This document shows, piece by piece, positions 1-64,000 of a stretch of DNA of 64,000 bases. A model generated the notes under the pieces. The model saw only the letters and a list, made by a program, of their open reading frames with translations, ran no database searches and had not been told where the DNA came from. Both the position numbers and the translations under genes were made by a program. Within the stretch, counting starts at the first letter, position 1. Each line of letters begins with the position of its first letter. Source of the DNA: a virus (lineage: Duplodnaviria > Caudoviricetes); IMG/VR virus record IMGVR_UViG_3300036770_005357. One strand, given 5' to 3'.

Positions 1-890
1 CATTAGTTCCACTCGTACCACTTGTACCGCTTTGACCGGTGCTTCCGCTGCTACCACTTGTACCACCAGAACCGGATGTACCACTACTACCACTTGTTGC
101 GGAAGGTCCACTTGTACCACTTGTACCGCTTTGACCAGTGCTACCATTGCTACCACTTGTACCACCAGAACCGGATGTACCACTACTACCACTTGTTGTG
201 GAAAGTCCACTTGTACCACTTGTACCACTTTGACCGGTGCTACCACTACTACCACTGCTGCCACTTGTACCACCGGATCCAGATGTACCACTACTACCAC
301 TTGTTGCAGAAGGTCCGCTTGTACCACTTGTACCACTTTGACCGGTACTACCATTGCTACCACTTGTGCCACTTGTACCACTTGTGCCTGATGTACCGCT
401 ACTACCTGATATATCACTTGTTCCACTTGTACCGTTTTCACCTGTAGTACCACTTGTACCCGATGTTCCACTAGAACCGGATGTACCGCTACTACCACTT
501 GTTGTGGAAGGTCCGCTTGTACCGGATGTACCATTTTTACCAGAAGTTCCACTTGTACCACTAGAACCGGATGTACCACTACTACCACTTGTTGCGGAAA
601 GTCCACTTGTACCACTTGTACCACTTTGACCATCACTGCCACTAGTTGATGAGAGTCCGCTTGTACCACTTGTACCATTTATACCAGTGCTACCACTTGT
701 ACCATGTGTACCGCTACTTCCCGATGTACCCGATGTACCCGATGTACCACTAACACCTGAAGATCCACTACTATCCGCATTTAATCCACTTGTACCGGAT
801 GTACCATTTGTACCTGTAAATCCACTAGTACCACTCGAACCACTCGTACCACTACTGCCGGACGAACCCGATGTGCCACTGGGATCGTTT
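1..890. repeat. Tandem 9-nt unit (GTACCACTT-like) with a ~99-nt higher-order repeat, encoding G-T/S-S triplets
   Basis: TTGTACCRCTTTGACC recurs at 22, 121, 220 and 328 (spacings 99, 99, 108). Confidence 0.9.
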
Positions 891-1357
891 GATTGACATC
901 CTAACGCATAACCAGCAGTATTATCCGTAAAAGTTATAGTTGCTGTGTAATTGTCAACTAAAACTATTGATTCTGGAATGAGTTGGTTAAAATTTTCGTC
1001 ATAAACTTGTATTAAAGCCAACTTAGAACCCAAGTTATGATAAAAAGTCCATGTTGTAGAAGCGATACTAAAATGTTGTGAGTTACATGTAGTTTCATTT
1101 GTACCACTTGTACCTGAAGTATTAGGTGAAAATATATTCCATGTAACTAAATCTGTATCTAATGTATAAAAATTACCACTGCCAGTAACATGGGCCATCA
1201 TACCCGCTAATCTTCTTTCAGGCGGTATATTTGTGGTATTTAATTGCGCGTAGGTTCCCACCGTGTAATAACCACCTTTGCCTAAATTGGCTAAATGCGT
1301 CGGATATGTATCCGACGGCGCGGTTGTATTAATATAATCTGTTACACGAATAGGCAT
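1..1357 (-). CDS. Gly-Thr-Ser (collagen-like triplet) repeat virion fibre protein, runs off the window end (not in the ORF track)
   Basis: Manual translation from ATG at 1357 gives MPIRVTDYINTTAPSDTYPTHLANLGKGGYYTVG..., followed by long SGTSGTSGSSG repeats. The frame matches at position 2 (...GTSGTSGTN). It lies 3 nt downstream of the co-oriented 1361..2413 gene. Confidence 0.85.
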   Translation of the reverse strand, partial: MPIRVTDYINTTAPSDTYPTHLANLGKGGYYTVGTYAQLNTTNIPPERRLAGMMAHVTGSGNFYTLDTDLVTWNIFSPNTSGTSGTNETTCNSQHFSIASTTWTFYHNLGSKLALIQVYDENFNQLIPESIVLVDNYTATITFTDNTAGYALGCQSNDPSGTSGSSGSSGTSGSSGTSGFTGTNGTSGTSGLNADSSGSSGVSGTSGTSGTSGSSGTHGTSGSTGINGTSGTSGLSSTSGSDGQSGTSGTSGLSATSGSSGTSGSSGTSGTSGKNGTSGTSGPSTTSGSSGTSGSSGTSGTSGTTGENGTSGTSDISGSSGTSGTSGTSGTSGSNGSTGQSGTSGTSGPSATSGSSGTSGSGGTSGSSGSSGSTGQSGTSGTSGLSTTSGSSGTSGSGGTSGSNGSTGQSGTSGTSGPSATSGSSGTSGSGGTSGSSGSTGQSGTSGTSGTN

Positions 1358-1360
1358 ATA

Positions 1361-2413
1361 TTAAGATGTTTCAATATCTATTGACGACCCCAATTTATTA
1401 GTTGTTCTATGTACATAATAATTAGTTGTTATACCAAAAGTATTAGTTACAGAAACTGTAGTAGGCGGTTCCATGGCAACATTTAAAAGTGTAAGTGTAT
1501 CTGTAAAATTTGTAAGTAAAGTATAGGAGGTAGGATAACAAATATATTTATAATTACTCGCTTGAAAACTATAAGTTCGTGGTGAATCAGAAACTAAAAT
1601 ATTTACTCGCAACGATTCAATGTCAGATTCACTTAAAGAAGTCAATGAACTTTCACCATAATAAATTTTCCAATACCAATTTACCGTGTAAGTTCTATCA
1701 AATGTTATAGAATTTGTATTCACAGCGGAAATTGTCCATACATTTGAATCTTTTATAGTTTTAGTTATTGAAGATGGTAGGCTGAGAACTTCGGTACCAT
1801 CATTTGCTAATCCGGTTCCTAAAATTACTAAATTTGTCGTGTCTACAATTTGAATACTATTCGCTTGTATATTACTCGGATTTGTAGTTGACCAAGTAAA
1901 AGTTTTATTACCGGATGGTATAGTATCTCCTACTTCTATTGGTGTTGTCTGATTAAAACTAAATGCACTAAAAGTAGGAGACTGATATGGATATAATAAA
2001 TCATCTAATACACTTTGTATTGACACATTATTAAATGTAGTACCAGCATCCACTCCACCTAAAGTCACAGGCACAGGTGTTAAATTTGTATAAAATCCAC
2101 CGTAACTGGAAGTTAAGGCATGACTTGATGTTATTGGATATGTACTACCTGTAAATAAAGCAGTACCTGCTACGAAAGGTACTAAATTTGCATCTGCAAC
2201 GCCATCTCTATACCAATAGATATATGATGTGCCGTTTATAATTAATCTTACTTGTAAAGATTGGAAGCGTACTGCTTGAGGTATAGCAGCATTTGCTGCA
2301 GCTTTAGCGGCTGTTTCGGTAGTAGCAGAGTATGGACCAGACCACGCGTCAACTGGATACGGATTGACCGGTTGAATACCAAACTCAAATTGTACTCCGG
2401 TAGTTAAAGCCAT
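1361..2413 (-). CDS. putative virion structural (fibre/collar) protein
   Basis: 350 aa, T/S-rich with beta-like composition. Its C-terminal half resembles that of 8225..10876, and it sits in the fibre cluster. Confidence 0.6.
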   Translation of the reverse strand: MALTTGVQFEFGIQPVNPYPVDAWSGPYSATTETAAKAAANAAIPQAVRFQSLQVRLIINGTSYIYWYRDGVADANLVPFVAGTALFTGSTYPITSSHALTSSYGGFYTNLTPVPVTLGGVDAGTTFNNVSIQSVLDDLLYPYQSPTFSAFSFNQTTPIEVGDTIPSGNKTFTWSTTNPSNIQANSIQIVDTTNLVILGTGLANDGTEVLSLPSSITKTIKDSNVWTISAVNTNSITFDRTYTVNWYWKIYYGESSLTSLSESDIESLRVNILVSDSPRTYSFQASNYKYICYPTSYTLLTNFTDTLTLLNVAMEPPTTVSVTNTFGITTNYYVHRTTNKLGSSIDIETS

Positions 2414-2431
2414 ATTAAGTTACAAATAAAT

Positions 2432-2542
2432 TTAATTTGCGCTTAAACTATTGTGAATTAATGGAGTATACAATTTTTCAGAATAAATTTCTTTATTAAA
2501 ATTTATATATGTACAAACGAAAACTTTAGCGGTACTAATCAT
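2432..2542 (-). CDS. possible 36-aa small protein (MISTAKVFVCTYINFNKEIYSEKLYTPLIHNSLSAN)
   Basis: ATG at 2542 lies 6 nt downstream of an exact TATTTATA motif (2549-2556, minus strand). The ORF fills an otherwise empty gap. Confidence 0.25.
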   Translation of the reverse strand: MISTAKVFVCTYINFNKEIYSEKLYTPLIHNSLSAN

Positions 2543-2631
2543 ATTTCTTATAAATATTGAAACAATAGAAATAGATTTCAATAATTATTTTATAGTGATA
2601 TAATAAGTTATTTTATAATATTTATAAATGT

Positions 2632-2865
2632 ATGGCCTCGATGGAAAAAAATTCTGAAAGCAGTATCGGTGGAATATCGGTACGAGCAATTATTGTACTT
2701 TTTTTAATAGTAGTATTTGCAGTTGCTGTGTTTATGAAAATAACCAACGAGGCACTTAATAGTGTTGTTATGGCTGTTATCGGATGGTATTTTGGACAAA
2801 AAAGCAACGGAAATGGTAGTAAACCGGTTGAAACACAGGAATCTACACAATCATCTCCTCAATAA
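2632..2865 (+). CDS. small 2-TM membrane protein, holin-like
   Basis: 77 aa with two hydrophobic segments ending in VIGWYFG and a polar C-tail. TATTTATA lies 5 nt upstream. Confidence 0.5.
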   Translation: MASMEKNSESSIGGISVRAIIVLFLIVVFAVAVFMKITNEALNSVVMAVIGWYFGQKSNGNGSKPVETQESTQSSPQ

Positions 2866-2868
2866 TAA

Positions 2869-4947
2869 TTAAGGTTGTTCGGGAAATAATGTTTTTCTGG
2901 TATTGTGTATTTTATTAATAGCTTGTGTCAAATTCATGTTATAATTCGCATTTAAATCTCGGGACCAAACTTCCCACCAAAATAATATACCATATAATTC
3001 ACTCGCAAATGTACCGCTTGGCGTTTTCCAAGGTTCATATTGTTGTCTAGTAAATCTTAAAACACGATCACAATATACTCCTGTTAAATTCGTTATCAAC
3101 GATGTTAGTATAGCAGGATCGGTATTAGGAGGTCGTTGGTTAGCATCAAATAAAAAGTTATATGATTGTGCAGCTGCATATGCTGGATAGAATCCTATAT
3201 TTGACCACGACCAATATCCATTTGGTACATTTGTTGCACCTTTTTCAGTAAATTCCATAGCTTTCATAATATTTAATATTCCTATACCTAATGGTCTATT
3301 TGTCCATGATGTATAAATACCAACGCCATTTAACTTATATGGATAAAACAATTGATATCCGAATGCTGTAAAATAACCTTGATCAAGTGGTATTTGATCT
3401 ACATTATTTCTATTACCACTATTTAATACCATAGCTAATTGATACCAAGAAGTAGATTCCATTCCTTTTGATGCATAAGGCACCATACCTTTAATATCGG
3501 AAGAGAATTCAGGCGTGCCTCTAACATGTGGTGATGTAAAAAACACCCTATTAGCTTGATAATACCATCTTCTCTTATCACTCCAGTATCCTTGTGTATA
3601 TCCGAGTTCTTCAAATTCAAATGTTTTCATAATTTCAAAATTTTTAACATTCATCCATTTAAAATCACTCATGACTTTTAGAGCGAAATCTGCGTATGCT
3701 TTTGATGTTACAGCGCCGTGTGGTTGAGTGTTAATTGTATTAAATATTTGATAATATGATTCGCCCAGTCTATAAAAATATGTATCTAATAAACCGGGCG
3801 CTTTTGTCTTATCAGTTAAGTTTTTAAAAGTGTTGTAATGACTTTGATATACTCCCAACATACCTGTATTAGTAGCCGGGTAATAATTTGTACCCCAAGA
3901 ATCAAGTGGATGAAAATGTGGTAACCATCTGTTCCAGTCTGGAAACGGCATTATTTGTGGTATTTCTCTTTGATTTAATGTCAACAGTGCATTGTATGAT
4001 TGTAATCCATTTGTACCGTAGTTAACTAATCCTGACAATATACCGTTTGGATAAAGATTGGTTAACATAGGTGCATCATCCATTAACACCCATTCTAATC
4101 CAGCTCCTGCAGCCCAACTTCTGACCGGTTTACTATCCATGCCGGGACCAGGCTGATAAGCTGGATTCCACGGTCTACCTTTTTCCTCGTAAGGCACATC
4201 TCTGGTTCTTATAAAACTAGCAATATCTTGTGCATCTTGTAAACTCAAATTATGAAGTGCTGTAGAACGAAGCACAATGCTTTTATTTGAATAATTGAAA
4301 TACTTAAGGTCATATCCTTCGTGCACATGACAATCTTCACATTTTGCTCTTAAAGGTATTCCATTATGTGTAATTGTTGCGTTAAACCATTTATTTGAAC
4401 CGTTATTTATATTTGCAGCATTATATGTGTATGGCTTCCATTTACTCGGATCGTCTTGTACCTTTTTAGTATAAAGAGCTAAATCGGTATAATTAGAATT
4501 TACAATTCCAATATCCAATAATCTGTAACCTATTGTTAAACCATTTAAATCGTTGAATCTAAAAGTAATAGTATTTGTTGACGAAAAATAAGCATTAGGT
4601 ATTGCTAAAAATATATTGAATGTTGAAACTGGTCCCGTGAAATATGTGTTTCCCATACCTTGATATATTCTTTCATATACATTTAAAAAAGTGACATTGC
4701 TATTACTCATTGTATACCACGGAGAATTGTTTACCTTTATACTTGCTTTATTTGTATAAGTTAAACCGTGCATTTTTAACCTTAAACCCACCGCAGAACT
4801 TGGTGAAGCGTTTAAATTTAAATTAATTTTTTCTGTAGCACCATTTTTTCCAAACACTTCTACTGGAAAAATAATTGTATTATTTAACTGGGCTAAACTG
4901 TTAGTAATCAAAAAAAGAAATGATAGTATCAATAGTATATTTTTCAT
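2869..4947 (-). CDS. secreted protein with a single CxxCH c-type haem-binding motif
   Basis: Sec-type signal peptide MKNILLILSFLFLITNSLA-Q. CEDCH lies at 4327-4341, followed by DLKYFNYSN...GRPWNPAYQPGPG...WAAGAGL. Confidence 0.65.
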   Translation of the reverse strand: MKNILLILSFLFLITNSLAQLNNTIIFPVEVFGKNGATEKINLNLNASPSSAVGLRLKMHGLTYTNKASIKVNNSPWYTMSNSNVTFLNVYERIYQGMGNTYFTGPVSTFNIFLAIPNAYFSSTNTITFRFNDLNGLTIGYRLLDIGIVNSNYTDLALYTKKVQDDPSKWKPYTYNAANINNGSNKWFNATITHNGIPLRAKCEDCHVHEGYDLKYFNYSNKSIVLRSTALHNLSLQDAQDIASFIRTRDVPYEEKGRPWNPAYQPGPGMDSKPVRSWAAGAGLEWVLMDDAPMLTNLYPNGILSGLVNYGTNGLQSYNALLTLNQREIPQIMPFPDWNRWLPHFHPLDSWGTNYYPATNTGMLGVYQSHYNTFKNLTDKTKAPGLLDTYFYRLGESYYQIFNTINTQPHGAVTSKAYADFALKVMSDFKWMNVKNFEIMKTFEFEELGYTQGYWSDKRRWYYQANRVFFTSPHVRGTPEFSSDIKGMVPYASKGMESTSWYQLAMVLNSGNRNNVDQIPLDQGYFTAFGYQLFYPYKLNGVGIYTSWTNRPLGIGILNIMKAMEFTEKGATNVPNGYWSWSNIGFYPAYAAAQSYNFLFDANQRPPNTDPAILTSLITNLTGVYCDRVLRFTRQQYEPWKTPSGTFASELYGILFWWEVWSRDLNANYNMNLTQAINKIHNTRKTLFPEQP

Positions 4948-4962
4948 AAATAATATATAGTT

Positions 4963-7900
4963 TTAATTTGTTTGTACATAATAACCCTTACTTTCCAAAC
5001 TTGTTTTAGCGGTAAGACCAACTCCAGATGGCGAAGCATTTGTACCACCTGTTAAAATAATAAGTTTATCCGTTAAATTATTACCTGTGGGTGTTGAATA
5101 AGAATCTATTTTTTGTAAAATATTATTTACAGCTGCTTCTGTTAAAGCGTTATCCGCTAAATCAAAATGATATGTGGTTGTAATATTTACACTGGTTGGC
5201 ATAGTAACCGTTGTAATATTATTTACACCACCAAATATTTGTGTTAAGTTGGTATTATTACTTAAATTAATTGAAGTTAATGTATTATTAGCAAAATGTA
5301 ATTCTTGTAGATTTGTCAACGCAGTTAATGATAGTGTAGACAAGTTATTACTTTCACAATTTAAAAAGGTTAAAGCTGTATTGTTACTTACATTTAGAGT
5401 TGACAGTGAATTTATACCTATATTTAGATATGTTAAAGCTGTATTATTTGTAAGAGTAATTGTAGATAACAAATTTTGACTGATATCCATTGTCAATAAT
5501 CCGGTATTATTATTTAAGTTTAATGAACTAAGTTGATTGTTGTTAGCTTGCAAATATTTTAATGCGGTATTTGTTGTTAGTGATAACGATGGCAAAGCAC
5601 ATCCTATACAACTTAAGTTTTCTAAAGCAGTCATATTATCCACATTCAACGATGTCATTATATTATTATTACAAGATAATATTGTTATAACCGGGTTATT
5701 ACTAAGATCCAAAGATGTAAAGTCATTATTATCACAATAAAGTTGTGTTATTGAACCATTACCTGTCAAGTTTAGTGATGTTAAGTTTTGAAATGTTACA
5801 TCCAAAGTCTTTAAATTACTATAGGTTGATAAGTTTTCAATGTCTGTTATATTTGCATCGTCTGGGAATTCTAATGTATACACATCCGTTGGTGTTACAT
5901 TGAGTTGGAAATAATTTAGGGTTACATCTGTATTTGCCGTACCACCATAATTTTCAGCGGTATACCAATTTAAGTTAGATGTACTTGGTGTGTATTCTAA
6001 TCGTTCTGTAGGAACTGCATAAGTAAAATCAGCACTAGAAGTAACACTTCCACCTGGTGTTTTTAAAGCAACTTTACCTGTAGTTGTAAATCCAACTGGT
6101 ACCGCAGCTACTACTTGTGTGCTTGAGTTTACTCTATAATATGCGGATGCTATATCGCTGAATGAGACGAGTGATGTATTTAAAAGATTTGTACCTGTTA
6201 TTGTTACATAAGTACCGGTTGCACCGCTATTTGGATTAAATGTTGTTATTGTAGGTGCTGGTATTATTACAGTAAATGTAGAAGGATCTGTAGTTGCTGT
6301 GCCGCCTGCAGTAGTAACTGTTATGAATCCGGTAGTTGCTACAGCAGGTATAGTTGCTTTAATTCCTTGAGATGTTACCACTGTATAAGAAGATGTCTTG
6401 TTATTGAACGCAACACTTGACACAAAAGCAAATTCAGATCCTGTTATTTCTACATCTGTATTAGCGTATGCCGATGACGGTGTAAAGCTAGTTATAGAAG
6501 GGGCTAAAACGGGTGTATAATTTGTTACAGATGTAACACTGCCTAGATCTGTGGTGATGGTTATAGGACCAGTTGTTGTACCCACCGGAACTGTAGCAGT
6601 TATTTGTGTCACTGAATCTACTGTATATGTAGCGGTAGTACCATTGAAATTTACATCAGTTACATTCACAAAATAATTACCTGTAATAACAACTGTATCT
6701 CCTACGAGTCCGGCAATAGGCGTAAAACTTGTAATTACCGGAGCTAACATAGTAACTGTATAATTTGTTGCAGATTCGTCTTCACCCGTTGCAGTTATTA
6801 CTTTTATTGGTCCTGTAATAGCACCTACAGGTACGGTAGCTGTTATTTGAGTAGAAGAGTTTACTGTAAATGTCGCGGAAACATTGTTGAATTTAACTGA
6901 ACTTACACTTACAAAATACTGACCAATTATAGTTACACTACTACCTACCAATCCTGAACCGGGACTAAAAGAAGTAATAACTGGATATGGCGTATCAACA
7001 TCTATAACCCAACCTTTAGCGATTAAATTATTCAAATATGTTATACCGGTTCCACTTGGAGATTCATTGGAGCCACCGGTTATATAAAGTTTATATGTAC
7101 TTCCTTCAACTAATGTGTAACTATCTAAGGTTTCTAATATTGAATTAATTGCATTTGTGTCTAAACTATTATTGTTAAATTTAAATATAAATTCTGTACT
7201 TGTAGATGTAAGTGATGTAGGTAAAGTAATAGATGTTAAATTGTTATTTGATACATCCAAATTATAGATTTTACCAGAGTCACTTAAATCTACGGATGTT
7301 AATCCATTCGCACTCGTATTTAGTTGTTCTAATTTTATAAGTCCGGTTAAATTAATTGTTGTCAAATTGGACAATGCAACATTTAAAACTTTTAATTCTG
7401 TATTTGAACTTAAATCTAATGTATCCGACGCAGATCCATTTGCCATGTACAATTCTTCCAGAAATAAACAATTTGAAATATCAATGTCGTTTAAAAAATT
7501 ACAATCGCTACAATCAAAATATTTTAAATAAGGTTTTGTTCCCAATGTAATTGATGTTAATAATCTACTATCAGAACAATCAAATCTTTCCAAGTTTAAA
7601 TTATGACCATTTAAATTAATAGATTGTAAATCATTACCACCACATTCAATTATTTCTAATGTTTCTATACCGGTAAAATCTAATTCTGTAATAATATTAT
7701 CTACACAATATAAATGTGTTAAATTTGGAGTCTGTGTTAAATCTAAAGTTCCAATATTGTTATCAGAACAATTGAGTTTTAGTAAATTACTATTGCCCGA
7801 TAAATCTAAAGACGAAGAAAAATTGTTCTCCGAACAGTAAAATTCTAGTAATTCGGAATTTGATGTAGTATCTATACTACTAAATTGGTTGTTTGTAATG

Positions 7901-8220
7901 TTCAAATATTCAAGATCTGTATTATTAGAAAGATCAAGTGTTTCAAGACCGTTATAACTACAATCTAAATAAATTAATGATGTATTATATGTAAGGTCTA
8001 ATTCTGTCAATAAATTAAAAGTACATGTTAAATGTGTTAAATTTGTATTTTGTGAAAAATTTGTAACACCAATATTATTATAAGAACAATCTAAACGAGC
8101 TAAATTTGGATTTAAGCGAGTTTTAATATTACTTATATCATGATTTTGAATACTAAAACTATTCAAATTTTCATAGTTTCCTAAGTTTTGAAGAATCTTA
8201 ATTTTTGATGGTGTTGACAT
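4963..8220 (-). CDS. leucine-rich-repeat protein with four IPT/TIG domains (LRR-IPTx4-LRR), adhesin/receptor-binding-like
   Basis: Two arrays of ~21-aa LxxLxCxxNxLxxLDLSxN repeats. Four P-x-I-T-S/T-F-x-P...G..VTI.G Ig-like repeats lie between them. Confidence 0.85.
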   Translation of the reverse strand: MSTPSKIKILQNLGNYENLNSFSIQNHDISNIKTRLNPNLARLDCSYNNIGVTNFSQNTNLTHLTCTFNLLTELDLTYNTSLIYLDCSYNGLETLDLSNNTDLEYLNITNNQFSSIDTTSNSELLEFYCSENNFSSSLDLSGNSNLLKLNCSDNNIGTLDLTQTPNLTHLYCVDNIITELDFTGIETLEIIECGGNDLQSINLNGHNLNLERFDCSDSRLLTSITLGTKPYLKYFDCSDCNFLNDIDISNCLFLEELYMANGSASDTLDLSSNTELKVLNVALSNLTTINLTGLIKLEQLNTSANGLTSVDLSDSGKIYNLDVSNNNLTSITLPTSLTSTSTEFIFKFNNNSLDTNAINSILETLDSYTLVEGSTYKLYITGGSNESPSGTGITYLNNLIAKGWVIDVDTPYPVITSFSPGSGLVGSSVTIIGQYFVSVSSVKFNNVSATFTVNSSTQITATVPVGAITGPIKVITATGEDESATNYTVTMLAPVITSFTPIAGLVGDTVVITGNYFVNVTDVNFNGTTATYTVDSVTQITATVPVGTTTGPITITTDLGSVTSVTNYTPVLAPSITSFTPSSAYANTDVEITGSEFAFVSSVAFNNKTSSYTVVTSQGIKATIPAVATTGFITVTTAGGTATTDPSTFTVIIPAPTITTFNPNSGATGTYVTITGTNLLNTSLVSFSDIASAYYRVNSSTQVVAAVPVGFTTTGKVALKTPGGSVTSSADFTYAVPTERLEYTPSTSNLNWYTAENYGGTANTDVTLNYFQLNVTPTDVYTLEFPDDANITDIENLSTYSNLKTLDVTFQNLTSLNLTGNGSITQLYCDNNDFTSLDLSNNPVITILSCNNNIMTSLNVDNMTALENLSCIGCALPSLSLTTNTALKYLQANNNQLSSLNLNNNTGLLTMDISQNLLSTITLTNNTALTYLNIGINSLSTLNVSNNTALTFLNCESNNLSTLSLTALTNLQELHFANNTLTSINLSNNTNLTQIFGGVNNITTVTMPTSVNITTTYHFDLADNALTEAAVNNILQKIDSYSTPTGNNLTDKLIILTGGTNASPSGVGLTAKTSLESKGYYVQTN

Positions 8221-8224
8221 ATTT

Positions 8225-10876
8225 TTAACTACTTCCCGAATTAATTTGTATTGATCCTACTAAAGCAGGATTTATTAAATTAAAGTTATTAAGTGTTACA
8301 TTTAAATAAGCTCTACCTGTATAAGCAGGTCCGGTATACCAGTTTAATGTCCATAAACTAGATGAATAGTATAAACTTCCGGATAAAAATCCGTGACGAA
8401 CTTGATGTCTGTGGCTACGATCGGTATAAGCAATTGCATTACTATTAACATAAACATTATATGGTATTGCATTACTACCGGAGTCATTTACATCAAAAGT
8501 ATACAAAACATACCTATCTATAAGATTGGAATATGAAGCATCTAAATCTAAAACTTCATATATACCATAATAAGCACTTGATGTAAATGGCGTAGCAAAT
8601 ACAAATATTTTACCATCTTCGGTGTTTAGTATGGTAGGACTGGCGGAATCGGCAAAAATTCTATTTTGCAGTCTTCTGATGTGTGATGAAACAGTAGGCA
8701 CTATAGATGATGTGCCATAATACATCATATATTGAAAATCAATATATGAAGCACTTAAAGAACTTGTTTGAAATCCATCTACAACTTGTAATCTATATGA
8801 TAAACTTGATGTAAGATTGTCACCTGTGGGATCATGAATGGTTGAAGGTATTGATTGTGGAGAAGTAGTCACATTTATATTACTTAAACCAGGAACATTT
8901 ACCCATTGTTCTTCGTCATTAACATCATATTGAACCGAATAAGTTTTTAAAGGAATATATGGGTTATTACTTTCTACTAAACCTGTTATGATACTTTTAA
9001 AATTTCCAGATTCTCTCTTTGTATAAGTCTCGGGATAACTAAATGCTGATGCTGATATTTGTAAATTAACTGTGGGAATTTGATAAACAGTGGGTGTTAT
9101 TTCTAATAATGCATATGATGATGCTCCCAAAGAATCGGAAACTGTATATCTGTAATTAAACGACTGTGAATTATAATTCGTATCGGTTAAAGTATGTGAA
9201 TATTGAAATGGTGTAACTGTTGTAGTAGATAAAACAGTCCAATCTCCCTCATCATTTCGTCTCCATTCTAAAGTTGCTGCAGCAATTTCAGCCTCGTATG
9301 AGTTTATAGTATAACTCATTTCTAAAAGATTATCAATAACTGTTTGATTAAATAACACTGCAGTAGAACTCGATAAGACTAATGTAGGAGCAATCGGTTC
9401 TCTTAAGGCTAATTCTATAACTTCCGCTACTGTTTTTCCTGTAGATGGAATCGTGTCTCCATTTATATATCTACCAAAAGATTTACTGGCGGATATAGAA
9501 ACTGATAAATCATTTGGAAAAACAAAAGAGTCTGACGAAGTACCACTTGTACCCGCAGATCCACTTCCTCCACCGGCCCAAGATATAGAATAAATTTTAT
9601 CCGTATTTAAAAATCCTGTACTGGTATAAACTGCGTTTACGGTTAAAGTAAAATAATATGAATTATCTACTATGCCCGATATTGTGTAAATGCCATTTAT
9701 CTGAGGATTGCCTAATTCAACTAATTGTAAAAAAACACCATTTAAATCGACGGACGATAAATTTAAAAGCCAATTATATACATTATTTGTATAAACATCA
9801 AATTTAGACAAATGTATCGTTTTTAAATCAGTCAGTATAGCATTATCTACTGAAAAATAACCTGCCCTAGCATCTGTAGATAAACCATAAAAATTCCATC
9901 TAATTGAATTTGCACCGTCATTTCCACTAATACCACTACTACCAGTTGTACCGCTTGTTCCGGTTGTACCACTTGAACCATCCACGCCGTTTTTTCCGGA
10001 AGTACCACTTGTTCCATCTAAACCACTTGTACCGGAGGATCCACTTGTTCCAGAATCACCATTAACACCGTTCAAACCACTTAATGTCCATGAAATCGAA
10101 TATATATTTTCCGGTGTAAAATCACCATTAGCTGATATAGATGTAACTGTTAAAACGAAATTACTGTTTTCTACATCATCAATTATGGAATCTATTAAGT
10201 AATAACCTAAAACGGAACTTGTATCATTTACATTTTCTTGAAAGATATCCTCTTCAGTCTGAATAGGTTGTACTTTTTTCCCCAGATCTTTTATTTGAAG
10301 AAACCCGATTCTGTTTTCTAAATTATTTTTTAAATAATTAAACCAATTCAATAAATCAATATTTCCAATTGAGTAATATGATATCGCTAATTGTGTTACA
10401 TTTTGTAAAATTAAGTCGTCAGCTACAAAAGTTTCAGGTTGCGTAATTGGATATGTACTATTTAGGTCATAATACCATCTAGAACTATTAGCTCCATCCA
10501 CGCCATCTACGCCGCTAGTACCATTTGTCCCCGGACTTGGGGCTGGAGAGGTGATTGTTATCCACTGTGTATCATAATCACCATCGCTTTTTTTTGCTAG
10601 GACTTGACCTTCTTCGCCGCCTATAGGCACTCCAATTCCGGATTCACCACTGGAACCGCTAGAACCGGTTTCTCCATTTGCACCACTTGTACCACTTGTA
10701 CCGGTAGCTACATTACATTCTATTTGTTTTTGTAGTTCGTCTATTATCTTTAAAAGATCATTAACACTTGTATCTCCTAAAGAAGTTCTTGCACGCTTAT
10801 AATTTAATATAGCGTTTTTAAGTACATCTGGATCTGGCGGACATGAATTGCCGTTACTGTTGTTACAATTTGCCAT
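8225..10876 (-). CDS. virion structural/fibre protein with GTSG repeats
   Basis: 883 aa with several SGTSG tracts and a duplicated NS.RW...Y..SWxxxG block. It lies directly downstream of the neck genes. Confidence 0.65.
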   Translation of the reverse strand: MANCNNSNGNSCPPDPDVLKNAILNYKRARTSLGDTSVNDLLKIIDELQKQIECNVATGTSGTSGANGETGSSGSSGESGIGVPIGGEEGQVLAKKSDGDYDTQWITITSPAPSPGTNGTSGVDGVDGANSSRWYYDLNSTYPITQPETFVADDLILQNVTQLAISYYSIGNIDLLNWFNYLKNNLENRIGFLQIKDLGKKVQPIQTEEDIFQENVNDTSSVLGYYLIDSIIDDVENSNFVLTVTSISANGDFTPENIYSISWTLSGLNGVNGDSGTSGSSGTSGLDGTSGTSGKNGVDGSSGTTGTSGTTGSSGISGNDGANSIRWNFYGLSTDARAGYFSVDNAILTDLKTIHLSKFDVYTNNVYNWLLNLSSVDLNGVFLQLVELGNPQINGIYTISGIVDNSYYFTLTVNAVYTSTGFLNTDKIYSISWAGGGSGSAGTSGTSSDSFVFPNDLSVSISASKSFGRYINGDTIPSTGKTVAEVIELALREPIAPTLVLSSSTAVLFNQTVIDNLLEMSYTINSYEAEIAAATLEWRRNDEGDWTVLSTTTVTPFQYSHTLTDTNYNSQSFNYRYTVSDSLGASSYALLEITPTVYQIPTVNLQISASAFSYPETYTKRESGNFKSIITGLVESNNPYIPLKTYSVQYDVNDEEQWVNVPGLSNINVTTSPQSIPSTIHDPTGDNLTSSLSYRLQVVDGFQTSSLSASYIDFQYMMYYGTSSIVPTVSSHIRRLQNRIFADSASPTILNTEDGKIFVFATPFTSSAYYGIYEVLDLDASYSNLIDRYVLYTFDVNDSGSNAIPYNVYVNSNAIAYTDRSHRHQVRHGFLSGSLYYSSSLWTLNWYTGPAYTGRAYLNVTLNNFNLINPALVGSIQINSGSS

Positions 10877-10917
10877 TTATTATAAATATAAAACAAATGA
10901 TAAGTATATTTTATATA

Positions 10918-12300
10918 TTATAATGGACTAAAAAATGATATTGGTATCCTACGCCATTCTCTGTCACTATATATATAAAAATATTCGCCATCATAACTTA
11001 TCCAACCATCTTGTCCATAATCTGACGATTGATATGGTACTTGATGATATATTTTTTCTGGGAATCGTTGAAATACTCTAAAAGCAGTATTAATTGGTCT
11101 ACGATTTTCAGTTGTATATATTGGATCACCATTACAATCGTACCCCGTTATATACTGTTGACCGTTGTAGTCATAATCAAATGTAGAAATCTCTCTTTTT
11201 AACCAACCCACCGGAGATTTATAAACATAAATATATTTACTATCATACGCTAACCATCCGTCTTCACCATAATCGGTTATAGATTTAGGTGTTGGATGAA
11301 AAACGGATGTATTAGTTTTTATAGGCGGTATTTTATTATATCCGTCATTATTTTTTGTAATATTGGGTACGGCTTCGATTCCAATTCCATCGACACTTAT
11401 ATAATCTTCATTTTTATCTTTTAACGCGGTTGTATCCTTATTGACAATCTTATTTGTGTTGGGAATTGTACCAACCACCTGTTCATCTAATTTGATTTTA
11501 CGAATTGTAAACAATTTGCTTGTAGTATTTTTAATACCTTCCATACTAGTTACATAATTTTCATTCAACAAATAAGCATTAACATTTAAATCAAATGTAG
11601 TTTTAATATTACGATCTTCACCATCATTTACTTCTTGTTCAATGCTATAATTATCTATTCTAGCTCTAAACTTAAATCGTTCTCTATCACCCCAATAATC
11701 TTTAGCTGCATAATTTATTTGTTCCAATAATTTATTATTTTGATCAACATAATCGGTCCAAATTATACATTCGTAACTGATATTAACGTGATTGGGTAAA
11801 GAAACACTATAAATTTGTTTTGTTGGTTTGCTTTTAAAAACTCCTTTATTAACTAAATCAAAACGATCATACTTATTTTTTTCTGTATAATTCGATAGTG
11901 TTTGATAACTCAAATAACGATTAAAAGTGGCTAAATCTTTATTGTTTTCAACATTTTTTCTACGAATCATAAATGCCGGCAACAATATTTTGCCTTGATT
12001 ATCACGAATATAACCATATTGTTTCATAGCAACCCACCTTTCAGGATTACCATAAATCACAGGCACTTTGACAACTTCGCCGTTGTCCATTACTTGAAGT
12101 CGGAGTGTATTATTAAGAGTATTAATTATTGCAGTATCAATATCTAATAATGTAACTGTAAAATTCTTTTCTTTATCAGTGTCACGACGAGTTGCGTAAG
12201 CACGATTATAATTTTTCTTTACATCCGACTGATTATCATTATTTTGTATCGGATTAGGTGCGTAATTTGGATTTGATACATTGTTTGGTCCCCATGCCAT
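10918..12300 (-). CDS. gp15: tail sheath stabiliser/tail terminator (T4 gp15-like) with C-terminal repeat extension
   Basis: KVPVIYGNPERW...LPAFMIRR motif, and position after the gp13- and gp14-like genes. Confidence 0.65.
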   Translation of the reverse strand: MAWGPNNVSNPNYAPNPIQNNDNQSDVKKNYNRAYATRRDTDKEKNFTVTLLDIDTAIINTLNNTLRLQVMDNGEVVKVPVIYGNPERWVAMKQYGYIRDNQGKILLPAFMIRRKNVENNKDLATFNRYLSYQTLSNYTEKNKYDRFDLVNKGVFKSKPTKQIYSVSLPNHVNISYECIIWTDYVDQNNKLLEQINYAAKDYWGDRERFKFRARIDNYSIEQEVNDGEDRNIKTTFDLNVNAYLLNENYVTSMEGIKNTTSKLFTIRKIKLDEQVVGTIPNTNKIVNKDTTALKDKNEDYISVDGIGIEAVPNITKNNDGYNKIPPIKTNTSVFHPTPKSITDYGEDGWLAYDSKYIYVYKSPVGWLKREISTFDYDYNGQQYITGYDCNGDPIYTTENRRPINTAFRVFQRFPEKIYHQVPYQSSDYGQDGWISYDGEYFYIYSDREWRRIPISFFSPL

Positions 12301-12303
12301 AAA

Positions 12304-12873
12304 TTATGATTGTCTTTCTACAAGGTTAATTTTGCTGAGTCTTGTATAGTGAGTATTGACGATTAAACTCCAAGACTTATCTGGATGACCGCCTAAAAAT
12401 TGTTCTTGTACAACATTGTCTATTTCAAAATATCTTTCGTTGTAAAGTACTAAATCACCAATTTCAGGAAAATAATTGGTTATTATGCAATCTCTTTCTC
12501 TAAATCTATATACGATATCTTGTTTACGATCCGGACCATAACCTTGATTTTCTGTACTAATATCACTTCGTTCAACCAAACAACTCAAATTTATAGCTGG
12601 GAAAAATACTTTACCCTTTTCACTACTACTCTCGCCGTAAATATTGATTGTTGTTTCATACGAAGCAATTTTAAATACTTGTACAACACATTCAATAATA
12701 TCACCAACAAGTTCAGCATTTACTGAACCTAATAAGTTCATATCTCGTCTAGAATAATATCTGCCTGGCAAATAATTTGGGCTATATACACCAACATCTT
12801 TTCTGCCTTGTGTCCAGAACTCCTTAAACGCTGGATTTTGTTTAGGATATTGTTTTGTGGTTGGTGCTGCCAT
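12304..12873 (-). CDS. gp14: neck/head-closure protein (T4 gp14-like)
   Basis: TINIYGES, FPEIGDLVLYNERYFEI motifs, and synteny between gp13-like and gp15-like genes. Confidence 0.65.
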   Translation of the reverse strand: MAAPTTKQYPKQNPAFKEFWTQGRKDVGVYSPNYLPGRYYSRRDMNLLGSVNAELVGDIIECVVQVFKIASYETTINIYGESSSEKGKVFFPAINLSCLVERSDISTENQGYGPDRKQDIVYRFRERDCIITNYFPEIGDLVLYNERYFEIDNVVQEQFLGGHPDKSWSLIVNTHYTRLSKINLVERQS

Positions 12874-12877
12874 TTTA

Positions 12878-14095
12878 TTATCCTATGTAAATGTGTAGTG
12901 GTACCTTAGAAAGCATCTTTTGCATTTCATCGCTTTCCTTACCTTTATTTTCTAATTGATTTACTCTCAAAGTTTTTTCAAGCATATCTCTTAGTTTCTC
13001 CAAAAGTGAATCTTTTTCTTCCTTAGCTTCTGCTCTTAATTCTGCACCATCCAATGTTACTTCGCCACCTGGAATTGGTACAGTACTATATTTTTGAAGA
13101 ATACGACCCAAAGTTTCTTTACAAAGTGCCAAGAAATATTTCTTAATCCATTGTTTACCGGCTTGATTTATCTTACAATATTGACAATATTCATAAGGTA
13201 CATCACTTGGATCGCTGATATATTCATAACGAGATCCACTCGTAAAGTTTGTAATATTCTTATCACTTTCAATATAATATTCAATCCAAATTCTTGTATT
13301 TTCAGTTGGAATTGGAAATAATCTCAATTGATTATTACCCAACATTTCAAATCCGAAATGACTCTTACGAACCATATCATTAAATTCAATTGCCTGTACC
13401 CTCTCTAAATCTTCAAATATAGGTGTCATCAAGAATTGAGTAGCCGGACTATAAGCACTGAATCCCATTTCTTGAAGTACATTGCTATAACTCATACCAG
13501 TCATACTAAATGGGTCGTATATACGAGCTATAGCTGGTGGTCTATAATGGAATATTCTACGAACTTCAATTCTAGAACCTGTCAAATGTAATTGATTTGC
13601 ACCGATAATTGTATTTAAATTATAAGTTTGTTGTGTGTTACTTAAACTAGCAGTAACATCAAAATAAGTTTTTTGTAATTGTACTTCGCCGCCTACAAGT
13701 GCTTCACTACCATATTGTTTACTTAATTGTACAACAAATGGTAATCCTGTACCTTTTACGCCTAAACCAGTTAAATTTTGATATTGATCTTGTGGTAAAC
13801 CTTGTACATTAATTAAATTATTAACAATATTAAATTCATTTATAACACGGTTGTATTCTAATACAGATTCTTCAAAACATGCGTAAAAATTGACATCAAT
13901 CATTTCAATGTCAACGATTGGATAACCTAAACGCTTAGCTGCCCACATGGCACTGCCACTACAATCATTTTCAAATGTACTTTCACCGGTATCACAATTT
14001 TCATTTAAATAATAGCCAAAAGGCACGCTTCCGGAAGTAACCATACTTCCGGATCCTGGCCATCTTACCCTATCTTGGTCTAAATTAGCACTCAT
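12878..14095 (-). CDS. gp13: neck protein / head-tail adaptor (T4 gp13-like)
   Basis: KRLGYPIVDIEM, WIKKYFLALCKETLG and PIPGGEVTLDG are typical gp13 motifs. Confidence 0.8.
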   Translation of the reverse strand: MSANLDQDRVRWPGSGSMVTSGSVPFGYYLNENCDTGESTFENDCSGSAMWAAKRLGYPIVDIEMIDVNFYACFEESVLEYNRVINEFNIVNNLINVQGLPQDQYQNLTGLGVKGTGLPFVVQLSKQYGSEALVGGEVQLQKTYFDVTASLSNTQQTYNLNTIIGANQLHLTGSRIEVRRIFHYRPPAIARIYDPFSMTGMSYSNVLQEMGFSAYSPATQFLMTPIFEDLERVQAIEFNDMVRKSHFGFEMLGNNQLRLFPIPTENTRIWIEYYIESDKNITNFTSGSRYEYISDPSDVPYEYCQYCKINQAGKQWIKKYFLALCKETLGRILQKYSTVPIPGGEVTLDGAELRAEAKEEKDSLLEKLRDMLEKTLRVNQLENKGKESDEMQKMLSKVPLHIYIG

Positions 14096-14099
14096 TAAT

Positions 14100-14107
14100 T
14101 ATAAATA
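14100..14107 (-). promoter_or_regulatory. TATTTATA putative late-promoter motif upstream of gp13-like gene (representative copy)
   Basis: Exact copies lie 4-5 nt before the ATG at 2619(+), 10881, 14100, 15284, 17427, 18392(+), 26712, 36075 and 54677. Confidence 0.6.
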
Positions 14108-14133
14108 TCTCCGTATGAGATAATACAATCAAA

Positions 14134-15279
14134 TTAGTGTATTAATAGCCAAGTTCCTATTACATCTGCTCTATTTGCACTATCATCACCATCGCCGGGC
14201 TTTACAATAACATTCCATTTTGGTTCAGTACCAACCGGTATCTGCATCATTTCATCATATGTAACTACACTGTCTTCGGGCATATTATACTTGGCAGCTA
14301 ACTTCTTTCTAAGTATATCAAGTGCTTCCGGAGACTTAAATTGCATCTTATCATTTGGATCTCTAATTAATTTACCATCTTCATCTTTAAGAATGAGATC
14401 GTCAAACATTTGTTTAGGTACAACCGTACTATGTTTTGTTTTGGCAAAATCAATTTGTTTTTCTTGTTCAGGTGTGGCACCCGCACTAAAATTCATCTTA
14501 AAATTAGATGGTTTATCACCTTGAGCAACACTTGCTACCTTGGTATAAGCATAAAAATCAATATTTGGAAAATCTCTAGCAATACTATATGCTAAATTTA
14601 AATAATCCGGTGAAAAGAAATCTCCCGCGTCGTGCCATCTTACAACAACTTTTGTTCCTTTCTTACCAAATTTTTTCTCAGCAGCAGATAACTCCGCCTT
14701 TAATTTAGCTTTATATCCTTCCGGATCATTTAATAAGAAATTTAATTGTTTTGTTTGAGATAGTGAACTAGCTTTCCACTGTACATATCCACCCTTTTTA
14801 GCATAACAATATACCTTACACGCACCTGCGCCAGGACAAGTATCTACAACTACAAATTCGCCTGTACTTTCATTTACAGCTAATCCTTTCAAAGCAGGCA
14901 ATCCGATGTTAAAATAAACCGTACTACCACCACCGCTGTGAGTTATTTTTTCATTTTGTTTTAATATTTTTTCTGGACGAGCAGTTATTGCAGCTTTTAA
15001 TTTATCTAAATCAAATGTACGGTCAGCTTCATCTTTGATTTCAATATTGCCTCTATGTACATAAGGCATCTTATATTTATCTAACTTTTCCTTTTCTCCA
15101 GCGGCAGTTCTTTGCAAATAAGCTTGTAATTCACCCGGAGGCAAAATTCTTGTAGTAGCCCCTAACATTTCAGCTTCATCCAACTCTTGATCTACAAATT
15201 GACTAAGTGGAACAATTGAAGTGTCGGGCAATCCAAATTCATTTAATTGTGATTCTAATAAAATATCAATTAATTTCAT
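14134..15279 (-). CDS. GP88-like phage protein (Cys-cluster, putative Fe-S enzyme)
   Basis: TCPGAGACKVYCYA, VRWHDAGDF and FYAYTK motifs. N-terminal leader MKLIDILLE. Confidence 0.7.
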   Translation of the reverse strand: MKLIDILLESQLNEFGLPDTSIVPLSQFVDQELDEAEMLGATTRILPPGELQAYLQRTAAGEKEKLDKYKMPYVHRGNIEIKDEADRTFDLDKLKAAITARPEKILKQNEKITHSGGGSTVYFNIGLPALKGLAVNESTGEFVVVDTCPGAGACKVYCYAKKGGYVQWKASSLSQTKQLNFLLNDPEGYKAKLKAELSAAEKKFGKKGTKVVVRWHDAGDFFSPDYLNLAYSIARDFPNIDFYAYTKVASVAQGDKPSNFKMNFSAGATPEQEKQIDFAKTKHSTVVPKQMFDDLILKDEDGKLIRDPNDKMQFKSPEALDILRKKLAAKYNMPEDSVVTYDEMMQIPVGTEPKWNVIVKPGDGDDSANRADVIGTWLLIH

Positions 15280-15292
15280 ATATTATAAATAT

Positions 15293-15559
15293 TCAAAGTT
15301 TTGTTATTTTTACTTTTAAATTACCGGTACCTTTTATTATTCTGTGATAAGTTTCTTTGGGTATAAACAGTTTATTTTTTAACAATTTAGGTAATTCGTT
15401 GTCTATTTGTACTTTCCAACCATCATTATCTATAACCTCTACTAATCTATCTTCTTTATCTATATGCCATTCCAATTCATGATTATCTACATCTTCGCTG
15501 AATTCTCTAACATATTCATTGTTACCCAATGAAATTTCTATAAATGGTAAATCGTTCAT
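15293..15559 (-). CDS. small cupin-like protein
   Basis: LEWHIDKEDR...FIPKETYHRIIKG two-His cupin pattern. Start placed at ATG 15559, which overlaps the upstream TGA (ATGA). Confidence 0.6.
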   Translation of the reverse strand: MNDLPFIEISLGNNEYVREFSEDVDNHELEWHIDKEDRLVEVIDNDGWKVQIDNELPKLLKNKLFIPKETYHRIIKGTGNLKVKITKL

Positions 15560-16812
15560 TTTATACCAAATAAGTTCTTGAACCAATTTATTATTCTAAT
15601 AAATAAGCTTGGTTTCTTGGGTACAACTGATACTATTTCATTGTTATTTTCAAATTTAATTTTTTCCTCTCCAACATTTAATCCCCAAGCACACATTATA
15701 GGCAAACTTTCTTCAATGTATTTATTTGGAAGTGTTCTATAACCCAATGTAATTTTATTGTTTCTAATTACAATATTTTCAAATGCCGGAAACTTTTTAT
15801 CGTCTAAACCGGGATCATAATTATATACAAAAAATGGAGCTGTAAATGGTGGTCTATCCCATTGATAATATACATCGCCAACAGTTAGTTCTACAACATT
15901 ATCTTCTACTACAACATTTTTATTGAAACTTATTTGATTTTCATTTGGCCATCGTTGACATGTTAAAGCAACAAATGCCCAAACATTTTTAGCTATATTA
16001 TTTTTTATAATTGCATCATGATTATGCCAACTATCAACATATATACACGGACCTTGGAAATTATTAAATATATTATTAGTAATTTCAGCATTATACGACT
16101 CTCCCATCGTAATAGCGTGTAAAGGACTTTGTTGCGTAACTATATCATATTCACAGTTATCAAATATATTACCGTCAACAATTGGATTTGTACCTCCAAC
16201 CGCAACAAATGTTACTTCGGGACAATGACCTGCTTTGCTGTTTTTCTTTCTACCTACCGATGTAAAAATGTTGTTTAATATTTTTGGTCCCGGTTGTTTT
16301 GTATCTATAGGAACACAATATACTGGAAAACATTCCCATGCTTGATCAGCTCCCACGCCAAAATTTATAAATTTACATCCCTTAATAGTATTATTCTTAC
16401 CACGAATTTTTATAGCACAAATTGTCGCACCATCATTGTTATTCTCATAATTACCATCAAATGTTATACCTTCTATCAAATTATCATCACAACTTTGATT
16501 AAAGTTTGTAGACAACATTGCTGTGTTTTGAGACTTTTTACCCAATAAATGTCTGCTATGTACATTGTCAACAAATTTAAATACAGTCTTGTCCGGACCC
16601 ATTCCAATAAGTTTTACACCGCTTTTTCTATTCCAACCCCAAGTTATTGTACTGTCACTCCATATATGACCTTTGTTCCATTCTACATCGTTTCTGCCAA
16701 ATACATGTATACCTTCGCTTACATAACATTCGCCTGTTTCATCAATACATTTATTAATGTATGGAACAATGTTTTGACCTAAACTATAACCATAAAACTC
16801 TGGAGTATTCAT
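15556..16812 (-). CDS. right-handed beta-helix (pectin lyase-like) protein, possible depolymerase/tailspike
   Basis: IEGITFDGN and repeated IxNNxF/IxNNxI beta-helix rungs, Asn-rich. Confidence 0.65.
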   Translation of the reverse strand: MNTPEFYGYSLGQNIVPYINKCIDETGECYVSEGIHVFGRNDVEWNKGHIWSDSTITWGWNRKSGVKLIGMGPDKTVFKFVDNVHSRHLLGKKSQNTAMLSTNFNQSCDDNLIEGITFDGNYENNNDGATICAIKIRGKNNTIKGCKFINFGVGADQAWECFPVYCVPIDTKQPGPKILNNIFTSVGRKKNSKAGHCPEVTFVAVGGTNPIVDGNIFDNCEYDIVTQQSPLHAITMGESYNAEITNNIFNNFQGPCIYVDSWHNHDAIIKNNIAKNVWAFVALTCQRWPNENQISFNKNVVVEDNVVELTVGDVYYQWDRPPFTAPFFVYNYDPGLDDKKFPAFENIVIRNNKITLGYRTLPNKYIEESLPIMCAWGLNVGEEKIKFENNNEIVSVVPKKPSLFIRIINWFKNLFGIK

Positions 16813-16819
16813 AAAATTT

Positions 16820-17422
16820 TTACCAATATTTACCTCTCCCTTTATTACCTAAACTACGAATTCTGTGACTTCTGCAACTCCAATATCCAGCTGTTGTACG
16901 ATCTTTCTTTTGACTACATTTATGTCTAGCTGCAAAACTCTTACGACGAGCTTTACTACGACCTCTTACTCTTAAACCAGGATCGCCAAAAGTTACTTTC
17001 TTGATATTGCCACCTCTACTCTTTACATATACAGCATATTTCTTAGGACCGCCCGGAGTTCTAAATGGACGATTGAGTGTAACACTTTTACCGCGATGTT
17101 TAGCTTCCATTACTAAATCTTCTTCTACCTCAATAGGCGCATCCAAATATATTTCTCTACCTTCAACCATTACCTTTACACCCAAGTCACTTTCCACCAA
17201 TTCAGCGTCTGGATCACAAAGTTCAATCTTGTTTTCGTAATAAAGTTTGCGTACTTCATTAATCAATTCAAAATAAGATTCGCTGTATGTTCTAAAAATA
17301 TTCTCACTAAGTGGTATATTCTTTTGAAGATGGTATTTTAAATTGTCACTAATTTCCACTTCTCCTACTAATTCCATAGGACAAAGTATATCACTTTCAA
17401 GTAAATCTTTAAATTTAATCAT
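16820..17422 (-). CDS. conserved phage protein with acidic N-half and basic C-terminal domain; candidate internal head protein
   Basis: Leader MIKFKDLLE. C-terminus KKVTFGDP...RRKSFAARHKC...TAGYWSC, recognised as a recurrent uncultured-phage motif. Confidence 0.6.
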   Translation of the reverse strand: MIKFKDLLESDILCPMELVGEVEISDNLKYHLQKNIPLSENIFRTYSESYFELINEVRKLYYENKIELCDPDAELVESDLGVKVMVEGREIYLDAPIEVEEDLVMEAKHRGKSVTLNRPFRTPGGPKKYAVYVKSRGGNIKKVTFGDPGLRVRGRSKARRKSFAARHKCSQKKDRTTAGYWSCRSHRIRSLGNKGRGKYW

Positions 17423-17434
17423 ATAATATAAATA

Positions 17435-18364
17435 TTAATCGTATTGATTAACAAGTTTTAATTCACCTATTAATTTCTTATCGGAATCGTTTAGATTTTT
17501 ATCTAATTCTACTCGTAAATCCTTTAATGAATAATTAACTCCTGTTTTTGATTCAACATTTTTCAAATGTTCTATTGTATCCACTACACAATCCAATGTG
17601 TTTTTATATCGTGTAAATTCAAATGAAGATGTTAAATTACTAAAATCAACTGATTTAGGAGCAATACCCTTAATTAAAGATATAGCACCCGCTGCAATAT
17701 GTTCAAATATGCTAAATATAGCACCTGCTATAGGATTTGTGGCAGCTGCAAATCTTAGTACCAAGAACAATATCAAGAATATAAATATTCCGGTTATACC
17801 CAATGTAAAGAATCGTTTCAAACCATAAAATACACCGCCTAAACCCAAATAACTGTTAACTTCATCTACAGTAACTTGCAATCTATCAGCCTTTTTAGCG
17901 ACCTCGGTAGCTTGTATTTCCAAACCTTTTATTTGTTGTTCATACTTATCTTGTATCTCTTTTTGACGAACTCTTAAATCGGTTATTTCTTCATCTTTTA
18001 ATTTAAGAGTCTTTTTACCCTTTTCTCTTTCTTTCTCAATTTCACTATTTAATAAATCGGTTATCTCTTTAATCTTTTGTAAATCGTCTAAATTAGGATT
18101 GCCTGTAATAGTTAATATTCTTGTATTAAAATCCATAGCAGTCTTTACTTGTACAGGAGGATTTGTAATTTGAGAAAGTGAATAATCGGTACCAGCTGCT
18201 AATGTAGATATAGCTTCTAACTTTTCTTGATTATTTTGCGCGAATTCTGTACGAGTCGCTGCTATATTGTCTCTTGTTTTTTGAACTTTTTCTAAGTTGT
18301 TAGTTTTGCAACTTGTAAGAAAAACGAGTATAAATAGAAATAAAAAGATTCTCATATATATCAT
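17435..18364 (-). CDS. lipoprotein with coiled coil and C-proximal TM segment(s); unimolecular-spanin-like topology
   Basis: Lipobox FLTS-C, a ~150-aa helical/charged region, then the hydrophobic LGITGIFIFLILFLVLRFAAA. The start may be the second ATG at 18355. Confidence 0.55.
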   Translation of the reverse strand: MIYMRIFLFLFILVFLTSCKTNNLEKVQKTRDNIAATRTEFAQNNQEKLEAISTLAAGTDYSLSQITNPPVQVKTAMDFNTRILTITGNPNLDDLQKIKEITDLLNSEIEKEREKGKKTLKLKDEEITDLRVRQKEIQDKYEQQIKGLEIQATEVAKKADRLQVTVDEVNSYLGLGGVFYGLKRFFTLGITGIFIFLILFLVLRFAAATNPIAGAIFSIFEHIAAGAISLIKGIAPKSVDFSNLTSSFEFTRYKNTLDCVVDTIEHLKNVESKTGVNYSLKDLRVELDKNLNDSDKKLIGELKLVNQYD

Positions 18365-18391
18365 AAATATCGGTTTTTATATAAAAAATAA

Positions 18392-18399
18392 TATTTATA
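18392..18399 (+). promoter_or_regulatory. TATTTATA motif upstream of histidine kinase, back-to-back with TATTTATG of the lipoprotein gene
   Basis: Same motif and spacing as at structural genes, here on the plus strand. Confidence 0.55.
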
Positions 18400-18404
18400 T
18401 AATA

Positions 18405-19445
18405 ATGGAAAATATTGAGGAATTTACAATTAATAGTGAAGAATTATTAATAGAAACATCATTAATATCAAAAGCCGATAAATATGGAAGAATTACTTAC
18501 GCAAATCATACATTCTGTGATGTATCTGGTTATACCATTGATGAACTGATAGGATGTGATCATCGCGTCGTAAATAGCGGTGTACATAATAAGCAATATT
18601 GGCAAAATATGTACGCTACAGTCATTAAGGATAGAAAAATTTGGAACGGTACGGTAACTAATAAAAATAAAAATGGTGAACTTTATTTCGTAAAAAGTTG
18701 GATAAAGGGTATTTTTGATAAAAATAACAACTTTATTGGATATATATCTGTCAGACAAGATGTTACAGAAATCATTAAATCTAAAAACGAAATTGATAAA
18801 AAGAACGCATATCTTGAACATGCAGCTAAAATATTAAGACACGATATGCATAGTGGAATAAATACATACATACCAAGAGGTATAACTTCATTGGAAAGAA
18901 GATTATCTCCGGATTTAATTCAACAATATAAATTGGAATTTCCAATTAAGATATTGAGAGAAGGATTGTCACATACCCAAAAAGTTTATCGTGGTGTATA
19001 TGAATTCACTAATTTAGTAAAACAAGATTCTGAACTTACTAAATGTTTGTTTAATCTAAAAGATATTCTTATAGACTATTTAAAAACGACGGCTTATAAA
19101 GATCAAGTTCTAATATTAGATTTACCAACTATAGAAGTAAACGACGCTTTATTTTGTACAGCAATAGACAATCTAATTCGTAATGGTTTAAAATACAATG
19201 ACAGTGATACGAAATGTGTAAAGATCTACATGGAAAATGATTATCTTATAGTAGAAGATAATGGTAGAGGTATGGATTGTAGCGAATTTGATCATTTATC
19301 AAAACCATATACCCGTAAAGAAGGCCAAACAGAAAGTGGCAGTGGTTTGGGATTGAATATTTGTGTAGAAATTTTAAAGATACACGGCTTTTCCGTGAGT
19401 TGTGAAAAGTTACAATGTGGAACTAAACTCAAAATAAAATTATGA
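18405..19445 (+). CDS. PAS-domain sensor histidine kinase (cytoplasmic)
   Basis: Aer/NifL-type PAS (GRITYAN..FCDVSGY..ELIG..H). H-box LRHDM, N-box DNLIRNGLKY, G1 EDNGRGM, G2 GSGLGL. Start moved to ATG 18405, 5 nt after TATTTATA. Confidence 0.92.
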   Translation: MENIEEFTINSEELLIETSLISKADKYGRITYANHTFCDVSGYTIDELIGCDHRVVNSGVHNKQYWQNMYATVIKDRKIWNGTVTNKNKNGELYFVKSWIKGIFDKNNNFIGYISVRQDVTEIIKSKNEIDKKNAYLEHAAKILRHDMHSGINTYIPRGITSLERRLSPDLIQQYKLEFPIKILREGLSHTQKVYRGVYEFTNLVKQDSELTKCLFNLKDILIDYLKTTAYKDQVLILDLPTIEVNDALFCTAIDNLIRNGLKYNDSDTKCVKIYMENDYLIVEDNGRGMDCSEFDHLSKPYTRKEGQTESGSGLGLNICVEILKIHGFSVSCEKLQCGTKLKIKL

Positions 19446-19873
19446 TTGATTCTATATTATTAATTGATGACGAAAATTTATTTCATCTCGTATTTGAAGA
19501 TGCTTGTAGTCTATTGGATATTACATTGAGTCTTAAAACACTAAACAGTGCAGATGAAGCAGAAAGATATTTTAGATATTTAGTTGAAAATAATCAAAAG
19601 AAACCTGACTGTATATTTGTTGATTTGAATATCATCGGTTCAACATTTAATGGTATAGAATTAATAAGAAAAATTAATTTTGAGTATGGCGACGGAGTAG
19701 TTATTGGGATAATTTCATCAAGCAATGATAAGAACGAACAAGCAAAAGCAATGAAAGCTGGTGCTCAATTCTGGATTATTAAATCCGATGAAATTGAACC
19801 AAGACTCAAAGAATTCAAAAAAGACTTTGATGGGTTTTTAAAAAGAAAACTACCATTTAAAATTTATCAATGA
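19442..19873 (+). CDS. single-domain response regulator (CheY-like receiver)
   Basis: LLIDDE acidic pocket, phospho-acceptor FVDLN, IISSS and conserved K (WIIK). It overlaps the kinase stop (ATGA). Confidence 0.9.
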   Translation: MIDSILLIDDENLFHLVFEDACSLLDITLSLKTLNSADEAERYFRYLVENNQKKPDCIFVDLNIIGSTFNGIELIRKINFEYGDGVVIGIISSSNDKNEQAKAMKAGAQFWIIKSDEIEPRLKEFKKDFDGFLKRKLPFKIYQ

Positions 19874-20430
19874 TAAAATTAAACAATGAAACAAAGGAAA
19901 CACTAATACAGTTTTCCAAAGAAAAAGGCATTTATATTGAAGGAAATATATTAAAAACTATAGATGCCTCCGACGATCCTCAATTCGCCGAGTATATAAG
20001 ATTGTCTATAGAACGAGATAACGAAAAACGAATCAAACGACTTGATGTAACCAAACAGGTTCAAGAACAAAATGCTGAATTAATTAAATCTAAAGCAGAA
20101 AACGAAAAAATTAATATAGAATTAAAATTAGCTTTGGAAGAGGCTGAACGAGCAAAATTAAATGCATTAACCGACTTGGAAGTATTACAAAAGAAAACTC
20201 AATACGAACTTATAGGATCTATTGTTAAAATATCATTATGGATAATATGTGGTATAGGCATGGTAACTACGGGTATGTTTGCACTTTGTTTAGGTTTGGG
20301 TATAGATAATGAAATCGTACAAAATACTTGGAGTAATATGTTTGGTATACTTCTAACAAATTGTTTCAGTATCATAGGTACAATAATGGGTGTTAAATAT
20401 GCTTCTGAAAAAATTGATAAAAAAAGTTGA
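19870..20430 (+). CDS. coiled-coil protein with two C-terminal TM helices, third gene of the two-component operon
   Basis: ATGA overlap with the regulator, a heptad-rich middle region and two hydrophobic helices. Confidence 0.7.
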   Translation: MIKLNNETKETLIQFSKEKGIYIEGNILKTIDASDDPQFAEYIRLSIERDNEKRIKRLDVTKQVQEQNAELIKSKAENEKINIELKLALEEAERAKLNALTDLEVLQKKTQYELIGSIVKISLWIICGIGMVTTGMFALCLGLGIDNEIVQNTWSNMFGILLTNCFSIIGTIMGVKYASEKIDKKS

Positions 20431-20461
20431 ATTATTAAAATAAGCGTTTTACACTATATTA

Positions 20462-21235
20462 GTGTCTGAGTATTGTGATACATCATTAATTTATCTACAA
20501 AGTGTCAATAAGAATGTTGCAAAAACACTTATTGAAAAGAACCATTATACTCATAAATGGACACTGTGTACTGTAGCTTATGGCATATATTATAAAGACT
20601 ATATTGAAAGTAGTTTTTTTGGCGGTTATAATAGTAAATTAATAGGCGTATTGGTATATGGTCAGTCTGTAGGTAGAAGTGCCGGTACTAGTATAAGTCC
20701 ATTATTAAACAATGACAATGTAATGGAACTGACTCGTCTGTGGATTGAAGATGGTTACGGTAAGAATATAGAAAGTTATTGTATCGCTGAAAGTTTCAGA
20801 TTGTTAAATGTAGACTTTCCAAATATTAAATGTATATTAAGTTACGCAGATAATGAAGTGGGACATGCTGGTATAATATATCAAGCAGCTGGGTTTCTGT
20901 ATCAAGGTGACATTTATGTAGATCTGGCTAAAATGCCAAATTATAGTATTAGTTTATGTGGTCCTCCTAACTATGATTGGATACATAGTAGAAGTGTATT
21001 TTCACGATGGAAAAGTCATAATGTAGATAAACTAAAAGAAAGAATTGGTAAGACTTTTTGGCGTAAAAGAGAAAGTGGTAAACATCGTTATATCAAGTTT
21101 ATAAGCAACAAAATAGAAAACAAAAAACTAACTAAATCACTCAAACACAAAGTTAGACCATATCCAAAAAATACTTCGTTTGTAGAAGAAGTACAAGAAA
21201 TAACTGTTGAAGATAATAATAAATTTTTTAATTAA
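20462..21235 (+). CDS. Mom-like (GNAT-fold) DNA adenine-modification enzyme
   Basis: IEKNHY, MELTRLW, KNIESYCIA, ILSYAD..GH.G.IYQAAGFLY.G pattern of the Mom family. GTG start. Confidence 0.75.
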   Translation: MSEYCDTSLIYLQSVNKNVAKTLIEKNHYTHKWTLCTVAYGIYYKDYIESSFFGGYNSKLIGVLVYGQSVGRSAGTSISPLLNNDNVMELTRLWIEDGYGKNIESYCIAESFRLLNVDFPNIKCILSYADNEVGHAGIIYQAAGFLYQGDIYVDLAKMPNYSISLCGPPNYDWIHSRSVFSRWKSHNVDKLKERIGKTFWRKRESGKHRYIKFISNKIENKKLTKSLKHKVRPYPKNTSFVEEVQEITVEDNNKFFN

Positions 21236-21978
21236 AATTTCTTTTTATAACTTTTTATTGTTGTCATTGATACATCGTATTTTTCACTCAACTGTAATAT
21301 TGTAAATCTACCACTCTTTAAATCATCAACAAATTCATTTTTACGTAAAGCAAATTTACGCTTTTTCTCACTAATACGAAGCTTCATTTCATCACTCATT
21401 GCACCACGCTTTTTGCCTGTTATTTTGTTGTCATATTTATAATTTATTGTTCTGGAGGATAATTTCAGTCTTCTTTCTTCGTACATTCTACTTCCTAAAT
21501 CATTTCCATATTTTTCAATAAACCAATTTAAACTAAATCTACCTATAGCTTTTTGTTTTTGTTTTAATAAACTTTCATCATTATGTTTCTTGCCAAACAT
21601 AGGATTGTTTTCGCCTGAATATAATTCTGATAATTGTTGTCTTATATTCTCCTTATTAGGATTGTGTGTAAAATTATCACCGCCACACGAATTTTGCGCA
21701 ATATTATAACCTATACCATTTCTGTATGGTTCAAACATGTTTAAATAATGTTGTTCTCTTTCTAAAAGCAATTTGTCATCCATTATTTCTTCTACGATTT
21801 CAAATTTAAATTGATTTTCGCCATAAAAATTCCACGCATTTTGTAATTTTGCATTTATATGTGTTTTTTTATTTAAATCGTTTTTATGTTCCCACCACCG
21901 CCGATTAATGTCTTTTGATGATCCTATATAAAATTTGCCATTTCGCGTATTTGTTATTTTATAAATTCCCATTTTCAT
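21232..21978 (-). mobile_element. free-standing GIY-YIG homing endonuclease with NUMOD3-like motif
   Basis: GIYKITN...FYIGSS, RWWEH, GYN, NPMFGKKH. Inserted just downstream of the major capsid gene terminator. Confidence 0.88.
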
Positions 21979-22022
21979 ACTTTACCATAAATATCTTGAA
22001 TTTTATTAAAAATACAATAAAA

Positions 22023-22048
22023 AAACTCCCGACATACGTCGGGAGTTT
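22023..22048 (-). terminator. rho-independent terminator after major capsid gene
   Basis: Perfect 11-bp stem AAACTCCCGAC/GTCGGGAGTTT with a 4-nt loop, followed by a U-rich tract on the minus strand. Confidence 0.85.
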
Positions 22049-22070
22049 GCTTAATATTATTTTATAAATA

Positions 22071-23900
22071 TTATACTTGATCCAAGTCGGCAATAAGTAC
22101 TTTGCCGTAAAATTCTGGGCGGACTACCTTCTTAGCGTAGCGGGTCATTACGCCTCTACGTGGTGTGAAGTTAGTTGGATCATAGACCAATGGAGTTTGG
22201 ATAAGTGGGATGTATGGAGCATATACAGCACCGGTTTCGAGGAAGTTATTTCCGCGGAAACCAACCAATACAACATTGTCAGTCATATATGGGTTCTTGT
22301 AGACTTGGAAGCGACTTGCGAAGCTACCAACACGACTTACACCCATTGCGAACTTGGCTTGGTCACCGTCGGTGTTAACAACATATCCTGGAATTGATTC
22401 CAAGATGGTTGCTACATCTGGGCTTACGACCAAGAAGTTAGCACCACCACGGAGAGTCAATTTTTGGATTGTGTTAGAGACCTTTTGGATCTTGTTACCG
22501 AGGGTTTGGAACCATGTGCTCTTTACATAAGCGGTACGATTTGGAGAAGCATTTGAAATGCGGGTGAATGAAGCTTCACCGGTTGTTGCATTTGTGCTCT
22601 TTGTAAATTCAGTACCGATGGCAGCACTCCAAGCTTCTGTTGTTACGCCGGTTACAGCGTTGTTCAACATGTCAAGGATTTCAAGGTCAATTTCCATTGA
22701 TACATATTCACTCAAAAGAGCAGTAAGTTCTGCTTCTGCATCAATTGAATGATATGCATTCAAGTCTTGAGCCAATTCTGGAGTCCAGACAGCCTTTAAC
22801 TTACGAGTCTTAGCAACGATCGGTTCGCTGTTGAGCACCAAGTTGACTTCAGGAATACTGATGTCAGTGTCAATGCTTTGTGTAGCAGTTGCACTTGCGT
22901 TACCGGAACCTTCACCAGCTGTCTTACCAGCTTCGAAGTCGCCACGGAGGTTGTCGGTTGGTTGGAGTGTATATACCAACTTAACCTTATTAGAAGCACC
23001 ACCGAATGCGCTGTTTGAAGCGGAAACGATGTATACTGTTTGATAGAATGGATTTGAGTTACTACCAGTGTTCAATACTCTTGTATAAGTATTCAATACT
23101 AAACCACTGCTTGGCAATGATGTTGGAGAAACGGAAGCTGAGATCAAGTTGAATGAACGAGCTGCGTTCAAATCAATGTTCCAAGCATATCCGTTAGCTG
23201 CAATTGTATTTGATTGAGTATTGTCATCGTGATTCAAGATAACCTTAAACAACTTCTTAGCAACTACTGATGAACTCAATTCAGAAGCATATTGAACATC
23301 GTTCCATGACGCTGTTTGAATTGTGTTACCTGTAGATGTTCCTGAAGCATTCTTTGTCAAGGTAATTGCTGAACTTGTCAAAGCACGGCTTGAATAAGCA
23401 TAAGCGCCTTGACCATAAAGACCCTTAACAGCGTCATCAGTTGAACCTAATTTCTTACCGTTACCGCCGAATAAACTGTCATTCAATGCTTTACCGGCAC
23501 GGGTTGTTACGCTACTACCATTGTTCAAGTTACGAAGGTCTTGACCAGGAGCGGTTGTACCATACTTGAAATCTAAGTAGAAGATAAGACCGCTTGGGAG
23601 ATTCATTGGTTGAACACTAACGAATTCCTTAGCAGCGATTTCAGCAAATACACGACGGACCAATGGAAGAGCAACACCGGCCCATTGTTCTGAGCTTGTG
23701 CTGGTACCAGTTGTGGTTGCTTCGTCAAGCAATTGCTTAGCTTGGTTTTCTAAGAGAATAGACATGTGTGCCTTCTCAACGCCGTTTGTGCCTTCAAGAA
23801 GACCTGTCTTTTCCCACTTTTGTTGTAATCCACGGGTTTCAGCCATCAATTTGGCTTGTGGATTCATATTATTTGTTAATAATGATTTAATATCACTCAT
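22071..23900 (-). CDS. gp23: major capsid protein (T4 gp23-like) with S/T/N-rich insertion
   Basis: KWEKTGLLEG, VSVQPMNLPSGLIFYLDF, RKLKAVWTPELAQDL, YAPYIPL and RGVMTRYA motifs. Confidence 0.96.
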   Translation of the reverse strand: MSDIKSLLTNNMNPQAKLMAETRGLQQKWEKTGLLEGTNGVEKAHMSILLENQAKQLLDEATTTGTSTSSEQWAGVALPLVRRVFAEIAAKEFVSVQPMNLPSGLIFYLDFKYGTTAPGQDLRNLNNGSSVTTRAGKALNDSLFGGNGKKLGSTDDAVKGLYGQGAYAYSSRALTSSAITLTKNASGTSTGNTIQTASWNDVQYASELSSSVVAKKLFKVILNHDDNTQSNTIAANGYAWNIDLNAARSFNLISASVSPTSLPSSGLVLNTYTRVLNTGSNSNPFYQTVYIVSASNSAFGGASNKVKLVYTLQPTDNLRGDFEAGKTAGEGSGNASATATQSIDTDISIPEVNLVLNSEPIVAKTRKLKAVWTPELAQDLNAYHSIDAEAELTALLSEYVSMEIDLEILDMLNNAVTGVTTEAWSAAIGTEFTKSTNATTGEASFTRISNASPNRTAYVKSTWFQTLGNKIQKVSNTIQKLTLRGGANFLVVSPDVATILESIPGYVVNTDGDQAKFAMGVSRVGSFASRFQVYKNPYMTDNVVLVGFRGNNFLETGAVYAPYIPLIQTPLVYDPTNFTPRRGVMTRYAKKVVRPEFYGKVLIADLDQV

Positions 23901-23948
23901 AATTTTATCCTAATTTGTTATTGTTTGGTTTTACTCGCAAACTAAATT

Positions 23949-25040
23949 TTACTTCTTGATTCCTGCGAGTTTCTTGAATCTTGAAGCCATCTCTTCAGCT
24001 TGAGGTTCTACAATAGTAGCCACAGGCTTGGTTGATGATACTGGTTTGCTTGCCAAACCTTCGGTGATAGTTTGGGCAGTTGCATTGGTCTTCTTTTTGG
24101 CAACTGATCCACCGCCATTAATTGATTCGGCCAAAACTGTATAAGCTAACTTGACTTCACGAATACTCTTCGTGAGATCAAAAGTATTGATGACCTTCAA
24201 CTTTTGGTCTTCGGTCAAATTCTTACCCTTAAAGAGCTTGTTGGTATAAAGCAACTTAGCATTTAAGAGATTGGTTTCATTAAGTACTCCCTTGAGATAC
24301 TTAACAGTCTTTTCATATTCACTCAATTGAGCCTTCAACGATTCATTTTCTTCATTGATAGCAACAAGAGCTTCTGCCATTTCTTCAGCAGTTACTTCTC
24401 CTTCAGCGCTTTCTTCGGCTGGTGAAGGAACTTGACCCGGAGCAGGAGCAACTGGTGCTGGTGCTGGTGCCGGTGCTGGTGCTGGTGCAGCTGCCATGTC
24501 GGGTACTGGTGCTGGTGCTGGCGCTGCAGCAGGAGCAACATTTTCTTCAGCTTCTAATTCGGCGAGAAGTTCGTCGAGATTTACAGCATCTTCTTCAGTT
24601 GATTCTTTTACTTCTTCTTCTTCTTGTTCTTCAGCTTCATTGACTACTTCACTTTCAAGTTCAGCTAGAATTTCATCCAATTCTTCGCTAGTTACTTCGG
24701 CTCCTTCTTCTTCTTCAAGTTTCACAACTTCTGGACCATCGCCACTTGTTTGTGTTGAAGTTTTATTTGCTGATGAGGAAGGCTTAACAGGGTGTTGCTT
24801 GCTGGCAATGTTACTGTCATCCTTACCGATACCAGAAGAAGCTAACTTTTCTTCAATCTTACCTTCTTCAGCAACTTCTTCACCTTCGGCTTCTTCAGCC
24901 ATTTCTTCCTTGAGTTTTGATGCAAACATTTCTTTCATGCTAGCAGCAAAATTTTCTTCAAGGAAAGTTTTTGCATTGGCCAATGCAGTTTCACGAACTG
25001 CCTTAGCGTCTGCGATACTTTCTTTTAATAAATCGCTCAT
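23949..25040 (-). CDS. prohead core scaffold protein (gp22-like)
   Basis: Very acidic, with an (AP)n linker, a coiled coil and C-terminal RFKKLAGIKK. Directly upstream of the capsid gene, with an AAAGGA SD. Confidence 0.8.
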   Translation of the reverse strand: MSDLLKESIADAKAVRETALANAKTFLEENFAASMKEMFASKLKEEMAEEAEGEEVAEEGKIEEKLASSGIGKDDSNIASKQHPVKPSSSANKTSTQTSGDGPEVVKLEEEEGAEVTSEELDEILAELESEVVNEAEEQEEEEVKESTEEDAVNLDELLAELEAEENVAPAAAPAPAPVPDMAAAPAPAPAPAPAPVAPAPGQVPSPAEESAEGEVTAEEMAEALVAINEENESLKAQLSEYEKTVKYLKGVLNETNLLNAKLLYTNKLFKGKNLTEDQKLKVINTFDLTKSIREVKLAYTVLAESINGGGSVAKKKTNATAQTITEGLASKPVSSTKPVATIVEPQAEEMASRFKKLAGIKK

Positions 25041-25215
25041 AATTTAATAATCCTTTCTTGATTGTTTTGTCTTATAGTGGACTGTTATTAGTCCGGTGAA
25101 GTTATTGAAGAACTCCAAAGAAGATAAATTGATATGACATCAAAGAATGATGTATTTGTATAATAAATATAATTTAATTTTATTAAATATAAAAAAATAT
25201 CATATTTATTGATGT

Positions 25216-25806
25216 ATGCCTGCAACTTCAGAAAAACAAGCAAGACTATTTAGATTGGTTAGAGGTGTTCAAAAAGGTGATGTATCTCCTCGTAAAGTTT
25301 CACCTACGGTTCGTAAAATGGCTAAAACTATAAAGCCTAGTAGTGTAAGAGACTTTACAAAAGTTAAAGAAATTATAAATAACTTAAAAGAAGCTGAATA
25401 TACACTAAGCAAATTTAAAAAAGTTGATGATAAATCATTCAATCAACTTTTATCAGAAAATGTAGGTACACCGTTTGATAAAAAAGAATTATTGATATTT
25501 CAAAGCAAACAAAGTGGATTTGCTGGATTTGGTAAAACTACATTTCTTCATAATAAAAATAAAAATGAAGTAACCGCTGAAATTTTCAGCAACGAAACGA
25601 CTAAAAAGTTTGTTTTTAAAAAATTAATTGATAATGAAGACTCAAGTGTATGTAAGTATGGTTGTTTTATTCAAAAAAGTTTTCCGGATAAACCCGATAA
25701 AGAAGTTTATTATACGCTGAGTAACAATTTCAGTAATGACGATATTTCTGAAAAAACAAAAATGCTAAGTGACTTTATAGATAGACTTAATTCTTATGGC
25801 CTATAA
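25216..25806 (+). CDS. hypothetical phage protein
   Basis: 196-aa ORF starting MPATSEKQARLF..VQKG, a recurrent T4-like phage N-terminal motif. TATTTATT lies 5 nt upstream. Confidence 0.6.
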   Translation: MPATSEKQARLFRLVRGVQKGDVSPRKVSPTVRKMAKTIKPSSVRDFTKVKEIINNLKEAEYTLSKFKKVDDKSFNQLLSENVGTPFDKKELLIFQSKQSGFAGFGKTTFLHNKNKNEVTAEIFSNETTKKFVFKKLIDNEDSSVCKYGCFIQKSFPDKPDKEVYYTLSNNFSNDDISEKTKMLSDFIDRLNSYGL

Positions 25807-26254
25807 TTATAATCCCAATTTTGCTAAACATTTTAACTCCAAAACTAACACATATAAAAATATTGTTAGATCTGGCGATGAAACTCCATATACAAACCCC
25901 GGTATGTTTAATATGGAAGTAAAAGATTTTTATAAAAAATCTATAAACTTCATAAACAGTGATAATTTTGAAGAAGGTGTTAGAATGTACAAGTTAGAAG
26001 AAATTGATCATCCAAGTGGTTGGGATATGTGTGAGTTAGATATGCTTGGTGAAATGGGATTCAAGATTGAAGATGATTATAAAATGTGTGCTGAAGTAGA
26101 AGTACCTTCATTACAACTTGAAAATGAAAAAGTAAAAACCTCCGTCTATAAAACAGACGAAGGTTATGTACTTGAAACTAATAGAAAATATGTTTTTGAA
26201 ACTTTTAACAAAATGATTGAGTTTATTGACTCAATACCCGTTAAAAAGTTTTAA
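25796..26254 (+). CDS. hypothetical protein
   Basis: 152-aa ORF overlapping the upstream gene end and filling the gap. Confidence 0.6.
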   Translation: MAYNYNPNFAKHFNSKTNTYKNIVRSGDETPYTNPGMFNMEVKDFYKKSINFINSDNFEEGVRMYKLEEIDHPSGWDMCELDMLGEMGFKIEDDYKMCAEVEVPSLQLENEKVKTSVYKTDEGYVLETNRKYVFETFNKMIEFIDSIPVKKF

Positions 26255-26706
26255 GATTGTGTTGGAACATTAGGATTCAAACTAACACTACTTGGTTGTG
26301 CATGTGTTTGAAAAGATTGTGGAGCTTCACTCATTGGTGCTGTAATTTCAAAATATCTTTCTAATCTTACACCGATTTGTTCATAAAGCATTTCTAATTG
26401 ATGTTCAATTTCTTTAATCTTATGAGCTTCTTCGTATAACTTGGCAGCATCCTTCTTGATATCCTTCATATCACGTTCCACCATCTTAGCTTGCATCCAA
26501 TCGCCACATTCCTTGAGAGCATATCTTTCAGCTAAGTTAACAGCTTCCATAATCTTGTTAGCTGTTTCATACACAGATTCAGCCTTCAAGTTCTTACGGT
26601 ATTCGTTATATGATTTGATTGTCTCATACATCTTCTTCTTTTCGTAGATTGTAAGAGGATTATAAGCGTGTTCCGTGGAATTTTCTAATAAATGTTTTAA
26701 TTTCAT
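26251..26706 (-). CDS. hypothetical helical protein, candidate prohead core/internal protein
   Basis: Leader MKLKHLLE, TATTTATA upstream, adjacent to the protease gene. Confidence 0.6.
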   Translation of the reverse strand: MKLKHLLENSTEHAYNPLTIYEKKKMYETIKSYNEYRKNLKAESVYETANKIMEAVNLAERYALKECGDWMQAKMVERDMKDIKKDAAKLYEEAHKIKEIEHQLEMLYEQIGVRLERYFEITAPMSEAPQSFQTHAQPSSVSLNPNVPTQS

Positions 26707-26719
26707 ACTCTTATAAATA

Positions 26720-27322
26720 TTATAAATCTGAGAGAATGTTATGAATTATTCTTTCTACATTACTGTATGGATTAATTATTCTTGATTGTTCTACGCTTTC
26801 ATTTATCTTACCTTGTGGATACATAAAAGCACCTTGTGTAGAAGGATTGCTAACAAAGTCAAAGGCAATTAAATCAAAGTCATCTTGTACTACATCAGCA
26901 CCTTCACGCATATCTTTCTTAACACTACCTAAACCTCTACTAGATATGCCTAATAATATTCCCGAATTAAGAAGATCTCTTAAAATATTACCGCTCGGAG
27001 TTGGAAGAATTTCAACGGTACCTACCAAATCATCATTATCCCAACCCATATCAACAATATTATGACTTACATTCTTTAAATTAACAACGGATGATTCTGG
27101 ATGATCTAGTTCACCCATAGCTCTGCGTTGTTTTACAAAATTCTCCATGTACTTTTCAGCTTCTCTTTTGAGAATTTCTTTTGGATAAATTCTACCGTTT
27201 TGATTCTTAGCTTCTGCTCTTTGAAGTACGCCACTCACAATAAATTTACCATCTCGTGTGGATTCGTTTAGAGATGTTTTTTTGAATTCAAATGGTAATA
27301 CATCAATTAATACTTGTTTCAT
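26720..27322 (-). CDS. gp21: prohead core protease (T4 gp21-like)
   Basis: NQNGRIYP, GELDHP, GISSRGLGSV and FDFVSNPS motifs. Confidence 0.95.
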   Translation of the reverse strand: MKQVLIDVLPFEFKKTSLNESTRDGKFIVSGVLQRAEAKNQNGRIYPKEILKREAEKYMENFVKQRRAMGELDHPESSVVNLKNVSHNIVDMGWDNDDLVGTVEILPTPSGNILRDLLNSGILLGISSRGLGSVKKDMREGADVVQDDFDLIAFDFVSNPSTQGAFMYPQGKINESVEQSRIINPYSNVERIIHNILSDL

Positions 27323-27327
27323 ATATA

Positions 27328-28320
27328 TTAAGCGGTTGGTTGGGCTGGTTGTTGTGTTGGTTGCGCTGGTTGAGCTGGTTGTGGAGGAGTTTGTTGTTCT
27401 TCGTCTCCGGTTACAGTATTTGTTGGTGTTGCTGAAGGTTGATCTTGCACAAGAGCTTTAGATTTAGCTACTTGGTATTGATCTTTAGGCTTTAATTTAT
27501 CAGCATTACCCATTATTTTAACTTTGAAACCAGGCTTTACAAAGAATTTAGCCACCTTTTGTTTATTTTCTTCACGGCCGATTATTATTACTACATAACG
27601 ATCATAATAATAATCAATACTTACACCGGTAACATTAATAGTATAATCAGCTTCGGGTTGTTTAAATCCTTTGCTAGCTCTAACAACAATCTTTTTACCT
27701 AAAATTTTATCTTGTATAGTCTTTTGTAAATTGACTTTTAAAGATTCGGTGCTATTCTTCAACTTTTGATCAAACGCAGTAAAATCTGGTTGAATATCAT
27801 ATGAGGTTATATTGACTTGTGGAGTAGCTGGTTGAGTAGGCGGTTGAACAGCTTGTGGTTGTGCTGCGGGTTGACCCTCTTGTTCGTACTTAAGACCGTT
27901 TATACCCTCTGTTACAGGTAATTGACCTTGTTTAAAACCAACCAAATTCGGATCTATATCAGGATCGTTGTGTTGTACTAAACCATCTTTATTCTTAAAT
28001 GTTGGTACCGGCTCAATATTTTGTGCAGGTGTAACATAAGCCGGTTCACTATACATTTGATTTTCCAAAGCATAGTTTTTACTATGAGCAATAGGTTTAG
28101 CTAATGAATAACCACCTTGTTTTATTGTATCGGGTCTGGCTCCTCTTTTACTAAAAGCAAATGGTGTTCTTGCAGCATCACCGCCAACTTGTACACCACC
28201 TGTAGCTACAGCCATAGTACCAGTAGTACTTGCTTCTTGTCTCAATTTAAAAGCCTTTATAGCTTTCTTAACTTTTTCTTTAAGACTTGGTTTCATTAAT
28301 GATTTTCTTAAGTTCTTCAA
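27328..28320 (-). CDS. conserved head-module hypothetical protein
   Basis: 330 aa with EASTTG...TPFAF N-terminal motif and P/Q-rich linkers, between portal and protease. Confidence 0.6.
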   Translation of the reverse strand: MKNLRKSLMKPSLKEKVKKAIKAFKLRQEASTTGTMAVATGGVQVGGDAARTPFAFSKRGARPDTIKQGGYSLAKPIAHSKNYALENQMYSEPAYVTPAQNIEPVPTFKNKDGLVQHNDPDIDPNLVGFKQGQLPVTEGINGLKYEQEGQPAAQPQAVQPPTQPATPQVNITSYDIQPDFTAFDQKLKNSTESLKVNLQKTIQDKILGKKIVVRASKGFKQPEADYTINVTGVSIDYYYDRYVVIIIGREENKQKVAKFFVKPGFKVKIMGNADKLKPKDQYQVAKSKALVQDQPSATPTNTVTGDEEQQTPPQPAQPAQPTQQPAQPTA

Positions 28321-29152
28321 CTAATTCGTAAGCATTGAGTAAAGATGATAATTGATTTTCCTTTACAACGCCTGTAAGTGTTTTTGAAGAAAATTGACTA
28401 ATAACCTCATTCATCTTAATCTTCACAACTTCGGAATTAACTGTTTGAATATTTTCTTTCAAAATAGTTGAAACTCTCTTATACTCATCATTAACAAATT
28501 GAGTAAATTTGCTGGAATTGGATATATTAGTAATATATTCCTTTAATAATTTCTTTTGATCTGGCAACAAGTTGCTATACTTCTTGTTGAAGTTTTCAAT
28601 GAGGAATTTATATGCAATTAAACGAACTTCGGCAGGTTGACTACCATAAACATCTAATGGTTCATCACTACCCTTCTTTTCACGAATCAAATTTTCAACG
28701 ATATATTCTCTGCTTTCAACCAATTCGTTTACATCAAATTTAACTTGATTGTTTGTGCAATCTTCAAACAACTTATAAACGGAAGCATACAATTTATAAT
28801 TTGGAATCTTGTTCTTTAAAAATTCGTCAATATTGTATTTTTCTTTTACTTCCTTGATTAAATTGTACTTTTGTTTATCCAACTCTCTTTCATTTAACTT
28901 TGAACGAGTTTGTAGAACTACATTCAATATACGATCGGCGGATGCAGCGTCTTTGCTGCTTTGTTGTACAATAAAATTATAGAGTTGAACTTCTTTGCCC
29001 AACTCTTTGCTTTCGTGGAAATATTTAAACATTAAATTCTTTGTAAATGACTCATCACGTCCCGCCAAAATGTCCGCTGTAATTTGGCGAGTCAACAATT
29101 CAAACAATATTCCAGCATTCTTAAATTTAGAATGTTTTGCTCGTTTATGCAT
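28280..29152 (-). CDS. conserved head-module hypothetical protein (possible prohead core component)
   Basis: KHSKFKNAGILFELLTRQIT N-terminus, helical, directly downstream of portal. Confidence 0.65.
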   Translation of the reverse strand: MHKRAKHSKFKNAGILFELLTRQITADILAGRDESFTKNLMFKYFHESKELGKEVQLYNFIVQQSSKDAASADRILNVVLQTRSKLNERELDKQKYNLIKEVKEKYNIDEFLKNKIPNYKLYASVYKLFEDCTNNQVKFDVNELVESREYIVENLIREKKGSDEPLDVYGSQPAEVRLIAYKFLIENFNKKYSNLLPDQKKLLKEYITNISNSSKFTQFVNDEYKRVSTILKENIQTVNSEVVKIKMNEVISQFSSKTLTGVVKENQLSSLLNAYELVEELKKIINETKS

Positions 29153-29208
29153 ATTTAATATTATTATTTATAAATATAAGAAACTTAAGTAAATATATAC
29201 TATTTATG

Positions 29209-31110
29209 TCATTCTTTTATATTTAATTCATCCATGTAGGATTTTTCTTCTCCTTCCCTTAAAATTTGTCTTTCTTCCTCAACAGTATTCAATAAATCAT
29301 TTAAGCCACTCAATGCTTCTAATGATAGTGGTGATTTATTTTTATATTTGTGAGTTGGTGATAAATCGGACTTTCTATTATTCTCTAATGTACCCAATGG
29401 ATCTTCTCCAAATGGATAATCACTAGCCTTTTTACGACCGGTTTGATCTCTTTCAGTCAATTTAGGAGCTTCTGTCCCACCCGTTTCACCTGCACCAGCT
29501 TCTGTACCACCACCGCCGGTTTCACCACCAGCTTCTGCACCTCCAGTGGTTTCAGTACCACCCGTTTCTCCACCACCACCTTCCGTCCCACCACCTTCAC
29601 CTTCTTTTTCTTTGGATTTTAAGAAAGATAATGCTGGATCATTACCTTCTTCTTCAATTTGTTTAAATCTATAAGTGCCTTTAGCATCATCAACGAGTTG
29701 TTTTTGTAATTCAACCATGTCTTGATCACTCAATCCAAAGACATTTTCATATACCCATTTTTTGCTAAATAACTTATTTTCAGCCATATCTTTACTTACT
29801 TCAACCTTACTCTTCCAAACATCAATCTTTTCTTTTTCAAATATAGTAGATGGATTAGTAAGTTCTAAACTAAAATCAACAAGTGATTCATCACGATAAC
29901 CTTGACTATACAAATGAATAACGGCAATTTTATTTAATTCACTTACAATAATTCTTTGAATTCTTTGAATTGTTCTAGCAAATCTAATATCTTCAGCTGC
30001 TAATGTTGCTTTACCACTCAAACTTTCATCGTATCCTAAGAACGCCTTTGGAATCTTAAGTGCAGCCATCATTTTGTTACGAAGATATTCAATATCATCC
30101 GTACCAGTCCATTCAAGACCACTTAAATTTTCAATGCTTGTACCACTATCACCACCACGAACAGGCAAGAAAAAGTCTTCAACCATGTTTTGTAGGTTGA
30201 ATCTCAAATTATAATCACCTGTTTGTTGATCAAGATATGGAACCTTTTTCATCTGAGTAATAATTCTTTCCATATGATTATCAACTTCATTTGGAGGAAT
30301 ATTACCGATGTCAATCTTGAATATTCTCTTTTCAGGAGCACGCATAATACGATGAATTAACATTGCGTCTTCCATCAAACTCAATTGTTTCCATACACGA
30401 CGAGCACCTTCCATCATACTCTTACCATATGGTAAAAAGTTGCTGTCACTCAATAATCTAAAATGAGCAATTTGATAATTTTCACATTCTTCAATTTTAT
30501 TGCCGTAAGGAAGATTAACTTGGAAACGAACAAAATTTTTATTTTTTAAATCTGCATTTTCTATACGAGTAACATAATATGTACTCATCGGTTCAACTAA
30601 ATAAACACCATATTCAGGACTAATATGTAACTTAAGATAAAAGTCTCCGTACTTAACTAAACTACGAGTCCAACTCCACAAATTAAATTCAATATTAAGA
30701 ATGTCATAAAATAAATTATTGAGTATGTTCTTTATTTCGTCGTTATTAGAACGAACCGTTATAACATCGCCCATTTCATTTCGTGTAGTACATTCATCAG
30801 CATATATGTCTAAAGCGGATGCTAGAATTGGATCCATATCCATCGTATCATAATCTCTAAATAATTCTACACGGCTACTTTGATAACTAAGATTAAAGTC
30901 TCTAGTATATTGATTATATGATGAGGTACGAAGTCTATTAAAACGATCTCTTAGACTATTACGATCTGTAGCGTATTGAATTTCATCGGTATCAATTACC
31001 TTGAGTTTCTTACCACCTACATTTCTGACAATTACATCGTTGCTAAATAATCGTTTTAATCTAGCAAACAATGATCTATTCCTAAGCTCTTGAAATGTGT
31101 TATCAGCCAT
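29209..31110 (-). CDS. gp20: portal protein (T4 gp20-like)
   Basis: KYGDFYL, PYGKSM, EDAMLIHRIMRAPEKRIFKIDIGN, EDFFLPVRG and ALKIPKAFL motifs. Gly/Glu low-complexity tail. Confidence 0.96.
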   Translation of the reverse strand: MADNTFQELRNRSLFARLKRLFSNDVIVRNVGGKKLKVIDTDEIQYATDRNSLRDRFNRLRTSSYNQYTRDFNLSYQSSRVELFRDYDTMDMDPILASALDIYADECTTRNEMGDVITVRSNNDEIKNILNNLFYDILNIEFNLWSWTRSLVKYGDFYLKLHISPEYGVYLVEPMSTYYVTRIENADLKNKNFVRFQVNLPYGNKIEECENYQIAHFRLLSDSNFLPYGKSMMEGARRVWKQLSLMEDAMLIHRIMRAPEKRIFKIDIGNIPPNEVDNHMERIITQMKKVPYLDQQTGDYNLRFNLQNMVEDFFLPVRGGDSGTSIENLSGLEWTGTDDIEYLRNKMMAALKIPKAFLGYDESLSGKATLAAEDIRFARTIQRIQRIIVSELNKIAVIHLYSQGYRDESLVDFSLELTNPSTIFEKEKIDVWKSKVEVSKDMAENKLFSKKWVYENVFGLSDQDMVELQKQLVDDAKGTYRFKQIEEEGNDPALSFLKSKEKEGEGGGTEGGGGETGGTETTGGAEAGGETGGGGTEAGAGETGGTEAPKLTERDQTGRKKASDYPFGEDPLGTLENNRKSDLSPTHKYKNKSPLSLEALSGLNDLLNTVEEERQILREGEEKSYMDELNIKE

Positions 31111-31136
31111 ATTATTAGTCTATATTATATAAGTAT

Positions 31137-32759
31137 TTACAATAACCAATTTAAACTTTCTTTTTTACCCCCAGCAAATCCACCCTGTACTCCACCAGCA
31201 CTAAACTGCCATGTTTTCATGGGATCGTCTATTGGACTAACATCCCTCATATCTTTATTTGTTATAATCCCAGAATCTTTTCGTGTTATTTTACCCAACA
31301 TCGCTCTACTATAAGCTATTTGTTCATTTCTCAATTTTAAAGCAGTTTCTCTTACCCAGATTCCTATACCAAATGACATTACTAAATCGTCATTATAACC
31401 TTTCATAGCTTCTGCTTTAGGTCCATTCCACACAAATACATTAAGTTCTTCAAGTAATCTATTTGATTTTATAATAACTTGTTTTTGACGGAAAAATAAT
31501 TCTAAATTGCTAATAACCAACGGCCTTGTTTTAGTGGTTGTACTAAATCCGGGTATAAGTTTTTTATCTTGACCGTTAAGCTTATTAGTGTATGTTTTTT
31601 CAACATCTACAATTGCCAAATCGGCTGAACTATAGAAAGTGTTTTGATAATCTCTATCTATAACTTGTTGTAAAGCTGCCCATCCTTGGTTATTATTTTC
31701 TACAACAAGCAATGCGTTATTATATTCCGTTGCAACTGTTACTAATAAATTGCCATAATCTTTTGTGGTTAACTGACCTTTATATTCAGCTACTTGTTCC
31801 ATTGTTTCTATGTCTATAACATGAAACGCACTAAAATCAGCACCGTCTCCTCTAGCACAGTCAGCAGTAACCATGTAGTTTTTACTATAATTAGGATAGT
31901 CCCATATCCATAGATCTTGTTGACCACCTCTTTTTTCTATGGGATCTTTAACATGAGTTTGTTTATAGAATTCTAGAATATCAACACTTACAACTTGATT
32001 GCCGGATGTAGCAAAATCACAATCACATTCCTGTGCCGCACCTTTTACACCGGATAATTCGGTTTGTTTATCACGCCAAGCTTGATCTCTTTCGGGGTGT
32101 AAATGCCATGGCAATCGTATTGTTTTGAATTTATTCTTACCTTCTTCAGCTTCAACCCAAGTTTTATGAAAGAAGTTACCTACACCGTTTGGAGTGCTTA
32201 ATACAATAGCTCTACCACCTGTACTTAATGTATATTGTGCTGAAAGCCATATTTCTTCAATACCATCGATAAATGCAGCTTCGTCAATAATAAGTAAAGA
32301 AAGTGCTGCTGAACGACCTGCTGTACCAGCACTACTAACGGCTTTAATTTGACTGCCATTCTTTAATCTTAAACTTAAACGATTATCTTCTACACACGGT
32401 ACCTTTAACCAAGCTGGTAAATTATCATTTGCAAATCTTACTTTAGTAACAATTTCTTTAGCAGTTTCTTGTGTAATACTGATACAAAGAATATTTTTAT
32501 CACTGTGAAATGTCATTAGCCAAAGACTATATGCAGCAGTCAATGTACTTATACCCATCTGACGACTTTTAAGTACTATATTTAGACTATTATCTACAAA
32601 GTCTCTAAGAGTATTTTCTTGAAACGGATATAATTCAAATGAAACGGTACCACGAACTGGATGTTGGATCTTTACATACTTTTTCATGAAGTATATAGGA
32701 TCCTCTATACACCTCTTATACTCAGCTTTTATTATTTCTCTTAGATTTGGCTGACTCAT
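31137..32759 (-). CDS. gp17: terminase large subunit (T4 gp17-like)
   Basis: Walker A LKSRQMGIST, Walker B IIDEAAFI, STPNG, nuclease ADCARGDGADFS and NDDLVM. Confidence 0.96.
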   Translation of the reverse strand: MSQPNLREIIKAEYKRCIEDPIYFMKKYVKIQHPVRGTVSFELYPFQENTLRDFVDNSLNIVLKSRQMGISTLTAAYSLWLMTFHSDKNILCISITQETAKEIVTKVRFANDNLPAWLKVPCVEDNRLSLRLKNGSQIKAVSSAGTAGRSAALSLLIIDEAAFIDGIEEIWLSAQYTLSTGGRAIVLSTPNGVGNFFHKTWVEAEEGKNKFKTIRLPWHLHPERDQAWRDKQTELSGVKGAAQECDCDFATSGNQVVSVDILEFYKQTHVKDPIEKRGGQQDLWIWDYPNYSKNYMVTADCARGDGADFSAFHVIDIETMEQVAEYKGQLTTKDYGNLLVTVATEYNNALLVVENNNQGWAALQQVIDRDYQNTFYSSADLAIVDVEKTYTNKLNGQDKKLIPGFSTTTKTRPLVISNLELFFRQKQVIIKSNRLLEELNVFVWNGPKAEAMKGYNDDLVMSFGIGIWVRETALKLRNEQIAYSRAMLGKITRKDSGIITNKDMRDVSPIDDPMKTWQFSAGGVQGGFAGGKKESLNWLL

Positions 32760-33390
32760 ATATAGCCTCTAATTCTTTAATTCTATCATCAATCACAGCA
32801 AGTCTTTCATATATAACTTTTAAATCCGATGTTACATCGTTATATATTTTACTATAATCCTCCTTGCCCTCCCAAACCTCTGTAGTACCATCTTCTTCCA
32901 CAAATGTTACGGGTCTACCTTCTTTGTGTTGTTCACACCAATGTTTGGTTTCTTCAAACTTTTGTTTGATATCATTCAACATTGCTTTTTCATTACGGAT
33001 ATCTCTTAGTTCATTGAACTCTTTCCAAACCCCCATTATTTTTAGATTAGTTTCTTCTTCAATAAAACAATCGTAACACAGTTGTGTTTTTGGCCATACT
33101 TGATCATCTAAATAATTACCAAATCGTATATCAGCATTACAATGTTTACATCTTTGTTCATTAACGATTGTTGCTTTTCTTGGCAATCGTTTCTTATAAC
33201 CATTCTTCATTATCCACTTGTTACCATAACCGTCTTCCCATTGTTCTCCTTCTTTTCTTTTTGCATTTTCTAAGTTGGGATCGTAACCGACTTGTACGAA
33301 TGCCTTTTCTCCATTTAAATAACTTTTAACTATATCTAAATTAGATCTGCCCGTTTTTAATTTTATATTTTTGCCCGTATTAGTCCTCAT
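32722..33390 (-). CDS. hypothetical protein with CxxC...CxxC upstream of terminase
   Basis: CKHC and CYDC pairs, C-terminal coiled coil, overlaps the terminase start. Confidence 0.6.
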   Translation of the reverse strand: MRTNTGKNIKLKTGRSNLDIVKSYLNGEKAFVQVGYDPNLENAKRKEGEQWEDGYGNKWIMKNGYKKRLPRKATIVNEQRCKHCNADIRFGNYLDDQVWPKTQLCYDCFIEEETNLKIMGVWKEFNELRDIRNEKAMLNDIKQKFEETKHWCEQHKEGRPVTFVEEDGTTEVWEGKEDYSKIYNDVTSDLKVIYERLAVIDDRIKELEAIYESAKSKRNNKS

Positions 33391-34183
33391 AACTTATAAT
33401 CCATCCTTTATATTGTTTATATTTTTTCTTTTTTCCATCTAATAGATAGTAAACATCTGGACATAATTTATATTTTTTTCTAAAATCAAACATAGTTCCT
33501 ACGAATTCTTCATTTAAGTGTTTGTTACAAAATTTGTATACTGTAGAAATAAAATTCGGATGATCATATCCCTTTCTCGCAAATAGATTCGTCTTTCCCA
33601 TTTTTTCTTTCGATTTAATTTTCTTCAACCGGATTCCCTCTTTGCTATTCCAAAATTGATTACTAGCAATAGACATTATTTTTTTATTTTTATCGGAGTG
33701 TGTTTTTTTATACATTGGATTTTTTTCTGCCAAAAACTTCCCCTTATTTTTTCCTTTTAATTTTTCTGAAAGCAATCTACGAGTTTGTTCAGTATGATGT
33801 TTTCCAAAAAACGGATTTTTTTCGCCCGATGTTCTATAAGAAATTTGTTTACGATGGTTTTTTGTGAGTTTTCTTCCAAATGGACTGTCAGCTGAAGGAT
33901 TAATATTATATTTAGGCTGTATCATATCTAAATAATACTGTTCTTTTATTAAACATTCGGATGGTTCACAATATTCTATAATTTCAAATTTAAAATTATT
34001 CTCACCGTATTTGTTCCACGCTCTTTGCAGAATTATAGAATGATGTTTGTTATTTTTTAATTGATGCACATGTGTATTCCATCTTTTATTAAATGTATAC
34101 GCAGCGCTACCGATATAACAATTATTATTAATAATATTTCTTATTCTATATATACCCGTATTGAGTATCGACCTTTCACTCAT
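33380..34183 (-). mobile_element. free-standing GIY-YIG homing endonuclease with NUMOD3 repeats
   Basis: GIYRIRN...CYIGSA, RWNTH, NPFFGKHH and NPMYKKTH motifs. Confidence 0.88.
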
Positions 34184-34266
34184 ATAGAATAAATATGATA
34201 AAAAAATTTAAAAATTGATAAATTACTCTTTCCAATTGCTCTTTTCATATAACCTATATATTTAAT

Positions 34267-35301
34267 TTATTTACCAAACTTGCTGCCGAGACCTTTTATA
34301 ATAAAACTTCCCGTAATTTTAAATGGTCCACTGTATATACTATTATCTCTAACAACAATGCCTTCATGTTTTTCAAGATCACCTATTTCACTTGTAGCAT
34401 TCTTTAATATTTCATCGCCTAACTTAATAGTTGTTAAATAAACAATAGTATCATTAATTACTTTTTGTATATCTTGACCAACAAAATCTTCTTCTATATT
34501 CTTACTTTCAGTTGCTTTCAAAAAATCTTGACGAGTAATTAATGGAGTACTAATCTTCACCGTCTTTAACCAGTCTTTAAGTGGTTTTGTAACTTCAATT
34601 CCACTTGGATACAAAGTTACGGGAGTCATTAAAGCTGATGCTAAATTTGGATCCGATTTAAATGTGGTATCTACACTACCTAATACTTTAAAGCCATGTT
34701 TCATCGCAACCTTATTTAGTTTATTGATATAAGATTGCATTGCTGTTTTATCATATGGTATTTCTGTAGCCTCACGACTCTTTACTTGACCGTCTTTACC
34801 AAATGTTTTTGGTTTAATTTCTTTTAATCCATGTATTGCTAAAAAGTTACCGATATCACCATAACCTACCACATTGGTTTGACCTTCTACATATTCAATA
34901 TTTAATAATATATTTGGATTGTCCAATAGACCGAGTTTCTTTAATTCAGTTTTAGTTGATGGTACCGCTTCGTCAAATATATTAATGACTTTAGCACCTA
35001 TCTTTATAAAACCGTGACCAGGTTCAAATCTAGCAGACAAATCTTCTGGACGCATACCTTTAATATCCAAAGGTTTAGCACTACCACGATCCATAACAAA
35101 TTTACCATCAACTAATCGTATGCTAGCATTTACACCGTCAATCTTTACACTACCAGCTCCTTTTTTAAGCGACTTTACAGCTTTAACAAATACATCTACA
35201 AGCTGTTTACCTGTTGATGTAAAATCAAATGGATGTGCCATATGTCCACCTGCACCGCCTTCTCTAAGCACTTCATTGAGTATACTATTAAATGTGATCA
35301 T
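34267..35301 (-). CDS. conserved phage protein with ligase/nucleotidyltransferase-like motifs
   Basis: EGGAGGHMAHPFD N-terminus. KIDG (motif I, 35134-35145), NIEY, HEGIVVR (motif IV) and FKI (motif V). Confidence 0.55.
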   Translation of the reverse strand: MITFNSILNEVLREGGAGGHMAHPFDFTSTGKQLVDVFVKAVKSLKKGAGSVKIDGVNASIRLVDGKFVMDRGSAKPLDIKGMRPEDLSARFEPGHGFIKIGAKVINIFDEAVPSTKTELKKLGLLDNPNILLNIEYVEGQTNVVGYGDIGNFLAIHGLKEIKPKTFGKDGQVKSREATEIPYDKTAMQSYINKLNKVAMKHGFKVLGSVDTTFKSDPNLASALMTPVTLYPSGIEVTKPLKDWLKTVKISTPLITRQDFLKATESKNIEEDFVGQDIQKVINDTIVYLTTIKLGDEILKNATSEIGDLEKHEGIVVRDNSIYSGPFKITGSFIIKGLGSKFGK

Positions 35302-35302
35302 A

Positions 35303-36070
35303 TTATTTTAAGAATGTTTTTTCAAATACTGGTATTGCTTTTTTGTAAGATTTTTGAGTTTCATCACGATCGTCGTTTGTAAATTGCCAATTCCAAAACA
35401 ATTCGTCGGGAGTTTTAAATTTATAATATTCACCTAAAACTTTTTTTTGTGTATTTACAACTTCATTACCATTCCACTGTTGTCCTACCGCAATAAAGCC
35501 TGTTTCTATATTATTTACAATATTATTTTCTCCGAGTGTACTATGTCTATTTTCAATCCAAGTCAATCTTTCAATTAATTTTTGATAATAACCATTAGCT
35601 TGACCCCATCTTATACTTGCAAAGAAAACCACACAATCGCTTTCAAATAACTCTTTTGTAATTTTCCACAATTCATCACTTTTATTATTTAAACTTGCCC
35701 AACAACGGTGATAACCACTTGGGTTTTTAGAATCATCCTTCAACAAAGCACCCTTAACGCCACAGTGATTGTATCCATATTCTTTATTACTACTTACATT
35801 ACCTTCACATGGAAATATATTAAGTTTTGTTGTGTCAATTAAAGATACTTTTTCTTTACCTAAAAGTTCTTGTATCTTTATAGCTAACTGGCTACTTTTA
35901 GGCACATCATCTTTATGTTGAATCCATCTGTTACTTGTAGTGAGTAAAAGTACTTTATCTTTATTACGAAGATAATCTATGGTCTTTTTATACTTACGGG
36001 CATGATAATCCATATCTTGCTCGCTTTGAGGTAACTTCGCTTCAAGTAATAAATCTGAAAGACTAATCAT
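35303..36070 (-). CDS. flavodoxin-fold NAD(P)H-dependent FMN reductase / iron-sulfur flavoprotein-like
   Basis: VLLLTTSNR, LNIFPCEG..HC..RCW, ESDCVVFFASIRWG and YQKLIERL. Leader MISLSDLLLE. Confidence 0.75.
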   Translation of the reverse strand: MISLSDLLLEAKLPQSEQDMDYHARKYKKTIDYLRNKDKVLLLTTSNRWIQHKDDVPKSSQLAIKIQELLGKEKVSLIDTTKLNIFPCEGNVSSNKEYGYNHCGVKGALLKDDSKNPSGYHRCWASLNNKSDELWKITKELFESDCVVFFASIRWGQANGYYQKLIERLTWIENRHSTLGENNIVNNIETGFIAVGQQWNGNEVVNTQKKVLGEYYKFKTPDELFWNWQFTNDDRDETQKSYKKAIPVFEKTFLK

Positions 36071-36092
36071 TGTATATAAATATTCAAATTAT

Positions 36093-36836
36093 TTAGGTTT
36101 CCCAAACTATTTTAACATTATAACCTTTATTTTCAAAATTTTTGATTCGTTCATTGTCTTTTTGCCAAATTTGTTTGGCTGTCATTTTTATATTTTTATG
36201 ATAATAATCTGCTTTATATAAATTGGGATTGCAATGCCAATAATTTCCAAAACATTCTATTATTAGTTTTTTTGACGGAACATATATATCTACAGACTTA
36301 TTTATATCTGAGAGATATTCTTCTAATAAAGCATCTGGATATTCTAATTTAATTTTTTCATAAATTCTTTTTTGAAACTTAGATATTGTTTTGCCATTTG
36401 ACTTGACGTGGGGTAAATAAACTGTATAAGGAACTCCGTATTTAGCTAAACAAGTTTCCACAGATTTTTCTGTATTATTGTAATTTTCATTTCCGTATTT
36501 TTTAAGTTTTGTTGTTTTTACTTTAAATTGACACTTTTTATTAAACCAATGATTTTTATTTGAATTTGCCCATTTTTTTAATTTTTCTCGTTTTTCATCG
36601 GATGTTCTATTGCATTCATTTGAACAATATTGAGTAGGTTTACCACTTTTTGGATGCAATATATTTTTGTATCTTTCAAATTCTTTTCCACATTTTAAAC
36701 ATTTGACTACTTCTCTATTTTGACTTTTTCTCCAATCATACATTGCATTTTTATCAATAAATCTTTGATTTCTATGTTTAAAATCGACATAGAATTCTTT
36801 ACCTGTCCATTCACATATTTTTTTAATATTTTTCAT
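36093..36836 (-). mobile_element. Vsr/DUF559-like PD-(D/E)XK putative homing endonuclease with Zn-finger N-terminus
   Basis: SVDIYVPSKKLIIECFGNYWHCNP, CLKCGKEF..YCS..C and KYG..Y repeats. Confidence 0.75.
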
Positions 36837-36890
36837 ATTAATAAATAGTATTAAGAGTGGGTAAAAAGTTAAAATCTTAGTAGATAAAAT

Positions 36891-36918
36891 AAAACCTCAT
36901 CACACACGATGAGGTTTT
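36891..36918 (-). terminator. rho-independent terminator after tail sheath gene
   Basis: 11-bp inverted repeat AAAACCTCATC/GATGAGGTTTT with a 6-nt loop, 12 nt past the sheath stop and flanked by T/A runs. Confidence 0.8.
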
Positions 36919-36930
36919 TGTTTTTACTTA

Positions 36931-39900
36931 TTAAGCATTAAAAGTAGCGCCGCCCGTTGGAAGAATGTTGAAGTCAAGGATAATGAATTCAGCAGTTCTT
37001 GTTGGTTGGACATAGATTTGACCGTAGAGAATATTTCTATCAATCAAGTCAGGTGTATTATTAGTTTCGTCCATTACAACCTTGAAGGCGTATATACCAT
37101 TTCTTTGTTGTACAGATTCCAGATATGGATTTACAATGTTCAAGAAACGGTTTCTTGTAGCAGCTACATTTTGTTCAAAGACTAAGTAGTTGCTTGAACT
37201 TGCGATGTACTTCTTCAAGTTGATCAACAAACGACGGACATTAATACGATCCAAGGCACTTGGAGCAATTTGAAGTGTCTTTTGACCCCAGACACAGATA
37301 CCTTGACCAGGGAATGCTGCGATAGGATTTACACGACCTTCATAGAGTGTGTCTCTTTCAGCGTGTGTTACACGATCAAGTACTTGTACAGCTTGTGTGA
37401 TACCACCACGGTTGAGACCTGCTGGAGCGTACCATTCAGCAGCTGCGTTGTCATTAGCAGCATAAATTGCTGGCAATACTACAGATGGTGGTACACTGAT
37501 GATCTTGTTTGTATTTGTATCCAAGATCTTAACCCAAGGATAATATGTAGCAACATAGTTACTGTCAATTGTAGCTACTGTGTTAATGGCAGCGTCAATT
37601 AAACCAACGGTTTGATTGCTTGCTGGGAACACTACATTGTCCATGATGTAGAAACAATCTTGACGAGTTTCACACATATTAATTACCAATTCAGTAACAT
37701 AACTGTGTTGTTCACGGAAGATACCTGGAGTTACGATGAGGTTGATATCAAATTCATCAGCGTTACCGAGAGCAGCGATGGCTTGTTTATAACCAATGCT
37801 ACCTGGGCTGTTGATGTTTGTACAATCTAAACCTTGTGTATTACCCGCTGTAATATCCGATCCTACATTGATAGGAATTGCTGGCCATTGACCATCAAAT
37901 CCACCTTGGAATCCAACTACAAATTTACGAAGTCTTACATAAGTAGATTCATTTACGGCGTCATATGTACTTGGAATACTACCACTCAAACTTGGAGCGA
38001 GTAATGAACCTGTACTTGCTGGTACACCTTGAGCATAATAACCAGCATCATCTGTACCGTAAACTTTATCTTCTAGATCGAAATCAATATTCAATCCGTT
38101 ACTGTCAACACTTCCAAAGTATGGCAACGGTTTGAAATATTGTTTTGTATCGTTTTGAACACCTACGCCAAACGAACTGGTTGGATAAAGTGATTGAATT
38201 TCATCGCTAGATTCAGGGACTTCGCCGAATACAGTTCCGGATGGATATTTACCAGGAGCCAATCCGTAAATACTCGCCTTACTGTATTTTACAGCCGGAA
38301 CATAAATATTTGCCGTACTATCAATTGGGGTTCTGTAGGATTCAAATCCATAAGGTACACAAACTTGAGGATACATAACATCAGACATTTCAATTCTGAT
38401 ATACTTACTTAAATTAGTATATGTACCATATTCAATGATTTTACCGGCATATGTGATATAAGCGTATTTATCACCGATTCTACGAGCAACATAATTTGCA
38501 GAATCAGGATCGAGGTTTAAGTTTTGATAAATTTCCAAATACTTTGGCTTTCTATCAGTATCACTGTAAGCACGAACTGCGAGTGTGAATGAACCCCATT
38601 CGCTACCAGGTACTGTTCCGGAAAGTTTAACATTGCTAATTTCAATCTTATACTTTTGATTACTTAAAGTACCGTCGCTCAAAGTGTGTACCTTAAACAG
38701 TTGGAATTTAACAGGTACAGCCGCTTCATCAGCACTACCCTTGAATGGAGCAATCTTTTGACTATAAATCCAAGGTGTATATGCATTAGTGATACTAAAT
38801 TGACTGTCTCCGGCGTTTAGGTTTGTGCTATATTGATCAACAAACTTAAGAGGTTCTCCTACAATTGAACTTCCGGATAAATCGGATGTTCCTACGAATA
38901 ATTTCCAACCTAGTGTACTAGTTTTTTCTGCAACGAACTTCTTGATACTATCTTCAAATAAAACATAATTATATGCAGCTTCTACTTTTTGACCGGCAAT
39001 TTGTTTAGCTGGATTACCAACTGTAGGATCTACGCCGAACACATCTTTGATATAATTGTTATCATTTTCATTAAGACTGAAATCATAATAACCATATGTT
39101 CCGGAAGATGTTGTACCATCTGGATTAACGAAACTATATTTGAGTGCCAAGTTGTAGAGATTTTCATTTGGATTCACAACACCAGTATAAGGGTATTGAC
39201 TACTTGTTACTTGTGATACTGTAGTAGTATCAAATCCGTAAACTTCAAAATCATTACTAAATTGAGTCGAAGCATTTTGTGTATTTGCCAACACGGCAAG
39301 AATCATTTTTTGACGACCATCAATACTTGGGTTACAAGGATCTATACCGTTATTATTATCATTAGCAGTAAATGTACCTGTATACTTACCAAATGCACCG
39401 CTTATGACACCATTAAGTTCTGCTCCGGATGTACATCCACCAGTAACTCTTACAGAAGAAAAACTTCCACTTCTAATTTGAATTCCGCCTGCTACTGTAG
39501 GATCGTAGTTAAATTCATCTGTATTTACAGTAAGTTGTTCATTGAAATATGAAGAACTCAATAAATAACTAGTTGTTGTGCTTTCAGCAAATGCTGTGGA
39601 AATTGCCGTTTCAGGTTCAACATCTTGTCCTTGTACACTTGAACTTAAGAAAAAGTATGGAAGTGAAGTTCCACTTGTAGCTAAACTAGAACTTACACCT
39701 TTTCTATTAAATATCACATTGGTTACAGAACCTATTTGTACTGTTTTACCTGCGTAAAGTATACTACCACTTCCATTTGCGCTTCCTGTTACGGAATTAG
39801 CATTAATAACCGATGTAGCTACTTTACTTCCAAATTTAACAGTAACATCTCCATTTAATACAAGTCTTGATATATCATAACGACCTGCGATCTTAACAGA

Positions 39901-40980
39901 AGAAGTTAAATTGGTTATGCCAGGTGCTGCTGGTGTACCTGTAACATTGTTACCTAAACTTGCAGTATAAAAACTTACATCAGCACTGCTATACTTAGCA
40001 AATACGAATCCATAAACAATGTCAGATCCATCTAAGGTATATGAAGCAGTTAAATAATTTAAATATAATGGGTTCGCTACAGGAGCACGATTTATACTTC
40101 CACTACCAACATCACCCCAAGCAGTATCAAATGTCAAACTATATTTAGAATTTGAACCCGCGGATAATGATCCTGTTTGTGCAACTCTTACGCTACCGCT
40201 TATACGAGATTTTTCATAATCAAATGCTGCCAAATTATATCCAGAAGAACCTCCAGCTGGTGTAATTGTTTTATTGTTTTTAGTGACAGATGTATTAAAT
40301 CTTGTTTTTAAAAGTCTCGTTTTAACTTCAAACAATTTACCTTTACTTGAAGAAGCAACTAAAGATGCTGATAAAGCAGAATAATTTGGTAAACCCGCGA
40401 TAGAAGATAAAAATGTAGTAGCACGGGAAGTAAAAGCACTACCGGTTAATTTTGTAAACGAAAGAGAACAAGACATGAATTTACCACCAATACCAACACC
40501 ACCACCGTTGTCTGTAGATCCGGTTATATTCCAAACCGAACTACTTTGTTGATAATTAAATGTACCTGTATAATTCGATGTATCTACACTTATAAAAGAA
40601 TCATCGGTAATTGCACCTACATCACCATTTCTATTCCAAGAACCTGGTTGTGCATACACTAATAATGGATTTTTTTGCCAATAGCCGGTTAATCCACCAA
40701 TACGCACTACTGTGACAATACCTTGTTCTTGAAGATATTGTTTAGAGGTATATGGTCCGTAGTAAACACCATCAGCAACTCCGAATGTACTTTCAAGAGT
40801 AGCTACATCAGTCATTGTTTTTGGGAAAAATGCAGGTCCATCGGCGAAAGGCGCGACTATAGCGCCTCCGATATTAGCAACTCCTTGTGCTAAACCCGAT
40901 AGATCATTTTCTCTGGTAAAAACACCAGGACTTACGATTTGTTGTGTTGGGGCGAATCTTCCACCTTCTGTTATTGGCAT
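36931..40980 (-). CDS. gp18: contractile tail sheath protein (gp18-like), very large (1349 aa)
   Basis: SPGVFTRENDLS N-terminus. C-terminal WYAPAGLNRG, RVNPI, VWGQKTL, ALDRINVRRLL and QPTRTAEFIILDF. Confidence 0.96.
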   Translation of the reverse strand: MPITEGGRFAPTQQIVSPGVFTRENDLSGLAQGVANIGGAIVAPFADGPAFFPKTMTDVATLESTFGVADGVYYGPYTSKQYLQEQGIVTVVRIGGLTGYWQKNPLLVYAQPGSWNRNGDVGAITDDSFISVDTSNYTGTFNYQQSSSVWNITGSTDNGGGVGIGGKFMSCSLSFTKLTGSAFTSRATTFLSSIAGLPNYSALSASLVASSSKGKLFEVKTRLLKTRFNTSVTKNNKTITPAGGSSGYNLAAFDYEKSRISGSVRVAQTGSLSAGSNSKYSLTFDTAWGDVGSGSINRAPVANPLYLNYLTASYTLDGSDIVYGFVFAKYSSADVSFYTASLGNNVTGTPAAPGITNLTSSVKIAGRYDISRLVLNGDVTVKFGSKVATSVINANSVTGSANGSGSILYAGKTVQIGSVTNVIFNRKGVSSSLATSGTSLPYFFLSSSVQGQDVEPETAISTAFAESTTTSYLLSSSYFNEQLTVNTDEFNYDPTVAGGIQIRSGSFSSVRVTGGCTSGAELNGVISGAFGKYTGTFTANDNNNGIDPCNPSIDGRQKMILAVLANTQNASTQFSNDFEVYGFDTTTVSQVTSSQYPYTGVVNPNENLYNLALKYSFVNPDGTTSSGTYGYYDFSLNENDNNYIKDVFGVDPTVGNPAKQIAGQKVEAAYNYVLFEDSIKKFVAEKTSTLGWKLFVGTSDLSGSSIVGEPLKFVDQYSTNLNAGDSQFSITNAYTPWIYSQKIAPFKGSADEAAVPVKFQLFKVHTLSDGTLSNQKYKIEISNVKLSGTVPGSEWGSFTLAVRAYSDTDRKPKYLEIYQNLNLDPDSANYVARRIGDKYAYITYAGKIIEYGTYTNLSKYIRIEMSDVMYPQVCVPYGFESYRTPIDSTANIYVPAVKYSKASIYGLAPGKYPSGTVFGEVPESSDEIQSLYPTSSFGVGVQNDTKQYFKPLPYFGSVDSNGLNIDFDLEDKVYGTDDAGYYAQGVPASTGSLLAPSLSGSIPSTYDAVNESTYVRLRKFVVGFQGGFDGQWPAIPINVGSDITAGNTQGLDCTNINSPGSIGYKQAIAALGNADEFDINLIVTPGIFREQHSYVTELVINMCETRQDCFYIMDNVVFPASNQTVGLIDAAINTVATIDSNYVATYYPWVKILDTNTNKIISVPPSVVLPAIYAANDNAAAEWYAPAGLNRGGITQAVQVLDRVTHAERDTLYEGRVNPIAAFPGQGICVWGQKTLQIAPSALDRINVRRLLINLKKYIASSSNYLVFEQNVAATRNRFLNIVNPYLESVQQRNGIYAFKVVMDETNNTPDLIDRNILYGQIYVQPTRTAEFIILDFNILPTGGATFNA

Positions 40981-41068
40981 ATATTATATCCTTTCAAAGT
41001 TGTATTTAATAAATAAATATAATTAAAAAAGTGGAACATTAAACTATTTATTATAACTTTTTTAATTA

Positions 41069-43207
41069 TTATAAATTATTATCTTTGATAAGTCTGTTAA
41101 TTGTACTAATAACCATGTCAGGTGTTATAGATTTTGTACATTCAAATAATTCTTTTTTGTTGGGTTTAGGACACCATTTCCAATTTCCTTTATCAAACAT
41201 TTCATCATTCCAACAACCAGTACAAACATCGTGATTTTGTACTCTATATGGCGTTTCAAATTCTGTATAAGGATAAGAAAACCCGCTTATCAGAACAACT
41301 GGTTTATTTATAGCCCAAGCCAACCAAGATAATCCTGATGGAAGACCGATAAAAAATGAACTATGATAAATTTGATTTATTCTTTCTTGAATTGGTTTAT
41401 TACCCGTGAAATCCAATGCGTTCTTAGGCATTATATTGATAAAATCTCTACCATTTCCAAAAATTTTGTGTAAATCAATGCACATAACTTTAAACCCGAT
41501 CGAGTTCAAATAATCTATTATTTTTTCCCAACCATTTGCGTAATTCCAATACTTTGCTTGAGATGTACTTTGTGTTGCAATTACTACATATTTTTCATTT
41601 AAAGGTCTATCTTTAATATTTAAATCAATTAAACATTTTTCCGGATAATAATCAAGACCCAAATAATCACTTGCTACTTGTTGTAGTGATACTTTACGTG
41701 GATCGATTCTATGTCTATCTTTATTTACACCTGTTTTTTCATCAACATACCAACCTAATTTGTAAACAGCGTAAAATTTTTCTTTTCTTTCTTTTATAAA
41801 TTTAATATTTGGATATTTTGATTCAAATAATGAATTCAATGGAAATTTGACATACAAATCACATTCATGTTTTTTTCTAAACTGTTCTACAACCGGCATC
41901 CAAGCTATTTGATCTCCAAGTGAATTTGCTTCATATTCTATTAAAACTTTTTTATTTTTTAAATTTAAATAAAAATCTTCTACAAGTTGATTATTTGATC
42001 GAATTTGTATATTAAAAGGTACATAGTAATTATAATTACAACTCGCCCACATATTATGTTTTAAATCGGATTCGTAATTTAGTGTATCATTGTTTTTATT
42101 TATAAACTTAACATTAAAAATTTGATTTGGATCATCCGGATTTGTTATTTCTACAAAAGCTTTATCATCAAATGAAAAATTAAAAAATGTATTTTTAGTT
42201 ATATTTTCTTTTATACATGTATTTACATTTTCATATATCGTCTTAAATTTCTGACCGAAAAGTTTTTCTGTATACAAATCATATAAAGAAATTAGTTCGT
42301 TTATACGATTTGTATAACAATTTATTTTGGCAGTTTTTAAAGATATATCTTGATAATGTTTGTAGTTACCTACGATAGTTTGAACCGCGTTTTTAATTTC
42401 TTCTACATCTCTATTTACGACTATCATACCATCATATTTTTTTTCTTCAAATGTAGCTACAACTGGCAAACCACAACTCATAGCTTCTAATAATGTTAAA
42501 TTTGGATGACCTGCTTCTAATTCAGATGCATGTATAAAAATGTCATGATCGTTATATAATTCAATCAAATCATTTTCATTTAAATCAAATACTTTGTTTA
42601 ATTTTTCATAATTGTTCAATTCTTGACTTAGAGATTCAAAAAATATCTTATTATTAGATGGACCCGCAACTGTAATTGGCAAATTCAAATCTTTAGCCGC
42701 TTGAATAGCATATCTAAATCCTTTCCGATCCGCCGATGGATTATTTGCGTATCCATTATTTGCAACACAAAGCAATTTAATATTTGATTTGATTTTATTT
42801 TTATAAACAAATTGGTCCGTATTAACGGCGTGTGGAAAATATCTTAATTTTTTACTACCAAAATAATCTACTAAATATTTTGCCGGACAAGTCGATAAAA
42901 CACTATTTTCAATAGCTTGTAAATTTTCTCTAAATGATGCAGAGTTTTTTCCGTACAAATAAGCATGATGGTCGTGAATAGTGAATATATAAGGAATACC
43001 TCGTTTATGACATTCATTAGCTAAGTTAGCAACATGTACATGAACTATAGTGTCATCTGTGTATGTTATATCATTTAAATATTTTATTTCACATCTCAAT
43101 CCATTTTTATTCAAATTTTGATGATATTCCCAAATAATTTTTTCTACAGCACCCCAACCATTAGGTGGAATTGGTAACAGACCTAGATGTACTTGTATAA
43201 CTTTCAT
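41069..43207 (-). CDS. GT4 glycosyltransferase fused to Aah/TibC-like (autotransporter O-heptosyltransferase) domain
   Basis: N-half IPPNGWGAVEK...EAGHPNLTLLEAMSCGLPVVA. C-half SLGDQIAW, FFIGLPSGLSWLAW, CTGCWN...CP...FECTKSI. Confidence 0.82.
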   Translation of the reverse strand: MKVIQVHLGLLPIPPNGWGAVEKIIWEYHQNLNKNGLRCEIKYLNDITYTDDTIVHVHVANLANECHKRGIPYIFTIHDHHAYLYGKNSASFRENLQAIENSVLSTCPAKYLVDYFGSKKLRYFPHAVNTDQFVYKNKIKSNIKLLCVANNGYANNPSADRKGFRYAIQAAKDLNLPITVAGPSNNKIFFESLSQELNNYEKLNKVFDLNENDLIELYNDHDIFIHASELEAGHPNLTLLEAMSCGLPVVATFEEKKYDGMIVVNRDVEEIKNAVQTIVGNYKHYQDISLKTAKINCYTNRINELISLYDLYTEKLFGQKFKTIYENVNTCIKENITKNTFFNFSFDDKAFVEITNPDDPNQIFNVKFINKNNDTLNYESDLKHNMWASCNYNYYVPFNIQIRSNNQLVEDFYLNLKNKKVLIEYEANSLGDQIAWMPVVEQFRKKHECDLYVKFPLNSLFESKYPNIKFIKERKEKFYAVYKLGWYVDEKTGVNKDRHRIDPRKVSLQQVASDYLGLDYYPEKCLIDLNIKDRPLNEKYVVIATQSTSQAKYWNYANGWEKIIDYLNSIGFKVMCIDLHKIFGNGRDFINIMPKNALDFTGNKPIQERINQIYHSSFFIGLPSGLSWLAWAINKPVVLISGFSYPYTEFETPYRVQNHDVCTGCWNDEMFDKGNWKWCPKPNKKELFECTKSITPDMVISTINRLIKDNNL

Positions 43208-45204
43208 TTTTTAAAATCAATATAACCATTAATATCTATATCATCGGTTGTTTTAAACTTTTTTATATATCTTTTTAAAATATTATTCTTATTATCAGTT
43301 AAAACCGATTCTATTTCATATTCACAATTTTCTTTGAATGGATGTGATAAATAATAAAAATTATTATTTTTAATATCAAACGATTTTTGATCAACTACAA
43401 TTTCATTTTCTTTAACAATCATATTATTAATACGATCATCGACTTTATTACTGAAAACGCTAAATATTACAAACTGATTATTTTTTTTATTCGGAAGAAC
43501 TGTTAAATATTCTACCATTGAAAAAGCATTCAGTTTGCTGTTTTTCAAAAAAGTTTCTTCGTTATGTTGATAATCTATAAAAATAAAATCTTTATAATCT
43601 TTAAGAATATTAAAATAAAATTGTTCTAAACCGTTGCTACATTCAAATTTATAAACAATATTCATGTATTCAATCGGTGAATAATATTTAAATCGTTTTA
43701 AATAAAAATCATTATTAACACTAAAAAGTACAGTTTTTAATGTATCGCCTTCCGACGCTTTATTATAAAAGAAAAACGCATCTTTTTTTTCTAAAACATT
43801 TTCCATTTTTTCTAGTTGTGAAAAATCACTTTCATCAACTATAACATCATAGTTCAAACAAATAGATTTTTTAAAACCCAACGATTTTGCATAACTTATA
43901 CCATTAAAATAATTTAAATGTACAGCTAGGCCATGGTAATCATCATTGTCAGATGCCGCAAAATTAACTTTTGCAGAAAAATTTAAATCCGAGTAATGCC
44001 ACTGATTATAAAAATTGTGTTTTAATATAGGATTATTTTTATCAAAGACATAATAATCGACTAAATTTTGCAAACTATTTGATACTGGATAATGTGAAGT
44101 CAATAAAACTTTATATCCGGATTTTTTAATTTTTTCAATACACATTTTCGTTGCATTTTCAATTGATATATGATTTGGATGTGTTGAAATAATAACAATT
44201 ATATCTTTTTTATCTTTTTTAAGAATCACATCATCGGATTCAATAAATCCCAATTTTCGCTTTATTAAATTAACATTTTTCTGAAAATTGTATTCATCCA
44301 GATAATTAATATTATCAAACTTATTATATTTATCCAAGTAAACTGGTAAATTGTATAACAAGGAAGGGACATTAAAAGAAATCGATTCTTTTATAACAAT
44401 CGGTGCCGTTTCTTTATCGGTCGCGTGACCACGACTCGTAAATAGAAAAAGATCCATACAACTATAAAAATTGTCTACATCTTTTCGTTCTCCCCACACT
44501 TTAACATTTTTTGGTAAATTTTTTAAAAGTGGTTCCCAATAAAATTTAAAATTATCTGCCATGTTACCTATACAATGAAACTGTACATTTTCATTTTCCA
44601 TTGCACGTGCATAATCAATAAATTCTTTTTGATTTTTCCGAGGGGTGAATAGACCTACATGAAACACATGTTTTTTATTTATATCCAATCCCAAAAACTT
44701 AAGACCTTCATCACGATTTTTCCTCAACTTAACAGCAATTGGATATTCGATTACATCGGATTCAATATTTAATGATTCTACATTTTGTTTCTGATAGTTA
44801 CTAACAAAAATAAATTGATCAGGAAAAACTCTTTTCCTATCAGAATTAAAACTGCTATCGTGAGAAGTTTCTATAATTTTATAATATCGATCTTTTTTAT
44901 AAATTTTAAATGCCAAATTCATATCCATGAAATACTCAGGCATTTCTTCAAAATGAATTATATCAGGATTAACTTTTTCGATTATTTCTAACAATTTATT
45001 TTTATTATTATCCAAAACATAAAATCTCTCACCACAAAGTTTTTGTACTTGTTCTCGTTGTACAATTAATACGCCCCCGGTATGATCATTATATTCTACA
45101 CAATGAATTTCATATTCATCGTTTAACGCTTTTATTTTTTTTAATAAATATTGCGGTTGTCCTCCTGTGGAAAGATGAGGTGCTACAAATAACAATTTTT
45201 TCAT
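43204..45204 (-). CDS. GT4-family glycosyltransferase with second uncharacterised domain
   Basis: HLSTGGQPQY, VGLFTPRKNQ and DLFLFTS...E..PIVIKESI GT-B motifs. ATGA-coupled on both sides. Confidence 0.8.
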   Translation of the reverse strand: MKKLLFVAPHLSTGGQPQYLLKKIKALNDEYEIHCVEYNDHTGGVLIVQREQVQKLCGERFYVLDNNKNKLLEIIEKVNPDIIHFEEMPEYFMDMNLAFKIYKKDRYYKIIETSHDSSFNSDRKRVFPDQFIFVSNYQKQNVESLNIESDVIEYPIAVKLRKNRDEGLKFLGLDINKKHVFHVGLFTPRKNQKEFIDYARAMENENVQFHCIGNMADNFKFYWEPLLKNLPKNVKVWGERKDVDNFYSCMDLFLFTSRGHATDKETAPIVIKESISFNVPSLLYNLPVYLDKYNKFDNINYLDEYNFQKNVNLIKRKLGFIESDDVILKKDKKDIIVIISTHPNHISIENATKMCIEKIKKSGYKVLLTSHYPVSNSLQNLVDYYVFDKNNPILKHNFYNQWHYSDLNFSAKVNFAASDNDDYHGLAVHLNYFNGISYAKSLGFKKSICLNYDVIVDESDFSQLEKMENVLEKKDAFFFYNKASEGDTLKTVLFSVNNDFYLKRFKYYSPIEYMNIVYKFECSNGLEQFYFNILKDYKDFIFIDYQHNEETFLKNSKLNAFSMVEYLTVLPNKKNNQFVIFSVFSNKVDDRINNMIVKENEIVVDQKSFDIKNNNFYYLSHPFKENCEYEIESVLTDNKNNILKRYIKKFKTTDDIDINGYIDFKK

Positions 45205-46175
45205 AATTTTTTAAAATAAATAGTATTCATATGAGATATTTTATAATCAAGTGCATTTGGTTCATGATATATTTCATATCCCATTTTTTTAAATCTTTCA
45301 ACTATTTTTAAAATATTTTTGCCATCGTTATTGTGAAATTCCAAAAATATACATCTCACTTTTTTGAAAAAATCATCGCTCGTTTTTTCAAAAAAATCAT
45401 ATTCGCTGCCTTCGATGTCAATTTTTAAATAAGTTGGTAATTCTAAATTATTTTTTAATACAAAACTTTCTAAATTTATACTTTCAACCTCAATTGTTCC
45501 ATTATCCGCAATAAAATAACCTCCTGTATTCGAATCTGATTCAACAGATCCGAGCTTTACAGTTTTAAATTCAGTTAAAACCGCTTTGTCAAAAACTGTT
45601 GTATTTTTTCCATATTTATTTAAATTCTCTGTAAGATATGGTACAACTTCGGGATTTGGTTCAAATGCATATATTTTTTTGATATTAAAATTAGAACAAT
45701 ATAATGAAAAAGCACCAACATTAGCTCCCAAATCGTAAATTACATCATTATCTCTAACATCACATTTATTTTTAAAATTTTCTTTATAAAAAAAAGTATG
45801 ATATGGTGGATATGTTACATCCAAATGTTTGGATCTTAAATCTAAACAAACAAAGTTTTTAGTTCCATGATAATTTTTGGATAATAATAAAGTTTGCATG
45901 GAATTGTCATATATTTCAATTGAAAATCCAGGATGCTTTTTATTTATAATGTCTTTTATAAAATAAAGTTCGTTATTATATGTCCAATTATTATAACCTA
46001 CTGGACAATGATGATACATTACATGTGTGATCAGTGAAGTATCTAAGCTCTTTATAACTATAATAAATTCAAAATTTATAGAAAAATCATTAATAGTACT
46101 AAAAGTGCCATTTTCACAAACATTAATTGTTAATTCGCCGAAATTTGGTACAGATACTCTATCAGAAATAAACAT
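45201..46175 (-). CDS. FkbM-family SAM-dependent methyltransferase
   Basis: IYDLGANVGAFS, YAFEPNP and LKIDIEGSEY. Confidence 0.9.
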   Translation of the reverse strand: MFISDRVSVPNFGELTINVCENGTFSTINDFSINFEFIIVIKSLDTSLITHVMYHHCPVGYNNWTYNNELYFIKDIINKKHPGFSIEIYDNSMQTLLLSKNYHGTKNFVCLDLRSKHLDVTYPPYHTFFYKENFKNKCDVRDNDVIYDLGANVGAFSLYCSNFNIKKIYAFEPNPEVVPYLTENLNKYGKNTTVFDKAVLTEFKTVKLGSVESDSNTGGYFIADNGTIEVESINLESFVLKNNLELPTYLKIDIEGSEYDFFEKTSDDFFKKVRCIFLEFHNNDGKNILKIVERFKKMGYEIYHEPNALDYKISHMNTIYFKKL

Positions 46176-46176
46176 A

Positions 46177-49100
46177 TCAAATATATAGCACCTTACTATA
46201 ACCGTTTTCTTTTTTTATTTCGATCTGGTTATCAACCATATCTCGCATTTGATCCAAATGACTTATTACCCAAATAAAATCAAATTGATTCTTCAAATAA
46301 CTAAATAAAGCTCCCATTTGACTTAAATGATCACTATCGGCACAACCAAATCCTTCGTCAATACAAATAATATTTGGTCTCGGTAAATTACTAATATTAA
46401 TAAGTGCAACTCTAATAGCCAATCCACTTATAAACTTTTCCATACCACTTGCCATTTCAAGAGGCCATTTCTTATCATCATATACTATGTTAGTCATAAT
46501 ATTCTTACCGTCTGTATGTAATGTTACACTAAACTCTACTACTTGATGTAGAATATTATTAACCTCTTTCTCAATTTCTGGAAGTGTCTTGGTTATAATT
46601 TCATAAGGTATACCATCACGACTTATTATATTTGTATATAACTTGTATGATTCATAACTTTCTTCAAGTTCTTTAACTTTATTAAGTTGATCTGTAAGAT
46701 TCTTATATTGAAGTTCCAACTTGCCTTTTTCGCCGGAAGCTGTAAACAACTTATTATTCAAAGCTTTAATCTCATTCTCAAGGGTCTTAATTTCAGCTTT
46801 AACTTTTTCAACATTGGTTAAAATAGTTGCATTATTTTCTATGACTTCTTTATTTGTATAAAAAGTTTGTATATCATTGTCAACCCCCTTCAACTTGTTT
46901 TGTAAGTTGATTAAAGTGTTTTCATTCTGTAATATGGAACTATTGACGGAACTCTTATTTCGTTCCAATGTAAGTTTTTCGTTGTTTAACTTGATACACT
47001 CTTTATTCTGTTTTTCAATATCACCATAAGAATCTAATTTCTCTTTGATAACATTAAACTCGCCAACTACTTTAGTTGCTTTTTGTTTATCCAACTCAAG
47101 ATCTTCTTTTGTTTTTATAGCATCCTTAACGAAAATATTGTTGACGCAATAAGTACAATTAGGATCATACTTATGTTCTTCAAGTTTCTTAAGTTTTTCT
47201 ACCTTATTCTTGATAACAAGCTTCAGAGTATCAATCTCTTTTTGTTTTTCAGTTTCTTTTTGTTTCCAACTCTTGTACTCGTCGTACTTTTCATCAATAC
47301 CGTCACATTCAGCAAGTGATGATGTCAATGCAACTAAACTATCTTCAATGGTTTTTAACTTAACCCCCTCAGATGAGATATTATTATTGACCTTATCAAT
47401 CTTACGAGTCAAATCTACCTTTTCTTGTTCCAACTTAGTTATATCAAAAGAAAATGAATCGGTCTTAATAAGAGTATTAGACAATTCTAACATCTTATTA
47501 TTAAGTTGATCCTTTTCACCTTCCTTTTGTTTAACAATATTGGTATAAGTTTCAATGTTGTTATTATTTGTAGTAATACTACCGGATACAGTCGTAAGTT
47601 CAGATATCAACTGATCTTTACTAGTATTCTTCAACAATGTATTAGTCTCTTTAAAGTTATCATTGGCAATAGTATACAACTGATCAAACAAATTTAGTCC
47701 CATGAACTGGCATAATAGATCCTTTCGTTCAGTTTGACCCAAATCAATAAATGATCCAGCCTTACTGTTTTGAATACTAAGTACCGTAAGAATAAAATCT
47801 TCATATGTACCAACATAATCTCTAATAATATCATTCGTACTTCTACGAGCTTCGCCATTCAATGGTACTTCATTACCTTTATCAATCTTATAGAACTTGA
47901 CATCTACCTTTACATTACCTTTCTTATCAGCTTTACCTTCTCGTTCAATATAATAATCTACACCATTAACCTCAAAATTGAATTTACACTTGAAACTCAT
48001 TTTTTGAGTATTCAAAACATGTATAGCTTTAAATCCTTTACTAAACTTATCAAATACACAAAAAGCTAAAGCATCCATAATACTAGATTTACCACTCGCA
48101 TTAGGCGCAAATAGTCCAATAGTACCCTTCAACTTAGTGAAATCAATATAGTTACCTTCACCGTAACTAAACATATTATCAAATTCAAAAGTCTTAGGCT
48201 TCCAACGAATATTCTTAGGAGCTTTATCCTTAGCAATTTCTTTATTGATAGTTTTATTAAGTTCCTTAACCTTCTCAATCAAAGTCTTTTCAGTATTTTT
48301 AGCAAGTAAATTATCTTCAATCAATTTATTCTGATAATCAACATCCAAGATATTATGAATATCAAACACTTGACCGTTTTTAAGCGTTAAATCTACTTCA
48401 GCCTCATCTACTCGTATAAATGTTGATTCAAGAATCTCACACTTATCTTTGATATCATTCATCACCTCTTTTACTTGAGATGGAATAGATTCAAAACACT
48501 TTGTACGAATACGAGCTTTTTTAGGTAAATTACTAATGTCCGTTGTTAATTTACCTTTATTGATTTCTATAGTATAATAACCATAATCATTTTGTAATTC
48601 ATAGTGTTTGAAAACCTTATGTTTCAAATTCCACATCAAAAATCCGTGACCCTTAAGTTCTTCGCCGTGATTTTGTTGAATCATTGAGCCGGCATATACA
48701 ATAACGGGCTTACTATCAACATCATCGTACTCCTGTAGTATTTGATGTTTATGAATATCACCCAACATCGCAATGTGGTGACCGTCAAACATATCATTCA
48801 TTACAGAACGATTACTTACAACATATCCAATGTCTGTAATTGCGTTATGTACGGGCCCGTGGAAGAGTGCAATGTGATGATCGGTTTCCATTCTATATTT
48901 TGATGGAATATCCGTATACTTAATGTATTTGTCGGGATCATCAAATACACTGAAATTATTAAATAGTATATTTTCATAACGATATACATCTGTACTCTTC
49001 AAATAATACAAGTTATCGTGTTCTAGAGCTTCAACGATGGGTGTCAAACAATCCAATCGTGACTTGTTAGCAAGTGTAGCATCGTGATTACCTGCAGTCA

Positions 49101-49362
49101 ATATAGTAGGTATTCTATCCGCACAGTTTTTAAGAAAGTCGCTACCAATCTTTACACATTCCGGACTTAAATCACTCTTGTTATGAAAAACATCTCCAGC
49201 AATAACCAATACAGCATTTAATTTTTGTACTTTTTCAAGTGATTGATAAAACTTATTGAATACAGTTAGATATTCATCATGGCGTTTGGTAAGCCTGATA
49301 TGAATATCTGCTATATGTACGACTGCGTTTATCTTACTATCTGTATTTTTAAGTAATATCAT
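46177..49362 (-). CDS. sbcD-sbcC: fused Mre11/SbcD nuclease - Rad50/SbcC ATPase (gp47-gp46-like in one polypeptide)
   Basis: HIADIH, AGDVFH, GNHD and LGDIHKHQ, then Walker A APNASGKSS, coiled coil with CTYC hook, signature ASGMEKF and Walker B IDEGFG. Confidence 0.92.
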   Translation of the reverse strand: MILLKNTDSKINAVVHIADIHIRLTKRHDEYLTVFNKFYQSLEKVQKLNAVLVIAGDVFHNKSDLSPECVKIGSDFLKNCADRIPTILTAGNHDATLANKSRLDCLTPIVEALEHDNLYYLKSTDVYRYENILFNNFSVFDDPDKYIKYTDIPSKYRMETDHHIALFHGPVHNAITDIGYVVSNRSVMNDMFDGHHIAMLGDIHKHQILQEYDDVDSKPVIVYAGSMIQQNHGEELKGHGFLMWNLKHKVFKHYELQNDYGYYTIEINKGKLTTDISNLPKKARIRTKCFESIPSQVKEVMNDIKDKCEILESTFIRVDEAEVDLTLKNGQVFDIHNILDVDYQNKLIEDNLLAKNTEKTLIEKVKELNKTINKEIAKDKAPKNIRWKPKTFEFDNMFSYGEGNYIDFTKLKGTIGLFAPNASGKSSIMDALAFCVFDKFSKGFKAIHVLNTQKMSFKCKFNFEVNGVDYYIEREGKADKKGNVKVDVKFYKIDKGNEVPLNGEARRSTNDIIRDYVGTYEDFILTVLSIQNSKAGSFIDLGQTERKDLLCQFMGLNLFDQLYTIANDNFKETNTLLKNTSKDQLISELTTVSGSITTNNNNIETYTNIVKQKEGEKDQLNNKMLELSNTLIKTDSFSFDITKLEQEKVDLTRKIDKVNNNISSEGVKLKTIEDSLVALTSSLAECDGIDEKYDEYKSWKQKETEKQKEIDTLKLVIKNKVEKLKKLEEHKYDPNCTYCVNNIFVKDAIKTKEDLELDKQKATKVVGEFNVIKEKLDSYGDIEKQNKECIKLNNEKLTLERNKSSVNSSILQNENTLINLQNKLKGVDNDIQTFYTNKEVIENNATILTNVEKVKAEIKTLENEIKALNNKLFTASGEKGKLELQYKNLTDQLNKVKELEESYESYKLYTNIISRDGIPYEIITKTLPEIEKEVNNILHQVVEFSVTLHTDGKNIMTNIVYDDKKWPLEMASGMEKFISGLAIRVALINISNLPRPNIICIDEGFGCADSDHLSQMGALFSYLKNQFDFIWVISHLDQMRDMVDNQIEIKKENGYSKVLYI

Positions 49363-50276
49363 AATTTGTTCGTTAATTTATAACGATATAAAATGCTTTC
49401 ATTAATCTTAACACTATTTCGTATGTTTTGCCAAGTTATATTATGTCCTAACTCATTCGGATCTTTGCCATCTAACAAAACTAAATGTGTGTTTATGCCG
49501 TTTTGAATTAGAAAATCACAAATTTTCAAACTGGATGTCAGAGCGTCATTATCCAACAACACATTTACTCTAGGCGGTCTATTTTCTATAAGTTTAATTT
49601 TAAGTTTTTTAGATAATGTTTTACCAAACAGTGGTACTACATTGTATTTGACACTCATTGCATCAAACACACCTTCAACCAATGTAAGTTCATGATTAAA
49701 ATCAGTAAACAGTTCAAATCCGATCATATCTTTACTGCCGTCACACAATCTATATTTAAGAAATCCGTCACAAAAGTCTCTACCACAATAAAAATTGAGT
49801 TGTGCATCGACATCATAAGATGGAACTATAATTCTATTTGCAAAATTTCCACTTGGACAATATCCAATATTATATCGTACAACATCGTGTACAGATATAT
49901 TTCGTTTAAAAAGATATGATAAAGCATTTTTATAAGCCGGATCGGTTGATGGTTTATACAGTGGATGAAATTCTTGCGGCAGTTCAAGTCTTGCTTGATC
50001 TATTTTGACTAAATTATGTCGTTTGGGTTTATCCTTACAAAGAATTTCATAATATTCACTCGGAGCTTTTACTTTTCTAAGCAAACTATGAAAACTCTTA
50101 CCACTAAATCCACATACCCAACATTGATAGTATCCTGTTTGAGTGTTTATATTTAACTTTTTCTTATGATGCTTGCAATTTGGACAGAATACTAGAATCT
50201 CTTCACCACCTTTTTGTATAGTAGGCTTATTCTTGAAGAGTCTTGTTAATGTATCTATTACAGGCAATCCGACCAT
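49359..50276 (-). CDS. DNA primase (Zn-finger + Toprim)
   Basis: CPNC..H..KL..N...YQCWVCG, RIIVP, LVEGVFDA and LLDNDA. Confidence 0.88.
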   Translation of the reverse strand: MVGLPVIDTLTRLFKNKPTIQKGGEEILVFCPNCKHHKKKLNINTQTGYYQCWVCGFSGKSFHSLLRKVKAPSEYYEILCKDKPKRHNLVKIDQARLELPQEFHPLYKPSTDPAYKNALSYLFKRNISVHDVVRYNIGYCPSGNFANRIIVPSYDVDAQLNFYCGRDFCDGFLKYRLCDGSKDMIGFELFTDFNHELTLVEGVFDAMSVKYNVVPLFGKTLSKKLKIKLIENRPPRVNVLLDNDALTSSLKICDFLIQNGINTHLVLLDGKDPNELGHNITWQNIRNSVKINESILYRYKLTNKL

Positions 50277-50305
50277 TAAACCAATGTAACCTAAATTATA
50301 ATATT

Positions 50306-50818
50306 TTACAAGTTTTTATACAAAGCACAAACTATCGCGTCGTACATGTCACCATTTCGTTCATCCCAATTATTCTTTTTATTTAGTAATGTGAAGTTTT
50401 TAACTTCGGGCATCAACAATTCAAGATGATGTTTAACAAAATCCTTGGACTTCATACCCTTAATTCTACACTTGCCAAATAACTGTTTGCGCATAGTATT
50501 TACACTCAACAAGTTAACTTTCTTTTTAAAGTGTTCTTCTAAAATATAAGCGAAAACAGCATTATGCCGGGTGAGTGTTATAATTGTCTGTTGGCTTGTG
50601 AAACCGCCGGCAAACCCGCTTAAAGCAGCTTCTAAGTTAATATGTTGAAATTTATCATTGTATTTATTTGATTCAATAAAGTTAATTACACTATAAGTTT
50701 TTTCCTTGGTAGTTTCGTACTTTTTTGTATCAATAAATCCAGCATCTAGGACCTTTCCGTTTTCACTGAAAGCCCATCCCGTGACTGATGTAGAGGAGTC
50801 TAAACCCAATATAACCAT
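50306..50818 (-). CDS. ruvC: RuvC-like Holliday junction resolvase
   Basis: ILGLDSSTSVTGWA, INLE and D.YDAIV catalytic pattern. ATG at 50818. Confidence 0.75.
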   Translation of the reverse strand: MVILGLDSSTSVTGWAFSENGKVLDAGFIDTKKYETTKEKTYSVINFIESNKYNDKFQHINLEAALSGFAGGFTSQQTIITLTRHNAVFAYILEEHFKKKVNLLSVNTMRKQLFGKCRIKGMKSKDFVKHHLELLMPEVKNFTLLNKKNNWDERNGDMYDAIVCALYKNL

Positions 50819-50830
50819 TAACAATATATA

Positions 50831-51340
50831 TTAACGGGTAAATGAACCGTCTTTATATTTTGTACTATTAAAGCCTTTCATATAAATTGAAAGCTGTTTT
50901 GAATTTTCACCTGTAGCATCTTTGAACTGAGTAATACCTTGTGGCATTTTTATCTTAAACCCGGAATCGGTTGTATATTTAGCATCTTGAAGTGAAGATT
51001 GACCGTTCCAGTTTGTAGAAATTTTGTTTACTCCATCTACTCTAATACCACCATTTATGGTGTCGCCATAATTAAGTGCCGCATCATTAAAATTTTCACC
51101 AGGTAGACCAGCGCCACCAACAACACCCGAAATCTTAGGTTCAAAGCCAGGACGAATGGTCCAGTCTATAGACTTTTGTGTAAATCCGAATGGAGCTTGA
51201 GTTCCAAGAACGGATGTATTTGTAGTTGCAGCATAAGCATCAAATGCGCCACCTGCATTTTGAAGAGCATTATATCTATCATATAAGCTCTTTTTGACTG
51301 ATTCACGATCTACTGTTTTTGAATCGGATAAAGTTGGCAT
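50831..51340 (-). CDS. hypothetical protein
   Basis: 169-aa ORF tiling the gap, with a TATTTATT motif upstream. Confidence 0.6.
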   Translation of the reverse strand: MPTLSDSKTVDRESVKKSLYDRYNALQNAGGAFDAYAATTNTSVLGTQAPFGFTQKSIDWTIRPGFEPKISGVVGGAGLPGENFNDAALNYGDTINGGIRVDGVNKISTNWNGQSSLQDAKYTTDSGFKIKMPQGITQFKDATGENSKQLSIYMKGFNSTKYKDGSFTR

Positions 51341-51369
51341 AATTTTAATCTATTATATAATAAATATAA

Positions 51370-53976
51370 TTAAGTGTCCCATTTAACTATAATATTTATA
51401 GGAATTTCACCTGTATTTTTAATAGGTTGAGCTAATTTAGCAACTGCTACCAAATCTGCATTTGCATATAAACCCACTTGGGTTATATAAGGCGCTAAAT
51501 ATGATCCCGTTGGATCGATAGAGGAACTATATTGATAATTGAAAAAATCTTTTTTAATTATACTTTCATTAAATTTACCGGTTTTTTTATTTAAAAAATT
51601 AATTATATCATCATAATTATTTCTGGTTGAATTTAAGCTTAGGTAATTTTTGTAATTTTTATATGTTAATTCTTCTATAAAATATTTCCATATTGCAGTT
51701 GCGTCTTGAATGGTAACAATACCATCTCGATTTACATCAAAATCTTTAGTCATACATAAACATTTTATATCATTATTCAATTTGTTTTCAGTATAATTTT
51801 TTATTTGAGATGAATAAAAATCAAAAATACTTTGTTCCACATCTCCTTGTACAATTGAATTCCACCATTCTTCGGATTGTGTTGTTGTTAATTTTGAATT
51901 AATAAATCTTAGTATGATATCTAAATTTTCAAAATTGAATACTTGTGAATTAATTATTCCATAATCGATGATATAAGAATTAAGAGCCGTTGGGTTTGTT
52001 GAAATGTTAAATTCACCTGGTTCTACTTTACAAACAAATTGTTTTTCATATAAAGTGATTTGACTTTCATACTCCATATGAACATATGGATAATCCGTAC
52101 GTTCTGGGTCTCTGGTGAAAACACTAAAAATACTGCCTGTGTTGTTTATCACTACTCTATTATTATTGTAGAAAACATTTCCTAAGTTATAATTTGTTTG
52201 TAAATCATTAAAATCGTAGATAAAACATCTACCTTTTAGTTGTTGTATATGATCGTTTTCTTCACAAATTGCAATTAGTGTATCGTTACATCCTGTAGTA
52301 TTGACAGCATCTTCAATTTTAAAATAAACCACATTCGCGACATCCGTACAATTTTCTGGATTATAAGATGAAGTTTTAACATATGACATATCGTTTAAGC
52401 TACCAGTTTCTGTTATAAATGGTGAAAACAAATATAAATCGTCATTTAAAGGTATTGGTGCGCCTATTACTATATTTTTATCCGAAACAGCAACCGAGCT
52501 ACCAAATGCATTATACGAATTTTCATAATCCTTTCTTTTAGAAATTGGATCTGTAGTTAATTGTCGTATTGTAGACCCCGATAATTTGTAAAGTAAAGCT
52601 TGACCACTATAACTGGATTCTCCAAAATCATTTATATCAAAAAACTTATCAAATTTATTTAAAGAAGATGAAAGATAAAGTGAACTAAACGGAAAATAAG
52701 GTTTCGGTGATCCTATCAAAATATAATCGTCAAATGTTGAAACCGAATAACCAAACATATTATCTTTAAATGTTTTTTCATCGCCGTATGTTTTGGTAAC
52801 TAAAGTAAAATTTGATGATCCGGTTAAACACTGATTGTTTGCATAAATATAAGCACTTCCTCTTCTTCTTAAGGTATTTGATCCCGAATATTCGTAATAC
52901 AAAAGTTCTGTTGGAGCTCCAATTACTATTACATTTTTATTTATAGAAACTGAATGGCCAAAATTATTATTTACTTGAGCTTTTTTAAGACTTCCGGATG
53001 GTATCCATTGATAGGTATTTCCAAAAGTCTCGGGTGCATAAAGATAATTTGAACCTGTAATGTTAATAAATTTTTGTGAGACTTCCCATTTATTTGAATA
53101 TCTAAATAAAAATACTTTACTACTACTTATTTGATTAGAACCTACTAATATTTTATTTTCATAGTATTTATCTATACTTAAAGAAAACCCGAATCCTTTT
53201 TGTATCGGATCATCAATAACACTACTGGTTAAAACTGCGTCGAGAGTGTATTTAAAATCAACATCGTCATATCTATAAACATAAACCGCTCCTCTACCAC
53301 TGAAAGCTGTAGGAGCGCCTACCGCTAATAAATTATTTGAAATTGAAACACTTTTACCAAAAGATTCATTTGCTGATCCAGTTACTGTAAAAATGGGATA
53401 TACAGGCAAATCGTAATTATTTAAATTTTCTTCATCACATTCGGAATTCAACGGTGTTATCGCACCACTCAGTGCACCGCTCAGTTCCAAAAAATAATTA
53501 GGATTAATTTCATATACATCAACGGAATTTTTAGTAACAAAATTATCTGGATATGAACTTTGACTGTAAGATAAATCTGAAATTGCTAAGAAAAAATCAC
53601 TTACATCTATTGACTCTCCATACTTACTTTGATATACAAATTCACTTCCCTTTTCTATAACTAAAAAACTACAACTATCATTTACATTACTTAAACTTCC
53701 AGAATTCGCTATAAAGGACGATGTATTAACAGCACTTGAACTTTGTTCAGTATAATATGGATTTATTATATTTCTATTGTATAAATTTTTAAATGTTTTA
53801 ACAACTGAATAATTTTTATTAAACTTATTTTTTTTAACCAAAATTACTTCACCGATTCGTCCGAATCCTTCACACTCATTCCAATTTTTGGATGGAGGAT
53901 TTCCTATTGCTATATAATCACCATTTGTCGCAACGGTTTTGCCATATAGTTCATTATAAATATTTAAAAGACTCAT
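51370..53976 (-). CDS. baseplate/fibre protein with FG-GAP beta-propeller repeats, dockerin-like EF-hand and tail-collar-like C-terminus
   Basis: Repeated FG.SV(S/A)....L.VGAP, DVNRDGIVTIQDA and YITQVGLY...LVAVAKL. Confidence 0.75.
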   Translation of the reverse strand: MSLLNIYNELYGKTVATNGDYIAIGNPPSKNWNECEGFGRIGEVILVKKNKFNKNYSVVKTFKNLYNRNIINPYYTEQSSSAVNTSSFIANSGSLSNVNDSCSFLVIEKGSEFVYQSKYGESIDVSDFFLAISDLSYSQSSYPDNFVTKNSVDVYEINPNYFLELSGALSGAITPLNSECDEENLNNYDLPVYPIFTVTGSANESFGKSVSISNNLLAVGAPTAFSGRGAVYVYRYDDVDFKYTLDAVLTSSVIDDPIQKGFGFSLSIDKYYENKILVGSNQISSSKVFLFRYSNKWEVSQKFINITGSNYLYAPETFGNTYQWIPSGSLKKAQVNNNFGHSVSINKNVIVIGAPTELLYYEYSGSNTLRRRGSAYIYANNQCLTGSSNFTLVTKTYGDEKTFKDNMFGYSVSTFDDYILIGSPKPYFPFSSLYLSSSLNKFDKFFDINDFGESSYSGQALLYKLSGSTIRQLTTDPISKRKDYENSYNAFGSSVAVSDKNIVIGAPIPLNDDLYLFSPFITETGSLNDMSYVKTSSYNPENCTDVANVVYFKIEDAVNTTGCNDTLIAICEENDHIQQLKGRCFIYDFNDLQTNYNLGNVFYNNNRVVINNTGSIFSVFTRDPERTDYPYVHMEYESQITLYEKQFVCKVEPGEFNISTNPTALNSYIIDYGIINSQVFNFENLDIILRFINSKLTTTQSEEWWNSIVQGDVEQSIFDFYSSQIKNYTENKLNNDIKCLCMTKDFDVNRDGIVTIQDATAIWKYFIEELTYKNYKNYLSLNSTRNNYDDIINFLNKKTGKFNESIIKKDFFNYQYSSSIDPTGSYLAPYITQVGLYANADLVAVAKLAQPIKNTGEIPINIIVKWDT

Positions 53977-54671
53977 ATGCTGTTTTTAAGATAATAACTT
54001 AACCCATATTGACCATAACTAGTAACTAAAGATGTTGAATTTGAACTAAATTGGTAATAATCGACAAAATGACTACCTGTCAAAAATAAGTTATTGTTAC
54101 CGTCATCATAAATATCTGACAAAACATCACCCGTTTGATTAGTAATGACTACTGTATTTGGTCTAATAGTATCCCCTGCCTGATTTACAGCTAGTGAATA
54201 AAGAGAAAATTCATTGGCTAAATTTAATTTTTTGTTTTGTAAAACTGTATCGTTTAATCCAAATCTATTGTAGGCATTATTGTAATTATTATAATACATT
54301 TTATCGATGGTATTATATATTTGTCCTTTATATGTACCATTTATGTTTACAGGATTTGTTTCATTTGACCATTCAACACTACTCGAAGGATAAAAAATAG
54401 AACTAGAATTTAAATATTTACCTATATAAAAGTCTGGTATATCGTTTTGTATAAAATTTGTATCTGCCAAATATGCATTCGTAATTTTTATTGGTTCACA
54501 ACTTCCCGAAAAATTATTATTACATTGTAAAAATGGAACCGTTATTGGAAATGTAACATCATCACCGTCATTTCCAAAAATCAAGTCGAGAAAAATATTA
54601 TCAATTACTTGTGGTTTAGCTACCACAAATCTGGTTGTTAATACATCTTGTGTTTTAAAAAATTTAATCAT
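53973..54671 (-). CDS. putative baseplate/structural protein
   Basis: 232 aa, IRPNTVVI..DDGNNNL motif, within the baseplate cluster. Confidence 0.55.
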   Translation of the reverse strand: MIKFFKTQDVLTTRFVVAKPQVIDNIFLDLIFGNDGDDVTFPITVPFLQCNNNFSGSCEPIKITNAYLADTNFIQNDIPDFYIGKYLNSSSIFYPSSSVEWSNETNPVNINGTYKGQIYNTIDKMYYNNYNNAYNRFGLNDTVLQNKKLNLANEFSLYSLAVNQAGDTIRPNTVVITNQTGDVLSDIYDDGNNNLFLTGSHFVDYYQFSSNSTSLVTSYGQYGLSYYLKNSI

Positions 54672-54701
54672 CCTAATATAAATAGGAAGATTTATTATTA
54701 A

Positions 54702-55838
54702 TTAAAAGTCTATTCTTACTTTAATTAATAATTCGTTATCGAATGATTTTTGTGTAGGTTTACTTAACTTACCAATAGCTAGAAGTTCGTTATTTTCATT
54801 ATATAATCCAACGGAAGTAATATATGTTCGAGGATTATTGATTAAGTCTTGATATATTATAGTTCCTTTTGTTTTACCATCAGTTCCATCCGATACAAAT
54901 GTTGGATTATTACTATAATTAAATTCTTTATTCTTAACACGAACGAAGTAGTTGGTGGACGGTACAAATTCAGATTTACGAATTCCCATCGTACCTTTCG
55001 ATCTTCTCAAAGCATTATAAAAATCTCGTGTCCAAAGACGCCAATAGGTTGACTTAAACGGATTTCCACTTTCATTTGTAAATAAATTACGATTTCGAAT
55101 TTGATAAGTAGAAGTATTGCTTGATGTTGAAGTTATACCAATGAGAGTATCTAATTTTATTGCATTAAATATTACAATACCATTAGAAGGATAAAATAGT
55201 CCAATACCATTATATACAGGCGAACCATTTTTCAAATAAGGCGTTGGTACACCATTTATAATTGATCCTGAAATTAAATTATATACATTTTGTTGTTTAT
55301 TAATAATTTGTGAATCATCAATAAAAGTGAACTTTTTTGGAGCAATAGATCCTGACAAACAAATTTGAATTTGACCCGGATCAATTTGATCCTTAAATTT
55401 ATCCGCTGCAAAATTTAAAACAAAAATTGCTTCACTATCAATCGTAGTATTTATACTTCCCGTTGCAAAACTAAATAAGTCATCACCCGGTTGTAATAAA
55501 ACATTTTTGTATTGTGAATAAATAACTTTAGTCTCATTAGCTAATACCGGCGTTTCAGAATCTACCACATCAAATTTTGAACTACCACTATTTACATAAT
55601 CACCGTATGCTATATCAAAATATAAATCTGCTCCTGAATAAATATCTAAATAATACTGTCCGTTTTTAATATCATAAACACTCGATCCTGTTAATTGTAT
55701 TCCTTGACCAAATTTACCGGATTGAGTTATAAATGTAGATTGACTAACAAATAAACTTCCCGTTCCAAACATACCGGAAGAAACTTGGTTTATTCTCCCA
55801 ATGACGACATCATCTTGATTAAATTGGCTAAATATCAT
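54702..55838 (-). CDS. putative baseplate/tail-collar protein
   Basis: YFVRVKNKEFNYSNNPTF and YITSVGLYNENNELLAIGKLSKP. Confidence 0.7.
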   Translation of the reverse strand: MIFSQFNQDDVVIGRINQVSSGMFGTGSLFVSQSTFITQSGKFGQGIQLTGSSVYDIKNGQYYLDIYSGADLYFDIAYGDYVNSGSSKFDVVDSETPVLANETKVIYSQYKNVLLQPGDDLFSFATGSINTTIDSEAIFVLNFAADKFKDQIDPGQIQICLSGSIAPKKFTFIDDSQIINKQQNVYNLISGSIINGVPTPYLKNGSPVYNGIGLFYPSNGIVIFNAIKLDTLIGITSTSSNTSTYQIRNRNLFTNESGNPFKSTYWRLWTRDFYNALRRSKGTMGIRKSEFVPSTNYFVRVKNKEFNYSNNPTFVSDGTDGKTKGTIIYQDLINNPRTYITSVGLYNENNELLAIGKLSKPTQKSFDNELLIKVRIDF

Positions 55839-55847
55839 ATATTAAAA

Positions 55848-56486
55848 TTAGGTTGAAGGTACCGTTACTGTTACTGTTATTGCTGTATTTCCACCACTTT
55901 CATTTCCAATAATTGTAATATTAGTGGTTGTTGTTTTGGATAATCCTGCGTTTGGAATAAATCTAAATTTATTACCAATAACGGACTGTGAAGTTTGAGA
56001 AGCTAAATCTCCAGAAAATGATGGTACGGTCGCTGTACTTGAATTTAGACTATTTGTTTCGGTAACTATCAAAGTTCCAACATCTTTATTGGCCAATATA
56101 GCGGTATACCCCAATGTAACATTGTAAGTTGGATTGGTACTAGGACTTATTAAAATTTCACCTGTATAATCTCTATCTATCGTGATTACAGATTGTGCTA
56201 CACTAATAGTTGGTACAGCTGTAACGCCGTCATTTAGAGTTACCAATTTATACTTCATTAATTGTGATTCGTCGGTAATTGGTTCCAATACGGGAGTATT
56301 ACGAATAGCTATATCATAGTATGCACTTCCAAGCGGATGAGTTGGATTAAATTGAGTATAGTCGATTTCATCGTCAGCTAAAGCAAACGCGGTGATGTTA
56401 AGACCACCGGTTTTAGCTAAAATTTCACGTCCCTTTTTAGTTAATACAGCGTTGACTGTAAGAACATTGTTATCTAAATATGCCAT
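55848..56486 (-). CDS. putative baseplate/tail-collar protein
   Basis: MAYLDN...AVLTKKGREILA...ITAFALADDEIDY. ATG at 56486 (the track start is TTG). Confidence 0.7.
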   Translation of the reverse strand: MAYLDNNVLTVNAVLTKKGREILAKTGGLNITAFALADDEIDYTQFNPTHPLGSAYYDIAIRNTPVLEPITDESQLMKYKLVTLNDGVTAVPTISVAQSVITIDRDYTGEILISPSTNPTYNVTLGYTAILANKDVGTLIVTETNSLNSSTATVPSFSGDLASQTSQSVIGNKFRFIPNAGLSKTTTTNITIIGNESGGNTAITVTVTVPST

Positions 56487-56531
56487 ATACAATAATTATG
56501 TTGGATTTTAGTTTTTTATCTAAAAAATATA

Positions 56532-59500
56532 TTATAAATTTTTAATATAAGTATTTAAACTTGCACTCGTACACTGTGATGCTGTTAGAGGTAATGATTC
56601 AAATGTACCCGCAGCACTTCCTTCAGGAGTTAATACTTTTCCATATATTGGGAAGTTATTGCTATCAACATCTAAGCTTAAAAATCCGGGTACACTTATT
56701 ATAGGTTCTGACCCATTAGGTATTCCTTGACGATTAACCGTAGTATTACTATCATTTTTACCCTTAATATAATCATAATAAGTGATTTTATAATCGGAAA
56801 CTGGATTTAATATTTTAATTCCGTTTTGTATCGTATATTTCGACCCGGATAACGCTATGAATCTATATCTAGATCCAGCAAGTCTGGTTTTACTAAGATG
56901 TTTTCTTGAATATCCACTATTTCTTACACCATAATAAGGATTTAATAATTCTTTGCTTCCTGTAATTTGTAAATTGTACGCGTATACATTTTTACCGGAA
57001 GTACCACTTGTACCGGATGAATCATACGGATTTATTTTTAGACTATATCCGGATCCCGATCCAATTATTTCAACTCTATCAAATGAAGAAGAAAATGTAC
57101 AAACATAACCATTAGATTTATCTCTGTTTACATTCAATTTACCACTTGTACCACTAGTACCCGAACTTCCTGCGGTACCCGCTGTACCCGTAGTACCATT
57201 TATGTTTTGATTGATTGGAATTCTATTGTTTACAAGTTGGTATGATTCTTTATCATTGACTAAATTAACATCTCGAACTAAAAATCCGTTATCTGACATT
57301 TTAACGAGCTTACCGTATTTACAATAAATAAAATCACGATCATCAACCGTGTCTTTAATCTGAAACTGGTGAAAATTATAAGTGTTGTGATCTGTTTTGT
57401 ACTGATTATCAAGAGTTGAAACTGTTGTATTACTTGATGTAAAATTAGTATTTTTAATTGATAAATCTAAATTGGTTTTATTATCAAAATTTATTGAAAG
57501 TATAGATGTATTTGAAAAATTTACATCTTTATAACCAAATTTTTTTCTTTCTAATAAACTTGGTTGTAAAACCAAACCGGTCAATAAATTTACTCTAGCG
57601 GGTTTTAAATTTTTAACAAATTCAAAGATTGAAAAATCAATATAAAATTTATAAGTTGTAAAAAATTCTTGAGGATAGATATATTTCTGATTGAATTTTT
57701 TAAAATCTTTCTGTAAAAGAACCAATTCAGGATAATTTTGGGAGGTTAAATACTTAGGATCGCCTATAATATTCGTAATACCTTCTTTACCAACGAAATC
57801 TTTTATTTTTTCATTTAAATAGTCATATGGACTGATACTAAATTGTACCAACGATGAATCATCACCTATAATGTCAGTACTAAATGTAGAATAATCGTAA
57901 GGAACTAAATTAGAAGAAACAGTTTCTGATATTTTATTTATTTTATTATTTCCAGCAAAATTTGGTCCGAAATTATTTGTGTTTATAACTTGTTTTATTT
58001 TTAAAACATCAAATTGATATGGAAATTCGTCTACTTTCAAAGTTGCACAAATTGGAGAACTAAAATATTTATCGGTTTGTTTGAAATTAAATGCTTCAAA
58101 TTTATTAAGTTGATATTTTAAATTTTGATTTAAAATTGAAGAACTGATTGAAGATGAATTATATAAATTTATTGGAGTATCGAAACTCCATAGATAAAAT
58201 AAATTACTGTAAAGATCCGACTTATTTTCAATAGATATTGAATTTAAATTATAACTATGTTCATTAAAATCCGCATCGGAAATTGCGTCTTTAAATACCT
58301 TTAGTTTGTCTATATTACCAACAAAATTATTATTTGAAAGAGGGTAGTTTCCAATATAATAACTCCCCGAAGAAAAAAATCGATTAGTTTCGTAAGTAAT
58401 GATTTTTGTACTCTTACTGTTAAAAATTAACTGTTCGCCGTCATATTGATTTATTTCTAAAGTATAAAGATGTGGAACATATTTTCTTGAACTTTCAATG
58501 AAAAATGATTGTGTTAATTTGTTTAAAATTGGAGGTATTGCTACAAAATCACCATCATCTTCAACAACAAAATTATTAAAAGTAGGTTCGTTTTCTAAAA
58601 CGATAGATGGATATTGATTCTTTTGTAAACTAGAACTAAAGCTAACAGCGTCGAAAGTAAATCCTGGTAAAACTTCTCGTTTTAAAAGTAATGTGTAAAA
58701 ATTATTATTAAAAAATGGCAATTCTAAACTTCTGATACTTGAAGTTTTTTCGTTTTCTACCGGATTAATTTCAAAAATAACAGTTCCAGATTCTTTTTGT
58801 TTATCTTTCTTAATATAAATTGACCAATCGTTGAAAATACGATCTTTTTTAATTAAAGGTATTTTTTCGCCATATTCATAATTGATTGAATTTAATCTAA
58901 ATGATAATTCAACCGAAGAAACGCCTTGAAAAACGGATGTATATTCGATACTTTGAGTTAAATTGTTGTTAATCAGATTAACTGACTGGAACTCTGATTT
59001 CACAAAGTAAGAATCACTACCAGTATGATTAAATTTTAAATAATTATCACGGTCAAATTTAGTAAAATATAATAAAGTGTCATATTCATAAAAAGATGTT
59101 TTGTTAGATAATATATCCGGACTTCCATATTCCTTAATCTGAATTAATTCTTTAGGTATACCGAAAATTGTTCTGATTAAATCAAATGATGTACCTGTTC
59201 CTTTTGACTTATATATTGCACTTATATTGTTAGTTAATCTATTCAATATTGATTTTGCATAATCAAAATATGATGACGAAAGAGAACCTGTAGTTTCGGT
59301 ATTAGTAAAATATAATTGATTTAAATCACTTTGTTCAAACTTAGCAATATTTGCATTCCAATTTAATGAATTTAACAATTCTTCAATATAGTTTTTAGGA
59401 TAATTATTTCTATCATCGTTAACGATTGGATAATTTTTAGGAAATTTTTTAATAAAAACAAGTATATTATCAAAAAAATGACCGATCATTGCTGTAAATT

Positions 59501-61250
59501 TTAAATAATCGGCGGATTCTGTATCGGTCCTAATATATTCCGGTAACTGATATGTTAGACTGTTATAATTGTTTTTATCAAAAGAAATGCCATTTTCGAT
59601 TTTTTCATTAATACTCGATGTATTAAAAAACAAATAAGATTCGTAATCGTCAAAGGTATTTAGTAATGAAATTTGTTCTTGTGTCTTTAATTTTACATCT
59701 CTTGAATAAGACGCTGAAATTGAATAAACGGAATTCTTCGCTGTAGTTATCAATAAATTTTTTTCATTTTCTAAATTAGCGTAGTATAAAATTTTATTTT
59801 TAGCTATTTTACTTCTTAACTCGGCTGAAGAATAATTTATAAAATCATTAAAATCATCAAAATTTATAAACAAATCGTTTATTCTTTGTTTTAATTTTAC
59901 TTTAGCATAATCTAATGTATCTATGTTGTTATCTTCAAATTTTTGGTTTGTCGGACTTACAGTAGGAACTTCAACATTAAAGTTAACACCGTTTAAATAT
60001 ACCTTCCTCGACAATTGTTGCGTAAACAAATTAACTTTAAAATAAATTGGAGCAATGCTAATATTTGATATCCAACACAAAGTTTTAACATCGAATTCAG
60101 TTGGTAATGGTTCATCTAGTTTAATTTGTATATTAACTGAATTATCAATTTCGTTAAAATAACTCGTATGATTTAAAATTTTAATTAATCTTCCATTATT
60201 AAAATTTAAAGAATTTTTATAATAATCATAAAAATTGTTATAATAATTATCTAATAATTCTGAAACTTTTGGTAATAACCAATCGTTGTAAATAACTTTT
60301 TGGAAAAAATCTAAAACGATATTTAGCGAAATTGGATTTAAAGATGTTCTTTCTAATATTCGATCTTGACTGACTTTTAAAACAATTATTCTTAATGATT
60401 CTAATATTTCTTCTTTGATGAATTCGACATCATTATAACGATAAGAAAAATTTTTAATTTGTTCAGCAATGCCGACAAAAGTTTTTGTTTCTAATACTTC
60501 AGTTGTTATGTTTGTTTTGATTATTTTATTAAACCCGTAATAAGTAGAAGATATGTACTCTTGTAAATCTGCTTTATTTTTGAAACCTAATAACTGTGAA
60601 ATTTCATATAAATTATATTGATTTTCATTTGCAGCAAAATCTTGTTCAATTGGATTATTATCTACTATTGTAACAAAGTTGTCTTCGATTTGTAAAAAGA
60701 TATATTTTTTATCTGCAAATGCTCTAATTTTTACACTGTCTAATCTAGATTGTTCATTTTTAACAGTATCAAATGCAAATGATAATCGTAATTCGGTTCT
60801 ACTTGGAGAAACTTCTTTAATTACTAAATTATTAGTTTGATTACCAGCAATGTTTCTGATTGGATTATACAATACATAATATAAACCAGGACTGACTTGA
60901 TTGTAATTCAAATCAAACTGTGAGTGCAATAATATTTCATTAGAATATCTTACGATATTAGTACTTGGATTTGCATATGAATACGATTGCAAATTGTTAT
61001 TAATATCTCTAAAACTGCCCTGTACAACTGAATAAGTAACTTTAGGAATAATTCTATTGAAACCTAAAATATTTTGATTAGTATCATATAAACTTAATTC
61101 AACAATATCATCGTCTCCGTCTCCGAAAAACCCCTTTTCAGGTACTAAAGTTTGTTCGTATAATTTCTGCAAATCCGTATCGAAATATGAAGCAGATACT
61201 AAACCGAAGTTAAGTTGTTCTGGATTTATTGTTAAATAATCGTACGGCAT
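56532..61250 (-). CDS. large baseplate wedge/structural protein
   Basis: 1572 aa. MIGHFFD..KNYP and IYKSKGT..IFGIP resemble baseplate wedge motifs. A LamG-like stretch and a short GTSG tract are present. Confidence 0.65.
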   Translation of the reverse strand: MPYDYLTINPEQLNFGLVSASYFDTDLQKLYEQTLVPEKGFFGDGDDDIVELSLYDTNQNILGFNRIIPKVTYSVVQGSFRDINNNLQSYSYANPSTNIVRYSNEILLHSQFDLNYNQVSPGLYYVLYNPIRNIAGNQTNNLVIKEVSPSRTELRLSFAFDTVKNEQSRLDSVKIRAFADKKYIFLQIEDNFVTIVDNNPIEQDFAANENQYNLYEISQLLGFKNKADLQEYISSTYYGFNKIIKTNITTEVLETKTFVGIAEQIKNFSYRYNDVEFIKEEILESLRIIVLKVSQDRILERTSLNPISLNIVLDFFQKVIYNDWLLPKVSELLDNYYNNFYDYYKNSLNFNNGRLIKILNHTSYFNEIDNSVNIQIKLDEPLPTEFDVKTLCWISNISIAPIYFKVNLFTQQLSRKVYLNGVNFNVEVPTVSPTNQKFEDNNIDTLDYAKVKLKQRINDLFINFDDFNDFINYSSAELRSKIAKNKILYYANLENEKNLLITTAKNSVYSISASYSRDVKLKTQEQISLLNTFDDYESYLFFNTSSINEKIENGISFDKNNYNSLTYQLPEYIRTDTESADYLKFTAMIGHFFDNILVFIKKFPKNYPIVNDDRNNYPKNYIEELLNSLNWNANIAKFEQSDLNQLYFTNTETTGSLSSSYFDYAKSILNRLTNNISAIYKSKGTGTSFDLIRTIFGIPKELIQIKEYGSPDILSNKTSFYEYDTLLYFTKFDRDNYLKFNHTGSDSYFVKSEFQSVNLINNNLTQSIEYTSVFQGVSSVELSFRLNSINYEYGEKIPLIKKDRIFNDWSIYIKKDKQKESGTVIFEINPVENEKTSSIRSLELPFFNNNFYTLLLKREVLPGFTFDAVSFSSSLQKNQYPSIVLENEPTFNNFVVEDDGDFVAIPPILNKLTQSFFIESSRKYVPHLYTLEINQYDGEQLIFNSKSTKIITYETNRFFSSGSYYIGNYPLSNNNFVGNIDKLKVFKDAISDADFNEHSYNLNSISIENKSDLYSNLFYLWSFDTPINLYNSSSISSSILNQNLKYQLNKFEAFNFKQTDKYFSSPICATLKVDEFPYQFDVLKIKQVINTNNFGPNFAGNNKINKISETVSSNLVPYDYSTFSTDIIGDDSSLVQFSISPYDYLNEKIKDFVGKEGITNIIGDPKYLTSQNYPELVLLQKDFKKFNQKYIYPQEFFTTYKFYIDFSIFEFVKNLKPARVNLLTGLVLQPSLLERKKFGYKDVNFSNTSILSINFDNKTNLDLSIKNTNFTSSNTTVSTLDNQYKTDHNTYNFHQFQIKDTVDDRDFIYCKYGKLVKMSDNGFLVRDVNLVNDKESYQLVNNRIPINQNINGTTGTAGTAGSSGTSGTSGKLNVNRDKSNGYVCTFSSSFDRVEIIGSGSGYSLKINPYDSSGTSGTSGKNVYAYNLQITGSKELLNPYYGVRNSGYSRKHLSKTRLAGSRYRFIALSGSKYTIQNGIKILNPVSDYKITYYDYIKGKNDSNTTVNRQGIPNGSEPIISVPGFLSLDVDSNNFPIYGKVLTPEGSAAGTFESLPLTASQCTSASLNTYIKNL

Positions 61251-61251
61251 A

Positions 61252-61725
61252 TTATGCTAATGGTAAAAATGGAAAATCGTCTGAAAAATCCGAAGGAACA
61301 TTTCCTTGTCCCAATTTAATTCTTAAATTAATAAGTTCATTCTTCATCGCAGCAATTACTTGTTTATCATCATTTTGTTCGTATTTTTCTACTAAAGAAT
61401 TGACAGTTTCATTTAATATTCGATTTTCAACTAACAATGTGTTATATTGAGTTAATACTTCGTTTAAATTTCTTTTTTCTTCACGAACAGGTGAATTTAA
61501 TTCGGTAAATTCTACGGCGTTTACATCGATTATTTTATCGATGTTATATTCAAAATTTTTAAGTGGAATTTTAACATAATTAAATTTACCTTCATAAGAC
61601 TGTGATACATTATAAACTAATTGTGCATTCCCAAAATTATCAAAGTTGTTTGTAAATGTACCTAAATCTTTAAACCTCTGTACATCGGATAAAGAAACAT
61701 TATATATTAATGGTATATTTGCCAT
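61252..61725 (-). CDS. hypothetical protein (baseplate cluster)
   Basis: 157 aa with a C-terminal coiled coil, tightly packed between structural genes. Confidence 0.6.
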   Translation of the reverse strand: MANIPLIYNVSLSDVQRFKDLGTFTNNFDNFGNAQLVYNVSQSYEGKFNYVKIPLKNFEYNIDKIIDVNAVEFTELNSPVREEKRNLNEVLTQYNTLLVENRILNETVNSLVEKYEQNDDKQVIAAMKNELINLRIKLGQGNVPSDFSDDFPFLPLA

Positions 61726-61726
61726 G

Positions 61727-63397
61727 TTATCTTGTTATTTTAAATACTTTTTGTGTATCTATAATATCTACAGTATTATCACTGTAAACAATTTTTATAA
61801 ATATTGTCAAATATCTTTCTTGTGGTAATCCAGTAGTTTGCAATGCGAAATAATTTCCTAAATTTGGATCACAACTCAATTTGGTGTAATCGTTAAAATC
61901 AATTAACACTTCTTCCGATTCAGCGTCTTTAATCATATAATATGATTTAGATGGTAAATATTTCGGCGTAATATTATTCGGTTGTTGATATGCTTTATTA
62001 AATTGTTTTAATGGATATTTATCTCTTGCAAATACAAATATTCTTGGTATACTTCCAGCCTTATATTCATCTTTTAAGTATTGAATATTAATTAAATTTT
62101 GAACGGATCCTGTTAATGGAGCTAAACTACCGGTATTAAATACACTATCATCCCACGCAACATCAATATATGGACTATAGATGGTATTTGTTTCTTTGCT
62201 AAAAAACTGTAATAATCCATTAGTATTTTGAAGTGGAGGCGTACTTATTTCAAATGAACTTAATAATATCAATCCTTGATTTGGAACACAACCACATAAC
62301 CAACTTCTAACTATTGAAGTTATATCCATCTTTACATCACTTTGTTGTCCATAACCAAACGATTGACTACAAATTAAACTCGAATTAGCTAAACCACTAA
62401 AAAATGAAGAACTACAAATCCATTTTGGTTTATTAGTATATGACGCCGGTACTTTATAATACCAAGTTCCACCTTCTTTTTGAAAACTTGCTGACGAATA
62501 GGATGCTGTTAAAAGATAATCAACTTGTTGATAACTAGCTGTTGAATTATACTTGTACCAATAATTGTTATCTAAATAATTTGTATAATTCCAGCTGGAA
62601 CCATAATCGGATCCATCGTCGGCATATCTACCATTGCCATTATTCCAACTTTGACTGATAGGATATGCATATAATTTATAGTTTAATGGTAAATTTCTAG
62701 CGCCACATGCTTTTAAATTTAAAATAAATTTAATATTTGAACTACTAATTTCGTTTTTTGAAATTGATTCACTCAAAGAATTCAAATCAAATTTGATTAA
62801 CGTTCTACTGAATTCCGGTCTGATTAAATAATCAGCAGTTGTAGGTCTGGTAAATGAACCTGTATAAATTCCTTTAAAATATCCAACAAAATTAACTACA
62901 TCTACATAATAAGAATTACTTGATGTAACCGTGTTTATAATACCACCCCAACCACTTGAACTTATAAAGCTACCACTGTAGGACGATGTATAACATTGTG
63001 AACTTACAACACTGCCAGAAAATGATCCTGATGCATAATCGGCAGATCCTGATAAATAAAGAGCAATTTTTGTATTTGTTGGTTTATTTTTTAATCTTCC
63101 AGTAAAATTGGCTATAAATGAAGTACCTGGTACAACCGAAGAAGTTAATCCAAATGATCTCCATTTACTTCCTGAATAAATAAAAATGGACGAAGTTGAG
63201 TACGCCAACCAACCTTCATTTCCATAAGAAGATGTATTGGCTGGAACAGGATGCCAATAATTATTTAAAAAAGTAGTTTTACTTCCTAAATTTGAAGCGT
63301 AAATTTCCAAAACTTCATCTAAACCAAAATTTTTATCGATAAATTTTGAAGAATTATTTATGTAAGTATCTTGTGATGGATAAATAAATGTATGCAT
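61727..63397 (-). CDS. DNRLRE-like domain structural protein
   Basis: QDTYI..NFGLDEVLEI, SRTLIKFDL and FFSKETNTIYSPYIDVAWDD motifs. Confidence 0.6.
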   Translation of the reverse strand: MHTFIYPSQDTYINNSSKFIDKNFGLDEVLEIYASNLGSKTTFLNNYWHPVPANTSSYGNEGWLAYSTSSIFIYSGSKWRSFGLTSSVVPGTSFIANFTGRLKNKPTNTKIALYLSGSADYASGSFSGSVVSSQCYTSSYSGSFISSSGWGGIINTVTSSNSYYVDVVNFVGYFKGIYTGSFTRPTTADYLIRPEFSRTLIKFDLNSLSESISKNEISSSNIKFILNLKACGARNLPLNYKLYAYPISQSWNNGNGRYADDGSDYGSSWNYTNYLDNNYWYKYNSTASYQQVDYLLTASYSSASFQKEGGTWYYKVPASYTNKPKWICSSSFFSGLANSSLICSQSFGYGQQSDVKMDITSIVRSWLCGCVPNQGLILLSSFEISTPPLQNTNGLLQFFSKETNTIYSPYIDVAWDDSVFNTGSLAPLTGSVQNLINIQYLKDEYKAGSIPRIFVFARDKYPLKQFNKAYQQPNNITPKYLPSKSYYMIKDAESEEVLIDFNDYTKLSCDPNLGNYFALQTTGLPQERYLTIFIKIVYSDNTVDIIDTQKVFKITR

Positions 63398-63398
63398 A

Positions 63399-64000
63399 TT
63401 AAACTACAAGGCCTTTTATATCACTCGTTGGAAATTTGACTTCAAATACAGCTGGATCTTTTGAAGGATAAATAATATTATTTTGGGTTGCGATACTCAA
63501 ATTATATGCTATTGGTGAATAATCCCCGTCGTCTACAGTTAAATTTTTAACTTTAATTTCAATAACGGATTGTACACCTTCATTTTTCATAACTTCAAAT
63601 GTTAATTGACTTAAATTAATTGGTTGATTAAAAGATAAATTATCAATGTTTAAAAAGTTTTGAATAGTTTGAATACATGCGTTTAAAACATCTCTTTTAT
63701 TAAATCCTTGAAAAACTGTTATTTTAAAATCAATGCCGATGTTTATTATATAACCATCTAAAATATTAATTTTATCAGTTATAATTTTAAAATTATTTAA
63801 ATAATTGATCAAATTTTGTAGTGTAGCTGGATTAATCTTAGTTAGTTTTTTATTGTTGTCGTATCCCAACACATACAAATTATTAGTAAATGGATTGTTT
63901 GATTGTAAAAATTTTTGTCGATCTAAGGGATTTAAGGGTGATAAATCGAGAGTTTCGTTATTACTATTATTTACCAATCCTCTGATTAAACCGTTATATT
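63399..64000 (-). CDS. baseplate wedge subunit (gp6-like), C-terminal part; gene begins beyond window
   Basis: The frame stays open to the window edge (the track start at 63977 is an internal TTG). YVLGYD..KL, IINIGIDFKI and FNQPINLSQ motifs. Confidence 0.7.
   Translation of the reverse strand, partial: YNGLIRGLVNNSNNETLDLSPLNPLDRQKFLQSNNPFTNNLYVLGYDNNKKLTKINPATLQNLINYLNNFKIITDKINILDGYIINIGIDFKITVFQGFNKRDVLNACIQTIQNFLNIDNLSFNQPINLSQLTFEVMKNEGVQSVIEIKVKNLTVDDGDYSPIAYNLSIATQNNIIYPSKDPAVFEVKFPTSDIKGLVV

Follow-up and report, generated by a model that had tools for sequence, protein, structure and literature searches.

A three-gene two-component cassette of a large uncultured phage and its possible connection to lysis

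Burst size and phage fitness are set by the timing of lysis. To our knowledge, in the textbook account the accumulation of holin determines this timing, and the single exception known to respond to a signal is the lysis inhibition of phage T4. In this case the antiholin RI binds the holin T, and S107/S105 of phage lambda is a further example of lysis-timing control. Single-domain receivers of two-component systems can serve as phosphate sinks or shuttles. The LytSR system of Firmicutes controls the holin/antiholin-like LrgAB/CidAB. Background on lrgAB is given in PMC6997555.

The locus compared here with such systems lies in a window of 64,000 nt (the whole stretch of DNA that was analysed) from an uncultured phage described as large, whose source record is 105 kb long and 36% complete. 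It is a trio of genes for a sensor kinase, a receiver and a coiled-coil protein with a membrane hairpin of two helices at its end (third gene product, P0003, with the working name TM3). Computation covered the domains and catalytic residues, how far the trio is conserved and specific to phages, the endolysin linkage in relatives and the fusions of sensors to the hairpin. The trio may be a phage-owned three-gene signalling cassette which feeds the lysis apparatus, a reading to which we give a probability of about 0.5.

Gene layout, start motif and distribution

The three ORFs lie on the plus strand, and both junctions, kinase-receiver and receiver-TM3, are ATGA overlaps, in agreement with the coupled genes seen in the earlier note. 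The features are as follows:

17435-18364, minus strand: putative lipoprotein (lipobox LTSC, helical middle, TM segment or segments), divergent from the kinase
18392-18399, plus strand: TATTTATA motif, 5 nt before the kinase ATG
18405-19445, plus strand: soluble sensor histidine kinase, 346 aa, PAS-DHp-CA (Pfam, PDB sequence matches, model)
18405-18761, plus strand: PAS domain, residues 1-119, of the MmoS PAS-A/Aer/NifL type (PDB sequence matches, Foldseek)
18765-19013, plus strand: divergent DHp helical hairpin, residues 121-203 (AlphaFold model, homologue conservation)
19044-19439, plus strand: catalytic ATP-binding (CA) domain, residues 214-345, with N, G1 and G2 boxes (Pfam, PDB, alignment)
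19442-19873, plus strand: receiver-only response regulator, 143 aa (Pfam, alignment)
19870-20430, plus strand: TM3
19870-20049, plus strand: TM3 N-terminal input region, residues 1-60, proposed receiver-docking domain (model, fusion variants)
20050-20205, plus strand: TM3 coiled coil or signalling helix, residues 61-112, of varying length among relatives
20206-20430, plus strand: TM3 membrane hairpin, TM1 ~113-134 and TM2 ~157-176, the most conserved part of TM3

Since the neighbours of the trio code for the Gp23 major capsid protein (22071-23900), a prohead protease, a GP88-family protein and a protein of beta-helix type, it is placed in the virion gene region, where the earlier note had also located it. 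The phages closest to it by capsid have Flavobacterium as their host. A GIY-YIG homing endonuclease gene and a Mom-like gene adjoin the trio, and the neighbours are on the opposite strand. The GC content of the trio is slightly low (28.5% vs ~32%).

TATTTATA followed after 4-5 nt by ATG occurs at 10 sites of the window against 0.75 expected, a count reached by none of 100 shuffles. Nine of the 10 sites are at called gene starts, including that of the kinase (18392-18407), and several belong to the virion region; the motif of the structural genes thus also precedes the operon, as had been noticed from the sequence. In a close relative (L008), TATTTATA likewise precedes the kinase. The motif is probably a phage promoter or start-proximal element, common to the kinase and nine further sites, and it gives a hint that the trio might be expressed late. 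The alternative that the motif had been read on the wrong strand and is the T4 late promoter TATAAATA in reverse complement was rejected because the gene-oriented motif reads TATTTATA at -12/-13 for the genes of both strands. In a scan of 18200-21400 for sigma-70 promoters and terminators, sites were no more numerous than in shuffles.

The receiver is encoded on at least 545 IMG/VR contigs. In the best 80 of these loci, for which linkage was counted, TM3 follows the receiver in every case (80/80) and the kinase is upstream in 74. Contigs with the trio include near-complete jumbo genomes (291-322 kb), the loci vary between 28% and 66% in GC, and the Atlas clusters of TM3 are 100% viral. Only eight matches were found in prokaryotes (one genome per species, 185,579 species), all of them on MAG contigs. 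A single one is clearly chromosomal; it is without TM3 and is the sole match in 201 genomes of its order. The three-gene order, which was to be compared between phages and bacteria, is therefore conserved in phages and near-absent from prokaryotes.

Among 50,697 GenBank phage records, tblastn gave no match to the receiver or to TM3, and for the kinase it gave generic PAS matches (to Aer) only. A full-text literature search on phage two-component systems, jumbo-phage kinases and holin-PAS links returned no paper on the system.

This distribution bears on the possibility that the trio was recently taken from bacteria as cargo (a moron) and does nothing specific for the phage. The strand opposite to the neighbours, the adjacent homing endonuclease and Mom-like genes and the lower GC would suit such an origin, but the gene order is kept on hundreds of viral contigs, the phage's own TATTTATA motif stands at the start, and the catalytic residues are all intact. 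Viral abundance together with rarity in prokaryotes already contradicts this explanation, which we consider extremely improbable. The best matches were not contiguous bacterial loci devoid of a phage triad, and the earlier view of a domesticated rather than recently captured module is upheld.

Predicted parts of the kinase and the receiver

In the kinase, Pfam recognises PAS_9 at residues 24-122 (E 1.5e-10) and HATPase_c at residues 251-345 (E 1.8e-12), and a hydropathy scan shows no TM segments. From the earlier description as a soluble PAS-HisKA-HATPase kinase with intact boxes, the PAS, the HATPase, the solubility and the boxes were confirmed. The HisKA label was not confirmed by profile, because Pfam HisKA gives no match to the kinase, even at E<=10 on residues 120-250. 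In the AlphaFold model (pLDDT 84), helices 121-166 and 178-203 form a hairpin between the PAS and CA domains.

The comparison of 37 homologues showed that YLEHAAKILRHDMHSGINTY, which contains His146-Asp147, is invariant or nearly so, and the same applies to the N box (DNLIRNGLKYND), G1 (DNGRG) and G2 (GxGLGLN). The H-box LRHDMHSGIN is invariant in the phage family. The phospho-acceptor is probably His146 (codon 18840-18842, CAC), followed by Asp147; His139 and His149 are conserved too. The nearest PDB sequences to the CA domain are QseC and HK853.

The top Foldseek matches of the full-length kinase model are YF1 (4GCZ), FixL-derived chimeras (8A3U/8A7H), VicK (4I5S) and ThkA-TrrA (3A0R). These kinases have in common with the phage protein the order of sensor PAS, signalling helix, DHp hairpin and CA. 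In contrast to such soluble PAS/LOV-DHp-CA kinases, the DHp sequence of the phage is unrecognised by Pfam HisKA. In relatives, the kinases use one to three PAS, GAF domains, N-terminal TM pairs or periplasmic domains as inputs.

Against PDB sequences, the PAS domain is best matched by MmoS PAS-A (3EWK, domain E 2.7e-21); Aer (8DIK, 2e-15) and NifL (2GJ3, 3.4e-9) come next. The PAS model superposes on 3EWK in Foldseek with an rmsd of 1.2 A over 119 columns at 39% identity, and the identity to the FAD-bound MmoS PAS-A is 39-47%. The PAS fold is common to MmoS PAS-A, Aer PAS and NifL PAS1, and MmoS also has the DHRxVNSGxH stretch. The setting differs: the phage PAS is the single one of a soluble 346-aa kinase, and its counterparts belong to a large multi-domain bacterial sensor (MmoS), a membrane chemoreceptor (Aer) and an anti-activator (NifL).

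The flavin pocket of Aer is formed by T18, H53, N85 and R115, which correspond to T103, H132, N164 and R195 of MmoS (PMC9668731). In the alignment, all four residues are kept in the phage kinase as T18, H53, N86 and R117. Among the 37 homologues H53 is invariant, N86 and R117 are conserved in >=90%, and T18 is not conserved. The residues R57, H58 and D60 of Aer are not conserved in the phage PAS (NS-V, like MmoS), and the PAS of one relative (L004) is without the DHxxVNSGxH stretch. The Aer-like FAD type proposed for the domain thus proves, more exactly, to be MmoS PAS-A-like with the pocket residues present. Most likely the PAS would hold FAD and report the redox or energy state of the infected cell.

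Another input than flavin or redox is conceivable; the PAS would then bind a different ligand or none and act mainly in dimerisation or relay. Such an explanation, which bears on the signal alone and fits any of the proposed outputs, draws on the diverse inputs of the relatives, on the L004 domain, on the variable equivalent of Aer T18 and the loss of Aer R57/H58/D60, and on the inability of a sequence to prove cofactor binding. The identity to FAD-bound MmoS PAS-A, the conservation of H53, N86 and R117 in the family and the retention of all four pocket residues in this kinase speak against it, and we hold it to be unlikely.

The receiver matches Response_reg (E 4.3e-10) and no further domain. 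D9, D10, D61, S92 and K114 are invariant in 21 sequences with CheY-like spacing, so that the receiver-only regulator with intact DD/D/S/K residues stands as first described. The predicted phospho-acceptor is D61 (codon 19622-19624, GAT). W111 is the aromatic switch residue at K minus 3, and a conserved C-terminal extension covers residues 115-143. With 77% mean column identity and a length of always ~143 aa, the receiver is the most conserved member of the trio.

TM3 as candidate output and the lysis genes of relatives

The model of TM3 (pLDDT 83.6) consists of a small N-terminal domain, a helix (37-143) which continues into TM1, and TM2 (148-185); together with hydropathy it agrees with the coiled-coil two-TM protein that had been read from the third gene. 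The hairpin has a short acidic loop and a basic tail (KYASEKIDKKS), and basic residues flank both of its sides, a charge pattern which fits a cytoplasmic location of both ends. Two TM segments and a charged C-terminal tail are as in the holin class, for which the ~110-aa cytoplasmic extension is atypical. The hairpin is rich in polar residues (N, T, S, G), and its conservation is far above that of usual holins.

Pfam and PHROG searches with TM3, its parts and 30 family members gave only coiled-coil noise and no holin family, and the Pfam XhlA profile was absent from the 30 members at E<=0.05. When viral structures were searched with the TM3 model (Foldseek), the one homologue was uncharacterised and no match had a known function; Atlas feature and structure searches returned its own viral clusters alone. 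A reading of the N-terminal domain as ribbon-helix-helix or DNA-binding was dropped, because in the model the N-terminal strand finds its pairing partner in its own chain, and no profile gave support.

An exhaustive HMM search found the hairpin in the TM3 family alone and C-terminal every time. In three natural variants, GAF, PAS-PAS or PAS substitute for TM3 residues 1 to ~60-70. This is an indication that the TM3 module takes sensory input directly and therefore behaves as an output and not as an anchor. The p-distances of the receiver correlate with those of TM3 at rho 0.72, compared with 0.37 between kinase core and receiver.

The predicted complex of the receiver with TM3(1-112) reached an ipSAE of 0.57 against 0.01 for the best control; the runs have at least 96% of contacts in common and the partner pLDDT is at least 85. 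The score was counted as weak support because of the tool's own calibration, in which the mark was passed by 58/80 solved complexes and 2/110 mismatched pairs, and in which passes at <=0.60 comprised 7 of the 80 solved complexes and both of the passing mismatches.

TM3 is the best candidate for the output module of the trio, since it always comes after the receiver, the divergences of the two proteins track each other, GAF and PAS are fused to its hairpin, and the complex prediction lends weak support. The adjacency of endolysin genes in relatives, together with the direct fusions, leads to the same assignment. The third gene, previously named as the probable membrane effector, retains this place on 80/80 linkage, co-divergence, fusions and the complex score.

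A different view has host proteins (kinases or regulators, motility or metabolic switches) as the true targets of the receiver and TM3 as an anchor, scaffold or phosphate drain. No other part of the trio is as conserved as the receiver across loci of 28-66% GC, which would suit several partners, sink and shuttle receivers exist, and the bacterial copy and the L002 contig keep a receiver without TM3. However, one conserved target is improbable in hosts of such unlike GC, TM3 stands after the receiver in all 80 loci and diverges with it, and GAF or PAS is fused to the coiled coil and hairpin. Host targets are therefore very unlikely in our judgement.

Regarding the genes around TM3 as output, the neighbour met most often beside the trio codes for a PG_binding_1+GH19 protein (PHROG 181 'endolysin', E 1e-69). 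A PG hydrolase is immediately beside the trio in 21 of 75 dereplicated loci; the trio loci are phylogenetically related, so that neighbour counts are non-independent events. The GH19 endolysin takes one of two positions, immediately downstream in the direction of the trio or immediately upstream in the divergent direction, and this is seen with at least 10 different flanks; in three loci (L013-15) the gene that diverges from the kinase is a GH108 gene. In the three near-complete genomes (~300 kb), the single GH19 match adjoins the trio (two) or is ~5 kb off (one). The GAF and PAS-PAS fusion variants, which are without kinase and receiver, have GH19 genes, lipoproteins and small TM proteins around them. 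For about 60% of the dereplicated loci, no gene within 8 kb was recognised as a lysis gene.

Neither the window nor the 105-kb record (36% complete) yielded an endolysin to GH19/GH108 queries and to Pfam on ten unassigned ORFs. For this reason the link to lysis in this window rests on the relatives and on the neighbouring lipoprotein-plus-TM gene (17435-18364), a linked gene whose topology is putatively spanin-like. In L016 and L017, the lipoprotein gene is directly 5' of the kinase, co-directional and start/stop-overlapped. The Phage_holin_T search was silent in this record and in the records of four relatives, and equally silent in control genomes, so that its silence carries no information.

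TM3 is probably a lysis regulator of the holin or antiholin class. In L108 a separate two-TM protein of 78 aa is at the classical holin place, and therefore TM3 may be a regulator rather than the hole-former; L109 also has small TM proteins. Since the trio belongs with lysis genes in relatives, the 'membrane effector' gains a probable job.

The same relay could nevertheless end in a membrane action other than lysis, namely ion conduction or modulation of the membrane potential, superinfection exclusion or envelope remodelling; the proximity to lysis genes would then be the mere clustering of late or membrane-protein genes. The missing endolysin beside this trio, the ~60% of loci without a lysis gene, the lack of fit of TM3 to any holin family, its unusually conserved and polar-rich hairpin and the other candidate holins of L108 and L109 all suit this alternative. 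On the contrary, the endolysin is adjacent in two orientations and at least 10 flank contexts, it is within 6 kb of the trio in 3/3 of the near-complete ~300 kb genomes, and the kinase-less fusion variants are again within lysis cassettes. A function outside lysis seems to us rather unlikely.

Proposed relay and comparison with known systems

According to the lysis reading, the soluble PAS-DHp-CA kinase would sense the redox or energy state through a FAD-holding PAS, autophosphorylate on His146 and hand the phosphate to Asp61 of the receiver. The receiver, without an output domain, would bind the cytoplasmic N-terminal region of TM3, whose coiled coil would relay the change to the C-terminal membrane hairpin. 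The hairpin may be a holin, an antiholin or a holin regulator, and the input of the kinase would tune the time of host bursting, either delaying or triggering it. From the earlier picture of a redox sensor signalling to a membrane effector, the FAD-type PAS, the domesticated module and the third gene as output candidate are retained; the sensing and signalling themselves belong to the mechanism proposed here.

The endolysin as commonest neighbour and the GAF/PAS fusions to the TM3 coiled coil and hairpin are new in this analysis. They fit a wider and more tentative idea, possible though somewhat short of an even chance, that jumbo phages own a modular 'sensor-gated lysis' with a conserved hairpin effector and either a fused GAF/PAS or a two-component relay as input. 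TM3 would then stand for regulated holins or antiholins of a new kind, and relatives would use membrane or periplasmic kinases.

If this is true, the moment of bursting is a computed decision and not a fixed clock, and a phosphorelay to lysis would be a second, far more general viral way to read the host before bursting, with interchangeable sensors (flavin/redox PAS, GAF, periplasmic domains). The trio would rank among the first complete two-component systems with a viral natural function. It would also provide a testable handle on how environmental redox, as in oxic and anoxic water columns, shapes viral lysis, and in practical use a compact three-part post-translational switch from sensor to membrane.

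Single-domain receivers of the CheY-FliM, DivK, Spo0F and Rcp1 type have, as here, a complete D-D-D-S-K set and an aromatic switch. The phage receiver differs from them in its conserved 29-residue C-terminal extension, in being phage-encoded and in its proposed partner, a membrane-hairpin protein dedicated to it, whose gene comes next and overlaps its own.

LytSR with LrgAB/CidAB is likewise a two-component system tied to holin-like membrane proteins and to the energy state of the cell. LytR, however, is DNA-binding and acts on bacterial transcription, whereas the phage receiver is without a DNA-binding domain and its control would be post-translational.

In T4 RI/T and lambda S107/S105, a phage membrane protein sets the timing of the hole beside an endolysin, which in the present case applies to the relatives. 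TM3 differs from these timing proteins in having no detected sequence or profile similarity to them, and in an input that would come from a cytoplasmic phosphorelay or a fused PAS/GAF and not from a periplasmic domain.

The trio and its place in the window

The window corresponds to C1:41544-105543, minus strand, in a 105.5-kb IMG/VR virus record with a completeness of 36% (CheckV). Its phage is a distant T4-like phage, and the closest relatives of its capsid protein are those of Flavobacterium phage immuto (58% identity) and Microcystis phage Mel-JY01 (49%). Nearly all genes of the window are carried by the minus strand, and the kinase, the receiver and TM3 (the third gene's product, with an N-terminal region, a coiled coil and a C-terminal two-helix membrane hairpin) form with a Mom-like gene a plus-strand island (18405-21235) of slightly lower GC. 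The three open reading frames are exactly those described in the earlier note, with an ATGA overlap at both junctions.

17435-18364, minus strand: 309-aa lipoprotein (lipobox LTSC; long helical middle; hydrophobic segments at about 168-235, at least one of them TM)
18405-19445, plus strand: kinase
19442-19873, plus strand: receiver
19870-20430, plus strand: TM3
20462-21235, plus strand: Mom-family gene (Pfam Mom, E 2.8e-42; GTG start, 31 nt past TM3)
21232-21978, minus strand: GIY-YIG/NUMOD3 homing endonuclease, converging on the Mom-family gene with overlapping ends
22071-23900: Gp23-family major capsid protein
26720-27322: prohead protease

The Mom-family and GIY-YIG/NUMOD3 genes adjoin the trio only in the closest relatives (L008 and L009), and thus they lie outside the conserved cassette. 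DNA nearly identical to 17400-21300 (at least half of the sampled words) is found in subsurface, marine, riverine and aquatic metagenome runs of at least four studies.

The start-proximal motif (A)TATTTATA is located in gene orientation 4-5 nt ahead of the ATG, for genes of both strands. The window has 10 sites against 0.75 expected, a number attained by no shuffle (e.g., 10874-10888, 14093-14107, 15277-15291, 17420-17434, 26704-26719, 36068-36082, and 54669-54684). Nine of them coincide with called gene starts, among them those of the kinase and of several virion-region genes, in agreement with the claim that the kinase operon is preceded by the motif of the structural genes; the motif also precedes the kinase of the close relative L008. 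A strand error, suspected because TATTTATA read on the opposite strand is the T4 late promoter, was rejected, since the motif in gene orientation is truly (A)TATTTATA on both strands. It is a reasonable guess that the motif marks late transcription; if it is a promoter, the transcripts would be leaderless or nearly so, given the very short spacing. A 77-aa protein containing a long hydrophobic stretch (2632-2865, plus strand) also has TATTTATA upstream. It is possibly a small lysis or membrane protein and shows a weak likeness (24% identity) to a family of 78-88-aa two-TM proteins encoded close to the trio in relatives.

Kinase, sensor domain and receiver

Pfam recognizes PAS_9 (E 1.5e-10) and HATPase_c (E 1.8e-12) in the kinase, and HisKA gives no match on residues 120-250, even at E<=10. 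The AlphaFold model (37 homologues, pLDDT 84) consists, in order, of a PAS domain (1-119), a long helix (121-166), a return helix (178-203) and an alpha/beta CA domain (214-345). Over its full length the model most resembles the soluble PAS/LOV-DHp-CA kinases YF1, FixL chimeras, VicK and NifL, and a search for TM segments in the kinase found none. The first DHp helix contains YLEHAAKILRHDMHSGINTY, which, like the N, G1 and G2 boxes, is invariant or nearly so throughout the family. Within it His146-Asp147 is the most likely phospho-acceptor site, as the position after the histidine (+1) is acidic. Thus, in the reading of this protein as a PAS-HisKA-HATPase kinase with all boxes intact, the boxes are borne out, and the part labelled HisKA is a divergent DHp on which the profile is silent.

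In sequence the PAS domain comes nearest to MmoS PAS-A, which binds FAD (3EWK, domain E 2.7e-21); Aer (8DIK) and then NifL PAS1 (2GJ3) follow, and its model superposes on 3EWK at 1.2 A with 39% identity. The flavin pocket is shaped by T18, H53, N85 and R115 of Aer, equivalent to T103, H132, N164 and R195 of MmoS (PMC9668731). In HMMER alignments these residues map to phage T18, H53, N86 and R117, of which H53 is invariant in the family, N86 and R117 are conserved in at least 90%, and T18 is not conserved. The stretch DHRxVNSGxH is common to the phage domain and MmoS and absent from Aer; therefore "Aer-like" was right in kind and "MmoS PAS-A-like" is more exact. The domain probably binds FAD, and FAD or redox state is the likely input of the kinase.

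In 13 loci (including L005-L007, L017 and L041; e.g., L007:6414-7064), a 217-aa protein matching PHROG 3704 "ferredoxin" (E 9e-42, without a Pfam match) is encoded within a few genes of the trio. That a redox protein is encoded so close to a putative redox sensor is perhaps not mere chance.

The 143-aa receiver has the receiver domain as its sole Pfam domain, and D9, D10, D61, S92 and K114 are invariant with CheY-like spacing, as expected of the receiver-only regulator with intact DD/D/S/K residues that had been proposed. An aromatic residue (W111) occupies K minus 3. The receiver is the most conserved protein of the trio (mean column identity 77%) and has a conserved C-terminal extension of 29 residues.

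Distribution among phages and prokaryotes

Searched with the receiver alignment, IMG/VR yielded at least 545 viral contigs, many of 190-322 kb. In the best 80 loci of these, TM3 follows the receiver in all 80 and a kinase is located upstream of it in 74. Three of the carriers are genomes of 291-322 kb with a completeness of 97-100%. Neither the receiver nor TM3 was found in GenBank phage records. The flanking genes are highly varied and GC ranges from 28% to 66%, which indicates that the trio travels as one unit between large phages whose hosts are diverse.

Many relatives (L041, L058, L078, etc.; e.g., L078:4184-7996) have two kinases ahead of the receiver, with a gene for a 200-aa secreted protein between them. 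In one of the two kinases the N-terminal part carries two TM helices; the other combines a signal peptide or TM with a domain of ~200 aa, probably periplasmic, and a second TM. Envelope or periplasmic inputs are therefore used by the family as well.

Among prokaryotes, a search with two DHp words against one genome per species (185,579 species) matched only eight loci. All are on MAG contigs, and most have the complete trio, with neighbours that are phage-like or unknown. A single relative is clearly chromosomal (L024, on a 967-kb contig of a Bacteroidota MAG); it has a multi-PAS kinase, apparently split into two ORFs, and a receiver without TM3. It lies among sulfur-oxidation genes, adjoined by TauE, sulfur-transport and SoxA/TsdA cytochrome genes. 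This copy looks like an acquisition from a phage, as it is the sole match in 201 genomes of its order. In a contig binned as a Bdellovibrionota MAG (L020; 89 kb, 49% GC), PrkA and SpoVR genes (L020:7833-10979) directly follow the trio.

The three-gene order is thus present in hundreds of viral contigs and nearly absent from prokaryotes. This strongly supports the view that the module is domesticated rather than recently captured; contiguous bacterial loci lacking a phage triad are not what was found.

Lysis genes and the probable membrane output

Clustering of 1,863 ORFs from 104 loci showed that the most frequent neighbour of the trio, in 33 loci, is a PG_binding_1 + GH19 protein of 200-287 aa matching PHROG 181 "endolysin" (E 1e-69). 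It is placed either co-directionally right after TM3 (~10 nt), which is the classical holin-endolysin arrangement, or divergently right before the kinase, in at least 10 distinct flank contexts. In some loci a GH108 protein (L013-15) or an endolysin-like PHROG 33083 protein adjoins the trio as well. A peptidoglycan hydrolase is directly adjacent in 21 of the 75 dereplicated loci and within 8 kb in 28. In the three near-complete genomes the single GH19 match adjoins the trio twice and is ~5 kb off in the third. The loci are related and their counts hence not independent; even so, the two orientations and the many contexts argue for a maintained linkage of the trio with lysis genes.

There is no endolysin near the trio in the window, and the search of the partial 105.5-kb record found none either. 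The only lysis-flavoured neighbour in the window is the 309-aa lipoprotein, of putative spanin-like topology and without Pfam or PHROG family. Its gene is divergent from the kinase in the window and L008, and in L016/L017 it is directly upstream, co-directional and overlapping the kinase start; two arrangements thus link it to the trio.

TM3 falls in no Pfam or PHROG family. In its model (pLDDT 83.6) a small N-terminal domain is followed by a single helix (37-143) continuing into TM1 and by TM2 (148-185), which bears out the coiled-coil, two-TM description. Basic residues before TM1 and after TM2 and an acidic loop would fit a cytoplasmic location of both ends. The hairpin is the most conserved part, above all TM2 (WSNMFGILLTNxFSIxGTIMGVKYA).

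An exhaustive HMM search of 1.84 billion representatives with the hairpin profile revealed a small and closed family of 109 representatives. The hairpin is C-terminal in every one, and three members are natural fusions.

Sensor-hairpin fusions and lysis cassettes containing them
P0377, 360 aa: GAF + coiled coil + hairpin
P0411, 371 aa: PAS-PAS + coiled coil + hairpin
P0404, 251 aa: PAS + coiled coil + hairpin
L108 cassette: fusion, 78-aa two-TM, 93-aa N-terminal-TM, 125-aa lipoprotein, 77-aa protein, GH19, glucosaminidase
L109 cassette: 99-aa TM protein, fusion, 150-aa lipoprotein, 89-aa TM protein, PG_binding_1 + GH19

The part common to the fusions and TM3 starts at TM3 residue 60-70, so the fused sensors replace its N-terminal ~60 residues. 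The contigs of P0377 and P0411 were seen in two samples each; both fusions lie inside recognisable lysis cassettes, with no kinase or receiver nearby. This Rosetta-stone evidence is an indication that the coiled coil and hairpin are an output module under cytoplasmic sensory input, that the receiver's signal enters the trio at the TM3 N-domain, which the sensors replace, and that the role of the module concerns lysis.

In accordance with TM3 as the output, divergences of the receiver and TM3 correlate (rho 0.72; kinase core and receiver, 0.37). The predicted complex of the receiver with TM3(1-112) is also consistent: it received weak support (ipSAE 0.57; best control 0.01) by a mark that 58 of 80 complexes with solved structures attained, as did 2 of 110 mismatched pairs; only 7 of the 80, and both passing mismatches, attained it with a score of 0.60 or less. 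At least 96% of contacts were common to the runs, with partner pLDDT of at least 85. The proposal that the third gene encodes the membrane effector is supported by the fusions and the co-divergence, and TM3 is probably the relay's output. It belongs to no described holin family, and the small two-TM protein of L108, which is related to a cluster that 12 dereplicated loci have near the trio, is a better hole-former candidate than a TM3-type module; given this separate protein, TM3 may be an antiholin or regulator.

In conclusion, the trio is taken as a real, functional phage phosphorelay (probability about 0.85), and lysis control is its function at even or slightly better odds. The earlier observation is confirmed; as far as sequence goes, the interpretation given to it is supported, and it is extended by the lysis link. 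The sensor-hairpin fusions, the mapping of the flavin-pocket residues and the window's trio variant beside a lipoprotein gene are new, and full-text searches found no description of the phage cassette in the literature. The MmoS/Aer-type PAS, class I kinase core and CheY-like receiver are canonical parts, but the wiring is not; this would be a two-component system whose membrane output is new and specific to phages. Bacterial LytSR, which controls the holin-like LrgAB and CidAB transcriptionally, is the nearest known functional analogue; among viruses, lysis timing that responds to a signal has its closest counterpart in T4 lysis inhibition, and both are unrelated in sequence.
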